A model generated the notes under the pieces. It worked only from the letters and a program-made list of their open reading frames with translations. It was not told where the DNA came from and did not search any database. Positions 1 to 40,105 of a stretch of DNA of 40,105 nucleotides are shown here, piece after piece. Numbering within the stretch: position 1 is the stretch's first letter; every line of letters begins with the position of its first letter. This DNA comes from Clostridia bacterium (GTDB lineage: Bacteria; Bacillota; Clostridia; Christensenellales; UBA1242): positions 1-40,105 of the forward strand of contig JAQUUD010000001.1 in NCBI GenBank assembly GCA_028694075.1, in the 5' to 3' direction. The position numbers were made by a program, and so were the translations under genes.

Positions 1-35
1 CAATGCCTTTGGGCATTGCCCACGGCTTCCGCCGG
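1..35. repeat. 3' part of a nested-palindrome element, truncated by the window edge
   Basis: Hairpin caatgcc-tttg-ggcattg (1..18) is followed by cccacggcttccgccgg. This resembles the 3' closing-stem half of the element at 6112..6218 (cggcttcgccgg). A T-run follows. Confidence 0.35.
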
Positions 36-128
36 AACTTTTTAATGTTGTAATCATCTAATAATTATTACAATTTGATTTCATTTATATTTATTCGTAT
101 GTGCATCAATATTTATTATATACATAAA

Positions 129-169
129 AGCGGGCCTGTCAAACGAGCAAAGCGAAGCGGGCAAACCAC
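129..169. repeat. Solo copy of the GC-rich intergenic repeat unit
   Basis: agcgggcctgtcaaacgagcaaagcgaagcgggcaaaccac matches the GTCAAACG..CAAAGCGA.GCGGGC unit of the large arrays. It is a GC island in AT-rich spacer. Confidence 0.55.
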
Positions 170-173
170 TAAA

Positions 174-218
174 GTAATAAAAAATCACAGTTTCCCGTTT
201 CAAAACCTGTGATTTTTT
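174..218 (-). terminator. Rho-independent terminator downstream of tex (bidirectional shape)
   Basis: A 10-bp stem aaaatcacag/ctgtgatttt (181..190 with 207..216) has T-runs on both strands. It lies about 75 nt past the tex stop. Confidence 0.7.
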
Positions 219-290
219 ATGCTATCAATTTGATAATTCAAAATTTTCTATGGCAAATTAATTTTTATTTAAATTAAAACAATTCAAAAA

Positions 291-2447
291 TTAAGCTTTA
301 TCAACTTTTTTAATGCTGAGAGAAATTCTCTTTTTTTCGGGGTCGACGCCAATCACTTTAACTTCAACATTCTGCCCTACTATTAATTCTTCGCTTGGGT
401 GTTTGATATAGCGGTTGCATATTTCACTTATATGCACAAGCCCATCTTGATGCACGCCAATATCTACAAACGCTCCGAAATCAATTACATTGCGAACAAC
501 ACCTTTTATTATCATTCCCACTTTTAAATCTTCAATGCTCATTGCATCGGTGCGAAGTTCGGGCTGAGGGAGTTCGGCTCTTATATCTCTACCCGGCTTT
601 AAAAGTTCATTTATAATATCTTCCAAAGTTGGCTCGCCTATTCCGCAATATTCAGCAACTTTTCCAAAGCCTTTGCTTTCAACAAGTTTTGGCAAACTTT
701 TAATTTTATCAGTAACTATATCGCTTTCTACCATATTGAAAAGTTCAAGCAACTTTTTAACCGCTTTATAACTTTCCGGATGCACGGCTGTGTTATCCAA
801 AATATTTTTATTATTATGAATTCGTAAAAATCCAGCACACTGCTCAAACGCTTTATCGCCCAACTTTTTAACTTCTTTCAATTGCTTTCTACCCGTAAAA
901 TTTCCGTTCTCTTTTCTGAATTCAACAATATTTTTTGCAATACCAGCATTTAATCCGGAAACATATTCAAGCAGTTTATATGAAGCGGTGTTAAGGTCCA
1001 CGCCAACAGAGTTCACACAGTCTTCAACAACGCCGTCAAGCACATCGGTTAATCTTTTTTGTGGCATATCGTGCTGATATTGTCCCACACCTATTGATTT
1101 TACATCAATTTTTATAAGTTCAGCAAGCGGATCCTGCAAACGACGGGCAATGCTCACTGCGCTTCGAAGTGCAACATCATAATCAGGGAACTCTTCCGCA
1201 CCAAGTTTTGATGCACTATAAACTGATGCACCCGCCTCATTCACAACCATATATGAAACTGGCTCTGGTATTTTTTTGATCAAATTACTAATAAAAATTT
1301 CACTTTCTTTGCTTGCAGTGCCGTTCCCAATTGCAATTGCATTAATTTTAAATTTTTTTATAAGAGAAGAAAGTGTTTTTTCGGCTTCTTCAACATTATT
1401 ATGAGGAGGAGTCGGATATATAACTCCTTTGTCTAAAACATTGCTGTTTTCATCAATAACGGCAATTTTGCACCCCGTCCTATAAGCAGGGTCAAAGCCT
1501 AAAATAACCTTGTTTTTTAGGGGAGGTTGCATGAGTAGCGGTTTTAAATTGACCTTAAACATTTTGATTGCCTGCTCACTTGCGCTGTCCGTTAAATCAG
1601 ATCTTAATTTACGTTCAAGCGAAGGGAAAATAAGCCTTTCAAAACTGTCAGTTATTACATTTTCCATAAACTCTTTAAAACTGCCGTTTTTCTTTAAAAC
1701 ATCTTTTGAAATTATTTCAAGACATCTGTTTTGATTAACTTTTATCTCAACTTTTAAGCAATTATCGCTTTCACCCCTATTAATTGCCAAAATTCTATGC
1801 GACGGCAAAGTTTTAACCGGTTCTTTAAAGTTATCATACATTTGATAAGTATGTGATTTTTCATTTTCTTTAATAACGGTTTCAATAATGGCGGTTTCAT
1901 TAATAAATTCACGAAGTTTTTTGCGAATTTCAGCATTGTCAGAAATCTGTTCCGCCAATATATCGCCTGCTCCTGCAAGAGCCTGCTGGGCATCTGCAAT
2001 TTCTTTTTCTGCATTAACAAAATTTTCCGCAAGTTCTTCAAGCGAATTCTCGCTTTCCTGCAAAAAGATGATATCTGCAAGCGGTTTTAAACCCTTTGCT
2101 TCGGCTATTGTCGCACGAGTTTGGCGTTTTGGTCTAAATGGTCTATAAATGTCGTCAAGTTCAGTCAGCGTAACTGCTTTTTCCAAATTCTGCATAATTT
2201 CTGGCGTCATTTTTTCTTGTTCGGTTATCAGTTTTATTATATCTTCTTTGCGTTTATTATAATTTCTTATATAATTCAAGCGGTCTGCGAAATCTCTTAA
2301 TATTTGGTCATCTAAACTGCCGTGCATTTCTTTTCTATATCTTGAAATAAACGGAATTGTTTGTTCTTGGTCTAATAATTGTATAATATTTTCGGCATAA
2401 TCCAGCCTTATATTAAATTCTCTACTAATTTGCTCTACAATTTCCAT
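291..2447 (-). CDS. tex: Tex-like transcription accessory protein (S1 RNA-binding domain protein)
   Basis: ORF 291..2633 was trimmed to the ATG at 2447, which is preceded by taaggagaaattt. It has the Tex N-terminal region, a YqgF/RuvX-like core, an HhH region and a C-terminal S1 domain (GMIIKGVVRNVIDFGAFVDIGVHQDGLVHISE). Confidence 0.93.
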   Translation of the reverse strand: MEIVEQISREFNIRLDYAENIIQLLDQEQTIPFISRYRKEMHGSLDDQILRDFADRLNYIRNYNKRKEDIIKLITEQEKMTPEIMQNLEKAVTLTELDDIYRPFRPKRQTRATIAEAKGLKPLADIIFLQESENSLEELAENFVNAEKEIADAQQALAGAGDILAEQISDNAEIRKKLREFINETAIIETVIKENEKSHTYQMYDNFKEPVKTLPSHRILAINRGESDNCLKVEIKVNQNRCLEIISKDVLKKNGSFKEFMENVITDSFERLIFPSLERKLRSDLTDSASEQAIKMFKVNLKPLLMQPPLKNKVILGFDPAYRTGCKIAVIDENSNVLDKGVIYPTPPHNNVEEAEKTLSSLIKKFKINAIAIGNGTASKESEIFISNLIKKIPEPVSYMVVNEAGASVYSASKLGAEEFPDYDVALRSAVSIARRLQDPLAELIKIDVKSIGVGQYQHDMPQKRLTDVLDGVVEDCVNSVGVDLNTASYKLLEYVSGLNAGIAKNIVEFRKENGNFTGRKQLKEVKKLGDKAFEQCAGFLRIHNNKNILDNTAVHPESYKAVKKLLELFNMVESDIVTDKIKSLPKLVESKGFGKVAEYCGIGEPTLEDIINELLKPGRDIRAELPQPELRTDAMSIEDLKVGMIIKGVVRNVIDFGAFVDIGVHQDGLVHISEICNRYIKHPSEELIVGQNVEVKVIGVDPEKKRISLSIKKVDKA

Positions 2448-2470
2448 AAATTTCTCCTTAAAATTAAAAA

Positions 2471-2499
2471 AGTATAACAAATAAAATTGAAAAAGGCAA
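2471..2499 (-). promoter_or_regulatory. Sigma-A type promoter for tex
   Basis: The minus strand reads TTGCCT-17 nt-TATACT with an upstream TGT (extended -10). Confidence 0.5.
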
Positions 2500-2538
2500 A
2501 CAAATTGGAATATAAAGATGCAAATATGTGCATATATC

Positions 2539-2637
2539 CTAACGGTCAAAGCGAGCGGAGCGTAAGAAAGGGCAAGAGAGTAAGCCAAATAGAATGACTG
2601 AAAGGCGGTTAAGGGCGAGCGAGCAAGCACCACTAAA
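2539..2637. repeat. Degenerate copies of the GC-rich intergenic repeat
   Basis: ctaacggtcaaagcgagcggagcg ... aagggcgagcgagcaagcaccactaaac. It shares the CAAAGCGAGCGG core and the ending ..ccactaaa with the solo copy at 129..173. Confidence 0.45.
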
Positions 2638-2643
2638 CAAACA

Positions 2644-2675
2644 TAAAAAAAGAACGAGCAAATCGTTCTTTTTTA
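2644..2675 (-). terminator. Rho-independent terminator after rnpB (bidirectional shape)
   Basis: Stem agaacga/tcgttct (2651..2657 with 2663..2669) has loop gcaaa. It is flanked by an A-run and a T-run. Confidence 0.7.
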
Positions 2676-2700
2676 GCACTTTTGTGCTTTGTTTTTTAGT

Positions 2701-3066
2701 TATCAGTTAGTCTGTAAGCCGAGTTCTGTATTAAATGGTCATCTATCTAGATGATATATCTCTATATCATTCAAGCGGTATTTTTGGATAACGCGAGAGA
2801 ACAAGCGCATATGTTATCACTTAACCTTGCTTCAAGTGGGGTTTACATGGCACATCTTGTTACCAAGATGTCGGTGGTCTCTTACACCGCCTTTTCACCA
2901 TCACCGCAATTTTAAAAATAAATTTAATTTCACGGCAGTATATTTCTGTTGCACTTTCCTTAGAGTTGCCTCCACCGGCAGTTAACCGGCACCCAGTTCT
3001 CTTAAAGCTCGGACTTTCCTCGGAACTGTCATTATAACAATCCCGCGACCATCTGGCTAGCTGACA
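2701..3066 (-). ncRNA. rnpB: RNase P RNA, bacterial class A
   Basis: The minus strand contains GAGGAAAGUCCGAGC (reverse complement of 3007..3021). It also contains GGAAAGUGCAACAGAAAUAUACUGCCG, GGUGUAAGAGACCACC, GUAAACCCCACUUGAAGCAAGG and ACAGAACUCGGCUUACAG. A P1-like pairing joins 3057..3066 and 2701..2710. The layout parallels E. coli M1 RNA. Confidence 0.93.
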
Positions 3067-3072
3067 TCATAT

Positions 3073-3100
3073 ATTATACTGAATTTAAAGAAAATGTCAA
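3073..3100 (-). promoter_or_regulatory. Sigma-A promoter for rnpB
   Basis: The minus strand reads TTGACA (3095..3100)-16 nt-TATAAT (3073..3078). This places the transcription start about 7 nt downstream, at the predicted RNA 5' end. Confidence 0.7.
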
Positions 3101-3146
3101 GATTAAAATATTTCAAGAACAACTGTTTTAATTACAAGATTGTTAC

Positions 3147-3730
3147 CGCGGACCAGCCAAACGAACAAAGCGAGCGGGCGTTAGCAGAGCGAGCGGGCGT
3201 TAGCAGGGCGAGCGGTCAGTTCCAGCCAAACGGACAAAGCGAGCGGGCGTTAGCAGGGCGAGCGGGCAGTTCCAGCCAAACGGACAAAGCGAGCGGGCGT
3301 TAGCAGAGCAAGCGGGCGTTAGCAGAGCGAGCGGTCAGTTCCAGCCAAACGAACAAAGCGAGCGGGCGTTAGCAGGGCGAGCGGGCGTTAGCAGGGCGAG
3401 CGGGCGTTAGCAGGGCGAGCGGGCAGTTCCAGCCAAACGGACAAAGCGAGCGGGCGTTAGCAGGGCGAGCGGGCGTTAGCAAAGCAAGCGGACAAGTCAA
3501 CCAAACGGACAAAGCGAGCGGGCGTTAGCAGAGCAAGCGGGCGTTAGCAGGGCGAGCGGTCAGTTCCAGCCAAACGGACAAAGCGAGCGGGCGTTAGCAA
3601 AGCAAGCGGACAAGCCAACCAAACGGGCAAAGCGAGCGGGCGAAGCGAAGCAAGCAGGGCGAGCGTCAAGCCAGTCAAACGGACAGAGCGAGCGGACAAA
3701 TCAACAGTCAAACGGGCTGGTCAAACAGGC
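3147..3730. repeat. GC-rich hierarchical tandem-repeat array A
   Basis: About 9-10 super-units. Each has a 22-nt punctuation (cagttccagccaaacggacaaa), then 1-3 copies of the 19-nt unit gcgagcgggcgttagcagg, then a 9-nt partial unit. The + strand is G-rich and T-poor. The array degenerates toward its right end. Confidence 0.9.
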
Positions 3731-3732
3731 TT

Positions 3733-3776
3733 TAAAAAAAATTAATCAGGTTACTGGTTAAGCGGTAACCTGATTA
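3733..3776 (-). terminator. Rho-independent terminator of rnhA
   Basis: A 12-bp stem taatcaggttac/gtaacctgatta (3743..3754 with 3765..3776) is followed on the minus strand by a T8 run. Confidence 0.75.
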
Positions 3777-3873
3777 CTTGGTAAATAAATTTATTTGATT
3801 TTTAAAAATATTTTAGATTTGTTACGCATCTTAAAAATTCAACAATAAAATTTGAGCGGAGCGATAATAAAAC

Positions 3874-4323
3874 TTACTTTTTTTCGCCAATAATTTTTTG
3901 AACTTCATTTCTTGCAAGTTCGTCACAGCGGTTGTTATAAATATTACTTGAATGCCCTTTTATTTTATGCCAATTAACTCGATGTTGTTTTGTTAATTCA
4001 ATTAATTGTTTCCAAAGGTCTTGATTTAAAACCGGCTTTTTATCAGAAGTTTTCCAATTGTTGTTTATCCAATTTGTCGTCCAACTTTGAATAAAAGCAT
4101 TAATAACATAAGCGCTGTCTGAATATACATCAACTATGCAAATTTCTTTTAAGGCTTGTAATCCTTTTATAATTGCCGTGAGTTCCATTCGGTTATTTGT
4201 TGTTTCAGGCTCACCGCCGGACAATTCTTTCAATGCTTTTTGATGCAATAAAATAGCGCCCCAGCCACCCGGGCCGGGATTATATGAACAAGCACCATCA
4301 GTATATAAAACAACTCTTTTCAT
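3874..4323 (-). CDS. rnhA: Ribonuclease HI
   Basis: MKRVVLYTDGACSYNPGPGGWGAILL... is the canonical RNase HI N-terminus, with the catalytic Asp at residue 9. The ORF was trimmed from 4353 to the ATG at 4323 because the extension lies inside the tRNA. Confidence 0.9.
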   Translation of the reverse strand: MKRVVLYTDGACSYNPGPGGWGAILLHQKALKELSGGEPETTNNRMELTAIIKGLQALKEICIVDVYSDSAYVINAFIQSWTTNWINNNWKTSDKKPVLNQDLWKQLIELTKQHRVNWHKIKGHSSNIYNNRCDELARNEVQKIIGEKK

Positions 4324-4397
4324 TGGCAGGGATGGAAGGAATCGAACCCTCAAAGCTGGTTTTGGAGACCAGAGCTATACCATTTAACTACATCCCT
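4324..4397 (-). tRNA. trnW: tRNA-Trp (anticodon CCA) with encoded 3' CCA
   Basis: The minus strand reads AGGGATGTAGTTAAATGGTATAGCTCTGGTCTCCAAAACCAGCTTTGAGGGTTCGATTCCTTCCATCCCTGCCA. The acceptor stem is AGGGATG/CATCCCT, the anticodon stem is CTGGT/ACCAG, the loop is CTCCAAA, and the T-loop is GGTTCGATTCC. Confidence 0.93.
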
Positions 4398-4408
4398 ATA
4401 GCGATTAA

Positions 4409-4437
4409 ATTATCTCATACATTTATAAATATGTCAA
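4409..4437 (-). promoter_or_regulatory. Sigma-A promoter for the tRNA-Trp/rnhA unit
   Basis: The minus strand reads TTGACA (4432..4437)-17 nt-GATAAT (4409..4414), about 11 nt upstream of the tRNA 5' end. Confidence 0.65.
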
Positions 4438-4519
4438 TCTTTTTTAATTGTTTTATTTGAAAATATTTTAATATATTAAATCACCTTTACTATGTTTATA
4501 TGACAAAAATTTTTAATTT

Positions 4520-4756
4520 TTAAACAATTATCATTAATACCATTGCAACGCAAACCATTGTTAAACCCAATGCTTTTGATATGAGCATTGGTTTATTATC
4601 TGCTTCAATTTCTGTTTGTTTGGAAACAATTTTGCCAATTTTTTTTGAAAGCAGGATAATTGCAAAACCTGTTGCACACAATATAATTCCTGTCAAAACA
4701 TTTAATTGCGATAATCTCGAAATTAAATCTGCCATTAATAATTTATCATTTTTCAC
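4520..4756 (-). CDS. Small hypothetical membrane protein (two predicted TM segments)
   Basis: 78-aa ORF with hydrophobic stretches VLTGIILCATGFAIILL and ALGLTMVCVAMVLMIIV. The SD is weak and I recognise no family. Confidence 0.5.
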   Translation of the reverse strand: MKNDKLLMADLISRLSQLNVLTGIILCATGFAIILLSKKIGKIVSKQTEIEADNKPMLISKALGLTMVCVAMVLMIIV

Positions 4757-4925
4757 TCTAATTGTATTAAATTATAAAACTTATATTAAATTAAAATCTT
4801 GATTTTAATAATAATACATTATATCATAATTCAAATGTTTTTTCAATCATTAAACAGAATTTTTAGTGATTTAGAAATATGTATGAATATACACATTTAT
4901 GTATAATTATCAGCACGAACATTAT

Positions 4926-5951
4926 TTAATCATTTTTAAATGGTCGTCCGTTTTTTAATTTTTTTATTGTTTTATTATTTTTATTTTGCATTTCTTGATT
5001 TTGATTATCACTTTTAATTTTCTTTAATTTTTTTGGTTTTAATTTTTTTACAAAAACATTATCTAATCGCTCATCGAAAGTTGAATGATTTCTTTGCAAA
5101 ATTTGTGGATTTTTATTAATATCTCTTTTTGGTAGAGGTGATGCATCATACTGCACTTTTGGTCTATGCTCAGAATAAACAATCAAACTGTTTGTTGCAA
5201 TTTCAATTTCATTGCGTTTTAATTCATTAAACAAAACTTCTTGCATATCAATTTCGGCTTTATCGCAATATTCTGACACTGTCCACGCTCTTACTTCAAC
5301 ATTAATTTTATTATCATTTATTTCTTTAATAAATAAATTTGGTTCTGGGTTGGTTAAAATTTTTTCATTTGATAAAAGTGTAGAAATTGCAATCTCTCTT
5401 AATTTTTTGATATCAGTATTAAGAGTTACGCTGAATTTAATTGAAAAACGGCGTATTTCGTGATAATCCGAGTTTTCAATTTGAAAGTTGACAACATTTT
5501 TATTAGGAATAATAACCCTTTTATTATCCCAAGTGTCAATTAAAGTATTGAAGAATTGTATTGCAACAACCTTACCAGATATTCCATTTATTGTAACTGA
5601 ATCATCTTTTTTAAACGGTTTTGTAAAAATTAGAATAATGCCGTTTGCAAGTGAAGAAAGGCTGTCTTGAAGTGCTAATCCTGCCGCCAATCCAAATGCA
5701 GCCAAAATTGCCATTAAGCCCGTAACTGGAATGCCGACATTTTGAATTAGAATTAAAACCAATCCTGTATACAAAGAAACAACGATAATTCTGAAAATAA
5801 ACTTTTTCGAAAGTTCTTCCAACTTGCTTTTGTTAAGAATTTTATAAATTATTTTTTTTAATATAAAAATTATGATATAACCGATGACAAAAATTGCCAA
5901 TAATTCTAAAATTTTCAATCCGCCATTAACAAAAAATTGTTCCCAGTTCAT
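4926..5951 (-). CDS. Mechanosensitive ion channel (MscS family)
   Basis: TM region followed by an MscS beta-domain signature (LANGIILIFTKPFKKDDSVTINGISGKVVAIQFFNTLIDTWDNKRVIIPN). The start is taken at MNWEQF (ATG 5951, aaaggat upstream). The ORF could extend to 5978. Confidence 0.85.
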   Translation of the reverse strand: MNWEQFFVNGGLKILELLAIFVIGYIIIFILKKIIYKILNKSKLEELSKKFIFRIIVVSLYTGLVLILIQNVGIPVTGLMAILAAFGLAAGLALQDSLSSLANGIILIFTKPFKKDDSVTINGISGKVVAIQFFNTLIDTWDNKRVIIPNKNVVNFQIENSDYHEIRRFSIKFSVTLNTDIKKLREIAISTLLSNEKILTNPEPNLFIKEINDNKINVEVRAWTVSEYCDKAEIDMQEVLFNELKRNEIEIATNSLIVYSEHRPKVQYDASPLPKRDINKNPQILQRNHSTFDERLDNVFVKKLKPKKLKKIKSDNQNQEMQNKNNKTIKKLKNGRPFKND

Positions 5952-6111
5952 ATTTAATCCTTTAATTAAGATTATCACGCATTTAGTATTATTTTGTCAA
6001 GTTATTTGCTTTAAAATATATTTTTTGTTTATTTTAATATAAATTTCAAGATTTAGGTGTCTTTTTATTGTTTGTCAATTTATTATAATTTTAGCAGTGC
6101 CCGCTAATTAA

Positions 6112-6218
6112 CCGGCGAAGCCGGCGGGCGTTTGCCGTGCAAACGCCCGTGCGATATGCTTGGGGCAAGCCCCAAGCATATCGCCAAATCGCTTTCAGCG
6201 ATTTTTCGGCTTCGCCGG
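6112..6218. repeat. Nested perfect palindrome: 12-bp closing stem enclosing three hairpins
   Basis: Closing stem ccggcgaagccg (6112..6123) pairs with cggcttcgccgg (6207..6218). Arms are cgggcgtttgc-cgt-gcaaacgcccg, gcgatatgcttgggg-caa(g)-ccccaagcatatcgc and aaatcgct-ttc-agcgattt. Confidence 0.85.
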
Positions 6219-6470
6219 AGTTTCTTTAAAATACTCTCTTTGTTTAACAATTATTTATAAAATTCGGTTAGTAAATTTTGTAAATATTTTTTACACTAAA
6301 TCCCTCAGCATAATTCAATAAACTTTCAAACCACAACTATGCCTTATTAATAACAACTTTTTCCGATCACTCTCTTTGTTTAAAAAATTAATTAACAACA
6401 TTTAATATTTTCAAATTAAACTTGTTTATCGATTTTTTGCAAATTAATTTGTCAAACAAACAAACACAAA

Positions 6471-7892
6471 TCACAACCTAAGCGGAGCCTCCCCGCATAC
6501 ATTTTGTTCGCACTTGTTATAATACATATAAGCAACTTTATCGCCTCGTGTATTTTTTAAAATTTTTGCAAATATTTCTTTTGCCTGATGACATTTTCCC
6601 AAATTAAAATATCGCACTGCCTGTTCAAACTGAGTTTTATCACTTTCCATTTTATCTCGCTTTCTCTTATCATAATATTCCAAACTTTCAAAAAGTGAAG
6701 TATATTCCTTATCATCTTCAAATGTCAATGTGCCCACATATCTATATGCCAGCGGGTAATCAATTTTTAGCGAATTTAAAGTGCGTTTTGAAAAAATTAT
6801 TTTTGAGCCGAAATACTCATTAAAATTGTTCATTTTTGAAGCAAGATTAACAGCATCAGAAATGATTGTCGGGCTTTTTCTTTCTTCTTCCCCAACAATT
6901 CCAAAAACAACTTCGCCAGTGTTTACGCTTATGCCAACTTCTAAATTTGGTAAATTTTTGGTGTTCATATTTTTATTGTCAACTGCCTTGCTTATCGCAA
7001 CCGAACATTCAAGCGCATTTTCAGGTTTAATAAAAACCGCTAAAATGCCGTCACCCAAATATTTATCCACAAAACCGTTAAACTTCCGAATAATCGGAGA
7101 TACAACATTCAAATATGAATTAATATAATTAAAATTTTCTTCCAAACTTAATGTTGTGCTTGTTGATGTGGAATGATGAATATCAACAAACATTGTTGTA
7201 ATTTCTTTTTGCACCTGATTTCCAAGTTCCAATTCAAGAATACTGCTTTTGCCTAAAAATCTCAAAAATTGTTTAGGCACATATTTTTCATATTCTAAGT
7301 TTGTCTTTTTAATTATATTTTCTTTTTCCTTAAAGTTTTCATTTATTTTATTCAATGAATTTTCAATTTCCCCAAATTGTTTACTTCCGCCAATTTGAAT
7401 GTCGCTGGCAACTCTTCCGCTACTTAATCTGCGAACAGAATCTTGCACTTTTTTCAGCGGTCTGCAAGCAAATTTAAACGATATAAACAAAATTATCAAA
7501 TATGCAATAACGGCAAGTGCCAACCAAAGATATTGATTATTATTCACTTCATTTACATTCAAAAATTCGCGGACATACTCAGACTGCGTATCCTGCATAG
7601 TATTTAAATTCAATATATAAAAACTTAAAATAGCAAAAGTTAAGGTGACTGGAATTGTTACAAAAAACAAAACTCTATTAAACGGCTGAGAAGCAAGAAA
7701 CCTGAAAAACAACACATTAAAACTTACTGCGTTCAAAATTATAAATCCAAGCCCGATATAACCCAGCAATGAAAAATTAAAACTGATGCCGTTATCCAAA
7801 ATTATGCCGTCGGAAACAGCACCGCCCAAAAGCAAACTTAGTACGGTTGAAATGATGAATAATACAATCCAAATTTTCGTGCTTGTTCTCAT
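6471..7892 (-). CDS. Membrane-bound class III adenylate/guanylate cyclase (TM region, HAMP-like linker, cyclase domain, C-terminal TPR-like tail)
   Basis: Cyclase core MFVDIHHSTS...FVDKYLGDGILAVF...VGISVNTGEVVFGIVG, with multiple N-terminal TM helices. The start is uncertain: no candidate has an SD, and the ORF is open to 7973. Confidence 0.85.
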   Translation of the reverse strand: MRTSTKIWIVLFIISTVLSLLLGGAVSDGIILDNGISFNFSLLGYIGLGFIILNAVSFNVLFFRFLASQPFNRVLFFVTIPVTLTFAILSFYILNLNTMQDTQSEYVREFLNVNEVNNNQYLWLALAVIAYLIILFISFKFACRPLKKVQDSVRRLSSGRVASDIQIGGSKQFGEIENSLNKINENFKEKENIIKKTNLEYEKYVPKQFLRFLGKSSILELELGNQVQKEITTMFVDIHHSTSTSTTLSLEENFNYINSYLNVVSPIIRKFNGFVDKYLGDGILAVFIKPENALECSVAISKAVDNKNMNTKNLPNLEVGISVNTGEVVFGIVGEEERKSPTIISDAVNLASKMNNFNEYFGSKIIFSKRTLNSLKIDYPLAYRYVGTLTFEDDKEYTSLFESLEYYDKRKRDKMESDKTQFEQAVRYFNLGKCHQAKEIFAKILKNTRGDKVAYMYYNKCEQNVCGEAPLRL

Positions 7893-7991
7893 ATCACTTA
7901 TTTTGTGCTTTTTGTTTAAAGGTATACACATTAATTTTTGACATAATTTGATAAATTTTTCACATAATAACATAGAAAAGGAAATTTTAAT

Positions 7992-8531
7992 ATGAAAAAA
8001 GATAATATTTCACAAACCGATATATGTTTACCAAATGAATTACAAGAAAAAGAAACGCAAGAAAATACGCCTGAATTAACTATTAATACAACTGATCAGA
8101 AAAAAGAAAGTTTTATTAAATTTTTAACTTCGCTTTATCAAAATGCTTGCACAGCGATGCAAAGCATTGAAGATTTGCAACCAAAAGTTGAATGTGAAAA
8201 TTTAAAAAAAGAACTGTCAAATCAATTAACAAATTATGACATCATTGCACGGGAATGTGAAATGATTGCAAAAAGCGAAAATATTGATTTGAAAGACAAT
8301 AACATAATTGAAAAAATAAAACTTTGGGGTTCAATTAAAATGAGCACACTTGCGGACAAGTCCACACGACATATCACCGAACTGATGTTAATGGGCACTG
8401 TTTTTGGACTTATTCAAAATTTGAAAGATGCAGTTGATTATAAAAACATATGTCCGGAACTTGATGATTTGTGTCAAAAACTTACTGAATTAGAAGAAAC
8501 CAATTATCAAACTTTAAAAAATTTTATTTAA
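7992..8531 (+). CDS. Hypothetical helical protein
   Basis: 179-aa ORF with a good RBS (gaaaaggaaattttaatATG). It is predicted helical and I do not recognise a family. Confidence 0.6.
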   Translation: MKKDNISQTDICLPNELQEKETQENTPELTINTTDQKKESFIKFLTSLYQNACTAMQSIEDLQPKVECENLKKELSNQLTNYDIIARECEMIAKSENIDLKDNNIIEKIKLWGSIKMSTLADKSTRHITELMLMGTVFGLIQNLKDAVDYKNICPELDDLCQKLTELEETNYQTLKNFI

Positions 8532-8535
8532 AAAA

Positions 8536-8575
8536 ATAAAAAAAAGAATTGATTTCAATTCTTGTTATTTTTATG
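8536..8575. terminator. Bidirectional rho-independent terminator between convergent genes
   Basis: Stem aagaattg/caattctt with loop attt, an A-run before it and a T-rich tract after it. Confidence 0.5.
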
Positions 8576-8620
8576 AAAATTAATTTTTAACTTAATCATT
8601 AATGACATAAATTATTTTAA

Positions 8621-9709
8621 TTAAATAAACTCAAATTCTTTATCTGACGTTGTTGAATAAATTGTAATGCTTCCGTCATTATTTAAACATCTATTCAAGC
8701 CCATAAGTTTTCTTAAAGTTTTCATTGTGCTGTATGCGTGAATATCTTTATGTTCACCTTTTGCAAGAAAATACATATCAAGTTCTGTGTAAATATTTTC
8801 AACATCTAAAACCACAATAACCACTTTTTGTCCAGTTCTTGCAAGCACTGTTGCGTGATTTATTGCATTATTAACCGCTTCAAATGCATATAAAGGTTCA
8901 TTTTCAAAATAACTAACAAAATCTGTAAACTTTGTTATATATTTTTGAATTTTCAACAAACCGTCAGCTGGCACTCCAACTGCAACTATAAACAAAGAGT
9001 AGCCTTTTTTTACTAATTCATTTAACACATTTGCTTTTTTTTCAATAAATTCCATTCTGCTTGGGCTATAAATGTGTGTTTTTGAGCCTTCTTTAATATT
9101 ATCAACTATTTCAACATTGTCGTTTAATACGACATCTTTTATTGAGCAAAATTTTCGGAAACAATTTTCAAATTTTTTTCCGTTTAATTTTTCAATATCC
9201 CGTGCCATAAAATAATTTTTGCCTTTAACACCTGAAGCAATAACCGACAAATAATCTCCGGAAACTAAACCAAATTGTGCAACCAGCACATCAGGCACAT
9301 ATACCAAATCATCATCTGTTGTGCAAAAATAATAATCGTGATTGTGTTTTATGAGATAACCTTGCTTGTGTTCCATTACGCTATTAATTTCATTTTCTTC
9401 ATTTTGAGCAAACGGCAAGAACCTGTCAATTAAGATAGTATCCTTATTACGTTGTTCAGCAAAATCAAGAAGTTCCTTTGGTAATAAATCTTCCTGAAAT
9501 CCTCTTGCCATAAGTTTATTTTTAATCGGACGACCGGCTTTTTGTTTCACTGCCAATTTTTTTTCGCCTGACATAATTTGTATTATTTCATTTATCAACT
9601 TTTCTTTTTTCATAATTGTGGGAGAAGGCACGCCCCACATACGTGCGATGTTTCTCAGGTCGTGAACACCTAAATTTTCCAGTTGCAATTTTCTTTCTGC
9701 TAAATCCAT
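8621..9709 (-). CDS. Rho-derived protein: Rho_N domain, Rho-like RNA-binding OB fold and a degenerate RecA-like domain
   Basis: The N-terminus LENLGVHDLRNIARMWGV...KEKLINEIIQ resembles Rho_N. GYLIKHNHDYYF...LVYVPDVLVAQFGLVSGDYLSV parallels Rho GFGFLR...DIYVSPSQIRRFNLRTGD. The positions of Walker A (GSKTHIYSPSRMEFIE) and Walker B (VIVVLDVEN) lack GKT and the acidic catalytic context. Confidence 0.7.
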   Translation of the reverse strand: MDLAERKLQLENLGVHDLRNIARMWGVPSPTIMKKEKLINEIIQIMSGEKKLAVKQKAGRPIKNKLMARGFQEDLLPKELLDFAEQRNKDTILIDRFLPFAQNEENEINSVMEHKQGYLIKHNHDYYFCTTDDDLVYVPDVLVAQFGLVSGDYLSVIASGVKGKNYFMARDIEKLNGKKFENCFRKFCSIKDVVLNDNVEIVDNIKEGSKTHIYSPSRMEFIEKKANVLNELVKKGYSLFIVAVGVPADGLLKIQKYITKFTDFVSYFENEPLYAFEAVNNAINHATVLARTGQKVVIVVLDVENIYTELDMYFLAKGEHKDIHAYSTMKTLRKLMGLNRCLNNDGSITIYSTTSDKEFEFI

Positions 9710-9823
9710 ATTTTTCTCCTTTGTCTTATAAATGATATTCGTATATTACCTTATTTTTTGTATTTTGTATAGCCTTTCGACTATTGCAGACAAAAGCAAA
9801 CATATTTATATCAATTTCAGCAA

Positions 9824-9852
9824 ATTGTAACATAAGTTTGAATGGTTTGCAA
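9824..9852 (-). promoter_or_regulatory. Sigma-A promoter (extended -10) for the Rho-like gene
   Basis: The minus strand reads TTGCAA (9847..9852)-17 nt-TACAAT (9824..9829), preceded by TGT. Confidence 0.6.
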
Positions 9853-9956
9853 GTCTATTGTATAAAATTATCATCGTGCTTTCAAAATTAAGTTGAAATA
9901 ACCATACTTTTAATATAATTATTAATTTTTTTAATCAAAAAAGTTGCATAATCGGT

Positions 9957-10282
9957 TGGCGAAGTCAAACAAATCAAACGGACAAGTCGAACAAGTCAAA
10001 CGGACAAAGCGAGCGGGCGAAGCGGAGCGGAGCAGGGCGAGCGGGCGAAGCGGAGCGAGCGGGCGGAGCAGGGCGAGCGGGCGAAGCGGAGCGAGCGGGC
10101 GGAGCAGGGCGAGCGGGCGAAGCGGAGCGAGCGGGCAACAGTCAAACGGACAAGTCGAACTGGTCAAACGGACAAGTCGAACTGGTCGAACGGACAAGTC
10201 GAACTGGTCGAACGGACAAGTCGAACTGGTCGAACGGACAAAGCGAGCGGACAACAAGTCAAACGGACAAGTCAAACAAAAA
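9957..10282. repeat. GC-rich tandem-repeat array B (two sub-arrays)
   Basis: Sub-array 1 has 18-nt units gcgagcgggcgaagcgga and gcgagcgggcggagcagg alternating, giving a 36-nt super-period with about 3.5 copies (10009..10136). Sub-array 2 has the 22-nt unit ggacaagtcgaactggtcgaac in about 5 copies (10146..10240). The array is flanked by GTCAAAC(A/G) motifs. The + strand is nearly T-free. Confidence 0.9.
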
Positions 10283-10386
10283 GCGGGCAGGGAAGCAAAT
10301 TTTTGACCTTCAAGTCAAAAATTTTCAGCAAAACTGATTCAAGTTTTGCTGAACAAGCCTTTAAAGGCTTGTTCTTCCCTGCCCGC
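10283..10386. repeat. Nested perfect palindrome: 13-bp closing stem enclosing three hairpins, abutting array B
   Basis: Closing stem gcgggcagggaag (10283..10295) pairs with cttccctgcccgc (10374..10386). Arms are aaatttttgac-cttcaa-gtcaaaaattt, cagcaaaact-gattca-agttttgctg and aacaagcct-ttaa-aggcttgtt. On the minus strand it is followed by TTTTTGTTTG. Confidence 0.88.
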
Positions 10387-10533
10387 AATTTAGTTGGTAA
10401 AAATCCTAAAATATTAAATTATCTTTACAATAATCAATCAAATATTAATCTTACTTCAATTTAATTATTCTCAATATACTTTTTAAATTAAAATTAAAAT
10501 TCTTTACTGAACTTTTTATAAATAAATTTTTTT

Positions 10534-10599
10534 ATAAACTAAATTTTCTTATAAACTAAATTTTCTTATAAACTAAATTTTCTTATAAACTAAATTTTC
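10534..10599. repeat. AT-rich 17-nt tandem repeat, about 3.9 copies
   Basis: The unit ataaactaaattttctt is repeated perfectly at 10534, 10551 and 10568, with a partial copy at 10585. It lies just downstream of the ypeB stop. Confidence 0.9.
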
Positions 10600-10615
10600 A
10601 ATTGTTTACTAAAAA

Positions 10616-12175
10616 TTACATCAGTAAGTTTCCATTGTCTGTTTGAATAACTTTTAAAATATTCTCTTCTTTTCCGTTGCTTGAGTTAATATAAAAATAA
10701 TAATCATCACCGCCATATTTGCAAACAAATTCGTGACAAAGCACTTCTCTGCCGTAATCAAGAGGGATTAATGCCACTCTTTCTTGCGAAATTACATATT
10801 TCGCACCAATTTTGTTTCTTGCTGTATCAACCGACACACTGCCTTTTTGAAGACTTCTTTCAACGTGATTCATATAATATGAAGTTGCTTCATAACCCAA
10901 TACAATTCCATTATATAAATCAATTTTTAGTTTTACAAGGTCAGGATATAAAATTATATCATTTTGGACAGGTGCAAGATTAATAAAGGCATTTCCGTTT
11001 ACTGTGTCACTCCAAACAACTTTCATATTTTCAAGTTTATTCTTTTTTGCAAAGTCTAATGCAATTGCTTCAGCATTTTTTAAGGTAAGTTTTTTGCCTT
11101 TACTTCCTGACTCATTTTGATTAATGTTTTTTTCCTCAATTTCTTCTGTATCAACTTTATTCTCCACTATTTCGCTTTGTGTGGTTTCTTTGACATTTTT
11201 TTCACTTACATCAGGATCTTCTTTATTAAATTTAGTTGAATTTGTATTTTTATTTTTAAAATTTTCATAACTTTCGTTTTCTTCCTTATTTGCGTTATAA
11301 GCAGAAAGGGTCAATAAATGTCCGCCAACCTTGCTCATTTGCACAAAAGCGACTATATCTTTTTCATTTTCCTTTGCCTGAACTCTAAAATTATATGTTT
11401 GGAAATTGCCATTTGATTCATTTTCAAGTTCTACCATTTCATCGGTGTAATCACTGAAAATCTCTAGCAAAGTTGCTTTTGCTGTGCCTTCATCAACAGT
11501 GTTGCCTTTCAAGCCCTTAACTTCTTTTTTAACCTGAGAATCTGAGAACGGACCATCATAAATTAGAACCGGATATTCAACTCCTTCGGGCTTTATTGAT
11601 TTCATATCAATCGTGAAACCATTAAAATCACCATTTAGGCTATTCGATGTTTTTACAATACTATAACCATTCCACATATCTTTGGTCATTAGATTCAATG
11701 AATCTTTCATATCTAAAACGGAATCATAAATATTTTCAAGTTCTTTGATTTGGGTTGAACTTAATTTTTGCCCTTTGACCAAATTTTTACTTAAAGTTTC
11801 GGTGTAACCGCCAACTTGATTTATGAAAGCAATGCCTTCATCAAGGCCATTCATTGAATAAGGCAAATTGTTTAAATTTTCTTGTGCCATAACTGCATTT
11901 CTGCTGATTTGGTCAAGCATTTTTGCCTGATACTCTTCGTCAGTTGATGACAAGGTTTTGGCTAATTTGGTTTCAGTGTTGTTTATATTATCCACCAAAT
12001 CATAAAAATTCTTTTGATAAACATCTTCCAAATCCAGTGCAGTGTTCATTGCGTTTTGCATAGTTACTGCATAAAGAATTAATGTGATTAACAAAAGTGC
12101 ACTTAAAATCCAGACTGCAATCACCAGCGCTTTGTTATTTTTTATAATTTCTTTTGTCTTGCTTTTTTCTGCCAT
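10616..12175 (-). CDS. ypeB: Germination protein YpeB
   Basis: N-terminal TM anchor, YpeB-like middle region and C-terminal PepSY-like repeats. It lies directly downstream of sleB as in Bacillus and Clostridium. The RBS is aaaaaggagatt. Confidence 0.85.
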   Translation of the reverse strand: MAEKSKTKEIIKNNKALVIAVWILSALLLITLILYAVTMQNAMNTALDLEDVYQKNFYDLVDNINNTETKLAKTLSSTDEEYQAKMLDQISRNAVMAQENLNNLPYSMNGLDEGIAFINQVGGYTETLSKNLVKGQKLSSTQIKELENIYDSVLDMKDSLNLMTKDMWNGYSIVKTSNSLNGDFNGFTIDMKSIKPEGVEYPVLIYDGPFSDSQVKKEVKGLKGNTVDEGTAKATLLEIFSDYTDEMVELENESNGNFQTYNFRVQAKENEKDIVAFVQMSKVGGHLLTLSAYNANKEENESYENFKNKNTNSTKFNKEDPDVSEKNVKETTQSEIVENKVDTEEIEEKNINQNESGSKGKKLTLKNAEAIALDFAKKNKLENMKVVWSDTVNGNAFINLAPVQNDIILYPDLVKLKIDLYNGIVLGYEATSYYMNHVERSLQKGSVSVDTARNKIGAKYVISQERVALIPLDYGREVLCHEFVCKYGGDDYYFYINSSNGKEENILKVIQTDNGNLLM

Positions 12176-12286
12176 TTTTTTAATCTCCTTTTTTTTATTT
12201 TATATTAAAATAAGTTTTTTTCATATAATCTTAAAATTAGTTATAAATTAAATTAAAATTTTATGAGCGATTGTAATTTAATATAT

Positions 12287-12967
12287 TTAAATTGCAAAGG
12301 TGTGTTTTCCTATTGTTGTTACAACTTTTTTACCAAATATCCATTTATTGGTTGCTTTAACAGGGTTGTAATAGAATAAACAACCATATGTTGGGTCCCA
12401 GCCGTTTAAGGCATCTTGTGCCGCTTGATATGCAGTGCTGTTTGGCTCTAATTTGATTTGCCCGTCGTTTACTGCCGTGAATGCCCACGGTTGATAAACA
12501 ACTCCGCTTATGGTGTTTGGGAAATCAGGGCTTTTTACTCTGTTAAGAATTACGGCGGCGACCGCAACCTGTCCGGCATAAGGCTCGCCTCTGGCTTCAG
12601 CATATACACACTTAGCGAGCAAATATACATCTGAACTGGATTGATATTTTCCAGTTGAAATGCCAAGTGCTTTTAAAGTTTGTGGACCAATAATGCCGTC
12701 AACTGCCAGCCCATTAACTTTTTGAAAATATTTAATCGCTGTTTTGCTTTTTGGTCCTATGATGCCATCTATTGCACCGGTGTAATAACCCCAATTTTTA
12801 AGTTTTTGCTGTATTGCCTTGTTTTCTGAAACGGTGGCAGTTGTTACAGTATTTTCAGTATTAAAAAAATTATTATTCATATTAAGAGCGTGAATTGTTA
12901 GAACTGACAGTCCGCCAAAAAGCAAGACCGTTACCATAAAAACTGCAAAAAATCTTTTTCTGAACAT
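12287..12967 (-). CDS. sleB: Spore cortex-lytic enzyme SleB
   Basis: Signal peptide, two peptidoglycan-binding repeats (GIIGPKSKTAIKYFQ and GIIGPQTLKAL) and a hydrolase-2 domain (CVYAEARGEPYAGQVAVAAVILNRVKSPDFPNTISGVVYQPWAFTAV). Confidence 0.93.
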   Translation of the reverse strand: MFRKRFFAVFMVTVLLFGGLSVLTIHALNMNNNFFNTENTVTTATVSENKAIQQKLKNWGYYTGAIDGIIGPKSKTAIKYFQKVNGLAVDGIIGPQTLKALGISTGKYQSSSDVYLLAKCVYAEARGEPYAGQVAVAAVILNRVKSPDFPNTISGVVYQPWAFTAVNDGQIKLEPNSTAYQAAQDALNGWDPTYGCLFYYNPVKATNKWIFGKKVVTTIGKHTFAI

Positions 12968-13088
12968 ATCTTTTTCTCCTTATTTGCTATTATGTTGCAA
13001 ATATCAGCAAATTATTCAAAAATAAAATAAGATTATTCTGTTTGCAAAGCAATATGAAGTTAAAAATTATTATAGTTAAGGAGAAACA

Positions 13089-13607
13089 ATGAAATATTTA
13101 GCCATAACACTTTCAATTATTGCAATGCTCGGTATACTTATTTTTTCACAGCCTTTGGCAGTTGAAGCAAGCGATTATTTAAGAATTCATATTCGCGCAA
13201 ACTCAAACAGTGAACAAGACCAAAATGTTAAATATCAAGTTAAAGATGCTATTGTGGATTATCTTATTCCTTTATTATCCACTTGTGAAAGCAAGGAAGA
13301 TGCACAAAAAACGATTGAACAAAATTTAGTCAATCTTGAAGCAGTTGCGGATAATGTTTTAATGCAAAATAATTTTAATTATGCAAGCAATGCAAAATTA
13401 AATTATGAAAATTTCCCTGCGAGAAATTATGGAAACTTAACTTTGGAAAGCGGATTTTATGATGCTTTGATTATGGAATTAGGCGAGGCAGATGGCGATA
13501 ACTGGTGGTGCATTGTTTATCCGCCATTATGCTTCATCAACGGCAGTACATCTGTAAGTTCATATAAAAGTAGAATTTTAGAAATCATTAATTCCTTCTT
13601 TGATTAA
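13089..13607 (+). CDS. spoIIR: Stage II sporulation protein R
   Basis: Signal peptide followed by YLRIHIRANSNSEQDQNVKYQVKDAIVDYL and ...GDNWWCIVYPPLCF, which are SpoIIR hallmarks. The RBS is aaggagaaacaATG. Confidence 0.9.
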   Translation: MKYLAITLSIIAMLGILIFSQPLAVEASDYLRIHIRANSNSEQDQNVKYQVKDAIVDYLIPLLSTCESKEDAQKTIEQNLVNLEAVADNVLMQNNFNYASNAKLNYENFPARNYGNLTLESGFYDALIMELGEADGDNWWCIVYPPLCFINGSTSVSSYKSRILEIINSFFD

Positions 13608-13642
13608 AAAAAACTTTGTTTTGTAAATAATAGTTGATTAAA

Positions 13643-13743
13643 ACGGCGACTAAAAGGAAATTTTGCAAACGCAAAATTTTTCAAGATAAAATCTTGGGCT
13701 TGATTTTAAGCGTACGCTTAAAATCAAGCCTTTTAGTCGCCGT
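13643..13743. repeat. Nested perfect palindrome: 15-bp closing stem enclosing three hairpins
   Basis: Closing stem acggcgactaaaagg (13643..13657) pairs with ccttttagtcgccgt (13729..13743). Arms are aaattttgc-aaac-gcaaaattt, caagat-aaa-atcttg and the 32-nt perfect palindrome gcttgattttaagcg-ta-cgcttaaaatcaagc. Confidence 0.88.
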
Positions 13744-13929
13744 GTTCGCTTTCGTGCGATTTAATATGCTATATGTTCGTTCACTTGAAGTTAGAAAAAA
13801 TGCCAAAAGTAAATATACTTTCGACATTTTTTTAATCGTGTTTTTTGATTTTTTTTTAATAAAAACTAGATGTCTTTTATTATTAATTTATAATTACAAT
13901 TATATGTTTTTTATTAATGAATAAAATTT

Positions 13930-15489
13930 TTAATATTCAATGTTTTTTTTGGCTAAGAGGATTGAGGTCGGGTTTACATTTTTTTGATGATATATTATTA
14001 TGTTGCAGTTTTCGGATAGCGGGCTGTTGATTTCCGGATTTTGTTCAACTATCACTTCGGGGCGTGTTCTTAATTCTTTGGCGATGTCCCACATTTTGTC
14101 GCCGGTTTTGCCGAAATAAATTTCAATCGCTTCTTCTTTCATAGGAAGTGGCTCGCCCATTATTGCATCTGTTATCAAAGTGCCTTTTAAGGCTCCGAAA
14201 AATCTTACACTTGCTTTAATTTTGGCATCTAAAAACAGTTCTCTGCCCCGCCTTGCAATAACATCAACATCACATAAAACAAGTCTTGCACAGATGTTGA
14301 AACTTGCCTCCACTTCGGTTTTTTCTGATATTATATAAGGTAAATCTTTTTTAACGCAATTTATGGTTTGTGTTTCATCATTTAGATACACAACATTGAC
14401 GCTTACAATGCCTTCCAAAACGATTTCCCCGTCTTTAATGTATTGATTTGTTGGTTTTATAATGCCTTTTGACACACCTAACAATTTGTCAATTCTTGGC
14501 TCTTTTTCGCTTAGCGAAATGCTCCCTTCAATTTTGCTTTCAAAATACATTGCAGAAACAATTTTCGTTCTTTCATAATCATTGCTTACAATTTCCAAAT
14601 TATTTTTTAATGAAAATAAATCTGATGCACACGCAATTTTAATTTCTTCATATGCTTTAAAACACAAATCAAGAGGCACAGTAATAATTACATTTGAGCC
14701 GTTTTCAATGTTTTCTTGCTCAAACTTTAAATTTTCCTTTTTAACATTAATTTCAATTTCAACACTGGAGTTTTCTGACAATGAACCCACTTCAATCTCC
14801 CGCTTGAAACTTTCAACAGCCGATACTGATATAATCCTTTCTGTTTCTCCGCAAATAACGTAAAATATTTTTGTAAGCAGTTCACCTTGAACAATGAAAA
14901 AGTTTGCATTGCAAGTTATGTCCTTAATCACAACATCAGTGCAGACGGAAATAATTCGGTCAAAAGATTCCGTTATTGTGACTTTTTGTTCTTCATTGAA
15001 TGTTATGCAGTCATCTTTCAAAAGTTTTTGCGAAACAATTTCATCTTCTTTAAGGCATATATTTTCATCTCCGCCGTTTAATAATTCCAACTCGTTTACA
15101 CTTGTTATATCAACATCAAAATTAATAATAGAAGAAACCCTTGAATTACTTTCTTCAAAGTTTATATCGCTGATTGTTGCATTAAGATTTATTTTTGTTG
15201 TTGGATTAACATTTTCATTAATAAATTTAGTTAAAAATGGCAAACTGGTTTCCGCCGTACAAACTTTATTTTCACTATCAATAAAAACGGCTTCAATCAT
15301 CGCTTTGCCTGAAACACTGATTTCCTTTGTTAGTGGCTCAACACTATCAATCTGCGGGCAAGCATTAATCCAAAGCATTTTTTGAAAATCTCCGCCACTG
15401 ATGCTATTAATTGCACCGTCCAGCATAATTTGTTCACCTTTTAGTCTGGATTTTTTAATAAAATTGCATCTGCTTTTTTCAAATGACAT
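13930..15489 (-). CDS. DUF3794 (SPOCS) repeat protein with C-terminal LysM domain, probably spore-associated
   Basis: 519-aa ORF with RBS ggaggtttgaaatATG. It has repeated beta-rich SPOCS-like modules and a LysM-like C-terminus (IEIYFGKTGDKMWDIAKELRTRPEVIVEQNPEI..IIIY). Confidence 0.75.
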   Translation of the reverse strand: MSFEKSRCNFIKKSRLKGEQIMLDGAINSISGGDFQKMLWINACPQIDSVEPLTKEISVSGKAMIEAVFIDSENKVCTAETSLPFLTKFINENVNPTTKINLNATISDINFEESNSRVSSIINFDVDITSVNELELLNGGDENICLKEDEIVSQKLLKDDCITFNEEQKVTITESFDRIISVCTDVVIKDITCNANFFIVQGELLTKIFYVICGETERIISVSAVESFKREIEVGSLSENSSVEIEINVKKENLKFEQENIENGSNVIITVPLDLCFKAYEEIKIACASDLFSLKNNLEIVSNDYERTKIVSAMYFESKIEGSISLSEKEPRIDKLLGVSKGIIKPTNQYIKDGEIVLEGIVSVNVVYLNDETQTINCVKKDLPYIISEKTEVEASFNICARLVLCDVDVIARRGRELFLDAKIKASVRFFGALKGTLITDAIMGEPLPMKEEAIEIYFGKTGDKMWDIAKELRTRPEVIVEQNPEINSPLSENCNIIIYHQKNVNPTSILLAKKNIEY

Positions 15490-15588
15490 ATTTCAAACCT
15501 CCATCATTTCTTTATATTTTATTAAGAGAAATTGTAGAATATGACTAACCAGACAAATTTTAGGAAATAATCGAAATCAGGGGGCTTT

Positions 15589-15831
15589 ATGAAACGGAAC
15601 ATAATCGCGCTTGATGATATAAAAAAAAGAATACTTGAATTAAAGGGCAATACAATTAATATGGAAATCAACAAAGGTCGAAACAAAATCGACACTTTTA
15701 AAGCCATAATCATAAGCGTTTATCCCAGTGTTTTTACTGTTGAAGCATTTGTAAGCCAGAGGCAAAGCCGTTCGCAAACATTTTCTTATTTTGATGTTTT
15801 ATGCGGAGATGTAAAAATAACGCCAGTATGA
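15589..15831 (+). CDS. veg: Veg protein (biofilm formation stimulator family)
   Basis: 80 aa. It contains LDDIKKRILELKGNTINMEINKGRNKIDTFKAIIISVYPSVFTVE, which resembles B. subtilis Veg. Confidence 0.88.
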   Translation: MKRNIIALDDIKKRILELKGNTINMEINKGRNKIDTFKAIIISVYPSVFTVEAFVSQRQSRSQTFSYFDVLCGDVKITPV

Positions 15832-15850
15832 TATTTTTCATACCGGCGTT
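15817..15850 (+). terminator. Hairpin overlapping the veg stop codon (putative terminator)
   Basis: aacgccagtatg-atattttt-cataccggcgtt forms 11 of 12 pairs. The downstream T-tract is weak. Confidence 0.4.
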
Positions 15851-15956
15851 AATTATTAACATTTAAGTTCATTTCCATATAAATATTTTTAATGGAATTG
15901 ATATTTAAAATTAAATAAAGGAACTAATATTATTAAAATAATTTATTAAACAAAAT

Positions 15957-16454
15957 TTATATGTCGTCATCATCATCTTTGTCGTCGGATTCATCAGCAT
16001 CAACCTCTTCAAAGTCGTCTTCGTCGGATTCAGAATCTTCGTCATCTTCCCCTGCGTCTTCTTCAAAATCTGCGAATTCAAGGTCAGATTCAATTAAATC
16101 AGCGCCCAAAATATCTTCATCAAGTTCTGAAACAGATGCCATTTCGCCTGTTTCTTCATCTTCTACATAATCTGTTTCGTCACGATTTATATATTCGTCC
16201 CATTCCTGTTCAATGTCTGTGTCATCAACAATGGAATGTTTCCTTTCTTTTAAGCAAGTTGCACACATTATTTCATCAGGTTGGATATAATTTGTTTTAC
16301 AAATCGGACATAACTCCAAATCTAAATCATCAATTAGAAAATCTTTATTGCCGTTCATTTCGGCTTTGCAAACAGAACAATATTTATCTTTTTTTAAACA
16401 ATAATTTAACTCACATCTAGGACATCTGATATAAACAGGTTTTTTATCAGCCAT
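15957..16454 (-). CDS. Double zinc-ribbon protein with a poly-acidic C-terminal tail
   Basis: Two CxxC...CxxC pairs (CPRC..CSVC and CPIC..CATC) are followed by about 90 aa rich in D/E, ending DDKDDDDDI. The RBS is ggaggaaaaATG. Confidence 0.75.
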   Translation of the reverse strand: MADKKPVYIRCPRCELNYCLKKDKYCSVCKAEMNGNKDFLIDDLDLELCPICKTNYIQPDEIMCATCLKERKHSIVDDTDIEQEWDEYINRDETDYVEDEETGEMASVSELDEDILGADLIESDLEFADFEEDAGEDDEDSESDEDDFEEVDADESDDKDDDDDI

Positions 16455-16546
16455 TTTTCCTCCAAAAGTTATAGCTTGATTTTATCTTTAATATTATTTT
16501 AATTTTTAAAACTTATTCTTTGTTTTCTAAATTTTTAATTTAAGTT

Positions 16547-17929
16547 CTATTCTTCGGTTTCTTCTGGCATATCTTGTTCATCTAAAAATCCAACCAATTC
16601 AATTATGCCATCATTCCCGCGTTCTGCATTTCTTACATCTGCTCTATGCATATAATATGTTCCGGTGCTATTTACTTCACTTGTTTTATAAAAATATACA
16701 TATTTTCCATCAAATCCAATATTAGTTGTTTTAAAACTTTCACAAAGAGCCACAGTTTGAACAACTTTGTCTAAAACAGAAATTCTGTAAATCCCCTCAT
16801 TTTCAACAGCGTAATAAACATAATCGTTATAAGCAAATAAAATTTCAATTGCACTTCCAACAAGCAAATTGCTTTCAGAAAAATCTTTGCTTCCACTTTG
16901 AAGGCAATAAGTTTTATTAACATTATCAGTTGAAACTGCGAATATATAATATGTTCTATCATTAGAATTTGATTTTAAACTCAAAAAATTGTTTACTGTG
17001 ATGTTATCAATCGGGTTAGAAATTTTTACAGCCGTAGAAAAAGCACCACTTGAATATGAATAATAATATGTCAAACTATCAGAGTCATTCATTGTGAAAT
17101 GCAAATTTCCATTCACAACGCTAACTGGCGTTATTGTCTTATTTGAATAACCTATTTCATTCATTAATGTTGAAATGCCAGTTGTTATATCAAGTTTATA
17201 AATATAAGTTCCAGTTTGCCCTAAATTTATTAATTCGTCGCTAATATCAGTTGTGTAATAAATATATTTGTCATTTTCTTCTGCGACAGTTTTTGCAAAA
17301 ACCACATTTTTAATTTCAGTTGCAATTGTTTCTGCTCTGCCAATTGAATTGCCCAGTTCAATTTTAACAACTGAGGTTCCATCTTGAAAAATCAAATAAT
17401 TTTTATTTTCAACCTTTAAAATTGTTTGATTTGAAACTTCGGTTTCAGTTGTATAAATTTCAGATAAATTTGTACCATCGGTCTTAACACGAAAATATGT
17501 TGTTAATTCAAACTTATCTGCTGAACTCATATCTTTGCGAGAGTTCGGCGATGCAAAATATATATAATCGTTAATGCTGAATAAAAAAGTATGGTCACTG
17601 CCTAAAACCTTTGAAAGGACAAGTTCAACATTCTCCGGCATATTTGTTTCTTCATCATATTCAATTTTATTGTCAACCAGTTTAACACGATAAAGTGCCT
17701 CATTTATTACATTTCCTATGTCATTATCATTCTTTGTAAGTGAAGAGAAAGATTTAAAAGCGTTTGCAAAATAAATATACTCTTCATATGCCAAAGCATC
17801 GCCTGTTGTGACCATTTCGGCTGTTACAGTGGGAGCCGTTAAAAGTGGCTGAGCACAACCATAAAATGTCATAATTGAAACTATAAAACAAGCCAAAAAT
17901 GAAAATATTATTTTTATTGTTTTTTTCAT
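16547..17929 (-). CDS. Lipoprotein with beta-propeller-like repeats (DUF5050-like)
   Basis: Signal peptide with lipobox (TFYGC). It has repetitive Y/N/T-rich beta-strand modules (YIYF, YIYY, YVYY, YVYFY). The domain assignment is tentative. Confidence 0.7.
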   Translation of the reverse strand: MKKTIKIIFSFLACFIVSIMTFYGCAQPLLTAPTVTAEMVTTGDALAYEEYIYFANAFKSFSSLTKNDNDIGNVINEALYRVKLVDNKIEYDEETNMPENVELVLSKVLGSDHTFLFSINDYIYFASPNSRKDMSSADKFELTTYFRVKTDGTNLSEIYTTETEVSNQTILKVENKNYLIFQDGTSVVKIELGNSIGRAETIATEIKNVVFAKTVAEENDKYIYYTTDISDELINLGQTGTYIYKLDITTGISTLMNEIGYSNKTITPVSVVNGNLHFTMNDSDSLTYYYSYSSGAFSTAVKISNPIDNITVNNFLSLKSNSNDRTYYIFAVSTDNVNKTYCLQSGSKDFSESNLLVGSAIEILFAYNDYVYYAVENEGIYRISVLDKVVQTVALCESFKTTNIGFDGKYVYFYKTSEVNSTGTYYMHRADVRNAERGNDGIIELVGFLDEQDMPEETEE

Positions 17930-18273
17930 ATAATCTCCGTTAGAATTAAATTCGCCTGAAAAATAAATAATTCAATTATTTTTAAATTGCTTTCATAAGA
18001 ATATCATTAATGAAATTCAATGTCAACTAATTTAAATTAAAATTTTAATTTTTCCACTCAGGCAAAGACATATTTAAAATTTTTTTTAAAACCCTTATAA
18101 TGATTTTAATAAAATTAGACAAGAATATCTTATTACAAATTGACTAAGAAACATTTATCCTATTTTATCAAAATAAGTAATTAAAATTCAACTTTAATAT
18201 CAAATTAAAAAATTTTTATATATTTAAAAAATTTAATCACATTTAATTAAACTGCTTAGAATTAAATAAAATC

Positions 18274-19242
18274 TTACATACTTCGGTCTTCGGTTAAATC
18301 ATTTTGTTTTTCAAACGCTGTTTTAGTTCTTCTAGTATATCTATTAATATCTTGACTTATTTTATATTTTATGTAACTCGTATTAAAACTTTTAACTAAA
18401 TCTGTATATCTTATTTTATAAAATTCTTTTTCCTGATTTGTTTTTGATTGTTTTATTCGTTCATTGCAAATTTTTTTCATATCCGTGGGAAGTCTTTCTA
18501 ATAATTCCTTATTTTCAAAAATATCAAACAACCATTTAATTGGAGAAATTTCTTTGCTTACGTTTCTTTTAACATTGCAAAACAAACCCGGGAAAAAGCA
18601 ATCAGACAAAAGATTGATATATGAACTTTCTTTTTCCGTGAAATAATCAATACATTTTGGATATTTTGCTATCATATCAACCATAAAATCAACATTTTTC
18701 CTTAATTTTTCTGGAACGGAAAGCATTGCAATAGGATCCTTTTTGATTGCTATTTCCATAACTTCGGGATCTTTCAAAAAATTATGTACAGCATAATGAC
18801 AACCATTTTCAATGGCAAAAATGCAAAAGTCTTTATCTGATTGAAGTTTTCCAGCAATAATAAAAGCATTAGGGCTGACTTTTATAAGGTTTTTGGCAAA
18901 TTCAATATCATTTTCAAGCAGTCTGCTGTCAATAAACAATAATGCACGTTCATCATAACCAACCGCCTTCAACATAACATTTTTATGTCTATTAAATTGG
19001 ATATTAAGGAAAAATCCAAGTTTTATTTTTTTTTGTTTTGATTTATCATTGTAAATTCCTGAGAAAGAATTGTCAATTAGTGGGAAATGATAATTTCTAT
19101 TGATTTGTTTTATTTGCTCTGATTTTTTTCTTAAATTTTCTTCGGTTAAAATCTTGCCTACTCTTTCTAAAACTTTTTCTAAAATGGCTTCTTCTTTTTC
19201 GGTTAATATTATTTGCTCTTTTTCATCTATTTCATTTTCCAT
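18274..19242 (-). CDS. DUF4116-like repeat protein
   Basis: 322 aa with RBS aaaaggagaatttaATG. It has repeats of the type ..SPNAFIIAG..SDKDFCIFAIENGCHYAVHNFLKDPEVMEIAIKKDPIAMLSVPEKLRKNVDF, as in DUF4116. Confidence 0.7.
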   Translation of the reverse strand: MENEIDEKEQIILTEKEEAILEKVLERVGKILTEENLRKKSEQIKQINRNYHFPLIDNSFSGIYNDKSKQKKIKLGFFLNIQFNRHKNVMLKAVGYDERALLFIDSRLLENDIEFAKNLIKVSPNAFIIAGKLQSDKDFCIFAIENGCHYAVHNFLKDPEVMEIAIKKDPIAMLSVPEKLRKNVDFMVDMIAKYPKCIDYFTEKESSYINLLSDCFFPGLFCNVKRNVSKEISPIKWLFDIFENKELLERLPTDMKKICNERIKQSKTNQEKEFYKIRYTDLVKSFNTSYIKYKISQDINRYTRRTKTAFEKQNDLTEDRSM

Positions 19243-19526
19243 TAAATTCTCCTTTTTTTAAAACATTGTTTTATTTTCATAAATTCAAAATATTTATTAA
19301 ATATTCCAATTATTCTATTTTTGCTTTGATTTGTGTTTGTTCATTACTCGTTTTGTTTAAATTTATCCTACAACTTGCATATAAATATATTACTTAAATT
19401 CAACAAATTAATAAATTTTTTTAAGTTTATAATACCACAATTTCTAAAAATGTCAATAATAAAAAATTTCAAAAATTCTTCAATAAACTGAAAAAAATTT
19501 GGGTTTGTATTTATTAAATTTCAAAA

Positions 19527-19572
19527 AAACCAGCCCGCCCGCTCGCGACAAGTTAATGCACACTCGCCAATT
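19527..19572. repeat. Solo GC-rich repeat core in inverted orientation
   Basis: ccagcccgcccgctcgcgac carries the reverse complement of GCGAGCGGGCGGG. It lies upstream of a + strand gene. Confidence 0.5.
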
Positions 19573-19787
19573 CTTCTAATTTTAACTCGATCATTTTTTT
19601 AATAATGATATTTCCAATTTGTCAGTAATTAAAAATATTCAAATTGAGTAATTTATTAAATATTTTAATAATTTTCAATATTTTAGTTAACTTATAAAAT
19701 TAATTCGTATAAAATCGCTTATATTAATAATGCTAATTATATCTATATTAAATTATTTGCTAGTATAAAAAATTACTAAGCTTTCAG

Positions 19788-19816
19788 TTGACTTATGCAG
19801 AATAATGGATTATTAT
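19788..19816 (+). promoter_or_regulatory. Putative sigma-A promoter for the 19871 gene
   Basis: TTGACT-17 nt-TATTAT, about 55 nt upstream of the start codon. Confidence 0.45.
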
Positions 19817-19870
19817 AAAATAATTTGTAATGCATATTTTAATTAATATAAAAAATGGAGGATTTACAAA

Positions 19871-21175
19871 ATGTTTATGTCAAATAAAGGAATGCAAAAA
19901 CTTATTGCAAGCGGAATCGCATTGCTTATGTCGTTGACAGCACTGTTTGTGACAGCTTGGGCAATTTTAAGCACTGAAAAAGTGGGTTTGAGTGTTAATA
20001 TATCTTTTGACCCAGCAGTCACCACCAAAGTCTATTTGGCAACGGACAGTAGTTCGGCGGTGGATTTCAAACAACCGAATTCAACTGTAACTGCTGAAAA
20101 CTTTGCAAAAGCAAATTCAGCTTTGATTTTAGACACCAAAGATGGAAACTCACTTCAAAAAGACGCATTTGAACTATTGGGTGCGGACAATGGTTTGAAA
20201 TGCGATGCAAACGGCGAAATGGAGTTTTATGTTTTTGTTGAAAATTACAGCGAAACTGAGAGCGTCTATTATCGTGCAAATATAAACTTTGTTGGCACGG
20301 GCGAACAAGTTGCACCATTTAGCACAGTAACTAACCCTAGTTTTGAAACCGCCGGAACTGCCTTGGGAGTTGAAAGCCCTTCCATAAGCCTGCTTATCTT
20401 TAAAATTCTATCTGATAGTGACACGGGATTAAACGCAAACACAATTCAAATTGAGATTGATTTATCTACATCATTCGCTTCAATATTGGGTTTAGCACAA
20501 TATACTTCTGGAAATTATAGTGGGCTTTTTTATATTGACATGGGGGAATATCCACAAACACAAGAAATAAACACTGAAATAATATCAGGTATAACTGGTG
20601 AACCCGATGCAAATAATTATTATACAAGTTCAGTAAATGGAGAAAAATATGCTAGAAGAGGCACCGATCCAAATTATACTTACTATTTAGTCGAACCAGT
20701 AAGATGGCTTGTTATAGGAAATAGCGGAACTTATGCTGATTTTCCTAATAAAAACTTTGATACTTTAGGATCTAACCAACTGCTCTTAATTAGCGAAAAT
20801 TTAATATCTGCATCAACTTATAGTGTCAATTTAAATAATCCATTAGGAAATACAATATTTAGTGATTTAGAAAAAAATAAATTAAGCAAGTTCGGAAATA
20901 ATCAATATCTTTACTCGTTGTCAAAAGACACAGAAGGTTATCCATATAGAATCGATTATTATTTAACTGTAAATCAAAGTAGATGTTCACCAACAGCATA
21001 TGCTTCTTCAATATTAAATTTATATGCTTCTGATAGATTTTGGGTACAAAGTCAAAATTATGCAGCAACGCTGAAAAAATATGCAATTCATAGTAATATG
21101 GGAACCTATTATTCTTCTGTTTCTGAAACTACTAATATTCTTTTAGTTCGCTCTACAATCATTTTAAATTTTTAA
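19871..21175 (+). CDS. Secreted or anchored protein: conserved N-terminal beta-rich domain plus DUF6273-like C-terminal domain (paralogue 1)
   Basis: RBS ggaggatttacaaaATG and signal anchor MQKLIASGIALLMSLTALFV. The N-terminal ~200 aa are highly similar to the 23759 gene. The C-terminus has EPVRWLVIGN, NQLLLISE, RFWVQS and VRSTIILNF, resembling the DUF6273 motifs W.VL, LLLS, WWLRS and GVRPA. Confidence 0.8.
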   Translation: MFMSNKGMQKLIASGIALLMSLTALFVTAWAILSTEKVGLSVNISFDPAVTTKVYLATDSSSAVDFKQPNSTVTAENFAKANSALILDTKDGNSLQKDAFELLGADNGLKCDANGEMEFYVFVENYSETESVYYRANINFVGTGEQVAPFSTVTNPSFETAGTALGVESPSISLLIFKILSDSDTGLNANTIQIEIDLSTSFASILGLAQYTSGNYSGLFYIDMGEYPQTQEINTEIISGITGEPDANNYYTSSVNGEKYARRGTDPNYTYYLVEPVRWLVIGNSGTYADFPNKNFDTLGSNQLLLISENLISASTYSVNLNNPLGNTIFSDLEKNKLSKFGNNQYLYSLSKDTEGYPYRIDYYLTVNQSRCSPTAYASSILNLYASDRFWVQSQNYAATLKKYAIHSNMGTYYSSVSETTNILLVRSTIILNF

Positions 21176-21409
21176 ATAAGAATACAAACAAACTCCAGTT
21201 AAAATATTTTGCAGGAATTTGTTATTTAAATAAATTAGTTATAATAAATTATTTGCAAAAAGTATTTCGTCGGAGTTATGTTTTAAATAAATTCTTAAAA
21301 TAATTATTTTATAGAACTATCTTTATTAAGTTTAATTCGACAAAAAACTGATAGCAAAAAAATTTCATAGTTTTAGTAATTTTGATAATAGTTTTTTAAA
21401 GAAAGATAT

Positions 21410-21503
21410 TTCGCCGGCAGAGGTTGGCTTTGAAAAAGCCAACGCAAACACGAAAGTGTTTGCTGGGATTTGAGATTTTCTCAAATCCCGCTCTGCCGGC
21501 GAA
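21410..21503. repeat. Nested perfect palindrome: 13-bp closing stem enclosing three hairpins
   Basis: Closing stem ttcgccggcagag (21410..21422) pairs with ctctgccggcgaa (21491..21503). Arms are gttggcttt-gaa-aaagccaac, gcaaacac-gaaa-gtgtttgc and gggatttgaga-ttt-tctcaaatccc. A T-rich tract follows on the + strand. Confidence 0.88.
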
Positions 21504-21767
21504 TTTTATTTTATAACTAAACTTTTCAATTCACTTCTTAATTAAACTAAACTGATTTTAAAAAAGCAATGAATAATGTTAAACAATATAGAGTTTTTTA
21601 TTCGCTAACGAATATTATAATTCATTTCTTCTTAACTAAATTATATTATATCAAATAAAATTTAATATAAAAAATCAACAAGCCTTTTATTCTAGCCTAT
21701 CCACTAATAAAATCTTAATTGTTCTTGATTAGAATTTAACATTTATAAGTTGGTTAAGTCTATGTGT

Positions 21768-22181
21768 TTATTTAATATCCGAATTATCTTCTTTCTTCTT
21801 GTTTTCTTTGTCCAAGCGGGAGTAATAATTTTCGACGGTGGCTTTGATTGCTTCTTCAACAAAAATTGCACAGTAGATTTTGTTAAGTGGCAATTTGCCG
21901 AGTGCGCTTATTATATCAAAATCTTTTATTTGCAAAACTTCTTCCAATGTTTTATCTTTGACCAGTTCGCAAGCAACATTTGCCGAAGCGATTGTAACAG
22001 GGCAACCGAAAACCTTAAAGCGAGCATCTTCAACGACTTTTGTTTCGTCATCAACTTTGAAATAAAGTTTGACAACTTCCCCACTTGCATCATTTTTTAT
22101 GTTACAAACAGCATTCGCGCCATGCAGTCCGCCGGCGTTTTTTGGCTTCACAAAATTTATTGTAACTCTTTCGTCATACAT
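21768..22181 (-). CDS. nifU: Fe-S cluster assembly scaffold NifU/IscU
   Basis: GANAVCNIKND...ARFKVFGCPVTIASANVACELVKDKTLEEVL has the IscU-type three-Cys layout. The RBS is cggagaataaaATG. Confidence 0.9.
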   Translation of the reverse strand: MYDERVTINFVKPKNAGGLHGANAVCNIKNDASGEVVKLYFKVDDETKVVEDARFKVFGCPVTIASANVACELVKDKTLEEVLQIKDFDIISALGKLPLNKIYCAIFVEEAIKATVENYYSRLDKENKKKEDNSDIK

Positions 22182-22233
22182 TTTATTCTCCGTTCTTCGT
22201 TCATGTTACTTAATATAAAATTAAGTCCCCATT

Positions 22234-23430
22234 TTATTTTTTATTATCTTGTTTTTTTGCTCTGCCTGTTTTTGTTAGCGGAGATATATTCCTTAATTTT
22301 TCAACGGCCGAAACCAGTTTTTCAATAACATAATCAACTTTTGCTTTTGTTATAGATTTACCAAAAGAAAAGCGAATTGAACCACGGGCAAGTTCTTCAT
22401 CAAGCCCGATTGCTTTCAAAACATGCGACAACTCAGTTGAACCCGAAGCACAAGCCGAGCCAGTTGAAACTGAAATGCCGTCTAAATCTAAAAGCATCAA
22501 AATTGATTCGCCTTCAATCATTTCAAAAGCAAGGTTAACTATGCTTTGAACTTTTTGTTGTGCATGTCCGTTTAAGTGAATATAAGGGATTTTTTCGGTT
22601 ACCTTCTCCAAAAAATATGTTCTTATTGCTTTAAGTTTTTGTTGATTTACGCTTAAATCTCGCCCTGCAATTTCAACCGCCTTGCCAAAACCTGCGATTG
22701 CTGGAACATTAAGCGTTCCGCCACGCTTTCCACGCTCCTGACTTCCGCCGTCAATCAAGTTGTCAATCTTTATTCCGTTTTTAATATACAATGCGCCAAC
22801 GCCTTTTGGTCCATAAACCTTATGGGCGCTCATTGTCATTACATCAATTTCCATATCCTGAACATTTATCATTAAGTTGCCAAGTGCTTGAGTAGCATCA
22901 GTGTGAAAAATAATGCCACTTTCGTGTGCGGTTTTTGCAATTGCTTTAATGTTTTGAATTGTGCCGATTTCATTGTTCACGGACATTATCGAAATCAAAA
23001 TAGTTTCTTTTTTTATTTGGTGCATCAAATCTGCAATACTTACGAGTCCGTGCTGGTCAACTGGCAAATATGTTATCTTAAAGCCCAATTTTTCCAGACA
23101 TTTACAACTTGCCAAAACAGAATCATGCTCAATTGAAGAAGTAATAATGTGATTCCCCTTATCTCTATTTGCACTTGCAATTCCTTTTATAGCCCAATTA
23201 TTTGCTTCAGTGCCACCGCTTGTGAAATATATTTCGTTTGATTTTTCTGCATTAATTACATTTGCAATTCTATCTCTTGCCCTGTCCACAATTCCAATGG
23301 CTTCTCTGCCGAATTTATGAACACTGCTTGAATTTCCATAAATCGTGTTAAAACACGGAAGCATTTCATTTAAAACTTCACCGGAAACATATGTTGTTGC
23401 TGCGTTGTCAAGATAAATTTTTTCATCCAT
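22234..23430 (-). CDS. nifS: Cysteine desulfurase NifS/IscS
   Basis: Class V aminotransferase fold with the PLP lysine in SAHKVYGPKGVGALY and the active-site loop SVSTGSACASG. Confidence 0.93.
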   Translation of the reverse strand: MDEKIYLDNAATTYVSGEVLNEMLPCFNTIYGNSSSVHKFGREAIGIVDRARDRIANVINAEKSNEIYFTSGGTEANNWAIKGIASANRDKGNHIITSSIEHDSVLASCKCLEKLGFKITYLPVDQHGLVSIADLMHQIKKETILISIMSVNNEIGTIQNIKAIAKTAHESGIIFHTDATQALGNLMINVQDMEIDVMTMSAHKVYGPKGVGALYIKNGIKIDNLIDGGSQERGKRGGTLNVPAIAGFGKAVEIAGRDLSVNQQKLKAIRTYFLEKVTEKIPYIHLNGHAQQKVQSIVNLAFEMIEGESILMLLDLDGISVSTGSACASGSTELSHVLKAIGLDEELARGSIRFSFGKSITKAKVDYVIEKLVSAVEKLRNISPLTKTGRAKKQDNKK

Positions 23431-23758
23431 ATTACTTAAAGTTCCTTTATTTTGTATTAATTATTATATCTTTTATTAAAAACAATGTCAACAGTGGTTT
23501 TTGAAAGAAATTTTAATTTTAGACACAAAAGCAAAAATTTGTAAAAAAAGTTCTTGAAATTGAAATTTGAGTAGACTTTTGCAAAATTTTGTGATATTTT
23601 TATATAAAGAACAAATAATAAAGTAAAATGACAAACAATACATAGATAGATATAACAAAAAAATTAATTAATATAAAAATTAAACGAAAATGTTAGGATA
23701 ATAAATATAAAACATAAGTTTTGATTAAAAAATATAAAAACTTAAAATGGAGTATTTA

Positions 23759-25114
23759 ATGATAAGATTTAATAAAGGAATGCAAAAACTTATTGCAAGC
23801 GGGCTGGTTATTATTTTTTGTTGTATAACTTTGTTTGCAGGAATACTTGCAATATTGAGTAATACTAAAATGGGGCTAAGCGTTAATGTGTCATTTGATT
23901 CAGCGGTAACCGCCAAGGTTTATCTTGCTACAAATAGTAATACTGATATAAATTTTAAGCAACCAAATGATTCTGTTACTGCTGAAAATTTTGCAAAACC
24001 AAATTCTGCCATAATTTTTAATACATATAACATTGACACAAATGGTGGAAAAACAAAAACTTCGTTTGAGCAGTTAGGCGCTAATGAAGACTTGGGCTTA
24101 AAATGCGATGCCAACGGCGAAATGGAATTTTATGTTTATGTGGAAAATTACAGCACCACGGAAATTATTTATTATCGGGCGAATATTGACTTTGTTGGCA
24201 CGGGCGAACAAAGTGCACCTTTTAGCACAGCAACCAATCCTTTCTACGAAACTGCCGATACTGCTGTGGAAGTGAACGACCCTTCAATAAGCCTGCTAAC
24301 ATTTAAAATCAGTTCGGATAATGCCACAGGTATAACTGCAAATGCAATCAGAATTGAAATTGATTTACAAACGGAATTACCTTGGGAGTGGTTAGGTGTA
24401 ACGGGCAAATATACTTCAGGCAGTTATAACGGGCTTTATTATGTCGATTTTGGCGAATATCCACAAAGTTTATATGGAACCACACAGCCAACTGGAACAA
24501 TTTATAATTCCACTTCAGGATATTATGAGAATCTTGAAACAGGTAAAAAATATGAATTATATAGTACTAAATACTATAATGTTGAACCTGTTAGATGGCT
24601 TGTTATTGGAAATGGTAATAATTATAATAATGCTAATTTAGGATTTCCAAATATAAATTCTGATAATCTGGCATCGAATCAACTGCTTTTGTTCAGTGAA
24701 AAAATTATTGCAGGCTCTACATATGGTAGTGGGGCTAATGTTTTATGGACGAATGTAAGTTTATATAGCACCTTATCTAATATGAAAGACAAAATGTTTA
24801 GTCCGGAAACAAATTTGGGAACATTCGATGATGGTTCACAATTATCCATTTTATCTTCCACCATGCTATCTTATAAATATTCTAATTATTATTCAGGAGC
24901 ATTAGCTTTAGCATTAACTTGCACTAAAACCAGCTGGGCAACTACAATTGGCTTTGATCTTGCAGAATATTATTGGCTTAGGCGAGTACAAACATCAGCT
25001 GTTTTTTCGGGTTATACTTATACAGATGGTGCAAGATATACTACCGGAGCCGTTAGTGAAATTCGCACCACTTATGTTGCAGGTATTCGCCCGATTATTA
25101 TTTTAAATGTTTAA
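23759..25114 (+). CDS. Secreted or anchored protein: conserved N-terminal beta-rich domain plus DUF6273-like C-terminal domain (paralogue 2)
   Basis: The start is taken at ATG 23759 (ggagtatttaATG). The ORF track begins at 23747, inside the RBS. It contains EPVRWLVIGN, NQLLLFSE, YYWLRR and AGIRPIIILNV. Confidence 0.8.
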   Translation: MIRFNKGMQKLIASGLVIIFCCITLFAGILAILSNTKMGLSVNVSFDSAVTAKVYLATNSNTDINFKQPNDSVTAENFAKPNSAIIFNTYNIDTNGGKTKTSFEQLGANEDLGLKCDANGEMEFYVYVENYSTTEIIYYRANIDFVGTGEQSAPFSTATNPFYETADTAVEVNDPSISLLTFKISSDNATGITANAIRIEIDLQTELPWEWLGVTGKYTSGSYNGLYYVDFGEYPQSLYGTTQPTGTIYNSTSGYYENLETGKKYELYSTKYYNVEPVRWLVIGNGNNYNNANLGFPNINSDNLASNQLLLFSEKIIAGSTYGSGANVLWTNVSLYSTLSNMKDKMFSPETNLGTFDDGSQLSILSSTMLSYKYSNYYSGALALALTCTKTSWATTIGFDLAEYYWLRRVQTSAVFSGYTYTDGARYTTGAVSEIRTTYVAGIRPIIILNV

Positions 25115-25304
25115 ACATTATAATATTATGCAATTGCCAAATCCTTGCAGGATAAGAATTGTTTTTAAACAGGCTAGATTTTATTAAAAATTATTTTCGC
25201 AGGAAATTTAATAAAATCAATTATTTATAAATAACAATTTTGTAAGCGAAAATTTAAAACGGCAATCAAATTCGGTAGCATATATTGCACTTTTACATTG
25301 CAAA

Positions 25305-25345
25305 CAATAAAATAAGTTTCGACTAAGCCGAAACTTATTTTGTTA
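25305..25345. terminator. Bidirectional rho-independent terminator (hpf and the 23759 gene)
   Basis: A 13-bp stem aaaataagtttcg/cgaaacttatttt (25309..25321 with 25329..25341) has loop actaagc and T/A runs on both sides. Confidence 0.75.
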
Positions 25346-25378
25346 ATATTAAATGGCAATTTTTTTAACGCAATTCAA

Positions 25379-25909
25379 CTAAACATTACATTCAATAATG
25401 CCGAGGCGGTTGTCGTTGCGGTTATATAAGATGTTAACTTTGCCAGTTTCGACATTAAGGAACACATAAAAAGTATGCCCTACTGCTTCCATATAATCTT
25501 TTGCATCTTCAATTGTTATCGGATCCAAATTAAACACTTTCTTTTTTATTATTTCTTTGTTTATTTCTTCTGGCTTTTTATCCAGGAATAGCAAATCTGA
25601 ATAATCAATTGCAATATTTCTGAACTTATCACGCTTTTTCTCAAATTCCTTAATTACTTGTCTTTCAATTTTCGGCAAAGCAAAATCAATATTTTCATAC
25701 ATATTTTCGCCTACAACTTCCGCCCTATAAAGCAAACCTTTATTTGTTACAGTAACTTCAAGTTTGTTTGTTTTATTTTCCTGTTTGCAAACAACTCGTG
25801 CAATTCCATCTTTTCCAAAATATCTGTCCAATTTGGATATTTTCTTATTAATAATATCCCTTAATTTATCACTTATTTCATAATTTTTTTCTGTTAATTC
25901 TATTTTCAT
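25379..25909 (-). CDS. hpf: Ribosome hibernation promoting factor, long form
   Basis: N-terminal S30AE domain (MKIELTEKNYEISDKLRDIINKKISKLDRYF) and C-terminal dimerisation domain (PITIEDAKDYMEAVGHTFYVFLNVETGKVNILYNRNDNRLGII). Confidence 0.92.
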   Translation of the reverse strand: MKIELTEKNYEISDKLRDIINKKISKLDRYFGKDGIARVVCKQENKTNKLEVTVTNKGLLYRAEVVGENMYENIDFALPKIERQVIKEFEKKRDKFRNIAIDYSDLLFLDKKPEEINKEIIKKKVFNLDPITIEDAKDYMEAVGHTFYVFLNVETGKVNILYNRNDNRLGIIECNV

Positions 25910-25958
25910 TTTTATCTCCTATTTTTTATTTGTTTTTTTATTTATTATTTTAATTTAA

Positions 25959-26216
25959 GGTCTAACGGGCAAATCAAACGGGTCAAACGGACCGAGCGAG
26001 CGGGCGAGCCAGAGTCTAACGGGCAATTCAAACGGGTCAAACGGACCGAGCGAGCGGGCGAGCCAGAGTCTAACGGGCAATTCAAACGGGTCTAACGGAC
26101 CGAGCGAGCGGGCGAGCCAGAGTCTAACGGGCAATTCAAACGGGTCTAACGGACCGAGCGAGCGGGCGAGCCAGAGTCTAACGGGCAATTCAAACGGGTC
26201 TAACGGACAAATCAAA
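25959..26216. repeat. GC-rich tandem-repeat array C (54-nt period, about 4.5 copies)
   Basis: The unit gtctaacgggcaattcaaacgggtc(t/a)aacggaccgagcgagcgggcgagccaga has ACCGAG phase markers at 25991, 26045, 26099 and 26153. It shares the GCGAGCGGGCG and CAAACGGG/TAACGGAC motifs with arrays A and B. Confidence 0.9.
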
Positions 26217-26242
26217 TGAATGAATTGTTATTTATTTTCACT

Positions 26243-28684
26243 TTATTTTATTTCGCTTTCAAAAATCAGTTTTTCATTTTGGCTATCTATAATCACAATT
26301 CCTGATTTTTTTAACTCGCCTATCAAGATTTTTTCTGCAATTGTATCTTCAATTTCTTGTTGAATAAATCTTTTTAGCGGTCTTGCACCAAACTCCGGAT
26401 TTTTACAACCATTTTTTACTACTAAATTAAGTGCTTCTTCGGTTATTTTAAGTTCCAAGTCTTGCTTTCTCAATCGGATATTGATATTATTAATTAATAT
26501 TTTTGCAATTTTGGTAAGTTCGTCAGGTCCAAGCGGTTTGAACACGCAAATCACATCAATGCGGTTAATAAATTCCGGTTTAAACTTTTTCTTTAACGCA
26601 TCAAAATAAATCTGTTTAGACTTTTCAAAATCATCATCGAAACTGTTTTCATTAAACCCAAGTTCTTTATTTTTAACTAATGTTGCACCGATATTACTTG
26701 TCATAATTATTATTGAGTTGCGAAAACTTACAACTCTGCCTTGGCTGTCGGTCAATCTTCCATCATCTAAGATTTGAAGCAGTGAATTGAAAATTTCGGG
26801 GTGTGCCTTTTCAATTTCATCAAACAAGACAACTGAATATGGCTTGCGTCTAATCTGTTCGGTTAGTTGACCGCCTTCTTCATATCCCACATATCCAGGC
26901 GGTGCACCGATAAGTTTTGCAACCGAATGCCCTTCGGTATATTCGCTCATATCTAACCGAATTATATTATTTTCATCATCAAACATTGCTTCAGCAATTG
27001 CTTTTGAAAGTTCAGTTTTTCCGACACCAGTTTGCCCCATAAACAAGAATGAACCGATTGGTTTTTTGATATCTTGCAAGCCAACTCGAGATCTTCTTAT
27101 TGCCCTTGCAACTGCGTCAACTGCTTCTTCCTGCCCAATAACTCGCTTATGAATGATTTCTTCCAAATGCATAAGTTTTTCTTTTTCGCTTTCGGTTATT
27201 TTCGTAACCGGAATGCCTGTCCATTTTGAAACAACTTCGGCAATTTCATTCGCACCGATTGAGCCTGTTGATTTTTTCGTTTTCTTATTAAATTCGGCAG
27301 TTAAAACATCAAGTTCGTTTTCAAGATTTATAATTTGAGATTGCAATTTTGCTGCTTTTTCATAATTTCTTTGAATGCTTGCCTCATCTCTATTAGCAGA
27401 AAGTTGCTTGATTTTTTCTTCCTTATCCCGTATTGCAACTGGCTTTAAGTTAAAATTTACTTTTGCCTTACTGCTTGCTTCATCAATCAAATCTATTGCT
27501 TTATCCGGCAAATACCTGTCCATAATATATCTGTCAGAAAGTTGCGCCGCCGCCTCTATTGCTTCGTTTGAAATTTTGATTTTATGAAATGCTTCATAAC
27601 TATCTTTTAAACCTTTTAATATTTCCATTGTCTCTTCTACTGTTGGTGGATTTACAAAAATTGGTTGAAATCTGCGTTCTAAAGCCTTGTCTTTTTCAAT
27701 AAACTTTCGATATTCATCAGTTGTTGTTGCTCCGATTGTTTGAAGTTCGCCTCTTGCGAGATACGGCTTCAACATATCAGCGGGGCTTGTTTCGCCCTTT
27801 TCAGAGCCTGCCTGAGCAAGCGTATGAATTTCATCAATGAAAACAATGATATTTTTTTGTGCAATTATTGTTTCAATTGCGTTTTTAAGGCGTTCTTCCA
27901 TACTTCCACGATATTTTGTGCCCGCCATAAGCCCGCCGATTTCAAGAGAAAAAATGATTTTGTCCGTAAGTATCTCTGGTACATTGCCACTTACGATTGC
28001 GAGTGCCAGTCCTTCAACAACCGCTGTTTTTCCAACACCCGCTTCACCAATTAAAACCGGATTGTTTTTTGTTTTACGGCAAAGAATTTCAATTATTCTT
28101 TCAATTTCTCCTTCTCTGCCAATGACGGGGTCGATTTTGCCTTCTTTGGCTTTTAAAGTTATATCAGTTCCCATTGAAAGCAATTTTTCCGGCAAACCGC
28201 TTTTTGAATTTAATGTAGGGTTTTCTTCGCCAATTTCCTTCCTTTCGCCTTGCAAAATAATTAATATTTTTGTTTTTAAATCATTTATATTGATGTGAAA
28301 ATAACTGATTAAAAGCCTGACTGCAAAACTGTTAACACTGTTTAAAAGAGCATAAAAAATGTGTTCTGTTCCAATAAAAGAATGTCCAAGTTGCATTGCA
28401 ATTTTCTGTGCAATTCTTATCATTTCTTTAACACGGGGAGTTAATTCAACCTGCTCGCCTATTACTTCAATAAAATCAGAGTTGTCGCCAAAAATCGCTT
28501 CCAGACTTTCGGTTGTGACATTATATTCGAATAAAATTTGACAAGACGCACAATCTTCAACACAAGTCAGACCATACAAAATATGTTCAGTTCCGACCTG
28601 CAAATTGCCAAACTTTACAGCCACATCACTTGCTTTTTTTAATACTTTTTCAACATTATCAGAAAAAGAATTAAGATTGCTCAT
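26243..28684 (-). CDS. clpC: ATP-dependent Clp protease ATP-binding subunit ClpC
   Basis: Clp_N repeats, two AAA+ modules (GEAGVGKT and GQTGVGKT) and a UVR-like linker. The start was trimmed to ATG 28684 (gaaaggagaacttATG). Confidence 0.93.
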   Translation of the reverse strand: MSNLNSFSDNVEKVLKKASDVAVKFGNLQVGTEHILYGLTCVEDCASCQILFEYNVTTESLEAIFGDNSDFIEVIGEQVELTPRVKEMIRIAQKIAMQLGHSFIGTEHIFYALLNSVNSFAVRLLISYFHININDLKTKILIILQGERKEIGEENPTLNSKSGLPEKLLSMGTDITLKAKEGKIDPVIGREGEIERIIEILCRKTKNNPVLIGEAGVGKTAVVEGLALAIVSGNVPEILTDKIIFSLEIGGLMAGTKYRGSMEERLKNAIETIIAQKNIIVFIDEIHTLAQAGSEKGETSPADMLKPYLARGELQTIGATTTDEYRKFIEKDKALERRFQPIFVNPPTVEETMEILKGLKDSYEAFHKIKISNEAIEAAAQLSDRYIMDRYLPDKAIDLIDEASSKAKVNFNLKPVAIRDKEEKIKQLSANRDEASIQRNYEKAAKLQSQIINLENELDVLTAEFNKKTKKSTGSIGANEIAEVVSKWTGIPVTKITESEKEKLMHLEEIIHKRVIGQEEAVDAVARAIRRSRVGLQDIKKPIGSFLFMGQTGVGKTELSKAIAEAMFDDENNIIRLDMSEYTEGHSVAKLIGAPPGYVGYEEGGQLTEQIRRKPYSVVLFDEIEKAHPEIFNSLLQILDDGRLTDSQGRVVSFRNSIIIMTSNIGATLVKNKELGFNENSFDDDFEKSKQIYFDALKKKFKPEFINRIDVICVFKPLGPDELTKIAKILINNINIRLRKQDLELKITEEALNLVVKNGCKNPEFGARPLKRFIQQEIEDTIAEKILIGELKKSGIVIIDSQNEKLIFESEIK

Positions 28685-28704
28685 AAGTTCTCCTTTCATT
28701 TAGT

Positions 28705-28733
28705 ATTTTAATAGTAATACAATTTTTTGTCAA
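28705..28733 (-). promoter_or_regulatory. Sigma-A promoter for clpC
   Basis: The minus strand reads TTGACA (28728..28733)-17 nt-TAAAAT (28705..28710). I saw no ctsR/mcsAB genes and no CtsR heptad operator upstream. Confidence 0.6.
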
Positions 28734-28843
28734 TCAAATTTAAGAATAATTTATAAATATTTAAATTTATTAACTTTAGATTATTATAAAGATAATGAAT
28801 TATATTATCTTAATAAAATTGTAAAATTTGCTTTTGGTTATTC

Positions 28844-30097
28844 TTAACTCAATATTCTTTTTTTAATTCTTTGACAGTGAGCAAAAATGTCTTTTGGTTT
28901 TTCATAAATATCAAATTTGCCTTTTTCATAAATTATTTTTCCGTTTATCATTGTTAAATATACGTCACTTGATTTCGCTGAATAAACTAAATTTGATATT
29001 AAATTATGATGCGGAGCGTGATGCGGTTTGTTGATATTTAAAATAATTAAGTCAGCCAAATAACCCGCTTTGATTTCCCCGAGATTTTCAAAGCCAAGTG
29101 CTTTTGCGCCATTTTTTGTTGCCATATTAACCACTTCTTCTGCTTTTAAAATTTCTGCATTATAAAGAAGCGCCTTATTCAGTGTTGCCGTTAAAAACAT
29201 TTCTTTGAACATATCATAACTGTTGTTGCTATATGCACCGTCAGTGCCAAGTGCAATATTTAAGCCTGCATTTTGCATTGCATAAATCGGAGCAATTCCG
29301 CTGGCAAGTTTTAAGTTGCTGGACGGGCAAGAAACAACATTTACATTATAATCTGCCAAAATTTTCAAATCATCTTTATCGGAATGCACACAGTGATAAA
29401 CTGTGCATTCTCTATCCAAAAATCCCAAATATTCTAAATATTCAACTGGCGATTTATTGTGTTTAACAGTGCAATCGCCAACCTCTTTCAATGTTTCAGA
29501 TAAGTGCGTGCTAACTGGCAAATTCTTTTGCCGTGAAAAACTAATCAAGTCGTCGAAATTGTTTTGGTGCGTTCCATAAATTGAGTGAGCAAAACAAACA
29601 GCTTTGAACCCATTTTTTGTAATATCACTAAATTGTTCATCTAAATTTTCAACTTTTTTCTGGTTTACATTCGGATATCCAAATGAAATTCTTGCTCTCA
29701 ATCCTGCGTTTTTATAAGCAGACATTATCGGCTTATAATGTGCATAATTTTCTTCTATGGCTGTGATACCCGCCTGGGCATATTCCATAACGCCGAGCAT
29801 TGTCGTCCAATATATGTCATCAGGAGTTAATTTTCTCTCAAGCGGAATAATTTTTTCAAGCCAGTTATGAAGTGGCAGGTCATCTGCAAAACCACGCAAA
29901 ATTGTTGAGGGAGTATGTGCGTGTGCGTTCACGAAACCACTCATTAAAAGATTTCCCTTAACATTAATTTTTCTGTCTGCATTAAATTCAGGCGGATTTT
30001 TGCCAACATAAAAAATCTTGTCATTATTAATTAAAACATCACCCTTTATAATTTCACCATTTTGCAAAATCTGTGCGTTATAAAACCAAATTTTCAT
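28844..30097 (-). CDS. mtaD: Amidohydrolase, probably 5'-methylthioadenosine/S-adenosylhomocysteine deaminase
   Basis: Metal-binding VNAHAHTP motif and the chlorohydrolase/MtaD-like layout (HLSET, GTDG). Confidence 0.78.
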   Translation of the reverse strand: MKIWFYNAQILQNGEIIKGDVLINNDKIFYVGKNPPEFNADRKINVKGNLLMSGFVNAHAHTPSTILRGFADDLPLHNWLEKIIPLERKLTPDDIYWTTMLGVMEYAQAGITAIEENYAHYKPIMSAYKNAGLRARISFGYPNVNQKKVENLDEQFSDITKNGFKAVCFAHSIYGTHQNNFDDLISFSRQKNLPVSTHLSETLKEVGDCTVKHNKSPVEYLEYLGFLDRECTVYHCVHSDKDDLKILADYNVNVVSCPSSNLKLASGIAPIYAMQNAGLNIALGTDGAYSNNSYDMFKEMFLTATLNKALLYNAEILKAEEVVNMATKNGAKALGFENLGEIKAGYLADLIILNINKPHHAPHHNLISNLVYSAKSSDVYLTMINGKIIYEKGKFDIYEKPKDIFAHCQRIKKRILS

Positions 30098-30277
30098 AAT
30101 TATTACCTTTTTAATATTAATTTATTTATATTTAGTAATTTTTCTTTTATTTTATTAATTAATTTAATATTTTTATTAATTTTTTTTAATTTATCTGTAT
30201 TTTTTTATTAATTTTCTATATTTATTTTTATATTTTTGATTTTTTGTGTATTTATTTTTTAATAATTTTAAGTTTTA

Positions 30278-30631
30278 TCAATAAATAATTACCACAGCCG
30301 TTGCAACGCTTTTTATGTGGGAAATGCTTATTTCAATGTTACTCTCACTCAGTTTTGCTAAAATTTTTTCTGCGTTGCCTGTTAAATTGACAAATGCCTT
30401 GCCTGTTTTCAAATGCAGAACTTCAATGTTCAGCGGATTAATTTCATAAATGCCAACGCTCAATGCTTTCATAATTGCTTCTTTAGTGCAAAAAATTCCA
30501 GCAAACCGCTCAGCATAACTTTTATATTTTTTTGAATATAAAATTTCTTTTTCTGTAAAGATTTTTTGATAAAAAGTTTTGTTTTTATTCGCAAATCTTT
30601 CCACTTCAACAATGTCCGTTCCGACTCTCAT
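30278..30631 (-). CDS. acpS: Holo-[acyl-carrier-protein] synthase
   Basis: MRVGTDIVEVERF...FTEKE...FAGIFCTKEAIMKAL...ISISH matches the AcpS signature. Confidence 0.92.
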   Translation of the reverse strand: MRVGTDIVEVERFANKNKTFYQKIFTEKEILYSKKYKSYAERFAGIFCTKEAIMKALSVGIYEINPLNIEVLHLKTGKAFVNLTGNAEKILAKLSESNIEISISHIKSVATAVVIIY

Positions 30632-30764
30632 TTACTCTCCATCTAAGAAACAACTTTTTTGAAAAAATAATTTTTCCCGTTTTTATTTCATTTTAAATTT
30701 TTTGTTTTTTTGTTTATCATTTTTAAATTTGTGATAGTGCTCGTTTCCATTAATTTTTACAATT

Positions 30765-31370
30765 TTATTTTTTAAGCACTTCATTTATAGCAAAATTAAT
30801 TTCATCATAATCAAAGCCTTTGCTAGCAAGATGACGAAACAACTTTTCTTTAAGTTTCAAATCATTATCTTTATTTTTGATAAACTTTCTTGCAAGGTTC
30901 AAAACATCATCTTGTTGATTTTCAATCATTTCTGATAAGGTTTTTTTTATGATTTCATCACTTACGCCTTTTAATTTCAATTCATATTCAATTGCTTTTT
31001 TGCCCTTTGTTTTTTTCTTTGCATTTATAAAATTTTTTGCATAAAATTCATCATTTAAATAATTGAATTCTTTTAGTTTTTGCAAGCAATAATTAATAGT
31101 GTCTTCTGAATAGGTTTTGATTTTTAAATAATCCGCAAGTTCTTTTTCAGTTTTTGAAAACAAACTTAATAGTTTTAGTGCGCCGTTTAATGCTAGTTTT
31201 TTCTCCCCTTCCATCAAAACGGCATTTAAAAATTCCTGTTCATATTCCTCTTGCTTATTTAATTTATAGGTGATGATTGTTTCATCATAAAGAATTGCCC
31301 AAAATTCATCATCAATAAAAACTTTATATTTTGACGATTTTCCTATTTTTTTAAAGTCAGTTATTCGCAT
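30765..31370 (-). CDS. recX: Regulatory protein RecX
   Basis: 201 aa with three-helix repeat modules. The N-terminus has KYKVFIDDEFWAILYDETIITYKL, which is typical of Firmicute RecX. Confidence 0.8.
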   Translation of the reverse strand: MRITDFKKIGKSSKYKVFIDDEFWAILYDETIITYKLNKQEEYEQEFLNAVLMEGEKKLALNGALKLLSLFSKTEKELADYLKIKTYSEDTINYCLQKLKEFNYLNDEFYAKNFINAKKKTKGKKAIEYELKLKGVSDEIIKKTLSEMIENQQDDVLNLARKFIKNKDNDLKLKEKLFRHLASKGFDYDEINFAINEVLKK

Positions 31371-31512
31371 TTTTTACCTTTGAGAAACTATATTTAAATA
31401 TATTTATAAATTTATTACTTAACAATTTGCTAATATTTAATTAGTCTTTTTAGAATTTTTTATATTTTTACTTTTTTTGTAATTTTTTAATTATTTAAAG
31501 TTTTTTGCAATT

Positions 31513-31881
31513 TTAAGTATTTGCATCTTTGAAATTAAGCAGTGCTCCGCTTGTGCATTTGGAATACATTCGAGTTAAGTTTCCAGCACCTAATTTCACG
31601 CCCCCGAAATATCTTACAACAAAAGCCACGATGTTCGATTTATTTTGTTTGTGCAAAACATTTAAAATTGGCTTTCCTGCTGTTCCGCTAGGTTCTTTGT
31701 CATCAAAGCACTTTTCAAGATTTGGCGAACTTAATATGTAAGCATAACATATATGCGTTGCTTTTTTATGTTCAATTTTCAACTGCTCCAAATAATTTTT
31801 TATTTGGCTGACACTTTCAACCTTAAACACAAATCCTAAAAACCTTGATTTTTTATTCTCAATTTCACAATTTATTTGCAT
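31513..31881 (-). CDS. IMPACT/YigZ family N-terminal-domain protein (UPF0029), single-domain form
   Basis: KKSRFLGFVF...KKATHICYAY...DDKEPSGTAGKPILNVL...VVRYFGGVKLGAGNLTRMY. The usual C-terminal DUF1949 domain is absent. Confidence 0.82.
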   Translation of the reverse strand: MQINCEIENKKSRFLGFVFKVESVSQIKNYLEQLKIEHKKATHICYAYILSSPNLEKCFDDKEPSGTAGKPILNVLHKQNKSNIVAFVVRYFGGVKLGAGNLTRMYSKCTSGALLNFKDANT

Positions 31882-32066
31882 TAAATTCCATTTCTTTTAA
31901 TTTTTTAATTAATTTTTATTATTTTTCATTTTTCTAATTGATTTTTTGTATTTTTTTCGAGTTTATTTTTTATTTTTTTATAATTTATTTTAAATTTTTC
32001 CCCTTTTAAATAATTGCTATATCTTATTCTAACTTATAACAGTTATAAAAATCAAGCGAAAATCAT

Positions 32067-32095
32067 TTGATTTATATTTTAATTTTTGGTAGAAT
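32067..32095 (+). promoter_or_regulatory. Sigma-A promoter (extended -10) for the NifU-like/GGGtGRT pair
   Basis: TTGATT-17 nt-TAGAAT, preceded by TGG. Confidence 0.55.
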
Positions 32096-32129
32096 GAATA
32101 TATGCAAATTGTTTATAGGAGTTTAATTA

Positions 32130-32798
32130 ATGAAATGTAAAAATTGCCGAACTTTCGGAGCGTCACCAATCCCCGAAGAAGGAACTTATATTCAGGCAAA
32201 GCAAGTTAAAGACATAAGCGGGTTTTCGCACGGTTGCGGGGCATGTGCCCCTTATCAAGGGACATGCAAATTAACGCTTAATGTTAAAAACGGAATTATA
32301 AAAGAAGCCTTAATTGAAACAATCGGTTGCAGTGCAATGACGCATTCGGCGGCTATGGCAAGTGAAACAATAATCGGTAAAACATTACTTGAAGCAATGA
32401 ATACTGATTTGGTTTGCGATGCGATTAATGTTGCGATGCGGGAAATTTTTTTACAACTTGTTTATGGAAGAAGCCAAAGTGCATTTTCAGATGGTGGGCT
32501 GGAAATTGGAAGCGCACTTGAAGATTTAGGCAAGCATAGATCTAGCAGTGTCGCAACCGTTTATGGAAGCGAAAACGGACCCAGATATTTAAACTTAACA
32601 GAAGGATATATAACCAAGCAAGCGCTTGATGAAAACGGCGAAATAATTGGTTATGAATATGTTGATGTTAATGCTTTGATTGAATATTTAAACAGTGGTG
32701 AAAATATAAACAAAAATGAAAATGCTTTGAAAAAATTTTCCAAAGTTTATGGAAGATTTAATGAAGGCAAGTCATTTATAAACCCTAGAGTTGAATAA
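32130..32798 (+). CDS. NifU/IscU-like scaffold-domain protein (partner of the GGGtGRT protein)
   Basis: HGCGACAPYQGTCKLTLNVKNGIIKEALIETIGCSAMTHSAAMASETIIGKTLLEA parallels the IscU Cys layout. The RBS is aggagtttaattaATG. Confidence 0.75.
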   Translation: MKCKNCRTFGASPIPEEGTYIQAKQVKDISGFSHGCGACAPYQGTCKLTLNVKNGIIKEALIETIGCSAMTHSAAMASETIIGKTLLEAMNTDLVCDAINVAMREIFLQLVYGRSQSAFSDGGLEIGSALEDLGKHRSSSVATVYGSENGPRYLNLTEGYITKQALDENGEIIGYEYVDVNALIEYLNSGENINKNENALKKFSKVYGRFNEGKSFINPRVE

Positions 32799-32858
32799 TT
32801 GGGAAACTAGATTTATTAGATATTAAAAAAAGAATAAAAGAAAATAAAAGGAAATAAT

Positions 32859-33845
32859 ATGAAAGGCGATATTGAAAAAATCAATTTGGCACTTAAAAAG
32901 TTAAAATTTAAAAGTTTGGAAGAAGTTAAGCAATTTTGTTTAAAGAATAAAATTGATGTTGAAAAAATTGTAAAAAGCATTCAGCCCATTGTTTTTGATA
33001 ATGCGGTTATGGCGTTTGAACTTGGGGTTGCAATGGCACTAAAAAACAATGATGCTAATCCAATGATTTGCGCTGAAAAGATTGGTGAAGCCCTGCAAAC
33101 ATTTTGCAAAACTGGCTCAGTTGCGGAACAGCGAAAAGTTGGACTCGGGCACGGCAATTTGGCTTCGCGCCTATTGAGTGAAGACACAAAATGCTTTTGT
33201 TTTCTTGCGGGGCACGAAAGTTTTGCTGCGTCTGAGGGTGCAATCGGGATTGTCAAATTCGCAAATAAAGTTAGAAAGTCGCCACTTAGAGTTGTGCTTA
33301 ACGGGTTAGGCAAAGATGCAGCATATATTATTGCCAGAATGAACGGTTTTACATTTATGGAAACAACATTTGACCAGAAAACTCAGAAACTGAACTTAAT
33401 AAAAGAAGTTGAATTCAGCAGTGGCGAAAAATCGGCGATTCGCGTTTACGGCTCTTATGATGTCAACGAAGGTGTTGCAGTTATGTTTAACGAAGATGTT
33501 GATATTTCAATAACAGGAAATTCAACGAACATCGTGCGGTTTACTCACCCCGTTGCAGGAGAATATAAAAAATTATGCAATTTAAACGGCAAAAATTATT
33601 TTTCCGTGGCGTCAGGCGGAGGAACGGGGCGAACAATGCACCCCGATAATGTGCTTGCTGGACCAGCAAGTTACGGTTTGACTGACACAATGGGCAGAAT
33701 GCATTGTGATGTGCAATTTGCCGGCAGTTCATCAGTTCCCGCTCACGTTGCAATGATGGGCTTTATTGGAATGGGCAATAACACGATTGTTGGGGCAACT
33801 GTTGCCCTCGCTGTTAAAGCAAGCCAACATATTGCCAAAAAATAA
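32859..33845 (+). CDS. GGGtGRT family protein (function unknown)
   Basis: It contains the eponymous motif SGGGTGRTMHPDN. The RBS is aaaaggaaataatATG. Confidence 0.8.
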   Translation: MKGDIEKINLALKKLKFKSLEEVKQFCLKNKIDVEKIVKSIQPIVFDNAVMAFELGVAMALKNNDANPMICAEKIGEALQTFCKTGSVAEQRKVGLGHGNLASRLLSEDTKCFCFLAGHESFAASEGAIGIVKFANKVRKSPLRVVLNGLGKDAAYIIARMNGFTFMETTFDQKTQKLNLIKEVEFSSGEKSAIRVYGSYDVNEGVAVMFNEDVDISITGNSTNIVRFTHPVAGEYKKLCNLNGKNYFSVASGGGTGRTMHPDNVLAGPASYGLTDTMGRMHCDVQFAGSSSVPAHVAMMGFIGMGNNTIVGATVALAVKASQHIAKK

Positions 33846-33863
33846 ATTTTCCAAACTTCAATC

Positions 33864-33891
33864 TTGACAAAAAGTTTAATGATGTTATAAT
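33864..33891 (+). promoter_or_regulatory. Strong sigma-A promoter (extended -10) ending 6 nt before ATG 33898
   Basis: TTGACA (33864..33869)-16 nt-TATAAT (33886..33891), preceded by TGT. There is no SD between the -10 and the ATG. Confidence 0.65.
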
Positions 33892-33897
33892 AATAAT

Positions 33898-34587
33898 ATG
33901 GAAAATATGGCGAAATTTGATCTACCAAAACAATATGTAAAACCAGAACATTTAGTTCCCGAAAATGAAAATTTGTGTAATTTCTTAATTCTCAAAGAAA
34001 TAAATGCGAATAATAAATTTAAAAAAATTATGTTTGACATTTTTAAAGGTGAAAAAATCTCGGATTCTGATGTGTATCTGAATTCTTTTCCTCCTTCCTT
34101 TCTTCGACCTAAATATGTCATTATTGACCCTTATGAATCTTATGAATCTCTTTTTGGTGACATTGATCCTCTAAGAAAAATTAATAAAAAATTTTGTGTT
34201 GTGGGCAGTTACAAAAATATTAAATTTGCAATAACAACTACGAACTATTTTGAAATCGAATTTTCTTTTCCGCTTGATAGTGTAAATTTGCAAAGCGAAT
34301 TAGTTTCAATGCTAACTGGGCTATGGTCTGAAAAGCCAGTTGGATATTATGATGCTGAATGCAAAACAAATCCGAGAAAAAATCTTCGCTCAATTTTGTG
34401 GGACCTTACTTCTGAACCAGATGACACAAGAATTAAAATTGCCAAAAACTTAATTGATATTAGGCAAAATGTGTTTACTGATGATTATGAAGAATATAAA
34501 ATCATTAAAACTGGATTATGCGATGGTTATAAAAAATCGGCATATGTCCAAAGTCAAACTGTTCTAGACTTAGGTTTAGAGCGATAA
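33898..34587 (+). CDS. Hypothetical protein, paralogue A of an unrecognised family
   Basis: 229 aa. It shares KFAI..., KPVGYYDAECKTNPRKNLRSILWD and YKIIKTGLCDGYKK with the next gene. The start could alternatively be ATG 33907. Confidence 0.7.
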   Translation: MENMAKFDLPKQYVKPEHLVPENENLCNFLILKEINANNKFKKIMFDIFKGEKISDSDVYLNSFPPSFLRPKYVIIDPYESYESLFGDIDPLRKINKKFCVVGSYKNIKFAITTTNYFEIEFSFPLDSVNLQSELVSMLTGLWSEKPVGYYDAECKTNPRKNLRSILWDLTSEPDDTRIKIAKNLIDIRQNVFTDDYEEYKIIKTGLCDGYKKSAYVQSQTVLDLGLER

Positions 34588-34606
34588 CTTTAAGTTATTT
34601 TAGATA

Positions 34607-34635
34607 TTGACATAATTATTTTTTGTGTTTATAAT
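34607..34635 (+). promoter_or_regulatory. Sigma-A promoter for paralogue B
   Basis: TTGACA (34607..34612)-17 nt-TATAAT (34630..34635). Confidence 0.6.
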
Positions 34636-34654
34636 AAACACTAAGGAGAAACTT

Positions 34655-35221
34655 ATGATTAAACAAATTGATCTTAAAAGAATTCAATCAGAAGTTGCAT
34701 TCAGAATAGCATTAGAAGAAGTTTTCAAATATGGTTATGTAAAAACCTCGAACTTGGTTTCAAGCGAAAAGAAAAAGTATATGGGAGGCGGTCTTTGCTT
34801 TGAAATTCGTGGCAATTATAAAAGTGAAAAATTTGCAATCAAAATTGACAACTTTTACAATGCACAATTTTTATTTTCAAATCGTACTAAACCTTTGCAA
34901 AAAGAATTAATTCCAATTCTAAGCAGATTTATGAAAACAAAACCCGTTGGATATTATGATGTTGAGTGCAAAAATAATCCAATAAGGAATTATCGCTCAG
35001 TTTTATGGGATAATGAATATCCAGATGAAACTTGTGATAAAATTGTTAATCAGAGAGTTGCTTTTGGGTCTGCTGATGCGGATATTGTTAATGAAAAAAT
35101 CGTTTCAGATGACAATGAAGAAGAATTTAGAATTACAAAAACCGGATTATGCGGAGGCTATAAAAAAACACCTTTCCAAATTTGCGGACAAACCAATTTA
35201 GTGCAAGAACTTGCAAGATGA
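34655..35221 (+). CDS. Hypothetical protein, paralogue B of the same unrecognised family
   Basis: The start was trimmed to ATG 34655 (ctaaggagaaacttATG). It contains KPVGYYDVECKNNPIRNYRSVLWD and FRITKTGLCGGYKK. Confidence 0.75.
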   Translation: MIKQIDLKRIQSEVAFRIALEEVFKYGYVKTSNLVSSEKKKYMGGGLCFEIRGNYKSEKFAIKIDNFYNAQFLFSNRTKPLQKELIPILSRFMKTKPVGYYDVECKNNPIRNYRSVLWDNEYPDETCDKIVNQRVAFGSADADIVNEKIVSDDNEEEFRITKTGLCGGYKKTPFQICGQTNLVQELAR

Positions 35222-35432
35222 TTTAATTATTTTATAAATTAAGGGAACACAAAATTAAATCTTAATAATTAATTAAGTGATTTGATTGTTTAATTAATTA
35301 TAAGTTAATTCATTATCAGTCCGAAATTATACTAGTTTTTTTAAATAAGAATTTATTTTATTTTTTAAGTAATCATCAAAAATTTTTTAAATAATATAAT
35401 TAAACAACACTAGTTCAAACAAATAAATTTAA

Positions 35433-35488
35433 AAGAAAAGCAAAAAATCTCCAGATAATTATCTAGGAGATTTTTTGCTTTTTTTATT
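35433..35488. terminator. Long perfect hairpin, bidirectional rho-independent terminator
   Basis: aaaagcaaaaaatctcc-agataattatcta-ggagattttttgctttt, with A-runs and T-runs on both sides. Confidence 0.75.
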
Positions 35489-35700
35489 ATTTGTTATTAG
35501 AAAAATTTTATGCATTTGTGATATTAATTCCATTTTAAATATTCGCAATACAAACTTTTTTAGTAGATAATTATTAAGGCTGGGCTGTGTGCCCAAACTC
35601 AAAAACGAAAATCAAAAAAATATGAGGGCACACGTATTTAAGCATTCATTGTTGAAATGCCCACTCAAACTAAAATTCAAAATTGATATTATGCCTTAAA

Positions 35701-35731
35701 TCAAAAAAATCTGCGAGACTTTCACAGATTA
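35701..35731 (-). terminator. Rho-independent terminator of the rplQ operon end
   Basis: The minus strand reads aatctgtgaaagtctcgcagatt followed by TTTTTTTG. Confidence 0.6.
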
Positions 35732-35883
35732 TTATTTTTATTTAACTATGATATTAAAATTTCGATAATATTAATCTAGGTCTATTTTTTCAATCAATTC
35801 CTTAAATTAAATTTATAAAACTAATTTATTTAAAAACTAATTTTTACCGAAACTGATTGAACATTTAATTAATAATCAAACCA

Positions 35884-36393
35884 CTAAACAAGTTCAATTA
35901 TAACATTTTGTGCGCCGTCACCTCTACGTTGGTCAATTTTATAAATTCTTGTATATCCGCCTGCGCTACCTGTTTCTTTATTTCTTTCGGCATACTTTGG
36001 TGCATACACATTGAATATTTTTTCTATTAAAGGGTGATTGATACCTTCGGTTCTTTTCTTAAAGTTAACATTACTTTCTTTTGGCAGTTTCTGCTCTTGA
36101 ACATTATATAAAAAACTCATTAACGCACGCCTTGCTGTCAATTTTTTAGGGCCGTCATTTATAACTTCCCTTTCAGCCTTAATGCCTTTTTCATCTTTTA
36201 TTGTTTTTGTTACTTTAACAGAATCCTCATATGAATTTATTGCCAACGTTAAAAGTTTTTCCGCTTTTGCTTGCACAGATTTGGCTCTCGCTTCCGTTGT
36301 TTTTATTTTTCCATGCCAAAGCAAGTATGTTACTTGATTTCTTATAAGTGCCATTCTTTCTTTGGTTGGCAATCCTAATTTACTGTTACCCAT
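35884..36393 (-). CDS. rplQ: 50S ribosomal protein L17 (long form with internal insertion)
   Basis: KTTEARAKSVQAKAEKLLTLA ... GGYTRIYKIDQRRGDGAQNVIIELV. At 169 aa it is longer than the usual ~115-130 aa. Confidence 0.92.
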   Translation of the reverse strand: MGNSKLGLPTKERMALIRNQVTYLLWHGKIKTTEARAKSVQAKAEKLLTLAINSYEDSVKVTKTIKDEKGIKAEREVINDGPKKLTARRALMSFLYNVQEQKLPKESNVNFKKRTEGINHPLIEKIFNVYAPKYAERNKETGSAGGYTRIYKIDQRRGDGAQNVIIELV

Positions 36394-36405
36394 AATTTCT
36401 CCCTT

Positions 36406-37359
36406 TTATTCTTCTTCTTCTCTCAGTCCAAGACCGAATACTTCAAGTTTTTGGACAACTTCTTCGATAGACTTTAACCCCAAATTACGAACTTTCAACA
36501 TGTCAGTTCTTGATTTGTTAACTAAATCTTCAACTGTGTTTATATTTGCACGTTTCAAGCAATTGTATGACCTAACTGAAAAGTCCATTTCTTCAATCGG
36601 CATTTCCATTACTTTTGACTGCAAGTCATCTTCCTTCGGTTTAAGTACATTAACTTCTGATAAAGTTCCATTCAATTCGGTAAACATTGAAATATGTTCG
36701 TTAATTATTTTTCCAGCCAATGCAACAACATCTTTTGCCGACATTGAACCATTGGTTTTAACTTCCAAAATCAACTTGTCATAATTAATATTTTGCCCAA
36801 CACGGGTGTTCTCCACATTAGGAATAACATTTAAAACAGGTGAATAAAGCGAATCTATTGCAATATATTCAATGCTGTCAATTCTTTCTTTGTTGATAAC
36901 ATTAGGAACATATCCCCTGCCTTTGCCAACTAAAATTTCCATATCGATGCTGGATTTTTGATCTAATGTGCAAATATGCAAGTCCGGATTTAATATTTCA
37001 ACTAAATCGTTCTGTTCAAAATCTCCGGCTTTGATTTCACCCGGGGTGTTTCTTTTAAGCCTAAGTATTGTGGTAAATTCTCTATTTAAGTCTGATGTTT
37101 TAAGCACCATTTGCTTAACATTTAAAACAATGTCAACCACATCTTCACTAACACCCGGTATTGTTGAAAACTCGTGTTGCACTCCAGCGATTTTTATGCC
37201 AATCGGAGCAATTCCCGGCATTGCAGAAAGCAATGTTCTTCTAAGGCAGTTGCCAATTGTTATGCCGTACCCTTTTTCAAGCGGTTCCACAATAAATTTT
37301 GCAAAACATGCATTTTCAGATTCTTCACAAGTTAACTTTGGTTTTTCAATTTCAATCAT
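36406..37359 (-). CDS. rpoA: DNA-directed RNA polymerase subunit alpha
   Basis: MIEIEKPK...GYGITIGNCLRRTLLSAMPG... with a C-terminal domain SVRSYNCLKRANINTVEDLV. Confidence 0.96.
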   Translation of the reverse strand: MIEIEKPKLTCEESENACFAKFIVEPLEKGYGITIGNCLRRTLLSAMPGIAPIGIKIAGVQHEFSTIPGVSEDVVDIVLNVKQMVLKTSDLNREFTTILRLKRNTPGEIKAGDFEQNDLVEILNPDLHICTLDQKSSIDMEILVGKGRGYVPNVINKERIDSIEYIAIDSLYSPVLNVIPNVENTRVGQNINYDKLILEVKTNGSMSAKDVVALAGKIINEHISMFTELNGTLSEVNVLKPKEDDLQSKVMEMPIEEMDFSVRSYNCLKRANINTVEDLVNKSRTDMLKVRNLGLKSIEEVVQKLEVFGLGLREEEE

Positions 37360-37382
37360 CGTAATTTTAAATCTCCTTTTTA

Positions 37383-38003
37383 TTATCTTGAATACAATTC
37401 GATAATTAAGTGTTCACTGATATTCATATCAATATCTTCGCGTTTTGGTAATGCTAAAACTTTTCCTGTTAAGGTTTCGGCATTAAATTCAACCCATTTC
37501 GGCATAACCATTTTCATACCTTTCAATGACTTAAACATTTCTAGTTCTTGTTTGTTTTCTTTAATTGTTATTACATCGCCAACTTTAACACTGTAAGACG
37601 GAATATTAACATTTTTGTTATTGACAGTTATATGTCCGTGACTTACGATTTGACGGCATTCTGCGCGTGAAGCACCAATACCCATTCTATAAACCACATT
37701 GTCAAGCCTTCTTTCAATCAAGGAAAGCATATTTTCGCCGACAATGCCTTTCATTTTTTCGGCTTTTTCATAATATTCTCTAAACTGTTTTTCTAATATT
37801 CCGTATGCTCTTTTCATCTTTTGTTTTTCACGAAGTTGAGTTCCGTACTGAGTAACTTTTTTTCTACCTTCACCATGTTGACCAGGTACTGCTGGACGAC
37901 GTTCAACTGAACATTTTTTAGTGGTGCAACGTTCCCCTTTCAAAAACAATTTACAGCCTTCTCGCCTGCATTGACGACATTTTGCATCAAGTAATCTTGC
38001 CAT
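37383..38003 (-). CDS. rpsD: 30S ribosomal protein S4
   Basis: The start was trimmed to MARLLDAKCRQCRREG (ATG 38003, ggagaaaatATG). An S4 domain is present. Confidence 0.95.
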   Translation of the reverse strand: MARLLDAKCRQCRREGCKLFLKGERCTTKKCSVERRPAVPGQHGEGRKKVTQYGTQLREKQKMKRAYGILEKQFREYYEKAEKMKGIVGENMLSLIERRLDNVVYRMGIGASRAECRQIVSHGHITVNNKNVNIPSYSVKVGDVITIKENKQELEMFKSLKGMKMVMPKWVEFNAETLTGKVLALPKREDIDMNISEHLIIELYSR

Positions 38004-38014
38004 ATTTTCTCCTT

Positions 38015-38407
38015 TTATAACCTTCTTGCTTTCGGTGCACGGCAACCATTATGTGCAACCGGCGACACGTCTCGAATCATTGTAACATTAAAATCCAGCG
38101 AAGACAAAGCCCTGATTGCTGCTTCTCTTCCATTGCCTGGACCTTTAACATAAACTTCAACCGATCTTAAGCCCTGCTCTTTTGCGGCTTTTCCCGCTTC
38201 TTCAACACATTGCTGTGAGGCAAAAGGTGTTCTTTTTTTAGAACCTTTAAACCCAAATTTTCCTGTGCTTGCCCAAGACAAAGTGTTCCCAGCCATATCT
38301 GTAAATGTAACGATTGTATTTTTAAATGATGCCTGAATATGAACCTGACCCTTGTCGATTGACTTTGTTACTCTTTTCTTTTTTGTTGTTTTTTTCACAA
38401 CTGCCAT
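38015..38407 (-). CDS. rpsK: 30S ribosomal protein S11
   Basis: [30 protein letters not shown]...[13 protein letters not shown]. Confidence 0.96.
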
Positions 38408-38419
38408 TTTTATCTCCTA

Positions 38420-38806
38420 TTACTTACCTTTATTACCTTTGATTGCGCTTCCGCCCACTGCTTTTTTCGGACCTTTATGTGTTCGTGCATTATTTTTTGT
38501 GTTTTGCCCACGAACAGGAAGTCCTTTTCTGTGGCGAATGCCCCTGTAAGAACCAATTTCAGATAATCGCTTAATATTCATTGAAATTTCTTTTCTAAGT
38601 TCGCCCTCAACATGATAATTCTTATCAATGTATTGTCTTAATTTAGCAATATCATTTTCGTCCAAATCCTTCACTCTGATATCCGGACTGATACCTGTTT
38701 CTGCAAGTATTTTATTTGAGGCAACTCTGCCAATTCCATAAATACTCGTTAATCCGATTTCAATGCGTTTTTCTCTTGGCAAATCCACGCCACCAATTCT
38801 TGCCAT
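38420..38806 (-). CDS. rpsM: 30S ribosomal protein S13
   Basis: [27 protein letters not shown]... Confidence 0.96.
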
Positions 38807-38927
38807 TTAATTTTCCTCCAAAATTTTTTTTGTTTTTATGTTAGTTAATTCTTAATTTTTAAATTTTATATAGTTCAAACAGAAGTTACCTAAATTTTAC
38901 TCTTCTGATACGATAAGTAATATAAAA

Positions 38928-39041
38928 TTAACCCTGTGTTTGTTTATGCTTTTTGTTGGGGCATATAACCATAACTTTTCCTTCTCTTTTTATAACCTTG
39001 CATTTATTGCAAATTGGTTTTACTGATGCTCTAACTTTCAC
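38928..39041 (-). CDS. rpmJ: 50S ribosomal protein L36 (GTG start; not in the ORF track)
   Basis: The minus strand translates to (V/M)[36 protein letters not shown]. The RBS is gaaaggagaaatatcGTG. It sits at the expected position between infA and rpsM. Confidence 0.9.
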
Positions 39042-39120
39042 GATATTTCTCCTTTCGGTTGTTTCTTAATTTTTATTAATTCTCATTTATGATTTTTTGT
39101 TTTGTTATTTAAGTGCAAAT

Positions 39121-39348
39121 TTATTTAGTGTCATGTCTCCAAGTTATTCGCCCTTGTGTTAAGTCGTAAGGACTCATTTCCACGGTTACACGGTCGCCTT
39201 CAAGCAAGCGAATGTATTTTGCCATTCTGATTCTGCCTGAAATATGTGCTCTTATTACATGTCCGTTGGTTAATTTGACCATAAAAATTGTGTTGGGTAA
39301 AACTTGCTGTATTACACCTTCAAGAATGATTACATCATCTTTAGACAT
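39121..39348 (-). CDS. infA: Translation initiation factor IF-1
   Basis: [41 protein letters not shown]... Confidence 0.96.
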
Positions 39349-39361
39349 TATTTGCTCCTTT

Positions 39362-40105
39362 TTAAAGTGTGAGAATTTCTACGCCGAGTTTTGTAACAAA
39401 AACTGTGTTTTCATAATGCGCTGAGGGCAAGCCATCTTTTGTTTTTATTGTCCAGCCATCTCGTTCCATATATATTTCCTTTTGCCCCATATTTATCATT
39501 GGTTCGATTGCTAAGAAAATGTTTTCAGGAATGATTATACCGTCAGTTGCTTTTCCATAGTTTGGGATATCCGGTGCCTCGTGCAGTTTTTTGCCTATGC
39601 CGTGTCCGATTAATTCCCTAACCACACTGGAACCATTTCTTTCGGCGTGTTTTTGTATTGCCTCTGAAACGCAACCCAGTCTTTCACCAATTTTGAGTGC
39701 TTCAATTCCTTTAAAAAAACATTGCTCAGTTACATCAATCAGTTTTTGTTTTTCTTCCGATATGTTGCCAACTGGAAACGTTCTTGCGGCATCACCGTGA
39801 TAACCTTTAAAGTTTGCACCTACGTCGAACCCTACAATGTCGCCCTCTTTTAAAATTATTTTATCAGATGGAATGCCGTGAACAACACTTTCATTCAGCG
39901 AGATGCAAGCACTTCCGGGAAAGCCATTATAATTTAAAAATGACGGTTTTGCGCCACTGTCTATTATAAACATTTTTATCTGTTTGTCAAGAAACATCGT
40001 GGAAATGCCCGGTTTTATCAGATTTTTAGCGAAATTCAAAGCATTTTTTGTAATCTCGCCGGCTTTTCTCATCATTGCAATGTCATAATCAGTTTTTGCT
40101 ATCAA
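39362..40105 (-). CDS. map: Methionine aminopeptidase type I (N-terminus at or beyond the window edge)
   Basis: It has the metal-ligand context [23 protein letters not shown] and ...FLAIEPMI. The ORF runs to the last base of the window. Confidence 0.92.

Follow-up and report, generated by a model that had tools for sequence, protein, structure and literature searches.

A nested, strand-asymmetric repeat array between rnhA and rnpB belongs to a dispersed intergenic family in a Clostridia lineage

The 584-bp GC-rich block that separates rnhA from rnpB, here called array 1, is best explained as belonging to a dispersed, non-coding satellite confined to its lineage, which expands through slippage and unequal recombination in terminator-promoter gaps that tolerate it. 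We put the probability of this reading at roughly 60%. It is confirmed that array 1 is one of at least three arrays of a dispersed intergenic family in the window, meaning the whole 40,105-nucleotide stretch of DNA analysed (Table 1). A first-pass annotation, made from the letters of the window alone, had placed a GC-rich, T-poor array between the rnhA terminator and the rnpB promoter, and our analysis bears this out. The annotation missed the dispersed family, the two further arrays in the window and a deeper 4-5-nt beat of C and purines.

Table 1. Positions of the arrays and neighbouring elements in the window
Feature	Position	Strand	Description
Array 1	3147..3730	+ (G-rich, T-poor strand)	Ten super-units
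Array 2	9962..10277	+	18/36-nt GCGAGCGGGCG units and 22-nt GTCGAACGGACAAGTCGAACTG units
Array 3	25955..26215	+	54-nt unit x 4.6, 98% identity
Solitary core GCGAGCGGGCG	19536..19546	-	Divergent intergenic region; strand opposite to arrays
rnpB, RNase P RNA class A	2699..3064	-	Rfam RF00010, 257.9 bits
rnpB promoter TTGACA-16-TATAAT	3073..3100	-	12/12 consensus match
rnhA intrinsic terminator	3734..3775	-	11-bp stem 3744-3754/3765-3775, 10-nt loop, T8 (3741-3734); read from sequence
rnhA (RNase HI, 149 aa)	3874..4323	-	NCBIfam NF001236, E 4e-62; from translation
Rho-like gene	8621-9709	-	Directly downstream of array 2; predicted fold
Cloverleaf element 1	10279-10386		Perfect nested palindrome, z about -10.4
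Cloverleaf element 2	6102-6218		Perfect nested palindrome, z about -10.7

Read on its G-rich strand, array 1 contains 29% A, 25% C, 38% G and 8% T. It is 63% GC and 67% purine, and the remaining window is 31% GC. On its right it directly adjoins the intrinsic terminator of rnhA, the gene that lies upstream in the direction of transcription. A consensus scan missed this terminator because its loop limit was 8 nt. On the left, the array edge lies ~45 nt from the rnpB promoter. The ATG of rnhA is abutted by the 3' CCA of a tRNA-Trp, with no Shine-Dalgarno sequence. Genes for SleB, YpeB, HPF and a ClpB/ClpC-type ATPase were found in the window, and together they indicate that the host, an uncultured bacterium, is a spore-forming Firmicute; the closest homologues with a name come from 'Clostridia bacterium' MAGs.

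Across positions 3153-3609, Tandem Repeats Finder identifies repeats nested at 19, 50, 69 and 88 nt. Our own parse of the array gives ten super-units of 69, 50, 69, 88, 68, 69, 49, 56, 33 and 37 nt, which reproduce the grammar first proposed. Every super-unit opens with a 22-nt punctuation (cagttccagccaaacggacaaa), continues with the 19-nt unit GCGAGCGGGCGTTAGCAGG repeated one to three times and closes with a partial unit of 8-9 nt. Units become progressively degraded toward the rnhA side. The degenerate site A[AG]CGG[AGT]C occurs 30 times on the + strand of the array and never on the - strand.

The same words recur elsewhere in the window, on the same strand. With at most one mismatch, the core GCGAGCGGGCG is found 28 times against 0.08 expected, and 27 of the 28 copies lie on the + strand. 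A detector requiring at least three A[AG]CGG[AGT]C sites within 45 nt returned exactly arrays 1, 2 and 3 (30, 17 and 14 sites), with no array on the minus strand and none in shuffled sequence. Array 2 has the ypeB 3' structures on one side and a Rho-like gene's promoter on the other. Array 3 fills the clpC-hpf spacer, starting 27 nt past the clpC stop and ending 45 nt before the hpf ATG.

Two kinds of element near these arrays were also characterized. The Rho-like gene encodes a protein whose model shows a full-length Rho-like fold (pLDDT 77, pTM 0.67). A Foldseek search of the PDB with this model gave top hits that were all Rho (E 1e-14, TM ~0.55, ~14% identity), and only 13 homologues were found among 5.8 billion proteins. 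The second kind is a pair of cloverleaf-like palindromes. The element at 10279-10386 is 99% conserved in related strains, and that at 6102-6218 shows a compensatory change relative to L132, a contig from a relative. A common origin of arrays and cloverleafs was considered and rejected, as the numbers of shared 8-mers (8 and 6) are within background and 191 of 689 control stretches share at least 5.

Beyond the window, a metagenome scan with a 20-mer junction recovered nine AT-rich contigs and one chance match at 58% GC. Three of the array-bearing contigs are orthologous to window loci at ~92% identity, and the others represent different loci. Most of the AT-rich contigs terminate inside an array, and short-read contigs break at these sequences. 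Among species-representative genomes an exact 21-mer junction had no match. A gapped double-core pattern matched at least 120 loci there, nearly all in high-GC genomes, and these are therefore taken as chance hits. The sole low-GC locus among the matches listed (L108) is unrelated, consisting of eukaryote-like microsatellite DNA with GGCG, GACG, CAAT and CTAT runs. No array match was found in the viral contigs, plasmids and phages searched, no Rfam family matched the arrays up to E = 1, and a literature string search for the motifs returned only unrelated primer sequences. These searches support the view that the repeat family is so far undescribed; the first-pass annotation had not recognised it either.

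All arrays share a 9-nt core, C-R-A-R-C-G-G-R-C. In a logo built from 208 CGG sites in 13 arrays, the C at -4 is present in 92%, the A at -2 in 96% and the C at +4 in 88%, flanking the CGG, and A and G share the purine positions about equally. Because these positions toggle between A and G, the punctuation core CAAACGGAC and the unit core CGAGCGGGC are two states of one word. Of the 13 arrays, 11 also contain a longer word, the 23-mer CAAACGGACAAAGCGAGCGGGCG. Cores follow one another at spacings of 9, 13, 17-20 and 22 nt.

Underneath the core lies a simpler rhythm. On the G-rich strand, successive Cs are spaced by 4 nt in 56% of cases and by 5 nt in 24%, compared with 11% and 8% for random placement. 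Autocorrelation at lag 4 is positive in all 11 arrays analysed (+0.29 to +0.61). Runs of C followed by three or four purines cover 61% of array 1 and 73% of array 2, and 1.4% of shuffles. The periods thus form a hierarchy, from 4/5 to 9/13 to 19/22 to 50-88 nt. This nested C-purine beat accounts for the T-poverty of the arrays, their strand asymmetry and their missing self-complementarity, which is below that of shuffled sequence (z +7.2 and +3.9).

Differences between copies follow the same rule. We counted 69 A<->G differences, 8 C<->T, 22 A<->T, 4 G<->T and 1 A<->C, counts that do not represent independent events. The A<->G excess also holds in the single reversed array, so the substitution bias looks intrinsic to the C-purine pattern and not a product of local transcription.

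Turnover between related strains is rapid, with both array length and unit order differing at shared sites, in agreement with the slippage or recombination suggested earlier from the variable inner copy number. The orthologue of array 1 in L125 is ~287 bp long with periods of 56 and 33 nt, compared with 584 bp and periods of 19/50/69/88 nt in the window. It contains no TTAGCAGG units. Both edges of the array and its flanks are kept, at 92-93% identity. The right end of array 2 differs among three strains, and the adjoining 108-nt element is 99-100% identical there. In L132, whose RNase HI is 87% identical, the array-2 site holds an AT-richer array, CAGTCTAACGGGCAcATCAA, in like orientation at the contig end.

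The clpC-hpf spacer is found in several states. It is 53 nt long and empty in L143 (HPF 83% identical). In L140/L141 (88%) the whole spacer is 463 nt and carries scattered degenerate units. L139 (96%) has ~190 nt of array, and the window has a 261-nt array in which 54-mers are freshly amplified. More distant relatives at 73% (L133/L135) have no array in 20 kb, and a further 11 kb of the L133 contig (L145) has none at the one spacer examined. As read from these orthologous sites, the pattern is one of birth, expansion and decay within a roughly genus-level clade.

Where both sides of an array are visible, it follows a terminator or a stop codon and precedes a promoter, among co-directional genes. 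The genes downstream include rnpB, rpsU (with a perfect promoter, L123), a tRNA gene (L127) and hpf, and the neighbours are ordinary housekeeping genes. Array-to-promoter distance ranges from 0 to ~77 nt. An insertion must spare both the terminator and the promoter and has no other room, so tolerance alone predicts this layout. By eye, 13 array boundaries show no terminal inverted repeats, hairpin ends or target-site duplications, and the edges fade gradually; a MITE- or REP-type mobile element was rejected for want of such end structures. A conserved promoter module beside the arrays was unconvincing, as rnpB and rpsU share only the consensus hexamers and a T-run.

A satellite origin would tie these observations together as follows. 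The deepest layer is a cryptic tetra- or pentanucleotide beat, C and then three or four purines, which forms the 9-nt core, and over this core lie the 19/22-nt units and the 50-88-nt super-units. Arrays would grow, shrink and homogenise as replication slips and unequal recombination acts in these nested registers, and we infer that these two processes are the engine of the family. Arrays would persist where insertion is harmless, in the gap from a terminator or stop codon to the next promoter, and would later decay through point mutation. Their location would be owed to tolerance and not to a dedicated function. As a side effect, read-through transcripts would likely carry a long tract that is C-rich, A-poor and perhaps poorly structured.

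Several observations sit less easily with a satellite. Independent neutral growth does not readily explain why identical 23-mers occur at loci older than a species split; dispersal, conversion from one array to another or selection for the words themselves would be required. GC-rich sequence should erode in a genome of 31% GC. The predominance of A<->G over C<->T differences (69 against 8) looks like constraint on the pattern. Any of these observations may hint at a function, and so may two further features. A number of arrays sit close upstream of strong promoters (those of rnpB, rpsU and a tRNA), and at 8 of 9 independent loci the genes alongside have the G-rich strand as their antisense strand (about p = 0.04). 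Within 40 kb, replication direction is not separable from gene orientation. The exception to the antisense orientation is the L127/L128 array, which is G-rich in the sense direction and lies upstream of the tRNA gene.

The leading functional alternative, which we regard as unlikely, is that the arrays are Rho-mediated transcription insulators. Read-through RNA, C- and pyrimidine-rich, would load Rho or the Rho-like protein encoded next to array 2, and transcription would stop before the next promoter. That the sense RNA of the flanking genes is C-rich and A-poor, as was noted at the outset, follows directly from strand composition. Pyrimidines make up 64-71% of the C-rich strand in the three arrays of the window, and when the window is compared in 100-nt stretches, C exceeds G by most in arrays 2 and 1 (22-35 points, 66-78% pyrimidine). 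In each of 11 arrays the C-rich RNA folds worse than its shuffles (z +0.2 to +6.1; the folding tool gives +7.2 for array 1), and z is positive on both strands of array 1, with no folding better than chance.

Such RNA would resemble a Rho-loading site, with any role conjectural. Rut sites are pyrimidine-rich, contain more C than G and are unstructured (PMC12350095), and Rho backs up leaky intrinsic terminators (bioRxiv 10.1101/2022.07.21.500918). The sense strand of the arrays is likewise pyrimidine-rich with C above G, and the arrays lie downstream of terminators or stop codons. It folds less well than shuffles. Three arrays (array 3 and those at L129 and L124a) follow a stop codon with no intervening hairpin. 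The order of terminator or stop, array and promoter, the C-rich sense strand at 8 of 9 loci and the predicted Rho-fold protein encoded directly downstream of array 2 also fit an insulator.

Other features of the arrays argue against Rho loading. Their C-rich RNA is 21-26% G, compared with ~14-17% elsewhere in the window, and hence is not G-poor. It is also more stable in absolute terms, at ~-17 kcal/mol per 100 nt, than random window stretches (-13) or mapped B. subtilis Rut sites (~-10). Rho needs only YC dinucleotides, which leaves the conserved 9-mers and 23-mers unaccounted for; the arrays, unlike Rut sites, are made of conserved repeated words. The oppositely oriented L127/L128 array, upstream of a tRNA gene, would present G-rich RNA. 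A strong terminator at array 3 would sever hpf from clpC, leaving it only a weak 9/12 promoter. Finally, the Rho-like gene has orthologues in L144 and L145 (76% and 66% identity) that lack an upstream GC-rich array, so a link between the arrays and this gene is not established.

A more specific version would treat the arrays as cis-elements whose C-rich strand, (G-pyrimidine3-4)n, is read by a Rho-type RNA-binding factor, insulating the rnpB, rpsU, tRNA and hpf promoters, with the 9-mer as its preferred word. Its candidate reader would be canonical Rho or the rare, divergent Rho-fold protein beside array 2. We hold this version to be the more doubtful of the two.

Somewhat less credible again is an array of double-stranded DNA-binding sites for a sequence-specific protein. 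That protein could act in the nucleoid or in segregation, or be a regulator such as Spo0A titrated by the arrays, with C-R-A-R-C-G-G-R-C or GTCRAAC as the recognised sequence. Core words are kept across loci and strains while their arrangement shifts, the purine-only variation at fixed positions resembles a degenerate recognition site, and the arrays lie just upstream of promoters. The Spo0A box is TGTCGAA, and the GTCGAAC of array 2 matches it at 6 of 7 positions in a host that forms spores. GTCGAAC occurs only in array 2, however, the other arrays having GTCAAAC or GTCTAAC. Core spacings of 9, 13, 17-20 and 22 nt fit no single helical phase, and the distance from array to promoter is variable. 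Relatives have one empty and one decayed site, and no candidate binding protein was identified.

The remaining explanations carry much less weight. A functional RNA from the G-rich strand, acting as a sponge with CGGAC/GGA motifs, or pairing between C-rich and G-rich transcripts of different arrays, is very improbable. A 9/12 promoter-like site on the + strand (9893-9922) points into array 2, and A<->G variation would preserve pairing to a U-containing partner through G-U wobble. Neither array 1 nor array 3 has a + strand promoter that we could find, no conserved structure was seen (z is at or above zero in most arrays), Rfam gave no match, and GGA is missing from half of the cores.

A non-B DNA element of the G-quadruplex type on the + strand, which the first-pass annotation had proposed, fares no better and is scarcely credible. 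Array 1 does contain 26 GGG runs, and at 3364-3420 a single cluster fits a relaxed motif with loops of up to 12 nt. No canonical motif (four G3+ runs, loops of 1-7 nt) occurs in the window arrays, G4Hunter maxima are 0.72-1.24, ViennaRNA does not use quadruplexes when they are allowed, and 8 of 11 arrays lack a motif even at loops up to 12 nt.

We give similarly little credence to a cluster of Chi-like sites for AddAB. AGCGG is the Chi site of B. subtilis and GAAGCGG that of S. aureus, and AGCGG occurs 22, 13 and 4 times in arrays 1, 2 and 3, all on one strand. Outside the arrays it is not over-represented (maximal-order Markov model, z 1.6, rank 47 of 1024) and shows no skew to the presumed leading strand, with 31 copies on + and 23 on -. 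The arrays lie on the presumed lagging strand, and half of the cores carry AACGG instead. Least plausible of all is that the block is an assembly artefact, comes from a contaminant or is a protein-coding gene with repeats. Contigs from short reads do break at the arrays, and arrays 2 and 3 hold long open frames. Yet independent assemblies from several samples (L125, L139, L122 and L126) place arrays at matching loci with matching flanks, neither the 19-nt nor the 22-nt period is a multiple of 3, the longest ORFs in array 1 are 69 aa (+) and 55 aa (-), and the frames stay open only through the scarcity of T (on the opposite strand, of A).

Two known systems with a superficial likeness can be set apart. 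CRISPR arrays are also regularly repeated short units in non-coding DNA, but the arrays described here, as the first-pass annotation had argued, have no unique spacers; they also have no Rfam direct-repeat match, and no cas gene is among the annotated ORFs of the window. The annotation's analogy to the GC clusters of yeast mitochondrial genomes is a loose one. Both are GC-rich intergenic islands in an AT-rich genome. The mitochondrial clusters are short, palindromic and hairpin-forming, whereas the arrays are direct repeats with self-complementarity below chance.

The nearest known kinds are the STAR elements and the MIRU repeats. MIRU units are 40-100 bp long and belong to a GC-rich genome; the family described here has basic units of 9-22 nt in a 31% GC host, where its arrays are the GC-richest DNA of the region. 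MIRU are dispersed, copy-number-variable minisatellites, mostly intergenic and thought to be transcribed within operons (PMC3635867). The arrays likewise are dispersed intergenic tandem repeats whose copy number varies between strains, and array 3 occupies a site that is an operon junction in a relative. The likeness is one of description; in a Clostridia host, homology to the MIRU units of mycobacteria is not expected.

STAR elements of Staphylococcus aureus are GC-rich intergenic direct repeats whose loci expand and contract while their positions are lineage-stable (PMC3532100). Like them, the arrays are short GC-rich intergenic direct repeats in an AT-rich Firmicute, at loci that expand and contract. 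The STAR 14-mer, T(G/A/T)TGTTG(G/T)GGCCC(C/A), is absent from the arrays; with up to two mismatches it matches the window twice, both times outside the arrays, where chance would give 1.39 matches. At least 40 bp of recurring sequence separates one STAR repeat from the next, whereas the array units abut, with 22-nt punctuation. The arrays also differ from STAR in their nested higher-order repeats, their asymmetry (8% T) and their 4-5-nt C-purine beat.

The function, origin and mode of spread of STAR are unsettled (PMC3532100), and the origin and purpose of dispersed intergenic families such as STAR and MIRU are still debated. The family described here is an unusually legible case, in which the structure can be followed from a 4-5-nt beat up to 88-nt super-units under a strict strand rule: C positions are fixed and purines toggle between A and G. 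Across related genomes a single site, clpC-hpf, can be seen empty, decayed, with an array of modest size and with one freshly amplified. On the practical side, short-read assemblies from this Clostridia clade break at the arrays, whose variable copy number could mark strains. Together these features make the birth, the spread and the possible transcriptional effects of bacterial satellites directly testable.

The repeat family of array 1, the GC-rich and T-poor array between the rnhA terminator and the rnpB promoter, recurs in the window. Two further arrays, arrays 2 and 3, both lie beyond the coordinates of the original finding. Array 3 fills the clpC-hpf spacer with 4.6 copies of a 54-nt unit at 98% identity. 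A lone copy of the core, the short GC-rich word common to the arrays, could be an array seed or an array remnant. In related genomes, a non-repeat module, GTCGCG..CAGCAAA(A)ATGTAGCGACGCGTGCG, is found alongside array units at two different loci. The repeat family may therefore have additional parts beyond the array units.

Features in and around the repeat arrays (window positions unless a locus of another genome is named)
Feature	Position	Strand	Remarks
Array 2	9962-10277	same as array 1	GC-rich, T-poor tandem array, same family
Array 3	25955-26215	same as array 1	GC-rich, T-poor tandem array, same family
Solitary core GCGAGCGGGCG	19536-19546	- (opposite to arrays)	within divergent intergenic region 19242-19871
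Module with ATGTAGCGACGCGTGCG, locus one	L140 7538-8000
Module with ATGTAGCGACGCGTGCG, locus two	L130, first 50 nt		numbered along the G-rich strand (locus reverse-complemented)
Cloverleaf element 1	10279-10386		MFE -64.5 kcal/mol, z -10.4
Cloverleaf element 2	6102-6218		MFE -82.8 kcal/mol, z -10.7
tRNA-Trp/rnhA junction	4321-4397	-
Promoter TTGACA-17-GATAAT	4437-4409		upstream of tRNA-Trp
Rho-like gene, 362-aa product	8621-9709	-	directly downstream of array 2

Two cloverleaf elements were found, each with three perfect hairpins enclosed by a 12-13-bp closing stem, and neither matched a family in an Rfam search. Element 1, which adjoins array 2, shows 99% identity in strains that are 92% identical over the flanks. 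For element 2, the syntenic position in a relative (L132, 3806-3903) holds a counterpart with a compensatory G-C to T-A change. An AT-rich tandem repeat, five copies of the 17-nt unit TTATAAACTAAATTTTC at 97% identity (10516-10599), lies a short way past the ypeB stop codon.

The tRNA-Trp gene encodes its own 3' CCA, which ends at 4324, and the rnhA ATG starts directly after, at 4323, with no Shine-Dalgarno sequence ahead of it at the junction. The same junction (...CCCTGCCAATGAAA) also occurs in a 77% relative (L138). Processing of the tRNA could thus yield a leaderless rnhA mRNA, judging from this arrangement.

A match to the Rfam family CRISPR-DR27 at 36875-36899 (+) scores 29.1 bits (E 0.83), below the gathering threshold of 35, and is probably chance. 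Among the comparison loci, positions 1-1500 of L108, a contig binned into a Metamycoplasmataceae MAG, carry long microsatellites, namely (GACG)n, (GGCG)n, (CAAT)n, (CTAT)n, and (AT)n. This stretch looks like mis-binned eukaryotic DNA.

The 362-aa protein encoded beside array 2 has only 13 homologues among 5.8 billion proteins, all in the same Clostridia clade. Its similarity to Rho at the sequence level is weak, and EGSKT stands at the P-loop position. The structure model (pLDDT 77) predicts a Rho-like fold over the full length, and Foldseek aligns this model to Rho with an E value of 1e-14, a TM score of about 0.55, and about 14% identity.

Follow-up and report, generated by a model that had tools for sequence, protein, structure and literature searches.

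What is the 107-nt palindrome that separates a gene for a cyclase-domain protein from the gene for an MscS-type mechanosensitive channel in a Clostridia bacterium, and what does it do at that boundary? We addressed this question in the whole stretch of DNA that carries the palindrome (hereafter the window, 40,105 nt), which is an entire contig of a metagenome-assembled genome (MAG) and ends inside a second element of the same kind. The host is an AT-rich (32% GC) spore-former, and the window encodes YpeB, SleB, SpoIIR, SipL, Tex, RNase P RNA, ClpC, HPF, RpoA and ribosomal proteins.

Results

E1 folds into a four-way junction on both strands

The palindrome, which we call E1, reads in order CCGGCGAAGCCG, GCGGGCGTTTGC-CGT-GCAAACGCCCGT, GCGATATGCTTGGGG-CAAG-CCCCAAGCATATCGC, C, AAATCGCT-TTC-AGCGATTT, TT, CGGCTTCGCCGG, with linkers of 0, 0, 1 (C) and 2 (TT) nt (Table 1). 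The original prediction had described a 12-bp closing stem around three hairpins of 11, 15–16 and 8 bp, which is accurate, hairpin 1 having a terminal G.T in addition to its 11 Watson-Crick pairs and hairpin 2 measuring 15 bp; the GCGGGCG core that it placed in the first arm lies in hairpin 1 at 6124-6130. Read from the sequence, the 5′ half of the closing stem together with the next G makes up the mini-palindrome CCGGC-GAA-GCCGG.

Folded as RNA, E1 reached −83.8 kcal/mol on the + strand and −82.8 on the − strand, with z scores of −11.1 and −11.0 and none of 200 shuffles as good, and DNA parameters returned the identical structure with a z score of −12.2. E1 forms a four-way junction that is equally stable on both strands, a closing stem around three hairpins and not the single hairpin with a short loop by which an intrinsic terminator is recognised. 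It shows all the features by which we define the family: it is intergenic, its closing stem is perfect and no shorter than 10 bp, it has exactly three simple hairpins, and no linker exceeds 4 nt. As to its orientation within the family, the + strand is favoured by the similarity of its arms to those of the L072 copy and by the T-richer tail, and the − strand by the flanking genes and by the GAA and CUUG loops.

Table 1 Features of E1, its surroundings and the other copies of the family. Positions without a prefix are those of the window; L numbers denote comparison loci.
Feature	Position	Strand	Description
E1, nested palindrome, four-way junction	6112..6218	none assigned	107 nt
E1 closing stem, 5′ half CCGGCGAAGCCG	6112-6123		pairs with CGGCTTCGCCGG, 12 bp
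E1 hairpin 1, GCGGGCGTTTGC / GCAAACGCCCGT	6124-6150		11 Watson-Crick pairs and one terminal G.T, loop CGT
E1 hairpin 2, GCGATATGCTTGGGG / CCCCAAGCATATCGC	6151-6184		15 bp, loop CAAG (CUUG on the − strand)
E1 hairpin 3, AAATCGCT / AGCGATTT	6186-6204		8 bp, loop TTC (GAA on the − strand)
E1 closing stem, 3′ half CGGCTTCGCCGG	6207-6218		pairs with CCGGCGAAGCCG
Adenylate/guanylate-cyclase-domain protein gene	6471..7973	−	stop 253 nt before E1
MscS-type mechanosensitive channel gene	4926..5951	−	starts 160 nt after E1; likely ATG 5951-5949 after AAAGGA
Promoter-like site for MscS, TTGACA-18-GATAAT	5971..6000	−	~110 nt downstream of E1; identical in L081
E0, paralog of E1, cut by the contig end	1..35		complete form L101:2907-3004; inverted ortholog L105:2626-2718
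E2	10283..10386		13-bp closing stem GCGGGCAGGGAAG; hairpins of 11, 11 and 8 bp; followed by TTTTT on the − strand; adjoins a GC-rich tandem array
E3	13643..13743		13–15-bp closing stem; between the convergent SpoIIR and SipL genes
E4	21410..21503		13-bp closing stem TTCGCCGGCAGAG; loops GAA, GAAA and TTT; followed by TTTTATTTT on the + strand
Copy in a relative	L001:4807-4887		
Copy in a relative	L003:2792-2882		
Copies in relatives	L010:11423-11497 and L012:11414-11488		orthologous pair
Copies in relatives	L063:11405-11518 and L068:18231-18360		orthologous pair
Copy in a relative	L068:13234-13316		
Copy in a relative	L072:7697-7800		
Copy in a relative	L076:15770-15887		
Copy in a relative	L105:2626-2718		E0 ortholog, inverted

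The window carries further copies

A detector set to perfect closing stems of 9 bp or more, three or more simple hairpins and a minimum of 72% paired bases found four complete elements in the window, compared with one in total over 200 block-wise dinucleotide shuffles (~0.005 per window), and the fold z scores of the elements ranged from −9 to −14. One of the four, E3, had been overlooked before. The half-stem at the window start (23-35, CGGCTTCCGCCGG), to which the closing stem of E1 had been likened, matches the 3′ half of that stem save for a one-base indel; in a contig from a sister strain, whose Tex protein is 97% identical, it is seen to be part of a complete 98-nt nested palindrome (L101:2907-3004) with the closing stem CCGGCGGAAGCCG and hairpins of 9, 9 and 12 bp.

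Contigs tend to end at such elements, the window inside E0 and two Logan contigs inside E3, which might raise the suspicion of an assembly artefact. Against this and against a chance palindrome stand the z scores and the single detector hit given above, and E1 is present again in an independent metagenome contig (L081), E3 in three other assemblies. Recurrence in independent assemblies and samples (L081, L097, L101 and L105) excludes an assembly artefact, and the probability that chance or assembly produced the element is negligible. At E3, two independent Logan assemblies stop at the identical base inside a 17-bp perfect palindrome (L098:2634-2717, L099:1089-1172, L100:1-94), and another contig stops at the edge of a GC-rich array. 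In practical terms, the palindromic elements systematically fragment short-read assemblies, the window contig included, which probably breaks at a palindrome or at an rRNA repeat.

Related Clostridia carry the family with exactly three inner hairpins

Loci of relatives were collected through the cyclase gene (80 loci from uncultured gut Clostridia, Christensenellales-like MAGs, and 16 metagenome loci), homologs of SpoIIR, HPF and Tex gave further comparison loci, and the related loci (~1.5 Mb) were searched with seed-based scans. They hold ~10 further copies, every one with exactly three inner hairpins, and no convincing variant with two or four hairpins was found in the ~1.5 Mb. The original prediction had named absence from all relatives, with no sign of mobility or transcription, as an outcome that would count against it, and related genomes carry the family. 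Its members measure 75–130 nt and combine a GC-rich closing stem of 10–16 bp with three perfect hairpins and linkers of 0–2 nt. They occur at ~1 per 8 kb in the window genome, compared with ~1 per 100 kb or more in relatives and none in 22 kb of L103. The number of hairpins at sites is bimodal, either one or three, and the constant presence of three inner hairpins suggests that a specific junction is required, more than extra hairpins.

Searches of Rfam 15 gave no match for the elements at the gathering threshold, and at E ≤ 5 they returned sub-threshold chance matches only, such as Pseudomon-groES at 27.6 bits against a threshold of 50. In the window, only an RNase P RNA (bacterial class A, 2699-3064, − strand, 257.9 bits), which has a perfect TTGACA-16-TATAAT promoter at 3100-3073, and a tRNA pass. 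This is tRNA-Trp(CCA) at 4324-4397 (−), the only tRNA that ARAGORN found in the window and the only gene matched by RF00005; ARAGORN saw no tRNA-like gene at the elements. In the literature we found no description of closed multi-hairpin, branched, cloverleaf or junction terminators, of nested palindromic repeats in bacteria or of repeats with a four-way junction in Clostridia. E1 is one copy of a conserved and apparently undescribed family of cloverleaf palindromes.

Copies share words in their stems and fall into subtypes

Among the closing stems of 12 independent elements, words of at least 6 nt are common to 15 pairs against 2.5 expected, a number that none of 2000 shuffles reached, and words of at least 7 nt to 6 pairs against 0.5 expected. 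These words do not reduce to one consensus such as the CCGGCG/GCCGGC first proposed, since at least two stem types, CCGGCG(G)AAGCCG and GCGGGCA(GG)GAAG, stand beside outliers. The accompanying proposal was that closing stems may be the conserved part, used for recognition, while the arms vary. The stems do share words beyond chance; the arms are not free to vary, E0 being ~88% identical between species and several paralogs having hairpin sequences in common.

Because MAFFT mis-registers unrelated stems, arms were compared one by one against arm shuffles. A core cluster comprising E2(−), E3(−), L001, L063, L068b and L072 emerged with z scores of 4–7, its motifs being a closing stem like GCGGGCAGGGAAG, a first hairpin like GCAAGCC-GAA and a third like AAATTTTGAC. 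The L001 copy lies at the E3 site yet resembles E2 in all four stems, implying that copies have moved or been converted between sites. E0 and E1 make up a second subtype, with the closing stem CCGGCG(G)AAGCCG, each half of which is the mini-palindrome CCGGC-GAA-GCCGG, a first hairpin that begins GCGGG and no linker before the hairpin; judged by sequence, the two are co-linear paralogs. A blastn-short comparison between elements recovered orthologs only, with no cross-matches among the window copies; the similarity within the family lies in blocks too short for BLAST. No target-site duplications or flanking direct repeats were found at the elements, and no transposase or RAYT-like gene was found among the window ORFs scanned with Pfam.

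Elements are better conserved than their flanks and tolerate inversion

Between the window and L081, whose cyclase is 99% identical, E1 shows 1 change in 107 nt compared with 19 in 244 nt of the adjacent spacers (Fisher p = 0.006), and 44 changes in 124 nt are seen further upstream; the sole change in E1 falls within a linker and makes the closing stem longer. The orthologous copies of L010 and L012 differ in one loop base. L063 and L068b have the closing stem GGGCGGGCAT in common; compensatory substitutions and a paired indel preserve their first two hairpins, and their flanks are unalignable. E0 is kept downstream of Tex in another species (Tex 88% identical) at ~88% identity, and its flanks there are unalignable (~54% identical). 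Its interior in that ortholog (L105) is wholly inverted relative to L101, with an alignment score of 67.5 flipped versus 25 direct, and at the apex of one E0 hairpin the difference between the window and L101 resembles a loop flip. These comparisons indicate that the elements are under purifying selection and vertically inherited, with compensatory changes.

G.U pairs account for ~1% of pairs in the elements versus 8.4% in the simple terminator-like hairpins of the same loci, 38% of which are perfect, and both strands of the elements fold equally well. Selection acting on a single RNA strand would not by itself predict so low a G.U content. The A-richness of loops was considered as a mark of the sense strand and dropped, as it depends on the orientation assigned (GAA versus TTC loops ~7 to 2, p ~0.09).

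Elements lie at transcription-unit boundaries

E1 is the first stable structure downstream of the cyclase stop on the − strand, and between that stop and E1 this strand holds no other GC-rich hairpin and no promoter-like site. With the MscS promoter-like site beyond it, E1 occupies the 3′-UTR or insulator position that had been proposed. Its tail is TTAATTAG on the − strand, with 4 T in 8 nt, and AGTTTCTT on the + strand, with 5 in 8. A T-rich tail, in which T makes up at least 5 of the first 8 nt on one side or both, accompanies 10 of 12 elements against a background of 14% per side, and six of the 12 have at least 6 T in 8; L063, L068b and L076 are without a U-tract on the sense strand. The cyclase–E1 spacer also contains a 15-nt direct repeat, ACTCTCTTTGTTTAA, at 6235-6250 and 6368-6383, ~133 nt apart, of which the copy adjoining E1 is identical in L081 and the distal copy has diverged there.

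Copies in relatives start 0–36 nt past a stop codon, and between convergent genes they frequently take up the entire spacer (L001, L003, L010/L012, L076). At three orthologous sites, a nested element lies where a relative has an ordinary terminator hairpin. The site after the cyclase gene is nested in L010/L012 and a simple hairpin in L007, L009 and L082; the site after a methyltransferase gene is nested in L063/L068 and simple in L069; and after YpeB the window has the nested E2, where the terminator of L001 is simple, contains G.U pairs and carries a T-run; the 5′ arm of that terminator, GCAGGGAAGAA, is identical to the closing-stem arm of E2. Between the YpeB stop and E2 the window has an AT-rich 17-nt tandem repeat (TTATAAACTAAATTTTC, five copies, 97% matches, 10516-10599), which is absent from L001, where the terminator comes 34 nt past the stop.

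At four sites a nested element stands beside an ordinary terminator: E3 with the SipL terminator, L072, E0 in L105, 17 nt past the Tex terminator, and E0 in the window, past a hairpin at ~178-220. The SipL terminator hairpin (~13794-13834, − strand) uses G.U pairs, and the Tex terminator hairpin (178-220) is bidirectional with A- and T-runs. The genome therefore uses canonical terminators too. A perfect consensus promoter, TTGACA-16-TATAAT at 142-115 on the − strand of the window (TTGACC-16-TATAAT in L101), reads towards E0 and the rRNA operon, with its −35 hexamer inside a mini GC-rich array, and E0 follows ~75–95 nt downstream of it. In the sister strain the 16S rRNA gene lies ~640 nt beyond E0 (L101:2907-4547), behind a second promoter-like site, TTGACA-17-TATATT. 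The promoter at 115-142 could be an rrn P1 promoter or could drive a short transcript that ends at E0.

Discussion

A proposed two-way branched terminator or insulator

Taking position, conservation and fold together, we tentatively favour the reading that the family is an orientation-independent branched terminator or insulator giving a very stable transcript end, at a probability of roughly 0.45; that the elements punctuate transcription-unit boundaries in a clade of uncultured, spore-forming gut Clostridia likewise falls a little short of an even chance. As RNA polymerase leaves the gene, the three inner hairpins would fold first and bring the halves of the closing stem together, and the GC-rich closing stem would zip up behind the polymerase as an intrinsic-terminator stem with a pre-organised 'loop'. 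The outcome would be termination, or at least a strong pause, together with a very stable, exonuclease-resistant 3′ end. At E1, transcription running on from the cyclase gene would in this way be halted ahead of the MscS promoter, as would any antisense transcription from the other side. Since all stems are Watson-Crick palindromes, the transcript of either strand would adopt the same structure, so that the element would work both ways and survive inversion. The stems are probably kept perfect in part by selection and in part by a mutational process, in which template switching would correct quasi-palindromes and the interior would flip-flop; the idea draws on quasipalindrome mutagenesis, which is well established.

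The terminator reading accounts for where the elements lie, for the simple terminators found in their place in relatives, for the T-rich tails and for purifying selection, and the symmetry of the structure explains why inversion is tolerated. It is supported by the three orthologous comparisons in which a nested element takes the spot of an ordinary terminator and, at E1, by the absence of anything else hairpin- or promoter-like between the cyclase stop and the element, with a good MscS promoter beyond. In the literature the closest idea is that several adjacent hairpins terminate transcription as a cluster, and such clusters 3′ of stop codons, proposed and matched with RNA-seq as termination units (PMC8355165), also speak for it. 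Against it, E1 is without a proper U-tract on the sense (−) strand (TTAATTAG) and lies 253 nt from the stop codon, the three copies in relatives named above are likewise without one, and four elements accompany a normal simple terminator instead of replacing one. The terminator reading leaves unexplained the fixed number of three hairpins, the avoidance of G.U pairs, the copies without a U-tract, the E1 sense strand included, and the copies beside normal terminators, and for these features a DNA-level four-way junction, a BIME-like boundary element, is kept as its main rival.

According to that rival, which is possible though unlikely, the palindromes act as DNA, forming cruciforms or four-way junctions through transcription supercoiling or in the single-stranded DNA of replication, where they would be bound by a junction- or structure-specific protein or absorb torsional stress. 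Stems that are perfect in Watson-Crick terms on both strands and nearly free of G.U speak for it, as do exactly three hairpins with minimal linkers, which make a clean four-way junction, the inverted interior of L105 relative to L101 and the flip-like apex, which imply that orientation is irrelevant, and the ordinary terminators alongside at four sites. The setting also fits, with GC-rich palindromes in AT-rich flanks before strong promoters, including upstream of the 16S rRNA gene, and GNA-type triloops (GAA, GCA), known stabilisers of DNA mini-hairpins, are frequent in the elements. E. coli BIMEs bind gyrase and IHF, and a similar role has been proposed for them. Perfect symmetry, however, is equally expected of a bidirectional RNA element, use at the RNA level is suggested by the T-rich tails and by the way nested elements stand exactly where simple terminators do in relatives, the arms of the closing stem are 70–100 bp apart and hard to extrude from a duplex, so that the inner hairpins only could do so, and a candidate binding protein was not identified. 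A bolder proposal, and an unlikely one, is orientation-independent genome punctuation in which the junction, as DNA or RNA, is read by a dedicated structure-specific factor, insulating neighbouring units that include the approach to the rRNA operon, with palindromy kept by flip-flop inversion and template-switch correction; under that proposal the elements may be functionally coupled to the GC-rich tandem arrays through their common GCGGGC core.

A role in RNA processing and the spread of a selfish repeat are both less likely than the terminator or the DNA-level reading. As a structured RNA, the element would be a processing substrate or a platform for binding, with RNase III acting on coaxial helices of ~20–24 bp as one example, or else it would serve as tRNA-like punctuation or form a small RNA. 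In favour of such a role, the closing stem and the adjacent hairpin usually sum to ~17–30 bp, E0, downstream of a conserved promoter and upstream of the 16S rRNA gene, may belong to a leader or to some short transcript, and the stable loops GAAA, GAA and CUUG lie on the sense strand of several copies; we consider it improbable, as the Rfam and ARAGORN searches were negative (no match at the gathering score and none credible at E ≤ 5), the sequence upstream of E1 is without a promoter-like site, orientation flips between species and the summed helix lengths vary. A mobile palindromic repeat of MITE- or REP-like kind, selfish or decaying, with the closing stem as its terminal inverted repeats, would tend to insert at or close to terminators and would do nothing for the host. 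Similar members at non-orthologous sites, such as the E2-like L001 copy at the E3 site, closing-stem words shared beyond chance, the variable copy density (~1 per 8 kb in the window, none in 22 kb of L103) and a hairpin number of one or three, suggesting that the unit is gained or lost whole, all lend themselves to that explanation. It is nevertheless quite improbable: target-site duplications were not found, the window is without a transposase or RAYT-like gene, copies within one genome are mostly dissimilar, and orthologs that are kept across species with compensatory changes, and far better conserved than their flanks, are not products of neutral decay.

Comparison with known elements

The family lacks a defining feature of each of the classes that it most recalls, namely intrinsic terminators, REP/BIME elements, MITEs and parvoviral ITRs. 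Like intrinsic terminators, it lies at the ends of transcription units, has a GC-rich stem often followed by a T-run, builds site-specific sequences on a common architecture and is interchangeable with simple hairpins at orthologous sites; unlike them, it closes into a four-way junction around exactly three inner hairpins, a clear U-tract is lacking in about half of the copies, among them E1 in its sense orientation, the stems are perfect on both strands and the members share sequence. REP/BIME elements of enterobacteria, for which mRNA stabilisation, termination and topology have been proposed as roles, are likewise palindrome clusters that occupy intergenic spacers, as a rule at 3′ ends or where genes converge, and the closing-stem halves of E0 and E1, small palindromic units in inverted copies, resemble the BIME layout. 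In the family, however, no high-copy conserved unit, GTAG-type motif or RAYT gene was seen, and its nested closed architecture and fixed hairpin number are not BIME features.

MITEs such as Correia/NEMIS are short, non-coding, bounded by inverted repeats and dispersed between genes, and can carry terminator-like function. The members of the family are similarly short, non-coding and intergenic, and their closing stems of 10–16 bp are perfect terminal inverted repeats, but the family shows no target-site duplications, its copies within a genome are dissimilar and its orthologs have long been kept with compensatory evolution. The closing stem around small hairpins, the GNA-type triloops and the two orientations of the interior ('flip' and 'flop') are reminiscent of the ITR of the parvovirus AAV and of the folded telomeres on linear replicons of Streptomyces. 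Such structures serve replication where a linear genome, single-stranded or duplex, ends, whereas the family is internal to a bacterial chromosome, has three inner hairpins and lies at gene boundaries. With the tRNA cloverleaf it shares the four-way junction, the short linkers and the place between transcription units; its stems are 2–3 times longer, and it has neither the conserved tRNA nucleotides nor a hit with ARAGORN or the Rfam tRNA model.

If the elements terminate or insulate, standard terminator predictors miss them, because these tools seek a single hairpin with a U-tract, and operon maps of a large uncultured group of gut Clostridia would be systematically wrong at element sites. 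The elements would then be a natural bidirectional terminator with a pre-organised loop, of interest to synthetic biology as a compact insulator. The fixed number of three hairpins, near-zero G.U content, compensatory change and inversion of whole elements also offer a clean system for separating structural selection from palindrome-specific mutation.

GC-rich tandem arrays and other repeats around the elements

The window contains GC-rich tandem arrays at 3137-3724, 9978-10269 and 25958-26207, a degenerate one at 2537-2644, a mini array at 122-173 and one in the opposite orientation at 19522-19577. They are ~60–64% GC and T-poor on the + strand, with units of 18–69 nt around the core AGCGAGCGGGCG, and one consists of a 54-nt unit repeated 4.6 times at 98% identity. 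Each array follows closely on a − strand gene or terminator, and the promoter of the next − strand unit lies shortly beyond it, the units in question being those of RNase P RNA, the gene at 8621-9709, HPF and Tex. In the transcribed (− strand) sense the arrays are C-rich and A-poor, resembling a Rho-utilisation site; on the + strand they show spaced GGG runs, and they contain AGCGG and GAAGCGG words.

The link between the elements and the GCGGGCG tandem arrays that was part of the original prediction is real at the level of words, as hairpin 1 of E1 and E0 begins GCGGG and the closing stems of E2, L063/L068b and L076 begin GCGGGCA. Pairs of GCGGGC and GCCCGC within 260 nt of each other occur, in 1.45 Mb, only as the closing stems of those last copies (E2, L063/L068b and L076). 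E2 adjoins one array, and its closing stem begins with the array core GCGGGCAG. The idea that GCGGGC is a strand-polar word of the Chi or KOPS kind was rejected, because in relatives its strand bias follows gene orientation, and in the window it shows no such bias beyond the arrays.

Immediately downstream of E2 and its array lies the gene for a conserved protein of ~360–390 aa (window 8621-9709, − strand; L001:8161-9333), whose sole Pfam match is a weak Rho_N just under the gathering cut-off and which is not a full Rho factor. Other repeats were seen at the sites in relatives: in L003 (4860-5110) a 22-nt tandem repeat, AGAGTGTTCCAAGAGCCTGCGA, follows the cyclase gene; in L105 (2719-2800) a ~25-nt tandem repeat in three copies comes directly after the E0 ortholog; and in L013/L083, at ~11480-11560, a 21-bp perfect GC-flanked hairpin is followed by GC-rich sequence.

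Follow-up and report, generated by a model that had tools for sequence, protein, structure and literature searches.

A T-poor tandem array in an uncultured Clostridia bacterium is probably one locus of a dispersed mosaic minisatellite family

Why would an AT-rich genome carry, in the gap from the end of a transcription unit to the promoter of the next, about 300 nucleotides of GC-rich tandem repeats that are almost free of T on one strand? We addressed this question for an array, here called array B, in a 40,105-nt stretch of DNA (the window) from a Clostridia bacterium. The window, at about 32% GC, encodes SleB, YpeB, Tex, a ClpC-like ATPase, HPF, RNase H and RNase P RNA, a gene content that marks it as chromosomal DNA of a spore-forming member of the Clostridia, and the majority of its genes lie on the minus strand. 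A sequence-only reading had suggested that the array acts as an insulator or in the manner of an UP element, or that it marks a hotspot at which two classes of element insert. Our analysis indicates that array B is probably one locus of a lineage-specific, dispersed, hypervariable and non-coding family of mosaic minisatellites, with no part in the neighbouring promoter and no sequence-specific regulatory role at this locus.

Array B contains two sub-arrays

A non-coding tandem array is indeed present where the sequence-only reading had placed one (9957-10282), although sequence inspection and Tandem Repeats Finder narrow the repeat span to 9964-10277. Both methods also agree with the proposed order of an 18/36-nt periodic block followed by a 22-nt block. 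All segments are described on the plus strand. The promoter-side edge (9964..10008), delimited by inspection and core search, holds S-type units (GTCAAAC, ATCAAACGGAC, GTCGAAC and GTCAAACGGAC). It is followed by a G-type block (10009..10137; Tandem Repeats Finder, core search and composition) in which the 18-nt units GCGAGCGGGCGAAGCGGA and GCGAGCGGGCGGAGCAGG alternate to form a 36-nt higher-order repeat; the core CGAGCGGGC occurs seven times, and the block is 80% GC without a single T. Tandem Repeats Finder describes 10012-10136 either with a period of 18 (6.9 copies, 82% matches) or, alternatively, with a period of 36 (3.4 copies, 96% matches). An S-type block (10141..10241; Tandem Repeats Finder and core search) then repeats the 22-nt unit GTC(A/G)AACGGACAAGTCGAACTG 4.6 times with 98% matches, and the terminator-side edge (10242..10277; inspection and 9-mer analysis) consists of AGCGAGCGGACAACAA, GTCAAACGGACAA and GTCAAAC. 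The motif GTCAAAC(A/G) does lie at both edges, as had been noted (9964, 9995, 10258 and 10271), and the plus strand is nearly T-free: T makes up 6.1% of 9957-10282 and 0% of the 18/36-nt block, compared with 36.5% of the whole window, and GC reaches 60% in the array region compared with 32% in the window. G-quadruplex and H-DNA structures were considered; most G-runs are 3 long and the loops between them 6-15 nt, and the strand does not consist of purines only.

One 9-mer underlies three arrays in the window

Two further arrays in the window, both on the plus strand, share these repeats. Array A (3153-3731; Tandem Repeats Finder, promoter and terminator reading) has periods of 19-118 and reaches from the T-tract of the rnhA terminator hairpin to a point 53 bp upstream of the -35 hexamer in a perfect TTGACA-16-TATAAT promoter (3100-3073, minus strand), that of RNase P RNA. 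Array C (25960-26208; Tandem Repeats Finder) comprises 4.6 copies of a 54-nt unit and fills the gap from the stop codon of the clpC-like gene (26243) to the start codon of hpf (25909), with no terminator between the clpC-like gene and the array and no convincing promoter between the array and hpf. Beside array A, the mechanical RNase H open reading frame (3874-4353, minus strand, TTG start at 4353) overlaps the tRNA-Trp gene (4324-4397, minus strand); the real RNase H start codon must therefore be further downstream.

Every repeat unit is a variant of the 9-mer C-R/T-A-R-C-G-G-R-C. The pattern CRARCGGRC has 51 matches in the window against 0.7 expected, 49 of them within arrays A, B and C and all of these on the plus strand. 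The cores GCGAGCGGGCG (28 copies at no more than one mismatch) and GYCNAACGGRC (23 copies), each expected 0.08 times in the window, are likewise confined to the plus strand of the three arrays, save for one minus-strand relic at 19536-19546. The extreme S-type core, CAAACGGAC, and the extreme G-type core, CGAGCGGGC, differ only by three A/G transitions, and intermediates between them occur (CAAGCGGGC, CAAGCGGAC, CGAACGGAC, CGAGCGGAC and CAAACGGGC). When 117 distinct sites from 13 arrays were aligned on CGGRC, position -4 was C in 99% and position -2 was A in 100%; the linkers between the 9-mers vary across the same sites.

Joined by short variable linkers, the 9-mers give unit lengths of 9, 11, 13, 18, 19, 20, 22, 36, 50 and 54 nt. 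The 18/36-nt block has a 9-nt periodicity one level down, and the 22-nt unit is two 9-mers with linkers of 2-4 nt. The description of two different sub-arrays with common cores is thus correct, both cores being versions of one 9-mer, and their differences reflect hierarchical repeat evolution. The same holds for the proposal that arrays A, B and C share cores and diversify in period: judged by their sequences, the three are one locally diversified family with a common 9-mer and site-specific periods and linkers.

The relic belongs to a solitary, decayed unit found by core search (19530..19552, CTTGTCGCGAGCGGGCGGGCTGG read on the minus strand), which lies in a divergent promoter region and is the sole copy in the opposite orientation. 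Within 19530-19590, GCACACTCGCC comes after the reversed decayed unit CCAGCCCGCCCGCTCGCGACAAG and is similar to the decayed flank of an array in a relative (contig L002, described below).

Array B fills the spacer from a likely terminator to a promoter

Read along the minus strand, the end of ypeB (10616) is followed by a 17-nt repeat, a nested palindrome, array B, a promoter, a leader and the start codon of the next gene (9709). The AT-rich 17-nt repeat, TTATAAACTAAATTTTC, was found by Tandem Repeats Finder and strain comparison right after the ypeB stop codon (10516..10599). It is present five times in the window, four times in the orthologous contig L242 and once in L128, and is thus a second variable repeat in the same spacer. 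The palindrome (10283-10386, minus strand) has a 13-bp GC-rich outer stem (GCGGGCAGGGAAG) that encloses three hairpins and runs into UUUUU (TTTTT at 10282-10278). It folds as a four-way junction at -68.6 kcal/mol (z = -12.3) and is kept in L128 and L242. Folding and comparison with relatives make this element (10278..10386, minus strand) the likely terminator of sleB-ypeB. Array B begins at the last base of its U-tract and extends to 9964; as had been proposed, the array occupies the interval between the nested palindrome and the promoter, filling the spacer from a terminator-like structure to the next transcription start.

In relatives, a plain ypeB terminator hairpin occupies the position of the nested palindrome, and GCAGGGAAG is common to both. 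The notion of a hotspot at which both element classes insert was therefore only partly right: to judge from the sequence, the palindrome replaces the plain hairpin and looks like an elaborated terminator, not an inserted copy. Palindromes of this second class, about 100 nt long with a GC-rich outer stem around two or three hairpins, are also present at 6110-6215, 13640-13746 and 21387-21526 of the window and at 3765-3890 of L002; a T-tract follows only the copy that adjoins array B. The orthologue of 6110-6215 in L002 has the same architecture with different hairpin sequences, which suggests that the structure is conserved.

On its other side, array B faces the promoter TTGCAA-17-(TG)TACAAT (9852-9824, minus strand), identified by promoter reading. 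The promoter itself was confirmed and is conserved in four relatives, but the array does not lie immediately upstream, as had been stated, its edge being about 105 bp from the -35 hexamer. UP elements are A/T-rich and sit at about -40 to -60. The suggested UP-element-like role fails on this distance, on the array's 60-80% GC and on the conservation of promoter and leader where no array is present; the array content is also rebuilt between strains whose flanks agree at 93-97% identity. The leader, about 110 nt long (9710-9823, minus strand), is kept together with the promoter in relatives with and without the array; it matches no Rfam family and may have a regulatory role. Its conservation extends down to relatives with 66% protein identity, with invariant TCGAA and TACAAA blocks.

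The gene that follows (8621-9709, minus strand) had been called Rho-like, a label that applies to its N-terminal domain and to nothing beyond it. The protein scores 24.1 bits against Pfam Rho_N, below the cut-off of 24.9, and 35 bits against NCBIfam rho, whose cut-off is 315. Its profile matches residues 23-130 of Rho in the PDB, that is, the N-terminal RNA-binding part only, and its C-terminal half matches no recognisable ATPase family. This Rho_N-domain protein forms a small family that is confined to uncultured Clostridia and adjoins sleB-ypeB, and its closest named relatives are genomes labelled 'Clostridia bacterium'. The exact protein is not on record; contigs of relatives were fetched through homologues of it.

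Array content turns over between strains

A motif scan of metagenome contigs gave 8 low-GC true positives among the 120 loci listed, a site count that is a lower bound. Four of these contigs are orthologues of the window and cover site A (L164), site B (L242, L128) and site C (L200). Each of them carries an array at its site, with flanks 92.6-98.6% identical to the window; the array interiors are rebuilt and their edges partly conserved. Independent short-read assemblies end inside arrays (L001, L002, L128, L242, L152, L160 and L260), so copy numbers in such contigs are untrustworthy and possibly collapsed, and turnover can be read safely only from differences in unit type. Such differences exist. 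At site B, L242 has 49-nt and 20-nt units that are absent from the window; at site A, L164 is without the TTAGCAG linker that dominates array A; and at site C, L200 has A-like units instead of the 54-nt repeat. The arrays also differ in length, to which the same caution applies: site B is much shorter in L128, and site A measures about 290 bp in L164 against 580 bp in the window. The order at site B is kept across strains, with the G-type block on the promoter side and the S-type block on the terminator side.

More distant relatives date the array. In L002 (85% protein identity), a different, 20-nt array with the window-orientation unit TAACGGGCACATCAACAGTC occupies the same insertion point; beside it is a decayed GC-rich stretch ending at that point (CAACTTTTTT), and the contig breaks within the repeat. 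In L005-L008 (66% identity), the order sleB-ypeB-gene is kept, but only 264-277 bp separate ypeB from the gene, with a plain terminator hairpin and then the same promoter and leader, and there is no CRARCGGRC cluster within about 20 kb. Array B is therefore older than the split from L002, dispensable and outside the promoter.

In a further relative, L003 (76% identity), no GC-rich array precedes this promoter; the space upstream (3040-3790) is instead occupied by AT-rich 20-nt repeats (AACTTGTCTAAGGTTAAAAA) and, on the opposite strand, by three tRNA-like genes.

Further sites share position and orientation

At least five further family sites occur in metagenome contigs: one each in L152, L214 and L228 and two in L160. 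The L152 array lies upstream of rpsU, those of L160 at both ends of a two-gene operon and that of L214 directly after a terminator hairpin; the L228 array starts 2 nt after a stop codon. All arrays are intergenic; the distance from the upstream stop codon or terminator to the array is 0-60 nt, and that from the array to the next promoter or start codon is 50-105 bp. At three sites (array C, L228 and the left array of L160), no intrinsic terminator is visible between the gene and the array. The L214 array, 600 nt long, is degenerate and reads AATGG instead of AACGG, as AT-biased mutation would be expected to produce in the absence of selection.

Wherever the context is known, in nine arrays of nine, the flanking genes run antisense to the G-rich, T-poor strand, a result in which gene direction and replication direction are confounded. 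The simplest explanation of such uniformity would be that selection disfavours the opposite orientation in read-through DNA.

Established element classes do not fit

The array does not behave as any of the standard short elements. The units are contiguous without unique spacers, in contrast to a CRISPR array. REP/BIME, BOX and MITE-like elements were rejected on the lack of inverted repeats inside the array and on folding: shuffled sequences fold better than either strand (z = +1.76 for the sense strand and +1.38 for the other), and no Rfam family reaches the gathering score anywhere in the window, with only sub-threshold matches in 9600-10700. Iterons proper do not fit the neighbours, which are sleB, ypeB, the Rho_N-domain gene, rnpB, rnhA, clpC and hpf, with no rep gene. 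MIRU proper was rejected because the host is an AT-rich spore-forming member of the Clostridia and not mycobacterial, and because the units are unrelated 9-mer mosaics.

AGCGG and GAAGCGG are the Chi sequences of Bacillus and Staphylococcus. Outside the arrays, AGCGG shows no strand skew (31 vs 23), and within them it lies opposite to the strand of most genes; array motifs in general are not enriched elsewhere in the window. Together, these results argue against a Chi-like or genome-wide signal.

A probable mosaic minisatellite and its rivals

The arrays are head-to-tail direct repeats whose unit recurs at several loci, varies between strains and lies in intergenic, non-coding DNA, as expected of minisatellites. 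We infer the molecular processes, and neutrality, from these patterns. Replication slippage, unequal recombination and the copying of units from array to array would enlarge and reshuffle the arrays, with rearrangement running much faster than point substitution, and old arrays would then decay towards AT. They would be tolerated only in the spacer from the end of a transcription unit to the next promoter, which would itself be functionless, and would persist through tolerance, possibly helped by a drive such as GC-biased repair of recombining repeats. Three observations weigh against this account: plain slippage does not explain T-poor units of 60-80% GC in a 32% GC genome, nor the single orientation of all nine arrays, nor how the family reached new sites. 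Neither the window nor the metagenome sites showed terminal inverted repeats, target duplications or a linked gene at the arrays. Protein recognition, besides recent common descent, could account for the near-invariant C..A.CGG.C seen across sites and lineages.

Orientation and composition make a putative transcription insulator the rival to consider most closely. Here, read-through RNA from the array would load Rho in one orientation only, so that the array would serve as a fail-safe or sole terminator and shield the next promoter. Measured in 78-nt windows, C makes up on average 39%, and at most 59%, of the sense strand in the arrays, compared with a background of 14%; the C/G ratio has a mean of 1.6 over the three arrays and reaches 2.57 in the 18/36-nt block of array B, and chains of up to 7 C residues are spaced 11-13 nt apart. 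This composition fits permissive criteria for rut sites, namely at least 70-80 nt with C>G, little structure and regularly spaced C (PMC6407284), although the same criteria yield 23,930 predictions in E. coli (PMC6407284). The sense RNA is indeed less structured than its shuffled counterparts and, being A-poor, could contain almost no AUG, stop codons or AGGAGG-type ribosome-binding sites. The C-rich strand is the sense strand of the flanking genes wherever context is known, the arrays begin close behind the upstream unit, and at the three sites that have no visible intrinsic terminator the array would be transcribed; Rho loading, with its loose sequence needs, would also tolerate fast turnover. 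However, the neighbouring gene carries just a Rho-like N-terminal domain, and the presence of a canonical Rho is an assumption. G still makes up 22-25% of the arrays, which is not G-poor by E. coli standards, and arrays A, B and L214 come after strong intrinsic terminators that would leave little RNA to act on. Array C is separated from the hpf start codon by 50 nt that contain no convincing promoter, and efficient termination in it would silence hpf; relatives L005-L008 manage without arrays; and the orientation argument carries the confounding with replication direction. We regard Rho-dependent insulation as unlikely. A bolder proposal would have the arrays maintained by selection as self-renewing, orientation-dependent insulators, in a genome too AT-rich to form such tracts by chance, their C-rich, A-poor, unstructured RNA without AUG or stops loading Rho or an analogous factor between transcription units; alternatively, an undescribed dedicated process of templated synthesis or repair would lay them down after gene ends. 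This pair of ideas we consider quite unlikely.

The constancy of the core also raises the prospect of a binding array, in which a lineage-specific DNA-binding protein would recognise CRARCGGRC, for example as a nucleoid organiser, as a barrier protein or in iteron-like titration, or in which the eight GTCGAA units of array B would be near-consensus Spo0A boxes. Invariant core positions with variable linkers, across sites and lineages, are consistent with such a role, as is the 22-nt unit, which spans about two helical turns. In phage and plasmid BLAST searches, the sole matches were the 21-bp iterons of an Acinetobacter plasmid (GAACGGACAAAACGTATGGTT, 5.8 copies, beside a rep gene), which pair with the 22-nt block; the array architecture thus resembles known binding arrays. 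The match itself is a partial 10-nt identity multiplied through repetition and was dismissed as a chance resemblance. The Spo0A box is TGTCGAA. GTCGAA covers 6 of its 7 bases and the locus lies among sporulation and germination genes, but GTCGAAC is abundant only in the array B of the window: its eight copies there compare with two in L242 and none in L128 (contigs that end inside arrays), and an Spo0A-box cluster was rejected since the motif is not conserved at the locus. Core spacing is irregular (9, 11, 13, 18, 19 and 22 nt), which gives no constant helical phase; old arrays decay freely, as in L214; the motifs are not enriched outside arrays; and no rep or partner gene lies nearby. We judge a binding array very unlikely.

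If transcribed, the plus strand of array B would give a U-free RNA that could act as a sponge, with GGA motifs (ACGGAC, GCGGAG) sequestering a CsrA-type protein in the manner of CsrB/RsmZ. About 20 GGA motifs are present on that strand on inspection, and repeat-rich sponge RNAs evolve quickly, a point in favour of this reading. Against it, the strand has no convincing promoter or terminator, the RNA would be unstructured, so that the GGA motifs are not displayed in hairpin loops, and no Rfam family is matched at threshold. Such an RNA would also be antisense to every neighbouring gene, and its content would vary by strain; the sponge is an extremely improbable reading. Effectively refuted is a repetitive protein encoded by the mechanical open reading frames 9944-10306 (plus) or 9931-10275 (minus). 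Three plus-strand frames and one minus-strand frame are free of stops because the plus strand is almost T-free and the minus strand, hence, almost A-free. Neither units of 19, 20 and 22 nt nor the changes in length from strain to strain preserve the reading frame; a protein search with all stop-free translations of the array returned no homologue, and no protein family was matched.

Nearest known repeat systems

The preferred reading, a mosaic minisatellite, places the arrays nearest to MIRU-type minisatellites, to BIME/NIME/BOX mosaics and to cyanobacterial STRRs, which are the closest known kinds. BIMEs in E. coli, NIMEs in Neisseria and pneumococcal BOX elements are modular intergenic mosaics of a few short motifs, often just past gene 3' ends. 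The arrays are likewise modular and intergenic, with variable combination and number of motifs; unlike those palindromic or inverted-repeat units, which form hairpins, they are purely direct repeats, strand-asymmetric and fold worse than random sequence. Cyanobacterial STRRs are lineage-specific short tandem repeats dispersed in intergenic regions, with no known function. The arrays match this description as a lineage-specific intergenic family of short tandem repeats, but they form hierarchical higher-order units instead of simple heptamer repeats and contrast strongly in composition with their host. MIRUs are minisatellites with copy-number variation (PMC3635867). As in MIRUs, the arrays are tandem direct repeats of tens of bases that form one family at many intergenic loci with strain-variable copy number. 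Their sequence, however, is unrelated, their 9-mer mosaics vary in period and unit type by site and strain, they are GC-rich and T-poor with one orientation in an AT-rich genome, and their turnover goes beyond copy number in swapping unit types.

Two functional systems share individual traits with the arrays. Like rut sites, the sense RNA would contain more C than G, lack structure, measure 250-580 nt and recruit no ribosomes; rut sites in nature are not tandem-repeat arrays, and the likeness is one of composition and folding. Like plasmid iterons of 21-22 bp, array B has 22-nt tandem direct repeats; in contrast to iterons, the arrays are chromosomal, lack a rep gene, number three with different periods within 40 kb and are hypervariable between strains.

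Even if they are no more than fast-evolving repeat DNA, the arrays mark strain-level variation in an uncultured Clostridia lineage and explain why assemblies of that lineage break at these sites. The family would then provide a clean example of the birth, homogenisation and decay of GC-rich repeats inside an AT-rich genome, and would bear on GC-biased repair in bacteria and on how repeats can spread with no transposase. If their orientation does reflect function, the arrays would be a new kind of modular terminator or insulator.

Occurrence outside the lineage

A literature search on the motif and on GC-rich intergenic repeats, as well as scans of viral contigs for the array motifs, returned nothing relevant. 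Scanning species-representative genomes with a three-motif pattern gave, among the matches listed, only chance or coding ones in GC-rich genomes, including coding repeats of the collagen-like and PNGQ types and, in Poribacteria, a single 22-nt array that is unrelated. This last array (L032, 7480-7715; Candidatus Poribacteria, OZ242325.1) looks non-coding and has more than 10 copies of a 21-22-nt unit, GTCCAA(AA)CGGGCGAGGTGAT, in an unrelated genome.

What the first reader, a model, noticed from the sequence alone, without database searches (positions are those of the whole stretch)
10283..10386. Perfect cloverleaf-like nested palindrome directly fused to GC-rich array B
A 13-bp GC-rich closing stem (gcgggcagggaag/cttccctgcccgc) encloses exactly three perfectly paired hairpins of 11, 10 and 9 bp, with 0-1 nt junctions. 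It is one of at least four complete copies of this architecture in 40 kb (6112, 10283, 13643, 21410), plus a truncated one at 1..35. The arm sequences are unrelated between copies, yet every stem is perfect. Neither pattern fits a classical sequence-conserved MITE/REP family or an evolved ncRNA, where wobble pairs and mismatches would be expected. This copy's 5' closing half begins with the GCGGGC core of the adjacent tandem array, linking the two repeat classes. On the gene-sense (minus) strand it is followed by TTTTTGTTTG, so it may act as an elaborate terminator for sleB-ypeB. A four-way junction is far more than termination requires. Possible explanations are a cruciform or junction DNA target for a structure-specific recombinase or nuclease, an RNA insulator, or a product of fold-back synthesis.
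Basis: seen in the sequence. Interest (0 to 1): 0.8.

Follow-up and report, generated by a model that had tools for sequence, protein, structure and literature searches.

The report
Perfect cloverleaf hairpin elements between genes
The ~100 bases after the spore gene ypeB fold into a flawless four-way "cloverleaf", one of a small family found only in this group of Clostridia; the elements sit between genes, keep every base pair through matched changes on both arms, and most likely act as unusually elaborate transcription stop or insulator signals.

Summary
Window 10283-10386 is a 13-bp closing stem around three perfect hairpins (RNA MFE -62 kcal/mol, z = -11.8). There are four complete copies of this architecture plus one cut by the contig end. 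Neither 200 shuffles of the window nor 245 kb of unrelated DNA give anything comparable.

Relatives at 64-88% protein identity carry recognisable homologues of three of the elements. Their stems are 81-94% identical where synonymous sites are near saturation (40-54%). Loops differ freely. Every stem difference, including 1-nt indels, is matched on the opposite arm.

The ypeB copy is orthologous in a 78% relative. Its family always ends in a T5 run in the sense of the upstream gene. More distant relatives have a simple or two-hairpin terminator at the same sites.

My best reading (about 0.5) is a clade-specific family of branched, orientation-independent intrinsic terminators or insulators. Selection plus hairpin-templated (template-switch) correction would keep them strictly Watson-Crick. 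A selfish REP/MITE/GC-cluster-like mobile repeat is the main rival. There is no Rfam match, and no transposase in the window. The whole-genome census could not be done.

The parts
10283..10386 (-). Cloverleaf element E2 (the finding). Closing stem 10283-10295/10374-10386; hairpins 10297-10324, 10325-10352, 10353-10372. The strand given is the ypeB-sense strand.
   Evidence: Identical, or with 1 apical nt changed, in strain relatives L005/L004. Orthologue in L010 11872-11961 and paralogue-like copy in L001 8410-8490, both with compensated changes.
10273..10282 (-). T-run (TTTTTGTTTG on the minus strand) directly after the 3' closing arm. Together with the closing stem it gives an intrinsic-terminator signature for sleB-ypeB.
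   Evidence: A T5 run is kept after the homologous closing arm in L010, L001 and L011.
9962..10277 (-). GC-rich tandem arrays abutting E2 (units AGCGGAGCGAGCGGGCGA and GTCGAACGGACAAGTCGAACTG on the + strand). They are C-rich on the gene-sense strand and share TGCCCGCT with the outer end of the E2 closing arm.
   Evidence: Copy number and unit order differ in the 96-97% strains L004 and L005.
10516..10599 (.). AT-rich 17-mer x5 tandem array in the spacer between the ypeB stop codon and E2.
   Evidence: Present in L005, collapsed to one unit in L004.
6112..6218 (.). Cloverleaf E1. 12-bp closing stem CCGGCGAAGCCG plus hairpins of 11, 16 and 8 bp. It lies between the cyclase gene stop codon and the MscS promoter.
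   Evidence: MFE -82.1, z = -12.7. The closing stem resembles that of the E5 family.
13643..13743 (.). Cloverleaf E3. 13-15-bp closing stem plus hairpins of 9, 6 and 17 bp, between the convergent genes spoIIR and sipL.
   Evidence: z = -11.6. Identical in strain L007. Contigs L008 and L009 end inside its 17-bp palindrome.
21410..21503 (+). Cloverleaf E4. 13-bp closing stem plus hairpins of 9, 8 and 11 bp, followed by TTTTATTTT. It is the first strong structure after gene 19871-21175.
   Evidence: z = -12.5. Homologue in L010 15818-15911 with 5 doubly changed pairs and paired indels.
1..35 (.). Cloverleaf E5, truncated by the contig end (last hairpin plus 3' closing arm).
   Evidence: Full copy in L024 2907-3004, and an inverted copy in the 88% relative L025 2627-2716.
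121..170 (.). Two GCGGGC-type array units between the Tex terminator hairpin (177-220) and E5.
3153..3686 (-). Largest GC-rich array of the same motif family, with no cloverleaf. It lies between a canonical terminator hairpin (3740-3779) and the RNase P RNA promoter.
25960..26208 (-). GC-rich 54-mer x4.6 array of the same motif family, between clpC-like 26243-28699 and hpf 25379-25909.

Best explanation
The element is one member of a clade-specific family of GC-clamped, three-hairpin 'cloverleaf' elements at the 3' ends of transcription units in an AT-rich (about 31% GC) spore-forming Clostridia MAG.

Proposed mechanism (inferred). When the region is transcribed, the three inner hairpins fold first and bring the two halves of the 10-15-bp GC-rich closing stem together. 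The closed stem abuts a T/U run, as in E2 and E4. It then acts like the hairpin of an intrinsic terminator and as a very stable 3'-end or read-through block, insulating the next promoter.

Because every pair is Watson-Crick, the element folds equally well from either strand. It therefore works in either orientation and between convergent genes.

Shown:
- The structure is selected. Stems are far more conserved than synonymous sites, loops are free, and all stem changes are double-sided.
- The ypeB copy is orthologous in a 78% relative.
- More distant relatives have simpler hairpin terminators with related stem sequences at the same two sites.

Inferred:
- Termination or insulation is the selected function.
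- The strict absence of mismatches and internal G.T pairs is helped by hairpin-templated correction during replication (quasipalindrome template switching). The same slippage-prone regime would generate the flanking tandem arrays, some of which are built from element arms.
For: Position. All five window copies are intergenic and lie downstream of at least one gene. For ypeB, gene 19871-21175, spoIIR and the cyclase gene, the cloverleaf is the first strong structure after the stop codon.

T-run. The E2 family has T5 or more immediately after the 3' closing arm, in the sense of the upstream gene, in window, L010, L001 and L011. The E4 family has one in both members.

Orthology and history. L010 (YpeB 78% identical) has the E2 orthologue after ypeB. 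L011 and L001 have simple hairpin terminators there, with stems GCAAGAAA / GCAGGGAAGAA that resemble the E2 closing arm. At sipL/spoIIR, L001 has a perfect cloverleaf. L011 has a two-hairpin version with a compensated closing stem and G.U pairs on the sipL-sense strand only.

Selection on pairing.
- Aligned identity of elements is 0.81-0.94, against 4-fold-site identity of 0.40-0.54 for the same genome pairs.
- Against strain L004 there is 1 change in 104 nt of the element, and it is apical. The spacer has 13 mismatches plus 7 gap blocks in 171 nt, and 4-fold sites are 17% different.
- There are 8 doubly substituted pairs and about 8 paired 1-nt indels in pairwise comparisons, and no one-sided stem change except one decayed hairpin.

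Stability. MFE is -46 to -82 kcal/mol with z from -8 to -13 for all members. All other intergenic windows of the contig fold at -34 kcal/mol or weaker.

Correction mechanism. Template switching as a way to create and repair perfect stems is established in the literature (PMC8794818, PMC7202029).
Against: - E1, and the E5 family in Tex sense, have no convincing T-run on the gene-sense strand.
- E5 follows a perfectly good canonical Tex terminator in both L024 and L025, so it is not needed to end that gene.
- A four-way junction of -60 to -80 kcal/mol is far more than termination needs.
- Stem conservation of 81-94% across saturated divergence is unusual for terminators.
- Related copies occur in different genomic contexts (L010 E4-like next to a tRNA cluster; L001 E2-like at sipL/spoIIR), which also fits mobility.
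- No expression data were available, so no transcript 3' end has been seen.
- Only about 40 kb of this genome and about 190 kb of related contigs could be examined.
Confidence: 0.5

Rival explanations
1. A selfish, non-autonomous mobile repeat. This would be a bacterial counterpart of REP/REPIN, MITEs, or the GC clusters and double-hairpin elements of AT-rich mitochondrial genomes. An enzyme that reads the folded single strand would recognise and propagate the cloverleaf. Any terminator activity would be incidental.
For: - There are five copies in 40 kb, all extragenic and GC-rich in an AT-rich genome, next to solitary and tandem GC-rich units. This is the pattern described for mitochondrial GC clusters and hairpin elements (PMC4478555, PMC2800124).
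- Homology between genomes stops exactly at the closing stem plus T-run.
- Family members sit in different contexts in different genomes (L010 15818 near tRNAs versus window 21410; L001 8410 versus window 10283).
- The E5 core is inverted between L024 and L025.
- Presence is patchy in the clade: none in L002, L003, L006 or L026.
- High identity despite saturated synonymous sites would follow from recent spread.
- Assemblies break at the elements.
Against: - No target-site duplication or shared flanking motif was seen.
- Copies within one genome are mostly unalignable, unlike REP or MITE families.
- E2 is orthologous between window and L010, and the sipL/spoIIR element is orthologous between L001 and L011. 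That indicates long residence rather than turnover.
- No transposase, RAYT or integrase is encoded in the window or in the relatives' loci with Pfam calls.
- The 'different context' argument is weak because the whole genomes were not visible.
Confidence: 0.25
2. A by-product of an unusual mutational regime (replication slippage plus quasipalindrome template switching) with no selected function. Hairpins bud and perfect themselves, and arrays expand, simply because nothing removes them.
For: - Tandem arrays abut most elements and vary between near-identical strains.
- In L010 the upstream array is made of copies of the closing arm.
- The outer GCG/CGC extension of the E2 closing stem matches the neighbouring array unit.
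- Multi-base and indel changes are mirrored exactly, as template switching predicts (PMC8794818).
- Arrays and elaborate cloverleaves increase together towards the window lineage, while L001 and L011 have almost no arrays.
Against: Unbiased arm-to-arm correction does not slow sequence drift. Yet stems are 81-94% identical where 4-fold sites are 40-54% identical, and loops diverge freely. The architecture is constant: one closing stem and exactly three hairpins, 81-107 nt. The T-run is conserved.
Confidence: 0.12
3. A DNA-level structural signal. The element would be a cruciform or single-strand four-way junction used as a target for a structure-specific recombinase or nuclease (attC-like), as a supercoil sink or gyrase site, or as a replication pause or primosome site upstream of strong promoters.
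For: - Pairing is strictly Watson-Crick, with no internal G.T in about 360 pairs, so both strands fold equally.
- Orientation is free.
- E5 lies upstream of the rRNA operon promoter and the L010 E4-like copy lies upstream of a tRNA cluster. Negative supercoiling would be high at such places.
Against: - Arms of 6-17 bp with 3-6-nt loops are short for stable cruciform extrusion.
- There are no attC R-box motifs or extrahelical bases.
- No cognate enzyme is encoded nearby.
- The decayed L011 member keeps pairing only through G.U on one strand, which points to RNA.
Confidence: 0.08
4. Independent small structured RNA genes (tRNA-like or other four-way-junction ncRNAs) with their own promoters.
For: The four-way junction is conserved with covariation across genomes. 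The size, about 80-107 nt, is typical of small RNAs.
Against: - There is no conserved unpaired nucleotide or loop motif. Loops are the fastest-evolving parts.
- ARAGORN and Rfam find nothing.
- Orientation flips without change of context.
- No consistent promoter lies upstream.
- Perfect helices with almost no single-stranded information are atypical for functional ncRNAs.
Confidence: 0.05

Closest known systems
Rho-independent (intrinsic) transcription terminators, including bidirectional ones between convergent genes
   Same: A GC-rich stem directly followed by a T/U run, downstream of stop codons. The E2 and E4 families fit this. Relatives have plain hairpin terminators with related stem sequence at the same sites.
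   Different: The 'loop' is a three-hairpin multibranch, so the whole is a four-way junction of 81-107 nt at -46 to -82 kcal/mol. Some members (E1, E5) lack a T-run or follow another terminator. Stems are conserved and compensated over distances where terminators normally turn over.
REP/BIME elements and REPINs of Proteobacteria (mobilised by RAYT/TnpA-REP; PMC8266576)
   Same: Extragenic, GC-rich, palindromic and multi-copy. They lie between transcription units and are known to act as mRNA 3' stabilisers, terminators and gyrase sites. They show nested palindromy, and E1's closing arms are themselves small hairpins.
   Different: REPs are 20-40 nt, imperfect, sequence-conserved within a genome, and carry a 5' GTAG-like tetranucleotide. 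Here the copies within one genome are mostly unalignable, perfectly paired, three-branched, and no RAYT was seen.
GC clusters, double-hairpin elements and repetitive hairpin-forming elements of AT-rich mitochondrial genomes (PMC4478555, PMC2800124)
   Same: GC-rich hairpin-forming elements scattered in AT-rich spacers, occurring both as single units and next to tandem arrays. Several sequence families share one fold, and stems are often perfect.
   Different: Those are organellar, fold into one or two hairpins, and are regarded as mobile or selfish. Here the host is a bacterial chromosome, the fold is a closed three-hairpin junction, and at least two sites are orthologous.
Integron attC sites
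   Same: They are defined by folded single-strand structure rather than by sequence. Long attC sites can carry a branched variable terminal structure.
   Different: attC sites have conserved R''/R' core sites, extrahelical bases and imperfect pairing. They flank cassettes in arrays next to intI. None of this is seen here.
Firmicute interspersed repeats with stable folds (pneumococcal BOX/RUP/SPRITE, PMC3049150; S. aureus STAR elements, from my own knowledge)
   Same: Small intergenic repeats in low-GC Gram-positives. They are modular, transcribed with neighbouring genes, and GC-rich relative to the genome (STAR).
   Different: Those are sequence-defined families with imperfect folds and no closed three-hairpin junction.

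Membership tests
Intrinsic (Rho-independent) terminator | GC-rich stem immediately followed by a U/T tract on the transcribed strand | tested here: met
   E2 minus strand: 13-bp closing stem, then TTTTTGTTTG. The same holds in L010, L001 and L011 homologues, in E4 (TTTTATTTT) and in the L010 E4-like copy. It is not met for E1, or for E5 in gene sense.
Intrinsic (Rho-independent) terminator | Located downstream of a stop codon and upstream of the next promoter | tested here: met
   All five copies are intergenic and lie 36-253 nt after a stop codon.
Intrinsic (Rho-independent) terminator | Transcripts actually end there | not testable with these tools
   No RNA-seq or Term-seq data were available.
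Intrinsic (Rho-independent) terminator | Simple stem-loop (loop 3-8 nt) | tested here: not met
   The 'loop' is 78 nt forming three hairpins. The consensus terminator scan does not call the closing stem.
REP / REPIN (RAYT-associated) | Short (20-40 nt) imperfect palindrome with a conserved 5' tetranucleotide (GTAG-like), sequence-conserved among many copies in one genome | tested here: not met
   The elements are 81-107 nt, perfect, and have no shared terminal motif. Pairwise similarity within the window is at noise level except E1/E5 and weakly E2/E3/E4.
REP / REPIN (RAYT-associated) | Extragenic, multi-copy | tested here: met
   Five copies in 40 kb, all intergenic.
REP / REPIN (RAYT-associated) | A RAYT (Y1/HUH transposase) gene in the genome, typically flanked by REPs | tested here: inconclusive
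   None was found among 30 window proteins scanned with Pfam, and no such Pfam family is listed for the genes called in L010 and L011. Other contigs of the MAG could not be fetched.
MITE | Terminal inverted repeats | tested here: met
   The closing stem amounts to a 10-15-bp perfect terminal inverted repeat.
MITE | Target-site duplication flanking the element | tested here: not met
   No direct repeat flanks any of nine elements.
MITE | Presence/absence (empty-site) polymorphism and a parent IS | tested here: inconclusive
   Copies occur in different contexts in L010 and L001, but no empty orthologous site with clean boundaries was recovered. No IS was seen.
Integron attC | R''/R' core sites (RYYYAAC...GTTRRRY), extrahelical bases, cassette array next to intI | tested here: not met
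   The terminal sequences are GCGGGC, CCGGCG, ACGGCG and TTCGCC. Pairing is perfect. The neighbours are housekeeping and sporulation genes, with no integrase.
tRNA / tRNA-like / any Rfam family | Match to a covariance model or tRNA detector | tested here: not met
   ARAGORN finds only tRNA-Trp at 4324-4397. The Rfam gathering scan gives only RNase P and that tRNA. At permissive E-values the best overlapping hits reach 27.6 and 23.7 bits against gathering scores of 50 and 64.
Mitochondrial GC clusters / double-hairpin elements | GC-rich hairpin elements dispersed in AT-rich spacers, as single units and arrays | tested here: met
   This is an analogy only, because those families are defined in organelle genomes (PMC4478555, PMC2800124).

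The most novel reading that the evidence does not exclude
The cloverleaves are a previously undescribed class of structure-defined bacterial elements. In this reading, several unrelated sequences are held to one architecture (a GC clamp plus exactly three perfect hairpins). A structure-specific enzyme or process would act on the folded single strand of either polarity. Hairpin-templated copying would keep the arms perfect and generate new ones. The elements would spread within the clade together with the GC-rich arrays, making them a bacterial analogue of mitochondrial GC clusters or of attC/REP-type structure recognition.
Probability: 0.2. Interest if true: 0.75.

Novelty: new variant of a known kind. 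Interest (0 to 1): 0.55.

Why it matters
If the reading is right, this clade shows intrinsic terminators or insulators elaborated into closed four-way junctions that work from either strand. It is also an unusually clean natural example of helices evolving only through double-sided changes, including paired indels, with no wobble intermediates. That makes it a good test bed for separating selection from template-switch correction in maintaining nucleic-acid helices.

Practically, such elements, together with the hypervariable GC-rich arrays, break short-read assemblies of these organisms and attract spurious ORF calls. They could also serve as strong, sequence-diverse, orientation-independent terminator parts for AT-rich Firmicutes.

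If instead they are mobile, they would be a new structure-defined repeat class in bacteria.

Tried and rejected
- Rfam at gathering and permissive thresholds: no family.
- ARAGORN: no tRNA-like call.
- blastn of E2 against 72,556 plasmids: no match.
- Four pattern scans of viral contigs. Three used the closing stems of E2, E5 and E4, and returned only chance matches in GC-rich contigs, none a cloverleaf. I reused these as a 245-kb negative control. The fourth used E4's middle hairpin and found nothing.
- Search for decayed copies in the window with a lowered folding threshold: none. The distribution is bimodal.
- Census in other contigs of the same MAG. Paralogues of gene 19871-21175 gave protein ids on four other PHR96 contigs, but none is in the gene-position index.
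- Strain-level comparisons of E3 (L007) and E2 (L005) were uninformative, because the flanks are identical too.
- The idea that only the three-hairpin core is inserted into pre-existing terminator loops is rejected. Closing stems travel with the core in the L001 and L010 copies.
- A 14-nt match between L001's middle hairpin and window 13610-13623 next to E3 is too AT-rich to rely on.
- Reading the arrays as coding, as Spo0A-box arrays or as rut sites was considered only by eye and not pursued.
- Literature searches for cloverleaf or branched bacterial repeats or terminators found no description of such elements.

Full report
**What is there**

Window 10283-10386 is a 13-bp GC-rich closing stem (GCGGGCAGGGAAG/CTTCCCTGCCCGC). 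It encloses three perfectly paired hairpins of 11, 11 and 10 bp, with junctions of 1/0/0/1 nt. As RNA it folds at -62.3 kcal/mol (z = -11.8; 0 of 200 shuffles as good). The opposite strand as DNA folds into the mirror structure (z = -11.6).

A scanner I wrote for perfect nested palindromes finds exactly four complete elements in the window:
- E1, 6112-6218
- E2, 10283-10386
- E3, 13643-13743
- E4, 21410-21503

Each has 41-47 perfect base pairs. The next best structure in the window has 27 bp. The best in 200 dinucleotide shuffles has 33 bp. There is none in 244,766 bases of unrelated contigs.

Folding every intergenic region gives a bimodal picture. The cloverleaves fold at -55 to -83 kcal/mol, and everything else at -34 or weaker. 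The other elements have z-scores of -11.6 to -12.7.

**Where it comes from**

The window is a complete 40,105-bp contig of an NCBI MAG labelled 'Clostridia bacterium' (locus tags PHR96_). It is chromosomal, about 31% GC, and carries housekeeping and sporulation genes:
- Tex, RNase P RNA (class A), tRNA-Trp, RNase H, MscS, a cyclase
- YpeB, SleB, SpoIIR, SipL
- NifS, Hpf, ClpC-like, RecX, RpoA, S4, L17

No transposase, RAYT, integrase or resolvase is encoded.

The truncated copy at 1-35 (E5) is cut by the contig end. A 97% strain relative shows the whole element (L024 2907-3004), followed about 650 nt later by a 16S rRNA gene.

**The elements are not sequence-unrelated**

Inside the window the copies are mostly unalignable. 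Related genomes, however, contain clear homologues.

*E2 family.*
- L010 (YpeB 78% identical) has the orthologue directly after ypeB, at 11872-11961. Its closing stem and two hairpins are perfect and its middle hairpin has decayed.
- L001 (64%) has a perfect copy between the convergent genes sipL and spoIIR.
- L011 (65%) has, at that same site, a two-hairpin version. Its closing stem GGCAAGAAG/CTTCTTGCC is compensated relative to L001's GGCAGGAAG/CTTCCTGCC, and it carries G.U pairs on the sipL-sense strand only.

*E4 family.* L010 15818-15911 is a homologue, next to a tRNA cluster.

*E5 family.* The members are window 1-35, L024 and L025 (Tex 88% identical). In L025 the three hairpins are in reverse order and the loops are reverse-complemented. 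This means an inversion between the closing arms, or an insertion in the other orientation.

E1 shares its closing stem with E5 (CCGGCGAAGCCG versus CCGGCGGAAGCCG).

**How they evolve**

Helix-by-helix pairwise comparisons give 8 base pairs substituted on both sides and about 8 one-nucleotide indels mirrored on the other arm. For example, GGGAAG/CTTCCC corresponds to GGAAG/CTTCC, and TTTTTGAC/GTCAAAAA to TTTTGAC/GTCAAAA. The only one-sided stem change is the decayed L010 hairpin.

Of about 370 predicted pairs in nine elements, 364 are Watson-Crick. The 6 G.T pairs are optional pairs at helix ends.

Loops differ freely between homologues.

Aligned identity of the elements is 0.81-0.94. Four-fold degenerate sites of the neighbouring genes are only 0.40-0.54 identical for the same genome pairs, where the random expectation is 0.30.

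Against strain L004, E2 has one change in 104 nt, at a hairpin apex. The adjoining spacer has 13 mismatches plus 7 gap blocks in 171 nt, and ypeB four-fold sites differ by 17%. With p = 0.17, the binomial probability of at most one change in 104 nt is about 9e-8.

So pairing is under purifying selection. Unbiased arm-to-arm correction alone would not slow drift.

**Function**

All copies lie between transcription units, 36-253 nt after a stop codon. For ypeB, gene 19871-21175, spoIIR and the cyclase gene, the cloverleaf is the first strong structure after the gene.

In the E2 family the 3' closing arm is followed at once by T5 or more, in the sense of the upstream gene, in all four genomes. 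The E4 family has the same in both members.

More distant relatives end ypeB with a plain hairpin-plus-T terminator. Its stem (GCAAGAAA in L011, GCAGGGAAGAA in L001) resembles the E2 closing arm.

This points to branched intrinsic terminators that have been elaborated in this lineage. The inner hairpins fold first and bring the GC clamp together next to the U-run. Strict Watson-Crick pairing makes the device equally foldable from either strand. That suits convergent gene pairs and tolerates inversion.

Three facts argue against a pure terminator reading:
- E1 and E5 lack a gene-sense T-run.
- E5 follows a canonical Tex terminator in two genomes.
- The stability far exceeds what termination requires.

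An insulating role upstream of strong promoters is possible. E5 lies before the rRNA operon, and the L010 E4-like copy lies before a tRNA cluster. This role is inferred, not shown.

**Why perfect?**

Losing one pair from a structure of -60 to -80 kcal/mol barely changes its stability, so selection per pair seems weak. I therefore infer that hairpin-templated correction during replication contributes. This is quasipalindrome template switching, which is shown experimentally in bacteria and proposed to create and repair RNA stems (PMC7202029, PMC8794818).

Several observations are consistent with this:
- Changes are often multi-base or indels, mirrored exactly.
- The outer GCG/CGC extension of the E2 stem copies the adjoining array motif (TGCCCGCT).
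- In L010 the upstream array consists of degenerate copies of the closing arm.
- Tandem arrays that vary between near-identical strains abut most elements.

Arrays and elaborate cloverleaves become more frequent together towards the window lineage. L001 and L011 have almost none.

**Rivals**

The main rival is a selfish, mobile, structure-defined repeat of the REP/MITE or mitochondrial GC-cluster and double-hairpin type (PMC8266576, PMC4478555, PMC2800124).

In favour:
- copy density
- GC-rich elements in AT-rich spacers
- homology ending exactly at the element boundary
- different contexts in different genomes
- the inversion
- patchy distribution
- high identity across saturated divergence

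Against:
- no target-site duplications
- no enzyme found
- low similarity between copies within one genome
- demonstrated orthology at two sites

I could not see whole genomes, so 'different context' may simply mean several old paralogues. A neutral mutational by-product, a DNA-level structural signal and a stand-alone ncRNA gene are less likely, for the reasons given under each.

**Comparison with known things, and verdict**

No Rfam family, tRNA model or plasmid sequence matches. Literature searches found no description of branched or cloverleaf bacterial repeats or terminators.

For E2 and E4, the elements meet the positional and stem-plus-T criteria of intrinsic terminators, but not the simple-hairpin form. 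They fail the sequence-defined criteria of REP, MITE and attC.

I class them as a new variant of a known kind: structured extragenic palindromic or terminator elements. Interest is moderate to fairly high, because of the clean compensated evolution and the unusual, invariant architecture.

The limits are that only this 40-kb contig and about 190 kb of related contigs were available, that there are no expression data, and that the census of the rest of the MAG failed.

Noticed in passing
window 3153-3686, 9962-10277, 25960-26208, 121-170, 19527-19550: A family of GC-rich units (GCGGGC/AGCGAGCGGGCG, CAAACGGACAA) occurs in this 31% GC genome as long tandem arrays, as a mini-array and as a solitary copy. 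All are intergenic and C-rich on the gene-sense strand. They lie upstream of the promoters or start sites of RNase P RNA, the Rho_N-domain protein gene and hpf. Array length and unit order differ between 96-97% strains. Their function is unknown.
   Followed up: partly
window 10516-10599; L004 2750-2780; L005 1280-1350: An AT-rich 17-mer x5 tandem array between ypeB and E2 is present in one close strain (L005) and collapsed to one unit in another (L004).
   Followed up: partly
L010 11690-11870 and 11965-12121; L025 2727-2805; L010 15600-15815: In relatives the cloverleaves are also flanked by tandem arrays, but of different units. L010 has degenerate copies of the closing arm (ACAGGCAGGGAA) and a 21-mer TCCCGCGCTTCCAACCAAGTA. 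L025 has a 26-mer x3. This suggests that arrays are seeded locally by slippage at the hairpins.
   Followed up: partly
window 1; L008 4963; L009 2767; Tex relatives P0139-P0145: Independent short-read assemblies break inside or next to these elements. The window starts inside E5, and L008 and L009 end inside E3's 17-bp palindrome. All close Tex homologues sit on contigs of only 2.7-4.5 kb. These repeats probably fragment MAGs of this clade.
   Followed up: partly
L011 8586-8650: A 65% relative has a weaker, two-hairpin (Y-shaped) version of the sipL/spoIIR element. It has G.U pairs on the sipL-sense strand and a T6 run (MFE -25.9, z = -4.1). It looks like a simpler or decayed state of the cloverleaf.
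   Followed up: yes
L001 11615-11655; L011 11715-11755: The ypeB terminators of relatives are simple hairpins whose stem (GCAAGAAA; GCAGGGAAGAA with an unmatched 3' arm TTCTTGC in L001) resembles the E2 closing arm. This may be the ancestral form, or a one-arm-changed intermediate.
   Followed up: partly
window 19871-21175 and 23747-25114: These are two members of a paralogous family of 430-480-aa proteins without Pfam domains. At least four more copies lie on other contigs of the same MAG (PHR96_01510, _02400, _02475, _02930). Some distant relatives carry DUF6273.
   Followed up: no
window 9931-10306 and 13634-13924: Mechanical ORFs of 96-120 aa run through the GC arrays, E2 and E3. The numbering of the deposited protein accessions suggests that extra ORFs were called in these spacers. 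They are probably spurious.
   Followed up: no
window 35884-36393: Ribosomal protein L17 is 169 aa. The 97-position Pfam profile is stretched over residues 16-169, which implies a large insertion.
   Followed up: no
window 3874-4397: The longest RNase H ORF (TTG start at 4353) overlaps tRNA-Trp (4324-4397, same strand). The true start codon is probably further downstream.
   Followed up: no
window 10141-10241: The 22-mer array unit GTCGAACGGACAAGTCGAACTG contains two GTCGAA cores. From memory, these resemble the Spo0A-box core TGNCGAA, and the array lies in a sporulation-gene neighbourhood. Other arrays use GTCAAAC or GTCTAAC instead, so this may be coincidence.
   Followed up: no
L026 5500-9500: The 79% Tex relative on a 518-kb contig carries a type I-C-like CRISPR-Cas locus (Cas5d, Csd1, Cas7, Cas4, Cas1, Cas2) and a repeat array just upstream of Tex. 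It has no cloverleaves in 22 kb.
   Followed up: no

Follow-up and report, generated by a model that had tools for sequence, protein, structure and literature searches.

A three-hairpin palindromic unit behind spoIIR in an uncultured Clostridia bacterium: a possible lineage-specific transcript-end element

The sporulation gene spoIIR of an uncultured 'Clostridia bacterium', represented by a contig of a MAG, is followed closely by a 101-base stretch in which one long perfect stem encloses three perfect hairpins, and the locus raises the question of what such a structure is and what it does between two convergent genes. The terminator-stem category has been defined as a single hairpin with a U-run (PMC11109978), and single, tandem, convergent and 'cluster' hairpin terminators have been described (PMC8355165). 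Families of structured intergenic repeats form single or double hairpins, sometimes 'complex' ones, and often fold on both strands (PMC2267715; PMC3333891). In the literature that we searched, no closing stem with exactly three perfect hairpins is described. In this study, we analysed this structure, here called copy C, together with the whole stretch of 40,105 nucleotides in which it lies (the window) and with sequences from related lineages. We regard the three-hairpin unit as a variant within the structured intergenic palindromic repeats and terminator-like elements and not as a new category; it is apparently undescribed.

Anatomy and setting of copy C

Copy C occupies positions 13643–13743 of the window and begins 36 nt past the spoIIR stop codon. 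Direct reading and a repeat finder confirm the architecture given by the earlier note, namely a 15-bp closing stem, three perfect hairpins and a 32-nt palindrome. The arms of the perfect closing stem, ACGGCGACTAAAAGG (13643–13657, GC-rich in the outer 8 bp) and CCTTTTAGTCGCCGT (13729–13743), enclose three abutting hairpins, so that a four-way junction is predicted. Hairpin 1 (13658–13679; AAATTTTGC-AAAC-GCAAAATTT) has a 9-bp perfect stem and a 4-nt loop, and hairpin 2 (13682–13696; CAAGAT-AAA-ATCTTG) has a 6-bp perfect stem and a 3-nt loop. Hairpin 3 corresponds to the perfect palindrome of 32 nt at 13698–13729, which extends to 34 nt (13697–13730) and forms a stem of 15–17 bp; its last base or bases have a choice of partner, there or in the closing stem, which lets the register of the junction slide. 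Only 2–3 bases of the junction are unpaired.

Folded as RNA, the plus strand of copy C reaches −55.6 kcal/mol (z −10.3), with none of 200 shuffles equally good, and the minus strand reaches −53.3 kcal/mol (z −8.9); as single-stranded DNA the value is −40 kcal/mol (z −11.4). One ENA assembly and two Logan assemblies show the sequence without a single base difference, and both Logan contigs end within the 32-nt palindrome, a typical assembler break. Chance or artefact is ruled out as the origin of copy C, given 0 elements in 200 shuffles and identity in three independent assemblies.

The flanking genes are convergent and are those proposed from the sequence at the outset: spoIIR matches Pfam Spore_II_R (8.7e-43) and its neighbour encodes a SipL/SPOCS protein. 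A 96-aa ORF (13634–13924) that spans copy C had been called spurious, and it is, since its frame is interrupted by frame-breaking indels across the ORF in the closest relative, L004, which is 94% identical in SpoIIR. Copy C shares with intrinsic terminators a stable hairpin, a GC-rich stem base and a position downstream of a stop codon. It has no U-tract of about 7–9 nt directly after the stem on either strand, and its T-tails are weak (GTTCGCTTTC on the plus strand, 5/10 T; TTTAATCAAC on the minus strand, 4/10 T); the initial judgement that no good T-run follows on either strand and that a simple terminator role is insufficient thus holds.

Searches for a known RNA gave no identity. Above the gathering threshold, Rfam reports only RNase P and one tRNA over the window; for positions 13600–13800 its best weak matches fall far under threshold (for example 23 bits against 100) and none appears at permissive thresholds, which rules out a known RNA family for copy C. 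The two genes that were found are a class A RNase P RNA (258 bits; 2699–3064) and tRNA-Trp (4324–4397), both on the minus strand, and a 159-aa ORF (3874–4353) overlapping the latter is probably spurious. A closing stem with three hairpin arms meeting in a four-way junction is also the plan of the tRNA cloverleaf. The stems of the units are, however, two to three times longer and conserved D, anticodon and T loops are absent; neither ARAGORN nor the Rfam tRNA model calls the units. A tRNA-like gene is excluded on these grounds: ARAGORN finds only tRNA-Trp at 4324–4397, the stems of the element measure 6–17 bp and its loops are unconserved.

A family held together by shape

Under a strict definition (closing stem of at least 10 bp, three hairpins, at least 90% of the interior within hairpins), the 40-kb window contains four elements and 200 dinucleotide shuffles contain none. 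Copy C had been described as one of several copies that share an architecture and differ in their arms. Both statements stand, the arms of all four copies being unrelated in sequence, but the other copies number three (A, B and D) and not two. Copy A (6112–6218) has a 12-bp closing stem with hairpins of 11, 16 and 8 bp. It is 63% GC inside a spacer of about 20% GC, and lies downstream of a cyclase-domain gene (stop at 6471) and upstream of the promoter-like site of an MscS gene. A small hairpin made of array-like words, TTAGC-AGTGCCC-GCTAA (6091–6107), ends 4 nt before it. Copy B (10283–10386; 13-bp closing stem, hairpins of 11, 11 and 8 bp) is located downstream of ypeB, and TTTTTGTTTG follows it on the strand of that gene. 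Copy D (21410–21503; closing stem of 11–13 bp, hairpins of 9, 8 and 12 bp) is followed by AATTTTATTTT on the plus strand and sits between a convergent 434-aa ORF and nifU. In their AT-rich spacers, copies A, B and D stand out as GC-rich islands and as the sole strong structures, and promoter-like sites for the next gene lie beyond copies A and B.

The family was surveyed in 1.24 Mb of non-redundant sequence from about 80 related lineages. A lax, energy-based census gave many false multiloops in GC-rich coding DNA and was filtered; the strict census contains 13 elements in nine lineages, with the clade of the window the densest (four in 40 kb) and about 70 loci holding none. Every strict element has exactly three inner hairpins, and no strict two- or four-hairpin analogue was found in the 1.24 Mb. 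Each of the 14 instances lies between genes and faces one stop codon or more, and none of them occupies a spacer between divergent promoters. Like the stems of terminators, the closing stems are rich in GC, in a genome of 32% GC, and the units are 3–6 times as stable as the local simple terminators. A T-rich tail on the relevant strand is present in copy B and its orthologs (8–9/10 T), copy D, the L008 unit (on both sides), both L055 copies, L029 and L037, and is absent from copy C, from copy A on the strand of its gene and from L075; the background probability of at least 6 T in 10 is about 0.19. Copy C shows every property of the family: a perfect closing stem of at least 10 bp, precisely three perfect hairpins that abut, at most three unpaired junction bases, an intergenic position and an adjacent stop codon.

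The pairing of these units is unusually pure. Their stems contain 299 A–T, 251 G–C and seven G–U pairs, the last (1.3%) mostly at junction edges, against 7.3% G–U (249/3,414) in ordinary hairpin-plus-T-run terminators of 58 low-GC loci in the census set. Between homologous copies, seven pairs changed on both sides yet stayed Watson–Crick and one change was one-sided, and 15–45% of the unpaired positions changed. Judged from these comparisons, it is the structure that is conserved in the three-hairpin units and not the loop sequence.

Sequence homology joins some of the copies. Orthologs of copy B occur in L005, L010, L093 and L135, and L008 has a paralog at its spoIIR site; the sequence of this paralog is homologous to copy B itself and to the orthologs that follow ypeB in L005 and L010 (71% column identity). 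Relatives whose spacers cannot otherwise be aligned still keep the B-type unit at the ypeB site, and the sequence of its closing stem is conserved among them. A covariance model derived from copy B, its L005 and L010 orthologs and the L008 paralog scores these four at E 1e-17 to 1e-19, gives copy C 19.9 bits (E about 0.3) and misses copies A and D; copy C therefore has the architecture of B with no demonstrable sequence homology to it. A marginal match of this model in L073 is noise. A single covariance model for all copies failed, since hairpin 2 could not be aligned by MAFFT and the B-derived model misses A and D. A homolog of copy D in L010 (about 85% identity) lies at a non-orthologous locus and its likeness is confined to the unit. 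L055 carries two near-identical copies 2.8 kb apart, whose homology starts with the first closing-stem base, ends with the T-run and lies between unrelated flanks. This unit-bounded likeness indicates that the units are discrete and dispersed. In L037, a three-hairpin cassette is duplicated in tandem (544–612 and 672–751; period about 128 nt) with different outer closing sequences, and its hairpin words GCAAAAT/ATTTTGC and CAAGCGT resemble those of copy C.

We also looked for hosts and partners of the units. When 241 million metagenome records were scanned for B-type arms, 104 stretches matched, but only two of them proved genuine; these represent the ypeB locus in near-identical strains, and one of the two differs by a single loop base. 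As only the orthologous locus is recovered, there is no high-copy identical family, and a high-copy mobile family is rejected. The scan also met an unrelated 104-nt repeat, GGCAGGGAAGGGCTTTCCAAAAC...GTTTTGGAAAGCCCTTCCCTGCC, at L094, L096, L101, L110, L136, L150, L162, L173, L191 and L195. This repeat comes from genomes with a GC content of about 60%; a 23-bp closing stem surrounds its branched interior, and it recurs nearly unchanged on many contigs with its interior in both orientations; its match to the B-arm pattern is a chance one. Apart from one 25-nt chance match, 50,697 phage and 72,556 plasmid records show no likeness to the elements. The arms of copies A, C and D are absent from IMG/VR, and its eight viral matches to the B pattern all lack the three-hairpin interior. 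An origin from a phage, plasmid or mobile element is rejected on these searches.

No transposase or recombinase, Y1 (RAYT) included, is encoded in the 40-kb window, and no direct repeat that could be a target-site duplication flanks A, B, C, D or either L055 copy. The 434-aa ORF beside copy D has an N-terminal signal or membrane segment and matches no family. It forms with copy D a segment of about 2.5 kb (19243–21767) between a DUF4116 gene and nifU; these two genes are adjacent in L005 and L008, so the segment is a lineage-specific insertion. A 362-aa protein (8621–9709, minus strand), conserved in relatives, lies directly downstream of copy B and a C-rich array. Its N-terminal 180 or so residues bear a weak likeness to Rho (Pfam Rho_N 3.6e-05; NCBIfam Rho 35 bits, cut-off 315), and it has no ATPase domain. 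A partner protein beside the elements is thus rejected, the 434-aa ORF having no family, the 362-aa protein lying far under the Rho cut-offs and a transposase being absent.

The window further contains three intergenic G/A-rich, nearly T-free tandem arrays (3153–3686, 9962–10277 and 25960–26208) with units of 18–69 nt, among them AGCGGAGCGAGCGGGCGA, GTCGAACGGACAAGTCGAACTG and one of 54 nt that recurs 4.6 times (98% identity); a 20-bp near-perfect hairpin (3740–3779) closes the first. All three lie downstream of minus-strand genes, which makes their sense RNA C-rich and G-poor, and it may be asked whether this RNA resembles a Rho-loading site. Words of these arrays (GCGGGCG, AGCAGGGCGAGC) are similar to the closing arm of copy B and to hairpin 1 of copy A. 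Among the approximately 80 lineages the arrays occur only in the species of the window itself; they are therefore no general partner of the three-hairpin elements, and a link between the two is rejected. A 17-nt AT-rich tandem repeat, TTATAAACTAAATTTTC (10516–10599; five copies, 97% matches), lies between the ypeB stop and copy B in a spacer of 906 nt that measures only about 75 nt in relatives.

History of the spoIIR–sipL site

The order ypeB–sleB–spoIIR, convergent with sipL–veg, is conserved in relatives, and the site can be followed among them. The architecture of copy C is kept in L004, where two of 11 loop bases are changed and one loop base is inserted; the loop of hairpin 1 has become GAAA instead of AAAC. 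One G–C pair is replaced by A–T, a compensated change, one change breaks a pair and another lengthens hairpin 2 to 8 bp. In L005 (76% SpoIIR identity) and in L205, L207, L209/L210 and L211 (65–68%) the site has no three-hairpin element. Their spacers, of 23–170 nt, contain one canonical bidirectional terminator, which in L205, L207, L209/L210 and L211 has the form AAAAAATG..CATTTTTT. This presence and absence across relatives, which the earlier note had proposed to compare, places copy C at 94–100% SpoIIR identity and its absence at 76% or less, a bracket within which the databases hold no intermediates and whose boundaries are blurred by diverged spacers.

The same spacer of the window contains a second structure. 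About 50 nt beyond copy C, a simple hairpin between an A-run and a T-run (13795–13838, minus strand; AAAAAATGCC..GACATTTTTTT) is fully paired, with two G–U pairs, only on the minus (sipL) strand, and is the ortholog of the single canonical bidirectional terminator of six relatives. Because the hairpin of the window and of L004 shares its ends with the terminator of the relatives, the hairpin at 13795–13838 is ancestral and copy C was added later, on the spoIIR side. The predicted energies are −17.6 kcal/mol on the sipL strand and −9.9 kcal/mol on the spoIIR strand in the window, −13.8 and −5.1 kcal/mol (the latter with z −1.4) in L004, and −10.2 kcal/mol on both strands in L207. The strand asymmetry has thus arisen in just the lineage that carries copy C, and the hairpin exemplifies a bidirectional terminator turning unidirectional.

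By these comparisons, the site originally had a single simple bidirectional terminator; copy C was gained on the spoIIR side in this lineage and is not a barrier common to both genes. The earlier suggestion of a bidirectional barrier survives in part: a role at transcript ends is backed by the family context, but copy C was added on the spoIIR side only. A barrier shared by both genes has to be given up, the same spacer holding the ancestral hairpin that is strong on the sipL strand. Decay of the old terminator on the spoIIR strand is a plausible reason for the presence of copy C 36 nt past the spoIIR stop.

A three-hairpin unit has also come to occupy this site elsewhere. In L008/L009 (72%), a unit of other sequence lies between AAAAA and TTTTTT at the spoIIR–sipL site and is the sole structure of the 129-nt spacer. 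The B-type unit that follows ypeB in the window, L005 and L010 has as its counterpart in L008 only a simple hairpin flanked by A- and T-runs (7383–7420). The 3′ arm of this hairpin is the B-type closing arm CTTCCCTGC, and the structure may be a collapsed B-type unit that has lost its interior.

Transcript ends and the rival readings

We tentatively favour, at a little under an even chance, the reading of copy C as a lineage-specific, strand-symmetric transcript-end element, acting as a terminator or as an exonuclease barrier and having the nature of a REP-like repeat. That the element is transcribed, and terminates or protects the transcript, we infer from its sequence and position. Copy C is one member of a lineage-restricted intergenic four-way-junction family with GC-rich closing stems of 10–15 bp. 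Since all pairs are Watson–Crick, RNA from either strand would take the same fold. The three inner hairpins would presumably fold first on leaving the polymerase and bring the closing arms side by side; the GC-rich closing stem of 13–15 bp could then zip quickly behind the polymerase despite an interior of 70–80 nt. Stem closure would pause or terminate transcription, efficiently with a U-tract and weakly, or aided by Nus factors, without one, and the structure left at the 3′ end would block 3′-to-5′ exonucleases. Copy C would serve the spoIIR side, the old bidirectional terminator having decayed until it is strong only on the sipL strand. The units would spread as discrete repeats, their pairing probably being renewed by template-switch correction together with selection.

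Several lines of evidence support a function at transcript ends. The fold exceeds chance by far on both strands, the units lie on the stop-codon side, the closing stem is GC-rich and most members have A- and T-runs. At the orthologous spoIIR–sipL site, the L008 unit is interchangeable with a simple bidirectional terminator. The ancestral hairpin is asymmetric between strands in the window and L004 and symmetric in L207; structure is kept through compensated changes, and copies A, B and D are the sole strong structures in their spacers. The resemblance to intrinsic and bidirectional terminators is close in the position behind stop codons, the GC-rich stem base, the folding of both strands and, in most members of the unit family, the A-run before and the T-run after the unit. 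What takes the place of the loop is, however, a 60–80-nt domain of three perfect hairpins, copy C and L075 have no usable U-tract, and G–U pairs make up 1.3% instead of 7.3%. The 'cluster hairpin' and U/V/X-shaped terminators (Gupta and Pal, 2021, PMC8355165, where the WebGeSTer classes are cited) are similar in having adjacent hairpins behind a stop codon and in their proposed lesser dependence on a U-tract. They differ in that the hairpins stand side by side without a long closing stem, and the article's account of these classes describes no fixed number of hairpins and no perfect pairing.

Other observations weigh against this function. The U-tracts are poor in copy C and absent in L075. 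Copy C is a gain and relatives manage with a simple hairpin, so in principle the element is dispensable. Why a terminator should have exactly three hairpins is not obvious, and the scarcity of G–U is unexplained by selection on one RNA strand alone; it points to a constraint on both strands or on the DNA, or to a mutational mechanism.

The main rival follows from the behaviour of the units as dispersed repeats and from their purity, which fits template switching. According to this reading, which we consider possible though rather unlikely, the units are selfish or neutral palindromic DNA that settles where it does least harm, behind genes, and may even profit from such positions; they would be either REP- or MITE-like repeats or products of template-switch-prone replication, which would also inflate the spacers of this clade. 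Its further proposal, that perfect pairing is kept by hairpin-templated correction and that copy C has no specific local function, seems to us doubtful to the same degree. Template-switch mutation has been demonstrated to give rise to hairpins and also to preserve those that are perfect, and it predicts both the scarcity of G–U and the direct switches between different Watson–Crick pairs that are seen here (PMC8794818). The exact bounding of the L055 homology by the unit plus T-run, the occurrence of B-type and D-type units at non-orthologous loci in different genomes, the lineage-specific gain of copy C and the tandem duplication of the L037 cassette are all in keeping with it, as are the inflated, repeat-filled spacers of the element-rich clade (322 against 23–111 nt; 906 against about 75 nt). 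On the other hand, the four copies of the window are unrelated in sequence, the B-type model missing A and D and reaching C only at E about 0.3, and the scan of 241 million metagenome records for B-type arms gives only the orthologous locus. Target-site duplications are not seen, a transposase or recombinase is absent from the window, and the retention of the B-type unit at the ypeB site with a conserved closing-stem sequence argues for selection.

The comparison with known repeats is similarly divided. Like REP/BIME, ERIC, BOX, RUP, Correia and bcr1 elements, the units are dispersed, discrete, palindromic and intergenic (PMC3333891; PMC2267715); members of these families, too, often lie in 3′ untranslated regions and fold from either strand, and roles in mRNA stabilisation and termination have been attributed to them. 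The known families are, however, single or double hairpins with a recognisable consensus and many near-identical copies per genome, whereas here it is the shape that is conserved, the four copies in 40 kb are unrelated and a near-identical pair occurs only in L055. The closing arms could count as the terminal inverted repeats of a MITE, but target-site duplications are lacking.

A role at the level of DNA is improbable, although some properties suit it. As single-stranded DNA or as an extruded cruciform, the unit might mimic a Holliday junction for a structure-specific protein such as a recombinase, resolvase, primosome, HUH nuclease or nucleoid protein. Both strands, and likewise the DNA, give an equally good fold, the pairing is 98.7% Watson–Crick with practically no unpaired junction bases and always three arms, which would fit recognition of shape, and the loops are unconserved. 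Against this, no candidate partner gene was found near any copy, the steady position at stop codons and the flanking A- and T-runs are unexpected for a site of replication or recombination, and the units have no likeness to plasmid or phage origins or attachment sites. Two known structures offer partial parallels. The AAV inverted terminal repeat is T-shaped, with two inner arms (a three-way junction), lies at the ends of a linear single-stranded genome and primes replication. The parvovirus/AAV repeat resembles the units in that an outer stem surrounds small perfect inner palindromes and the opposite strand shows the stems reversed ('flip/flop'); the units differ in having three arms, an interstitial chromosomal site and no associated Rep protein. 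Integron attC sites are single imperfect hairpins with extrahelical bases, strand-specific and arrayed beside an integrase. As in the units, attC copies differ in sequence but keep their structure, and attC sites function as a folded single strand; the imperfect hairpin, the extrahelical bases, the strand specificity and the arrays beside an integrase are all absent in the units.

A bolder proposal along the same lines takes the units for a shape-defined class of elements, a perfect four-way junction that mimics a Holliday junction and is maintained by dedicated machinery or by template-switch self-renewal; we give it little credence. Nor do we hold it any likelier that the three-arm geometry and the all-Watson–Crick pairing form a recognition code, in DNA or RNA, of which the terminator-like behaviour is a by-product.

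Least likely of all is that the units are independent small RNA genes, or that RNase III processes transcripts there and thereby separates or destabilises them: the long perfect helices, including the 22–30-bp perfect duplex that a closing stem coaxially stacked on a hairpin would give, and the untranslated spacers would suit it, but the units have no conserved unpaired nucleotides, no Rfam family and no promoter-like site placed specifically before them, and copies wholly different in sequence are unlike trans-acting small RNAs.

Whichever of these readings applies, the conserved feature, which is not represented in Rfam, is the geometry of a four-way junction, kept by compensated changes while sequences diverge completely. 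The units explain assembly breaks in these genomes and spurious ORFs such as that at 13634–13924. If they are kept perfect by template switching, they would offer a clean, naturally occurring case in which to study the making and renewal of hairpins by replication. If, as we tentatively favour, they stop or protect transcripts, they would be natural, very stable and orientation-independent insulators, and would show the replacement of a simple terminator by a complex one.

Follow-up and report, generated by a model that had tools for sequence, protein, structure and literature searches.

A nested palindrome at positions 21,410–21,503, hereafter E4, lies between two convergent genes of a clostridial bacterium and raises the question of what a perfectly paired, multi-branched fold does downstream of both. 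The window analyzed here is the whole 40,105-nt contig of an NCBI genome entered as “MAG: Clostridia bacterium”, an uncultured gut-type organism, and all counts for this organism come from that one contig. The window has a GC content of 32% and a genic fraction of 77%, with twelve spacers longer than 300 nt, and encodes Tex, RNase H, YpeB, SpoIIR, a SipL-like protein, NifS/NifU, a Clp ATPase, HPF, RecX and ribosomal proteins; its genes include none for transposases, integrases or phage functions. The first-pass annotation had correctly placed E4 between convergent genes. A + strand gene (19,871–21,175) faces nifU on the − strand (21,768–22,181), and E4 is separated from their stop codons by 235 and 265 nt, respectively. 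The DUF6273 label that had been given to the + strand gene is not confirmed here, as neither this gene nor its 48%-identical paralogue at 23,747–25,114 has a Pfam match; a DUF6273 protein is present in L099, one of the relatives described below.

Both the sequence itself and an inverted-repeat scan reveal exactly the architecture that had been described, a 13-bp closing stem that encloses perfect hairpins of 9, 8 and 11 bp. The 5′ arm of the closing stem, TTCGCCGGCAGAG (21,410–21,422), pairs perfectly with the 3′ arm, CTCTGCCGGCGAA (21,491–21,503). Nine of the 13 pairs are G-C, and the 68 enclosed nucleotides fold into the three hairpins: hairpin 1, GTTGGCTTT-GAA-AAAGCCAAC (21,423–21,443; 9 bp, perfect inverted repeat I15), hairpin 2, GCAAACAC-GAAA-GTGTTTGC (21,444–21,463; 8 bp, perfect inverted repeat I23), which carries the GAAA tetraloop already pointed out, and hairpin 3, GGGATTTGAGA-TTT-TCTCAAATCCC (21,465–21,489; 11 bp, perfect inverted repeat I11). 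Single nucleotides serve as linkers, a T between hairpins 2 and 3 and a G between hairpin 3 and the 3′ arm. The T-rich tract said to follow on the + strand is indeed there and reads TTTTATTTTAT (21,504–21,514); it abuts the closing stem and is the proposed termination point of the + strand gene at 19,871–21,175. T occupies 8 of the first 10 nt of this tail, compared to an intergenic mean of 3.6 (P(≥8) = 0.02). On the other side of the stem, an A-rich + strand tract (21,398–21,409) reads AUAUCUUUCUUU past the stem on the − strand, with T at 6 of 10 nt, and would provide nifU transcripts with a weaker U-rich tail. The two flanks are partly complementary (inverted repeat I1, also present in the minimum free energy (MFE) structure), as in bidirectional terminators.

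Folding of both strands with RNA and DNA parameters, the check that the first-pass annotation had proposed, yields the junction form every time and in preference to a single extended hairpin. The RNA MFE is −67.9 kcal/mol for the + strand (z = −12.4) and −64.0 kcal/mol for the − strand (z = −11.5), with none of 200 shuffles folding as well in either case, and DNA parameters return the same four-way junction with z-scores of −12.2 and −11.7. Alternatives to the junction were compared as explicitly evaluated structures. The closing stem is worth −26 kcal/mol (−66.2 for the junction versus −40.0 for the three hairpins alone), and the best unbranched alternative evaluated reaches −34.8 compared to −66.2 kcal/mol. 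Pair probabilities in the closing stem are 0.96–1.0, with 0.74 for the terminal pair, and the junction is the MFE structure up to 80 °C. The closing stem being outcompeted by other structures had been named as the result that would speak against the fold; in silico, the closing stem dominates the ensemble, and this test therefore fails to refute it.

E4 is one of several such elements. When the entire window is folded in sliding 120-nt segments, four extreme outliers stand out, E1 to E4, with energies from −55 to −84 kcal/mol and the next best segment at −41.6; this agrees with the earlier count of four complete copies of the same design, to which we add a truncated fifth. E1 (6,112–6,218; 63% GC, −83.8 kcal/mol) combines a 12-bp closing stem with hairpins of 11, 15 and 8 bp. 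E2 (10,283–10,386) has a 13-bp closing stem and hairpins of 11, 11 and 8 bp, followed by TTTTTGTTTG on the − strand, the sense strand of YpeB. E3 (13,643–13,743), between the convergent spoIIR and SipL-like genes, has a 13-bp closing stem and hairpins of 9, 6 and 15 bp. The truncated element at the contig start (1–34) consists of its last hairpin, CAATGCC-TTTG-GGCATTG, and its 3′ outer arm, CGGCTTCCGCCGG, followed by AACTTTTTAA. E1 to E4, each 94–107 nt in total, therefore have a common design, with one 12–13-bp closing stem and exactly three perfect hairpins. The closing stems of the elements are GC-rich and worth −19 to −27 kcal/mol; stems measure 6–15 bp, loops 3–6 nt, and the junctions leave 0–2 nt unpaired.

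This design is not expected by chance. A perfect-stem detector finds no such junction in 20 dinucleotide shuffles of the window. A relaxed detector, run on the window and ~1.2 Mb from relatives, finds seven three-hairpin junctions and one two-hairpin junction, while its locally shuffled control gives none of the former and one to two of the latter. Since only the three-hairpin form exceeds the shuffled controls, that form is specific. With z-scores of about −12 and no junctions in shuffles, a chance match is effectively refuted, and so is an assembly artefact. Assemblers do struggle with these sequences, as several contigs end inside elements, and the other assemblies of the same organism are short contigs that mostly end inside E3 or E4. 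However, an independent assembly (L090) spans E3 intact, so the elements are not assembly artefacts; E4 is partly present in a contig from an independent run (L001), and homologues exist in other species. We also considered whether contig ends in the relatives’ MAGs might be hidden copies: 7 of 80 ends have hairpins, compared to 3.5% of interior windows, and all of these are tRNAs or simple terminators, which lends the idea no support.

The arms had been called unrelated among copies, which stands for the complete elements as wholes and not for every part of them. E1 to E4 are mutually unalignable (pairwise global scores ≤2), and no flanking motif is common to them beyond short, probably chance, k-mers. 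However, the arm and flank of the truncated copy align with the 3′ arm and 3′ flank of E1, the last hairpin not being common to the two, and E1 and E4 both contain CCGGCGAA. The CCGGCGAA/CGGCGA motif is found in the outer arms of E1, E3 and E4 (rough estimate, p near 0.05), in opposite orientation in E1 and E4, and is suggestive at most. A miniature transposable element (MITE) was rejected as an identity for the class: the outer arms vary from one complete copy to the next, the sole common arm being that of E1 and the truncated copy.

The helices themselves are unusually strict. Helix interiors are 100% Watson-Crick, with 0 G·U pairs on either strand in ~170 bp, whereas simple terminators in the window do have G·U pairs, for example the hairpin at 15,818–15,851. 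Two element hairpins are spacer-less palindromes, GCGTACGC and TTTAAA. Selection on one RNA strand explains such G·U-free interiors no better than constraint at the DNA level or a copy mechanism would. A four-way DNA structure, formed in single strands or extruded by supercoiling and serving a protein of replication, recombination, segregation or the nucleoid, for example one that binds junctions, would also account for the identical folding of both strands, for the same structure being returned under DNA parameters (z ~ −12) and for the spacer-less palindromes. In addition, the elements have AT-rich flanks, and AT-rich flanks ease C-type cruciform extrusion. We nevertheless regard this explanation as very unlikely. 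Some 70 bp separate the closing arms, which can pair with each other only within one single strand, and no recombinase or other partner gene is found nearby; the one-sided, conserved U-run and the interchange with RNA terminators, both described below, are likewise hard to explain at the DNA level.

Comparison with relatives reveals how the fold has been inherited. The relatives are syntenic contigs reached via SpoIIR homologues with protein identities from 94% down to 67%; contig scans beyond the window returned distant relatives (NifS identity ≤79%) and two loci. E4 has a homologue in L099 (113–206), with an alignment score of 50 compared to ≤1 for the other window elements, in a gene context that differs from that in the window: the L099 copy adjoins a tRNA operon at a contig end. 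Among 37 aligned pairs, 5 are double compensatory changes, 0 are one-sided and 0 are broken, a result reached by 8 of 500 shuffles. Four of the 13 closing-stem pairs are changed on both sides. Hairpin 1 has one compensatory pair (G-C to A-U), hairpin 2 has an identical stem and one changed loop base, and hairpin 3 keeps its outer 7 bp while its inner part is remodelled symmetrically on both arms; two hairpins show a symmetric change in length. The fold is thus preserved by compensatory change and without broken pairs, which indicates purifying selection.

Similar changes are seen in the other elements. E2 has orthologues with compensatory changes downstream of YpeB in L094 and L099, and another E2-type copy is located at the spoIIR/SipL site of L097, downstream of spoIIR. 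Between E2 and the L094 copy we count at least 5 double changes together with symmetric indels, and all 42 pairs are Watson-Crick. These E2 changes were scored by comparing each helix in sequence and fold, not with the pair-count tool, because a MAFFT alignment of the four E2-type copies is not structure-consistent. The E3 orthologue in L093 (94% SpoIIR identity) differs at 7 positions in 101 nt, with changes at 3 of 11 loop and 4 of 86 stem nucleotides. Two of the stem changes form one compensatory pair, while the other two are uncompensated transitions that give G·U on the − strand and A·C on the other, an outcome that argues against constraint at the DNA level. Across species, the elements are identical in 81–90% of aligned columns, compared to 77–84% for coding DNA. 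In terms of recognizable sequence, each element is a heritable lineage, E4 continuing in L099, E2 in L094, L099 and L097, and E3 in L093. The proposal of a family defined by its architecture thus holds insofar as the design recurs far beyond chance; across species, architecture is accompanied by sequence descent. The element class is real, statistically extreme and evolutionarily maintained.

The same comparison bears on whether the elements are selfish or a mutational by-product, that is, palindromes that spread, or that template switching makes at structure-prone intergenic sites, and that are tolerated and not used. Several observations would fit such an origin: in L097 an E2-type copy occupies another site, in L099 the E4-type copy has other neighbouring genes, two copies lie side by side in L006 with outer arms that repeat the tRNA-Val 3′ end, L025 has copies in tandem, and E1 and the truncated copy are alike in arm and flank and not in their last hairpin. 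GC-rich tandem repeat arrays adjoin E2 and its orthologues in three species, and the arm of E2 resembles the motif of the adjacent array. Template-switch mutations are documented to create hairpins and to perfect them (PMC8794818). They would offer an origin for long perfect stems and for arms that are inverted copies of nearby sequence, such as the arm of E2 (array motif) and those of the L006 copies (tRNA end). Template switching is, however, a mutational mechanism and gives no account of a fixed three-hairpin design or of conservation across species. No multi-copy sequence family exists among the sequences searched, as an E4 covariance model returned only the two homologues in 1.27 Mb and BLAST with the elements gave only self-matches and orthologues. 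Neither terminal inverted repeats nor transposase genes were seen nor, short of a systematic search, target duplications, and compensatory change without broken pairs occurred between species with ~77–80% identical coding DNA. We therefore consider a by-product origin without use distinctly improbable.

If the fold is maintained, its position and its exchange partners suggest for what. All five elements of the window lie downstream of gene ends, as had been claimed for the copies known at first (transcription-unit ends). At two orthologous sites, junctions and ordinary terminators replace one another. The spoIIR/SipL convergent site carries a junction in the window, L093 and L097, and a simple A-tract/hairpin/T-tract terminator in L094, L102 and L084. 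The site downstream of YpeB carries a junction in the window, L094 and L099, and a simple hairpin in L097. The 5′ arm of this L097 hairpin, GCAGGGAAGAA, is identical to the outer arm of E2, so E2 resembles a terminator hairpin in which three further hairpins have taken the place of the loop; the L097 hairpin contains G·U when paired by hand.

A run of five or more T residues directly follows the closing stem in all available copies of the E2 and E4 types, and the side it takes relative to the element is constant within each type. For the E2 type it reads TTTTTGTTTG in the window, TTTTTTGTTTG in L094 and TTTTTCCC in L099, and for the E4 type TTTTATTTTA in the window and TTTTTCG in L099; in L097_B, T-runs are found on both sides of the junction, and the L025 design is A5-stem…stem-T5, placed directly after a stop codon. 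The compensatory switches between E4 and its L099 homologue are all transitions, as in the G·U-mediated route by which compensatory Watson-Crick switches are described to proceed in Bacillus cereus terminators (PMC5381666). Taken together, terminator interchange, conserved T-runs and compensatory transitions lead us to read E4 as a branched terminator. We place slightly above even the chance that E4 is one of a lineage-specific group of elements that act as branched intrinsic terminators or as 3′-end RNA modules. No competing assignment arises from mobile-element genes, an Rfam family or convincing ORFs in the E4 spacers, none of which was found.

From these features we infer the following order of events. 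As the polymerase transcribes the element, (I) the three local hairpins would fold first, (II) the folded hairpins would bring the two GC-rich outer arms together, and (III) the 13-bp closing stem would zip up right before the U-rich tract UUUUAUUUUAU on the + strand, much as the lone hairpin does in ordinary Rho-independent termination. Transcripts of the + strand gene (19,871–21,175) would then end at this tract. Because all pairs are Watson-Crick, the opposite strand folds identically, and with its weaker U-rich tail, AUAUCUUUCUUU, E4 probably also limits read-through from the convergent nifU; E4 is thus probably bidirectional. The compact four-way junction (−64 to −68 kcal/mol) may in addition cap the mRNA 3′ end against 3′-exonucleases, and its stability makes 3′-end protection likely, as reported for E. 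coli REP elements. As to its origin, a simple terminator hairpin may have been elaborated, and intrastrand template switching may have made or mended the perfect arms.

Several observations speak against termination as the general function. The U-tract after the closing stem is missing on the upstream gene’s strand in E1 (where the − strand has none), in E3 and in the E3 orthologue of L093. E1, E2, E4 and the truncated copy lie 230–265 nt past a stop codon (253 nt downstream of a cyclase-domain gene in the case of E1), which is far for a terminator. Moreover, the SipL-like and Tex-like genes are each followed at shorter distance by a simple terminator of their own, at 13,795–13,835 and 181–222, respectively. 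Termination explains neither why there are exactly three inner hairpins nor why the E2 orthologues always abut tandem arrays. These misfits, namely the copies without U-tract, the distance, the two genes with simple terminators, the three-hairpin rule, the lack of G·U, the arrays and the copies at differing loci or in local duplication, keep three rival explanations alive, two of which have been weighed above.

The third is a structured RNA module that acts mainly in something other than termination and whose junction is itself recognized, be it as a 3′-UTR exonuclease block that stabilizes the mRNA, a platform for processing or protein binding, or a 3′-UTR sRNA. The exact three-hairpin rule suggests a recognized shape, with 7–8 three-branched junctions compared to a single two-branched one, which is the chance level. 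Element sequence is kept about as well as coding DNA (in 81–90% of aligned columns), E1 and E3 are maintained without a U-tract, as seen for the E3 orthologue in L093, and two upstream genes have terminators of their own. In L025, junctions in tandem alternate with a conserved 65-nt sRNA-like tail. REP elements further show that 3′-UTR palindromes can be both terminator and mRNA stabilizer (bioRxiv 10.64898/2026.03.23.713779). However, no bulge or internal loop interrupts the perfect stems of the elements, and their hairpin loops show neither conservation nor a fixed size, which leaves little for specific recognition; the U-runs conserved in the E2 and E4 types also argue for termination, and no convincing promoter is found directly upstream of E4, where the best candidate would start inside the outer arm. 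We thus consider such an RNA module unlikely, although clearly less so than a DNA-level structure or an unused by-product.

A related and broader possibility, to which we likewise give a rather low probability, is a clade-specific class of heritable four-way junctions read for shape and not sequence by a dedicated factor, or serving as exonuclease-proof 3′ caps. As such a factor one may think of a nuclease, or of a protein that binds RNA or DNA junctions specifically, which would mark the boundaries of transcription units. The inner hairpins would then form a cassette that evolves fast and can be replaced, the GC-rich tandem arrays beside E2 in three species would be functionally coupled to the junctions, and termination would be only a partial function or incidental.

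How do the elements compare with known families? At the gathering threshold, Rfam finds only RNase P and the tRNA in the whole window, and no element family. At E ≤ 5, sub-threshold chance matches in 5,900–21,800 overlap E1, E2 and E3, and none overlaps E4; the L025 array matches no Rfam family either. Searches with blastn against 72,556 plasmids and 50,697 phages gave no matches, viral contigs contain no match to the conserved core, and no such bacterial elements are described in the literature searched. A phage or plasmid single-strand origin is accordingly rejected, given also that the neighbours are housekeeping and sporulation genes. An integron attC site was rejected as well, based on the perfect, bulge-free stems, the lack of an integrase in the window and, in a by-eye reading, the lack of a GTTRRRY core at the arm ends.

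In architecture, the elements come closest to nested palindromes of the AAV ITR type and to the tRNA cloverleaf. Parvovirus and AAV ITRs and the Streptomyces telomere foldbacks are nested palindromes of the form A-B-B′-C-C′-A′, with small perfect palindromes inside a closing stem, that fold as single strands. They terminate linear replicons, serve to prime their replication and adopt three-way (T or Y) structures, whereas the elements described here are chromosome-internal, four-way and located at gene ends. Similar to tRNA, the elements have a closing stem and three arms, copies in relatives are 72–82 nt long, and the L006 arms copy the 3′ end of tRNA-Val. However, element loops of 3–6 nt leave no anticodon, D or T loops. 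A tRNA or tRNA-like identity is rejected: the Rfam tRNA model (RF00005) is silent at the element sites, and ARAGORN finds no tRNA or tmRNA there, the only tRNA of the window being tRNA-Trp at 4,324–4,397. Pneumococcal BOX elements are intergenic and modular, with terminal modules that pair around a variable set of internal hairpin modules. More than 100 BOX copies have modules of conserved sequence, and the number of modules varies, while the elements always have three hairpins and no common sequence within the genome.

Functionally, the closest analogues are bidirectional intrinsic terminators and REP elements. Like intrinsic terminators, E2, E4 and the orthologues of both types place a U-run after a GC-rich stem. 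They have A- and T-tract flanks, lie at gene 3′ ends in sense orientation (E4), are replaced by ordinary terminator hairpins at orthologous sites and show compensatory Watson-Crick switches, as known from intrinsic terminators (PMC5381666). They differ in having three hairpins in place of an apical loop, in forming a four-way junction of 94–107 nt compared to a stem-loop of 20–40 nt, in the missing U-tracts of E1 and E3, and in the location of most copies 230–265 nt past the stop. Similar to the REP/BIME elements of enterobacteria, they are palindromes outside coding sequence that occur in 3′ UTRs and where genes converge. However, REPs are high-copy, conserved in sequence, imperfect single hairpins and linked to RAYT, while the elements are unalignable within the genome, have perfect stems and a branched fold; no RAYT or IS200-IS605-type transposase is found among the genes of the window. 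A REP/BIME identity is rejected because the elements have no consensus (scores ≤2 among E1 to E4, only self-matches and orthologues by BLAST, and no other copy in 1.27 Mb by the E4 model). What is new would therefore be a branched version of the intrinsic terminator/3′-end palindrome theme, a conclusion that we favour by a narrow margin over its negation.

If the elements are terminators, intrinsic termination can use a multi-branched fold in place of a single hairpin, in a design that current terminator predictors would miss and that gives a very stable 3′ end. The combination of a fixed three-hairpin design, compensatory upkeep and no common sequence within the genome suggests a constraint behind the design, possibly a need to avoid extended perfect palindromes or extended dsRNA, a requirement of the folding pathway, or a factor that reads shape. 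The elements break short-read assemblies of this lineage and thereby bias MAG contiguity, and they may be of use as compact, strong, bidirectional insulator parts for low-GC Firmicutes.

We finally note what the surroundings of the elements reveal about stand-alone genes. No convincing small ORFs are found in the E4 spacers, and a stand-alone sRNA gene finds no support for E4, as promoter-like sites are barely above the shuffled expectation and none is convincing upstream. As a separate observation, a promoter-like site matching at 10 of 12 positions is located ~90 nt upstream of E1 on the + strand.

The contig opens on a truncated fifth junction element (1-34), that is, part of a closing stem enclosing perfect hairpins, of which one hairpin (CAATGCC-TTTG-GGCATTG) and one outer arm (CGGCTTCCGCCGG) remain. 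This arm, together with the downstream flank, is similar to the arm and flank of E1, the complete element at 6112-6218. We therefore find that at least one pair of elements from the same genome is related. The palindromes are also repeated break points in the short-read assemblies of this organism (L001, L083, L091 and L092).

Structural variation on a fixed design is seen in a related Clostridiales MAG (L025), where a 146-nt unit is repeated three times in tandem (13272-13720), each unit comprising a three-hairpin junction and a conserved tail of ~65 nt (GGTACGGGCGGAAATC...CGATATTTCCTACTAC). The hairpins of the third unit are wholly unlike the others, with the design unchanged. The tail also stands alone on the minus strand (L025 2420-2490) with promoter-like and terminator-like signals, and is therefore a candidate unannotated sRNA; Rfam returned no match for it.

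In Ca. Caccopulliclostridium (L006), two junction elements lie side by side (18861-18932 and 19016-19096). Both have closing arms that duplicate the 3' end of the adjacent tRNA-Val (CTCCCACCA), the inner hairpins of the two have diverged, and four copies of the motif TTAAGAACCTT surround them. Separately, in contig L004 (7631-7721), a tRNA-Gly gene is followed by a stretch complementary to the variable/T-arm region of that tRNA (GGCAAGGGTCGC...GCGACCCTTGCC), and the complementary stretches enclose the tRNA-Gly 3' end and a terminator hairpin.

E4 (21410-21503) follows the first of two paralogous genes, 19871-21175 and 23747-25114, which are 48% identical and had no match in a Pfam scan. In the related contigs L094 and L097, the DUF4116 gene adjoins NifU, or NifS adjoins the next gene. 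By this comparison of gene order both paralogues look like insertions, which places the arrival of E4 with, or later than, a lineage-specific gene insertion.

The window is 77% genic, a low coding density for a bacterium, with 12 spacers longer than 300 nt and an intergenic GC content of 27%. Its non-coding tandem arrays (3153-3686, 9962-10277 and 25960-26208) are GC-rich and purine-rich, at 57-78% GC against 32% for the genome; a short version lies at 128-168 and a single array motif at 19533-19552 (minus strand). The arrays share the motifs GCGAGCGGGC (36 matches versus 0.4 expected) and GTCTAACGGG, and most of their repeat periods are not divisible by three. All are flanked by co-directional minus-strand genes, in whose sense the array RNA is predicted to be C-rich and G-poor, similarly to a Rho-utilisation site.

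One window array abuts E2 (10283-10386, downstream of YpeB). The E2 orthologues in L094 (array 1-75) and L099 (array 3900-4060) likewise abut arrays, with different repeat units. Between E2 and the YpeB stop codon lie five copies of an AT-rich 17-nt repeat, TTATAAACTAAATTTTC (10516-10599). We note that in L099 the E2 orthologue's 3' outer arm, TTCCCTGCCTGTGTTT, recurs about six times at dispersed positions in the corresponding interval (4150-4330). Between E1 and the cyclase-domain gene, two copies of the direct repeat ACTCTCTTTGTTTAA (6233-6247 and 6369-6383) flank 136 nt.

Follow-up and report, generated by a model that had tools for sequence, protein, structure and literature searches.

We found that the GC-rich tandem repeat between clpC and hpf, referred to here as Array C, belongs to a lineage-specific family of minisatellites. 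The family is unusual and undescribed, but within it Array C is ordinary. The reading that we consider likely is that Array C is a tolerated non-coding minisatellite of a GC-rich, strand-asymmetric family present only in this lineage, and that it was amplified locally, is likely transcribed, and has no dedicated regulatory role. We analyzed the whole 40,105-nt stretch of DNA that contains the array (the window). It is contig C40 of an assembly (G000) of 1.11 Mb in 84 contigs that is 30.8% GC and 90% complete.

Tandem Repeats Finder detected 4.6 copies of a 54-nt higher-order unit, GTCTAACGGGCAATTCAAACGGGTCWAACGGACCGAGCGAGCGGGCGAGCCAGA, at positions 25960-26208 (period 54, 98% matches, indels 0, score 477). 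This agrees with an earlier note on this DNA that described about 4.5 near-identical copies. When the copies (n = 5) were aligned in register, they differed at two positions of the unit, 14 (A/T) and 26 (A/T). The variants are in neighboring copies, the pattern expected of recent local duplication. There are three AACGG cores in each 54-nt unit, and all 14 cores in the array are in the plus orientation. The earlier note had listed three (C/T)AACGG(G/A)C motifs per unit; the three cores are present, but two of them fit that motif only loosely (AAACGGGT and (A/T)AACGGAC). The sequence GCGAGCGGGCG is found 4 times in Array C and 28 times in the whole window (with at most one mismatch), compared to 0.08 expected from shuffled sequences. 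The array is confirmed as real and far beyond chance. We considered and rejected a CRISPR array, because the units of Array C abut without unique spacers.

The edge and the unit junctions are also informative. Positions 26209-26226 contain a decayed edge unit, AAATCAAATGAATGAATT, that is an AT-shifted remnant of a AAATCAAACGGG... block, and this edge is conserved in a sister strain (L006). The k-mers that span the junctions between units (GAGCCAGAGTC, GGCAATTCAAACGGGTC, and others) are absent elsewhere in the genome. Since these k-mers are unique to this locus, it appears that the 54-nt unit was amplified in place.

The two strands of Array C are very different from each other. The G/A-rich strand is the plus strand, and the C/U-rich strand is the minus strand, the sense strand of both clpC and hpf. 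RNA from the minus strand would be 34.1% C, 29.3% U, 25.7% G, and 10.8% A, which bears out the previous description of it as rich in C, U, and G and poor in A. The C content of the genome is 15.6%, compared to 34% in this RNA, and there are ~22 YC dinucleotides per 100 nt. Folded as RNA, neither strand was as stable as its dinucleotide shuffles (z = +1.3 and +3.0); that is, Array C is unstructured on either strand. In a search of the whole window with Rfam at gathering thresholds, only RNase P RNA and tRNA-Trp were matched and neither array strand was, and a known structured RNA was rejected for lack of an Rfam match. Looking in the sequence for G-quadruplexes, i-motifs, and triplexes, we found GGG/CCC runs 11-25 nt apart and no long pure purine mirror repeats.

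A rut site, at which Rho loads, is a C-rich, G-poor, unstructured stretch of RNA of ~80 nt or more. Array C could be such a site in the sense RNA, ending clpC transcripts or attenuating read-through into hpf. The RNA has 34% C versus 26% G, has the YC content given above, and is unstructured, and for 23 of 28 arrays of this family the C-rich strand is the sense strand of the upstream gene. However, 26% G is high for a rut site, and canonical Rho is absent from the assembly and from the whole genus (the assembly is 90% complete, so the absence is not absolute). Rho proteins scoring >500 bits are present in other families of the order. We consider Rho loading highly improbable.

The only match to Rho models was a 362-aa protein encoded at 8621-9709 (minus strand), with 28-35 bits versus cut-offs of 315-509. 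It has a Rho_N-like N-terminus, matches the Rho models at positions 5-127 only, and has no recognizable Walker A motif. This protein is conserved in the genus, and its gene is directly beside another array in the window (Array B, described below). It may be a relic of Rho that has no ATPase.

The genes that flank Array C are those named previously. The upstream gene is clpC (26243-28699, minus strand), encoding an 818-aa ClpC-type AAA+ protein with the Pfam domains Clp_N, AAA, AAA_lid_9, AAA_2, and ClpB_D2-small. The downstream gene is hpf (25379-25909, minus strand), encoding a 176-aa long-form ribosome hibernation factor with the domains Ribosomal_S30AE and Ribosom_S30AE_C. The Shine-Dalgarno sequence of hpf is AGGAGA (25920-25915). 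In a consensus scan of the window, the only terminator-like hairpin in this region was 3' of hpf (25309-25341, minus strand; a 15-bp stem followed by a T-rich tail) and there was none between clpC and hpf, consistent with the earlier failure to identify a terminator after clpC. Similarly, none of the four relatives scanned (L006, L007, L010, and L011) has a terminator-like hairpin between these genes.

Because there is no terminator upstream of hpf, and dozens of relatives have clpC and hpf as neighbors in the same orientation, Array C is most likely transcribed. Spacers of ~50 nt between clpC and hpf in many relatives also suggest that the two genes are co-transcribed. There is a promoter-like site on the minus strand, TTGAAA-17-GAAAAT, that overlaps the stop codon of clpC on the upstream side of the array (26234-26262; a consensus match only), and the sister strain L006 has TTGAAA-17-TAAAAT at this position. 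If this candidate promoter at the 3' end of clpC is used, then Array C would be in the hpf leader. Based on these sequence features, Array C is probably carried in clpC-hpf intercistronic RNA or in the leader of hpf.

It is also conceivable that Array C is a portable part of a promoter, in which TTGACC, TTGCCC, or TTGAAT on the sense strand would provide a -35 box to the AT-rich DNA before hpf. In favor of this, BrickBuilt minisatellites of P. gingivalis contain promoter elements (PMC4596501). In Array C, a minus-strand match that is by consensus only, TTGCCC-17-AATAAT (25944-25972), spans the edge of the array, with its -35 hexamer coming from the last repeat unit, and a second match, TTGACC-16-TAGACT, is within the array. 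Both matches are weak (9/12), however, and the number of promoter-like matches in the region (5) is close to that expected from shuffled sequences (5.3). In addition, the sister strain L006 has no equivalent match at the edge of its array, and relatives that have no array have better promoter-like sites close to hpf. We think that a promoter role is very unlikely.

Array C is non-coding. There is an open reading frame of 86 codons in the array (25955-26215, minus strand), with a TTG start and a periodic product, (PFELPVRLWLARSLGPLD)n. This frame is open, is in the sense orientation, and is between two genes, as might be expected if it encoded a real repeat peptide. It begins 28 nt past the clpC stop codon and ends 46 nt short of the hpf ATG. 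Against a real peptide, the TTG is not preceded by a Shine-Dalgarno sequence, there is no Pfam match, and a search of 5.8 billion (5.8e9) proteins gave no homologue at E<=0.01. One antisense frame across the array is as open as the sense frame, and both are open because the 54-nt unit is free of stop codons and is exactly 18 codons long. In the sister strain L006 (95-99% identical), every sense frame across the array is interrupted. In most of the long arrays of the family, either all six frames contain stop codons or the period is not divisible by three. The earlier judgment that this open reading frame is an artefact is upheld, and Array C almost certainly does not encode a repeat peptide. 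Public annotations of a related species call an 81-aa "protein" in the decayed clpC-hpf array (L008, 2738-2983; L009, 701-946). These calls are probably artefacts of a similar kind. Neither the 86-aa open reading frame nor similar ones in related contigs, including the 81-aa calls, should be kept as proteins in annotation.

Array C belongs to a family that is spread throughout the genome. We scanned the assembly for the core ARCGGRC, which includes AACGGRC and the AGCGGGC inside GCGAGCGGGCG, and found 44 clusters of cores in 36 loci. Together these make up ~9.6 kb, or 0.9% of the assembly. Many arrays are at contig ends; that is, the arrays break the assembly, which explains why it is in 84 contigs. 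Within each array, the cores share one orientation (for example, 30:0, 29:0, and 14:0). The arrays are modular: blocks of ~11-22 nt containing GTCWAACGGRC and blocks of ~18-19 nt (AAAGCGAGCGGGCG..) are combined into higher-order units that are specific to each locus, and the 54-mer of Array C is one such combination. Spacings of 13 nt and 18-22 nt between cores are recurrent. GTCWAACGGRC is almost confined to arrays: 159 of its 169 copies are in or beside them, the remaining 10 are in small arrays that were missed by the cluster threshold, and there are none in open reading frames.

Two other arrays in the window are of the same family and in the same orientation as Array C. Array A (3153-3731; periods of 19, 50, 69, and 88, which are not multiples of three) is next to the gene for RNase P RNA, and Array B is at 9962-10287 (periods of 18/36 and 22). 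The RNase P RNA gene (2699-3064, minus strand; 257.9 bits) is ~90 nt from Array A. On the opposite side of Array A there is a terminator-like hairpin (~3745-3780), and arrays also abut terminator-like hairpins at four other places in the assembly (the end of C28, C58b, C33, and C59).

The neighbors of the arrays are varied. They include genes for WhiA, DNA polymerase III alpha, an S1-domain protein, RsgA, Fmt, a MiaB-like enzyme, HslU, EF-P, a DnaI-like loader, RarA, GAPDH, and RNase P RNA. The earlier note had associated the cores with stress and stationary-phase genes. This association is not supported: the ~36 arrays adjoin varied housekeeping genes, and dozens of relatives have clpC-hpf without an array. 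We also rejected the notion of a transcription-factor regulon, since there are no solitary core sites near promoters.

We looked for features that might indicate how the arrays spread. In an all-against-all BLAST of the array flanks, there was no shared leader, tail, or terminal inverted repeat. Mobilization by a RAYT was rejected because Y1_Tnp (PF01797) is absent from the assembly. An origin from a retroelement was also rejected: the single gene for reverse transcriptase is DGR-like and has no cores nearby. This gene encodes 353 aa (G000 C35:152-1299; L096) and has an RT-18 RNA motif from Rfam upstream (49.5 bits). At the start of the L096 contig there is a stretch that resembles a DGR template or variable repeat. 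No array-like sequence was found in viral contigs, phage records, or plasmids.

Six arrays do have a common flank, of 240-470 nt with 75-96% identity (C58:28757-29906 (L089), C13:2501, C8:4367, C72:23649, C38:8749, and C82:4654 of G000); all other arrays have no common flank. The flank consists of an AT-rich promoter region and the 5' end of genes for a paralogous family of secreted-looking proteins that have no Pfam match and have the N-terminus MFMLNKRVQKLIAKGIALIITLTV.... In addition, a ~55-nt module, CCGAGCACAGTGTTGCTTTAGCTTTGCGTTAGCAAAAATGGAGCGACGCGTGCGG, recurs in or beside arrays (G000 C59:~520-580, C71:~23940-24000, and C82:~1620-1680), and a diverged copy of this module is in the decayed clpC-hpf array of a relative with 88% identity (L007, ~3140-3195).

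The family is lineage-specific and is found in a lineage of AT-rich gut Clostridia. There are 71 copies of GCGAGCGGGCG in the assembly and none in seven species of the same genus. GTCWAACGGRC, with 169 copies in the assembly, is also absent from those seven species, and it is present in at most six copies per species across 400 species of the same family.

We compared the clpC-hpf site in relatives that were found by way of Hpf and that are uncultured Clostridia or Christensenella-like MAGs. Dozens of relatives share the gene order of clpC and then hpf, most of them with a short, AT-rich spacer. In L010 and L016 (Hpf 83% identical) the spacer is 53 nt and 15% GC; in L011-14 (Hpf 78% identical) it is 191 nt and 14% GC; and in ~45 further, more distant species representatives it is 48-200 nt with a GC fraction of 0.12-0.33. 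There are no cores in any of these spacers. Three sets of sequences have an array. In one (L005; Hpf 100% identical), the contig ends 44 nt into the array. In L007-9 (Hpf 88% identical), the spacer is 463 nt and 37% GC and contains a decayed array with scattered, recognizable cores (GCCCGTTTGAC, GCCCGTAGAC, and GCCCATTGAC). The third, L006/L015, is a strain of the same species from a JGI metagenome. It has kept the insertion site of the array, with near-identical flanks, and its first and last array units are near-identical to those in the window. The interior of its array has been rebuilt and consists of ~165 nt of other blocks of the family, Array A-like and without a 54-nt period. The earlier note had proposed a comparison of copy number across strains. 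The length and interior of the array do differ between strains, but variation in the copy number of the 54-mer itself was not seen in this one same-species comparison of a whole spacer.

These results indicate that the interior of Array C turns over far faster than its flanks and that the array erodes over time. Based on the array-free spacers, the rebuilt interior in L006, and the decay in L007-9, we infer that a recent ancestor acquired the array in what had been a short, AT-rich spacer. Array C is not flanked by a direct repeat, and sequence divergence at the empty site in L010 prevents a firm call of a target-site duplication. Array C is dispensable for clpC and hpf. We also noticed a shift in identity across the array in the comparison to L006 (25379-27685 of the window): the 3' end of clpC is 98.7% identical, hpf is 93% identical, and the downstream sequence is 95.7% identical. 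Array C may mark a recombination breakpoint.

The arrays have a marked bias in orientation. The G/A-rich strand runs counter to the local GC skew at 27 of the 36 loci (p = 0.004). Leaving out two duplicate contig ends and six arrays of one paralogous gene family gives 28 independent loci, and among these the count is 24 of 28 (p = 2e-4), or 21 of 23 where |skew|>=0.05. With respect to genes, the C-rich strand is the sense strand of 23 of 28 upstream genes and of 12 of 18 downstream genes. The exceptions either violate the rules for replication and transcription alike or come from a single paralogous gene family whose arrays travel with it. The six arrays with a common flank are most of the exceptions to the GC-skew rule. 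Elsewhere in the genome, G-rich words favor the skew-positive strand (60-73% of occurrences), so the orientation of the arrays is contrary to the strand skew of the genome. Directions of replication and transcription are confounded in this fragmented assembly. The bias is best read as a constraint and not as a sign of a dedicated regulatory role. The constraint could be selection against G-rich sequence on the non-template or exposed strand, or it could reflect a strand-specific origin.

The array cores contain AGCGG and GAAGCGG, which we take to be the Chi sequences of B. subtilis and S. aureus, respectively. We rejected the notion that the arrays are clusters of Chi-like (AddAB) sites. Outside of arrays, the strand skew of AGCGG is 0.60, compared to 0.59-0.73 for words of the same composition, which gives no support. 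GAAGCGG outside of arrays is skewed 81:27 (0.75), and the comparison to words of the same composition was made for AGCGG only. Furthermore, the orientation of the arrays is the reverse of that of G-rich words in general.

The orientation bias could also mean that the arrays have been selected as strand-specific cis elements, in which ARCGGRC sites in iteron-like rows are bound by a lineage-specific DNA-binding protein or by a protein that binds C-rich RNA. Such elements would act in nucleoid organization, as barriers to replication or transcription, or in the fate of mRNA. Array C would then modulate expression of hpf. This is possible but unlikely. Every array is in a single orientation with recurrent spacing of cores (13 and 18-22 nt), orientation is significantly biased relative to both GC skew and the upstream gene, the 11-mer GTCWAACGGRC is almost confined to arrays and is never in open reading frames, and two related lineages have kept the array site between clpC and hpf. 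On the other hand, the interior of the array is rebuilt between strains and is decayed in a related species, and there is no array in the clpC-hpf spacer of ~50 relatives, including species of the same genus. The genes next to arrays are functionally heterogeneous, promoters lack the nearby single-copy sites expected of a regulon, and we identified no candidate binding protein.

A broader version, which we regard as doubtful and quite unlikely, is that the arrays are not junk but an undescribed type of orientation-dependent chromosomal element, made of GC-rich, unstructured rows of direct repeats, in a lineage of gut Clostridia with reduced genomes. A strand-specific process coupled to replication or transcription that spreads or maintains the arrays, or a lineage-specific factor that reads them, would keep the C-rich strand as the sense or leading strand, and Array C would tune the amount of hpf expression that comes from clpC read-through.

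We favor the notion that Array C is a tolerated minisatellite, and its history was probably as follows. An ancestor of the species would have gained a seed made of ~11-nt and ~19-nt blocks of the family in the short, AT-rich spacer between clpC and hpf. One 54-nt combination of blocks would then have expanded at this site through replication slippage or unequal recombination, reaching 4.6 near-identical copies. The edges of the array would decay towards AT while the interior turns over faster than the flanks, and material was probably exchanged among arrays by gene conversion. The resulting RNA would be an unstructured, C/U-rich, A-poor part of clpC-hpf intercistronic RNA or of the hpf leader that encodes nothing and is presumably close to neutral. 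The orientation would be kept, with the C-rich strand on the sense or leading side, by constraint. Two observations do not fit easily with this notion. The same cores have spread to ~36 sites without a transposase-type partner, terminal inverted repeats, or a shared leader or tail. In addition, the orientation bias, the building of arrays in one orientation, and the spacing of 13 or 18-22 nt would also fit an array of selected, strand-specific binding sites.

About 1% of a reduced genome of 1.1 Mb is given over to a repeat family that is found in no sampled sister species. The family is a compact, natural case of how minisatellites become seeded at many sites in a bacterial genome, and its orientation bias is testable for replication, transcription (avoidance of R-loops), or function as the cause. 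The arrays should be good markers for typing strains of this uncultured lineage. Because it is inside the conserved clpC-hpf unit, Array C is also a convenient test case for the effect of a 250-nt C/U-rich insertion on expression of an operon.

Several known families of repeats resemble the arrays. REP/BIME sequences are abundant intergenic repeats, often within operons, with a bias in orientation, and REPs are palindromic hairpins mobilized by a Y1 transposase (RAYT). The arrays are like REP/BIME in intergenic abundance, operon setting, and orientation bias. Unlike REP/BIME, they have no hairpin, and there is no Y1_Tnp gene in the assembly. Membership in that group was rejected because folding is weaker than that of shuffled sequences (z = +1.3/+3.0) and PF01797 is absent.

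MIRUs of Mycobacterium tuberculosis are tandem units of 40-100 bp at 40-50 intergenic loci (PMC3184786, PMC3635867). They are often within operons and are thought to be polycistronically transcribed, there are empty sites in related species, and copy number changes rapidly (PMC3184786, PMC3635867). The arrays are similar in having tandem units at dozens of intergenic loci, in their operon setting, and in the empty sites in relatives. In contrast to Array C, whose open reading frame overlaps neither neighbor, MIRUs carry small open reading frames with ends that overlap the flanking genes. MIRUs also have imperfect inverted repeats, whereas neither strand of Array C folds, and there is no sequence relation between the two. 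Unlike MIRUs, the arrays stand out as GC-rich islands against a genome of 31% GC, have higher-order units specific to each locus, and are strongly strand-asymmetric. Membership among the MIRUs was rejected because there is no sequence homology and no open reading frame that overlaps a gene, and because the family is confined to one lineage of Clostridia.

BrickBuilt repeats of Porphyromonas gingivalis consist of ~23-nt bricks without spacers at ~19 loci, are always intergenic, are restricted to that species, and vary in length between strains (PMC4596501). Both BrickBuilt and the arrays are intergenic tandem repeats at multiple loci that are restricted to a species or lineage. BrickBuilt has leader and tail subunits with inverted-repeat ends, whereas the arrays have neither. 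Membership among MITEs was rejected because the array flanks have no common leader or tail and no terminal inverted repeats. The GC clusters of yeast mitochondria are short, GC-rich sequences dispersed between the genes of a genome that is otherwise very AT-rich. They are often transcribed, differ greatly from strain to strain, merge and shuffle, and are hotspots of recombination (PMC8811140). GC clusters are palindromic and have target-site duplications, whereas the arrays consist of direct repeats and are less self-complementary than shuffled sequence.

Array C has the properties of a minisatellite, or VNTR: its 54-nt units are head to tail without unique spacers, its family is dispersed at 36 loci, and it differs between strains (L006). 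It is a member of none of the families above and has no homology to the MIRUs, BrickBuilt, or the GC clusters of yeast mitochondria, but it works like these three.
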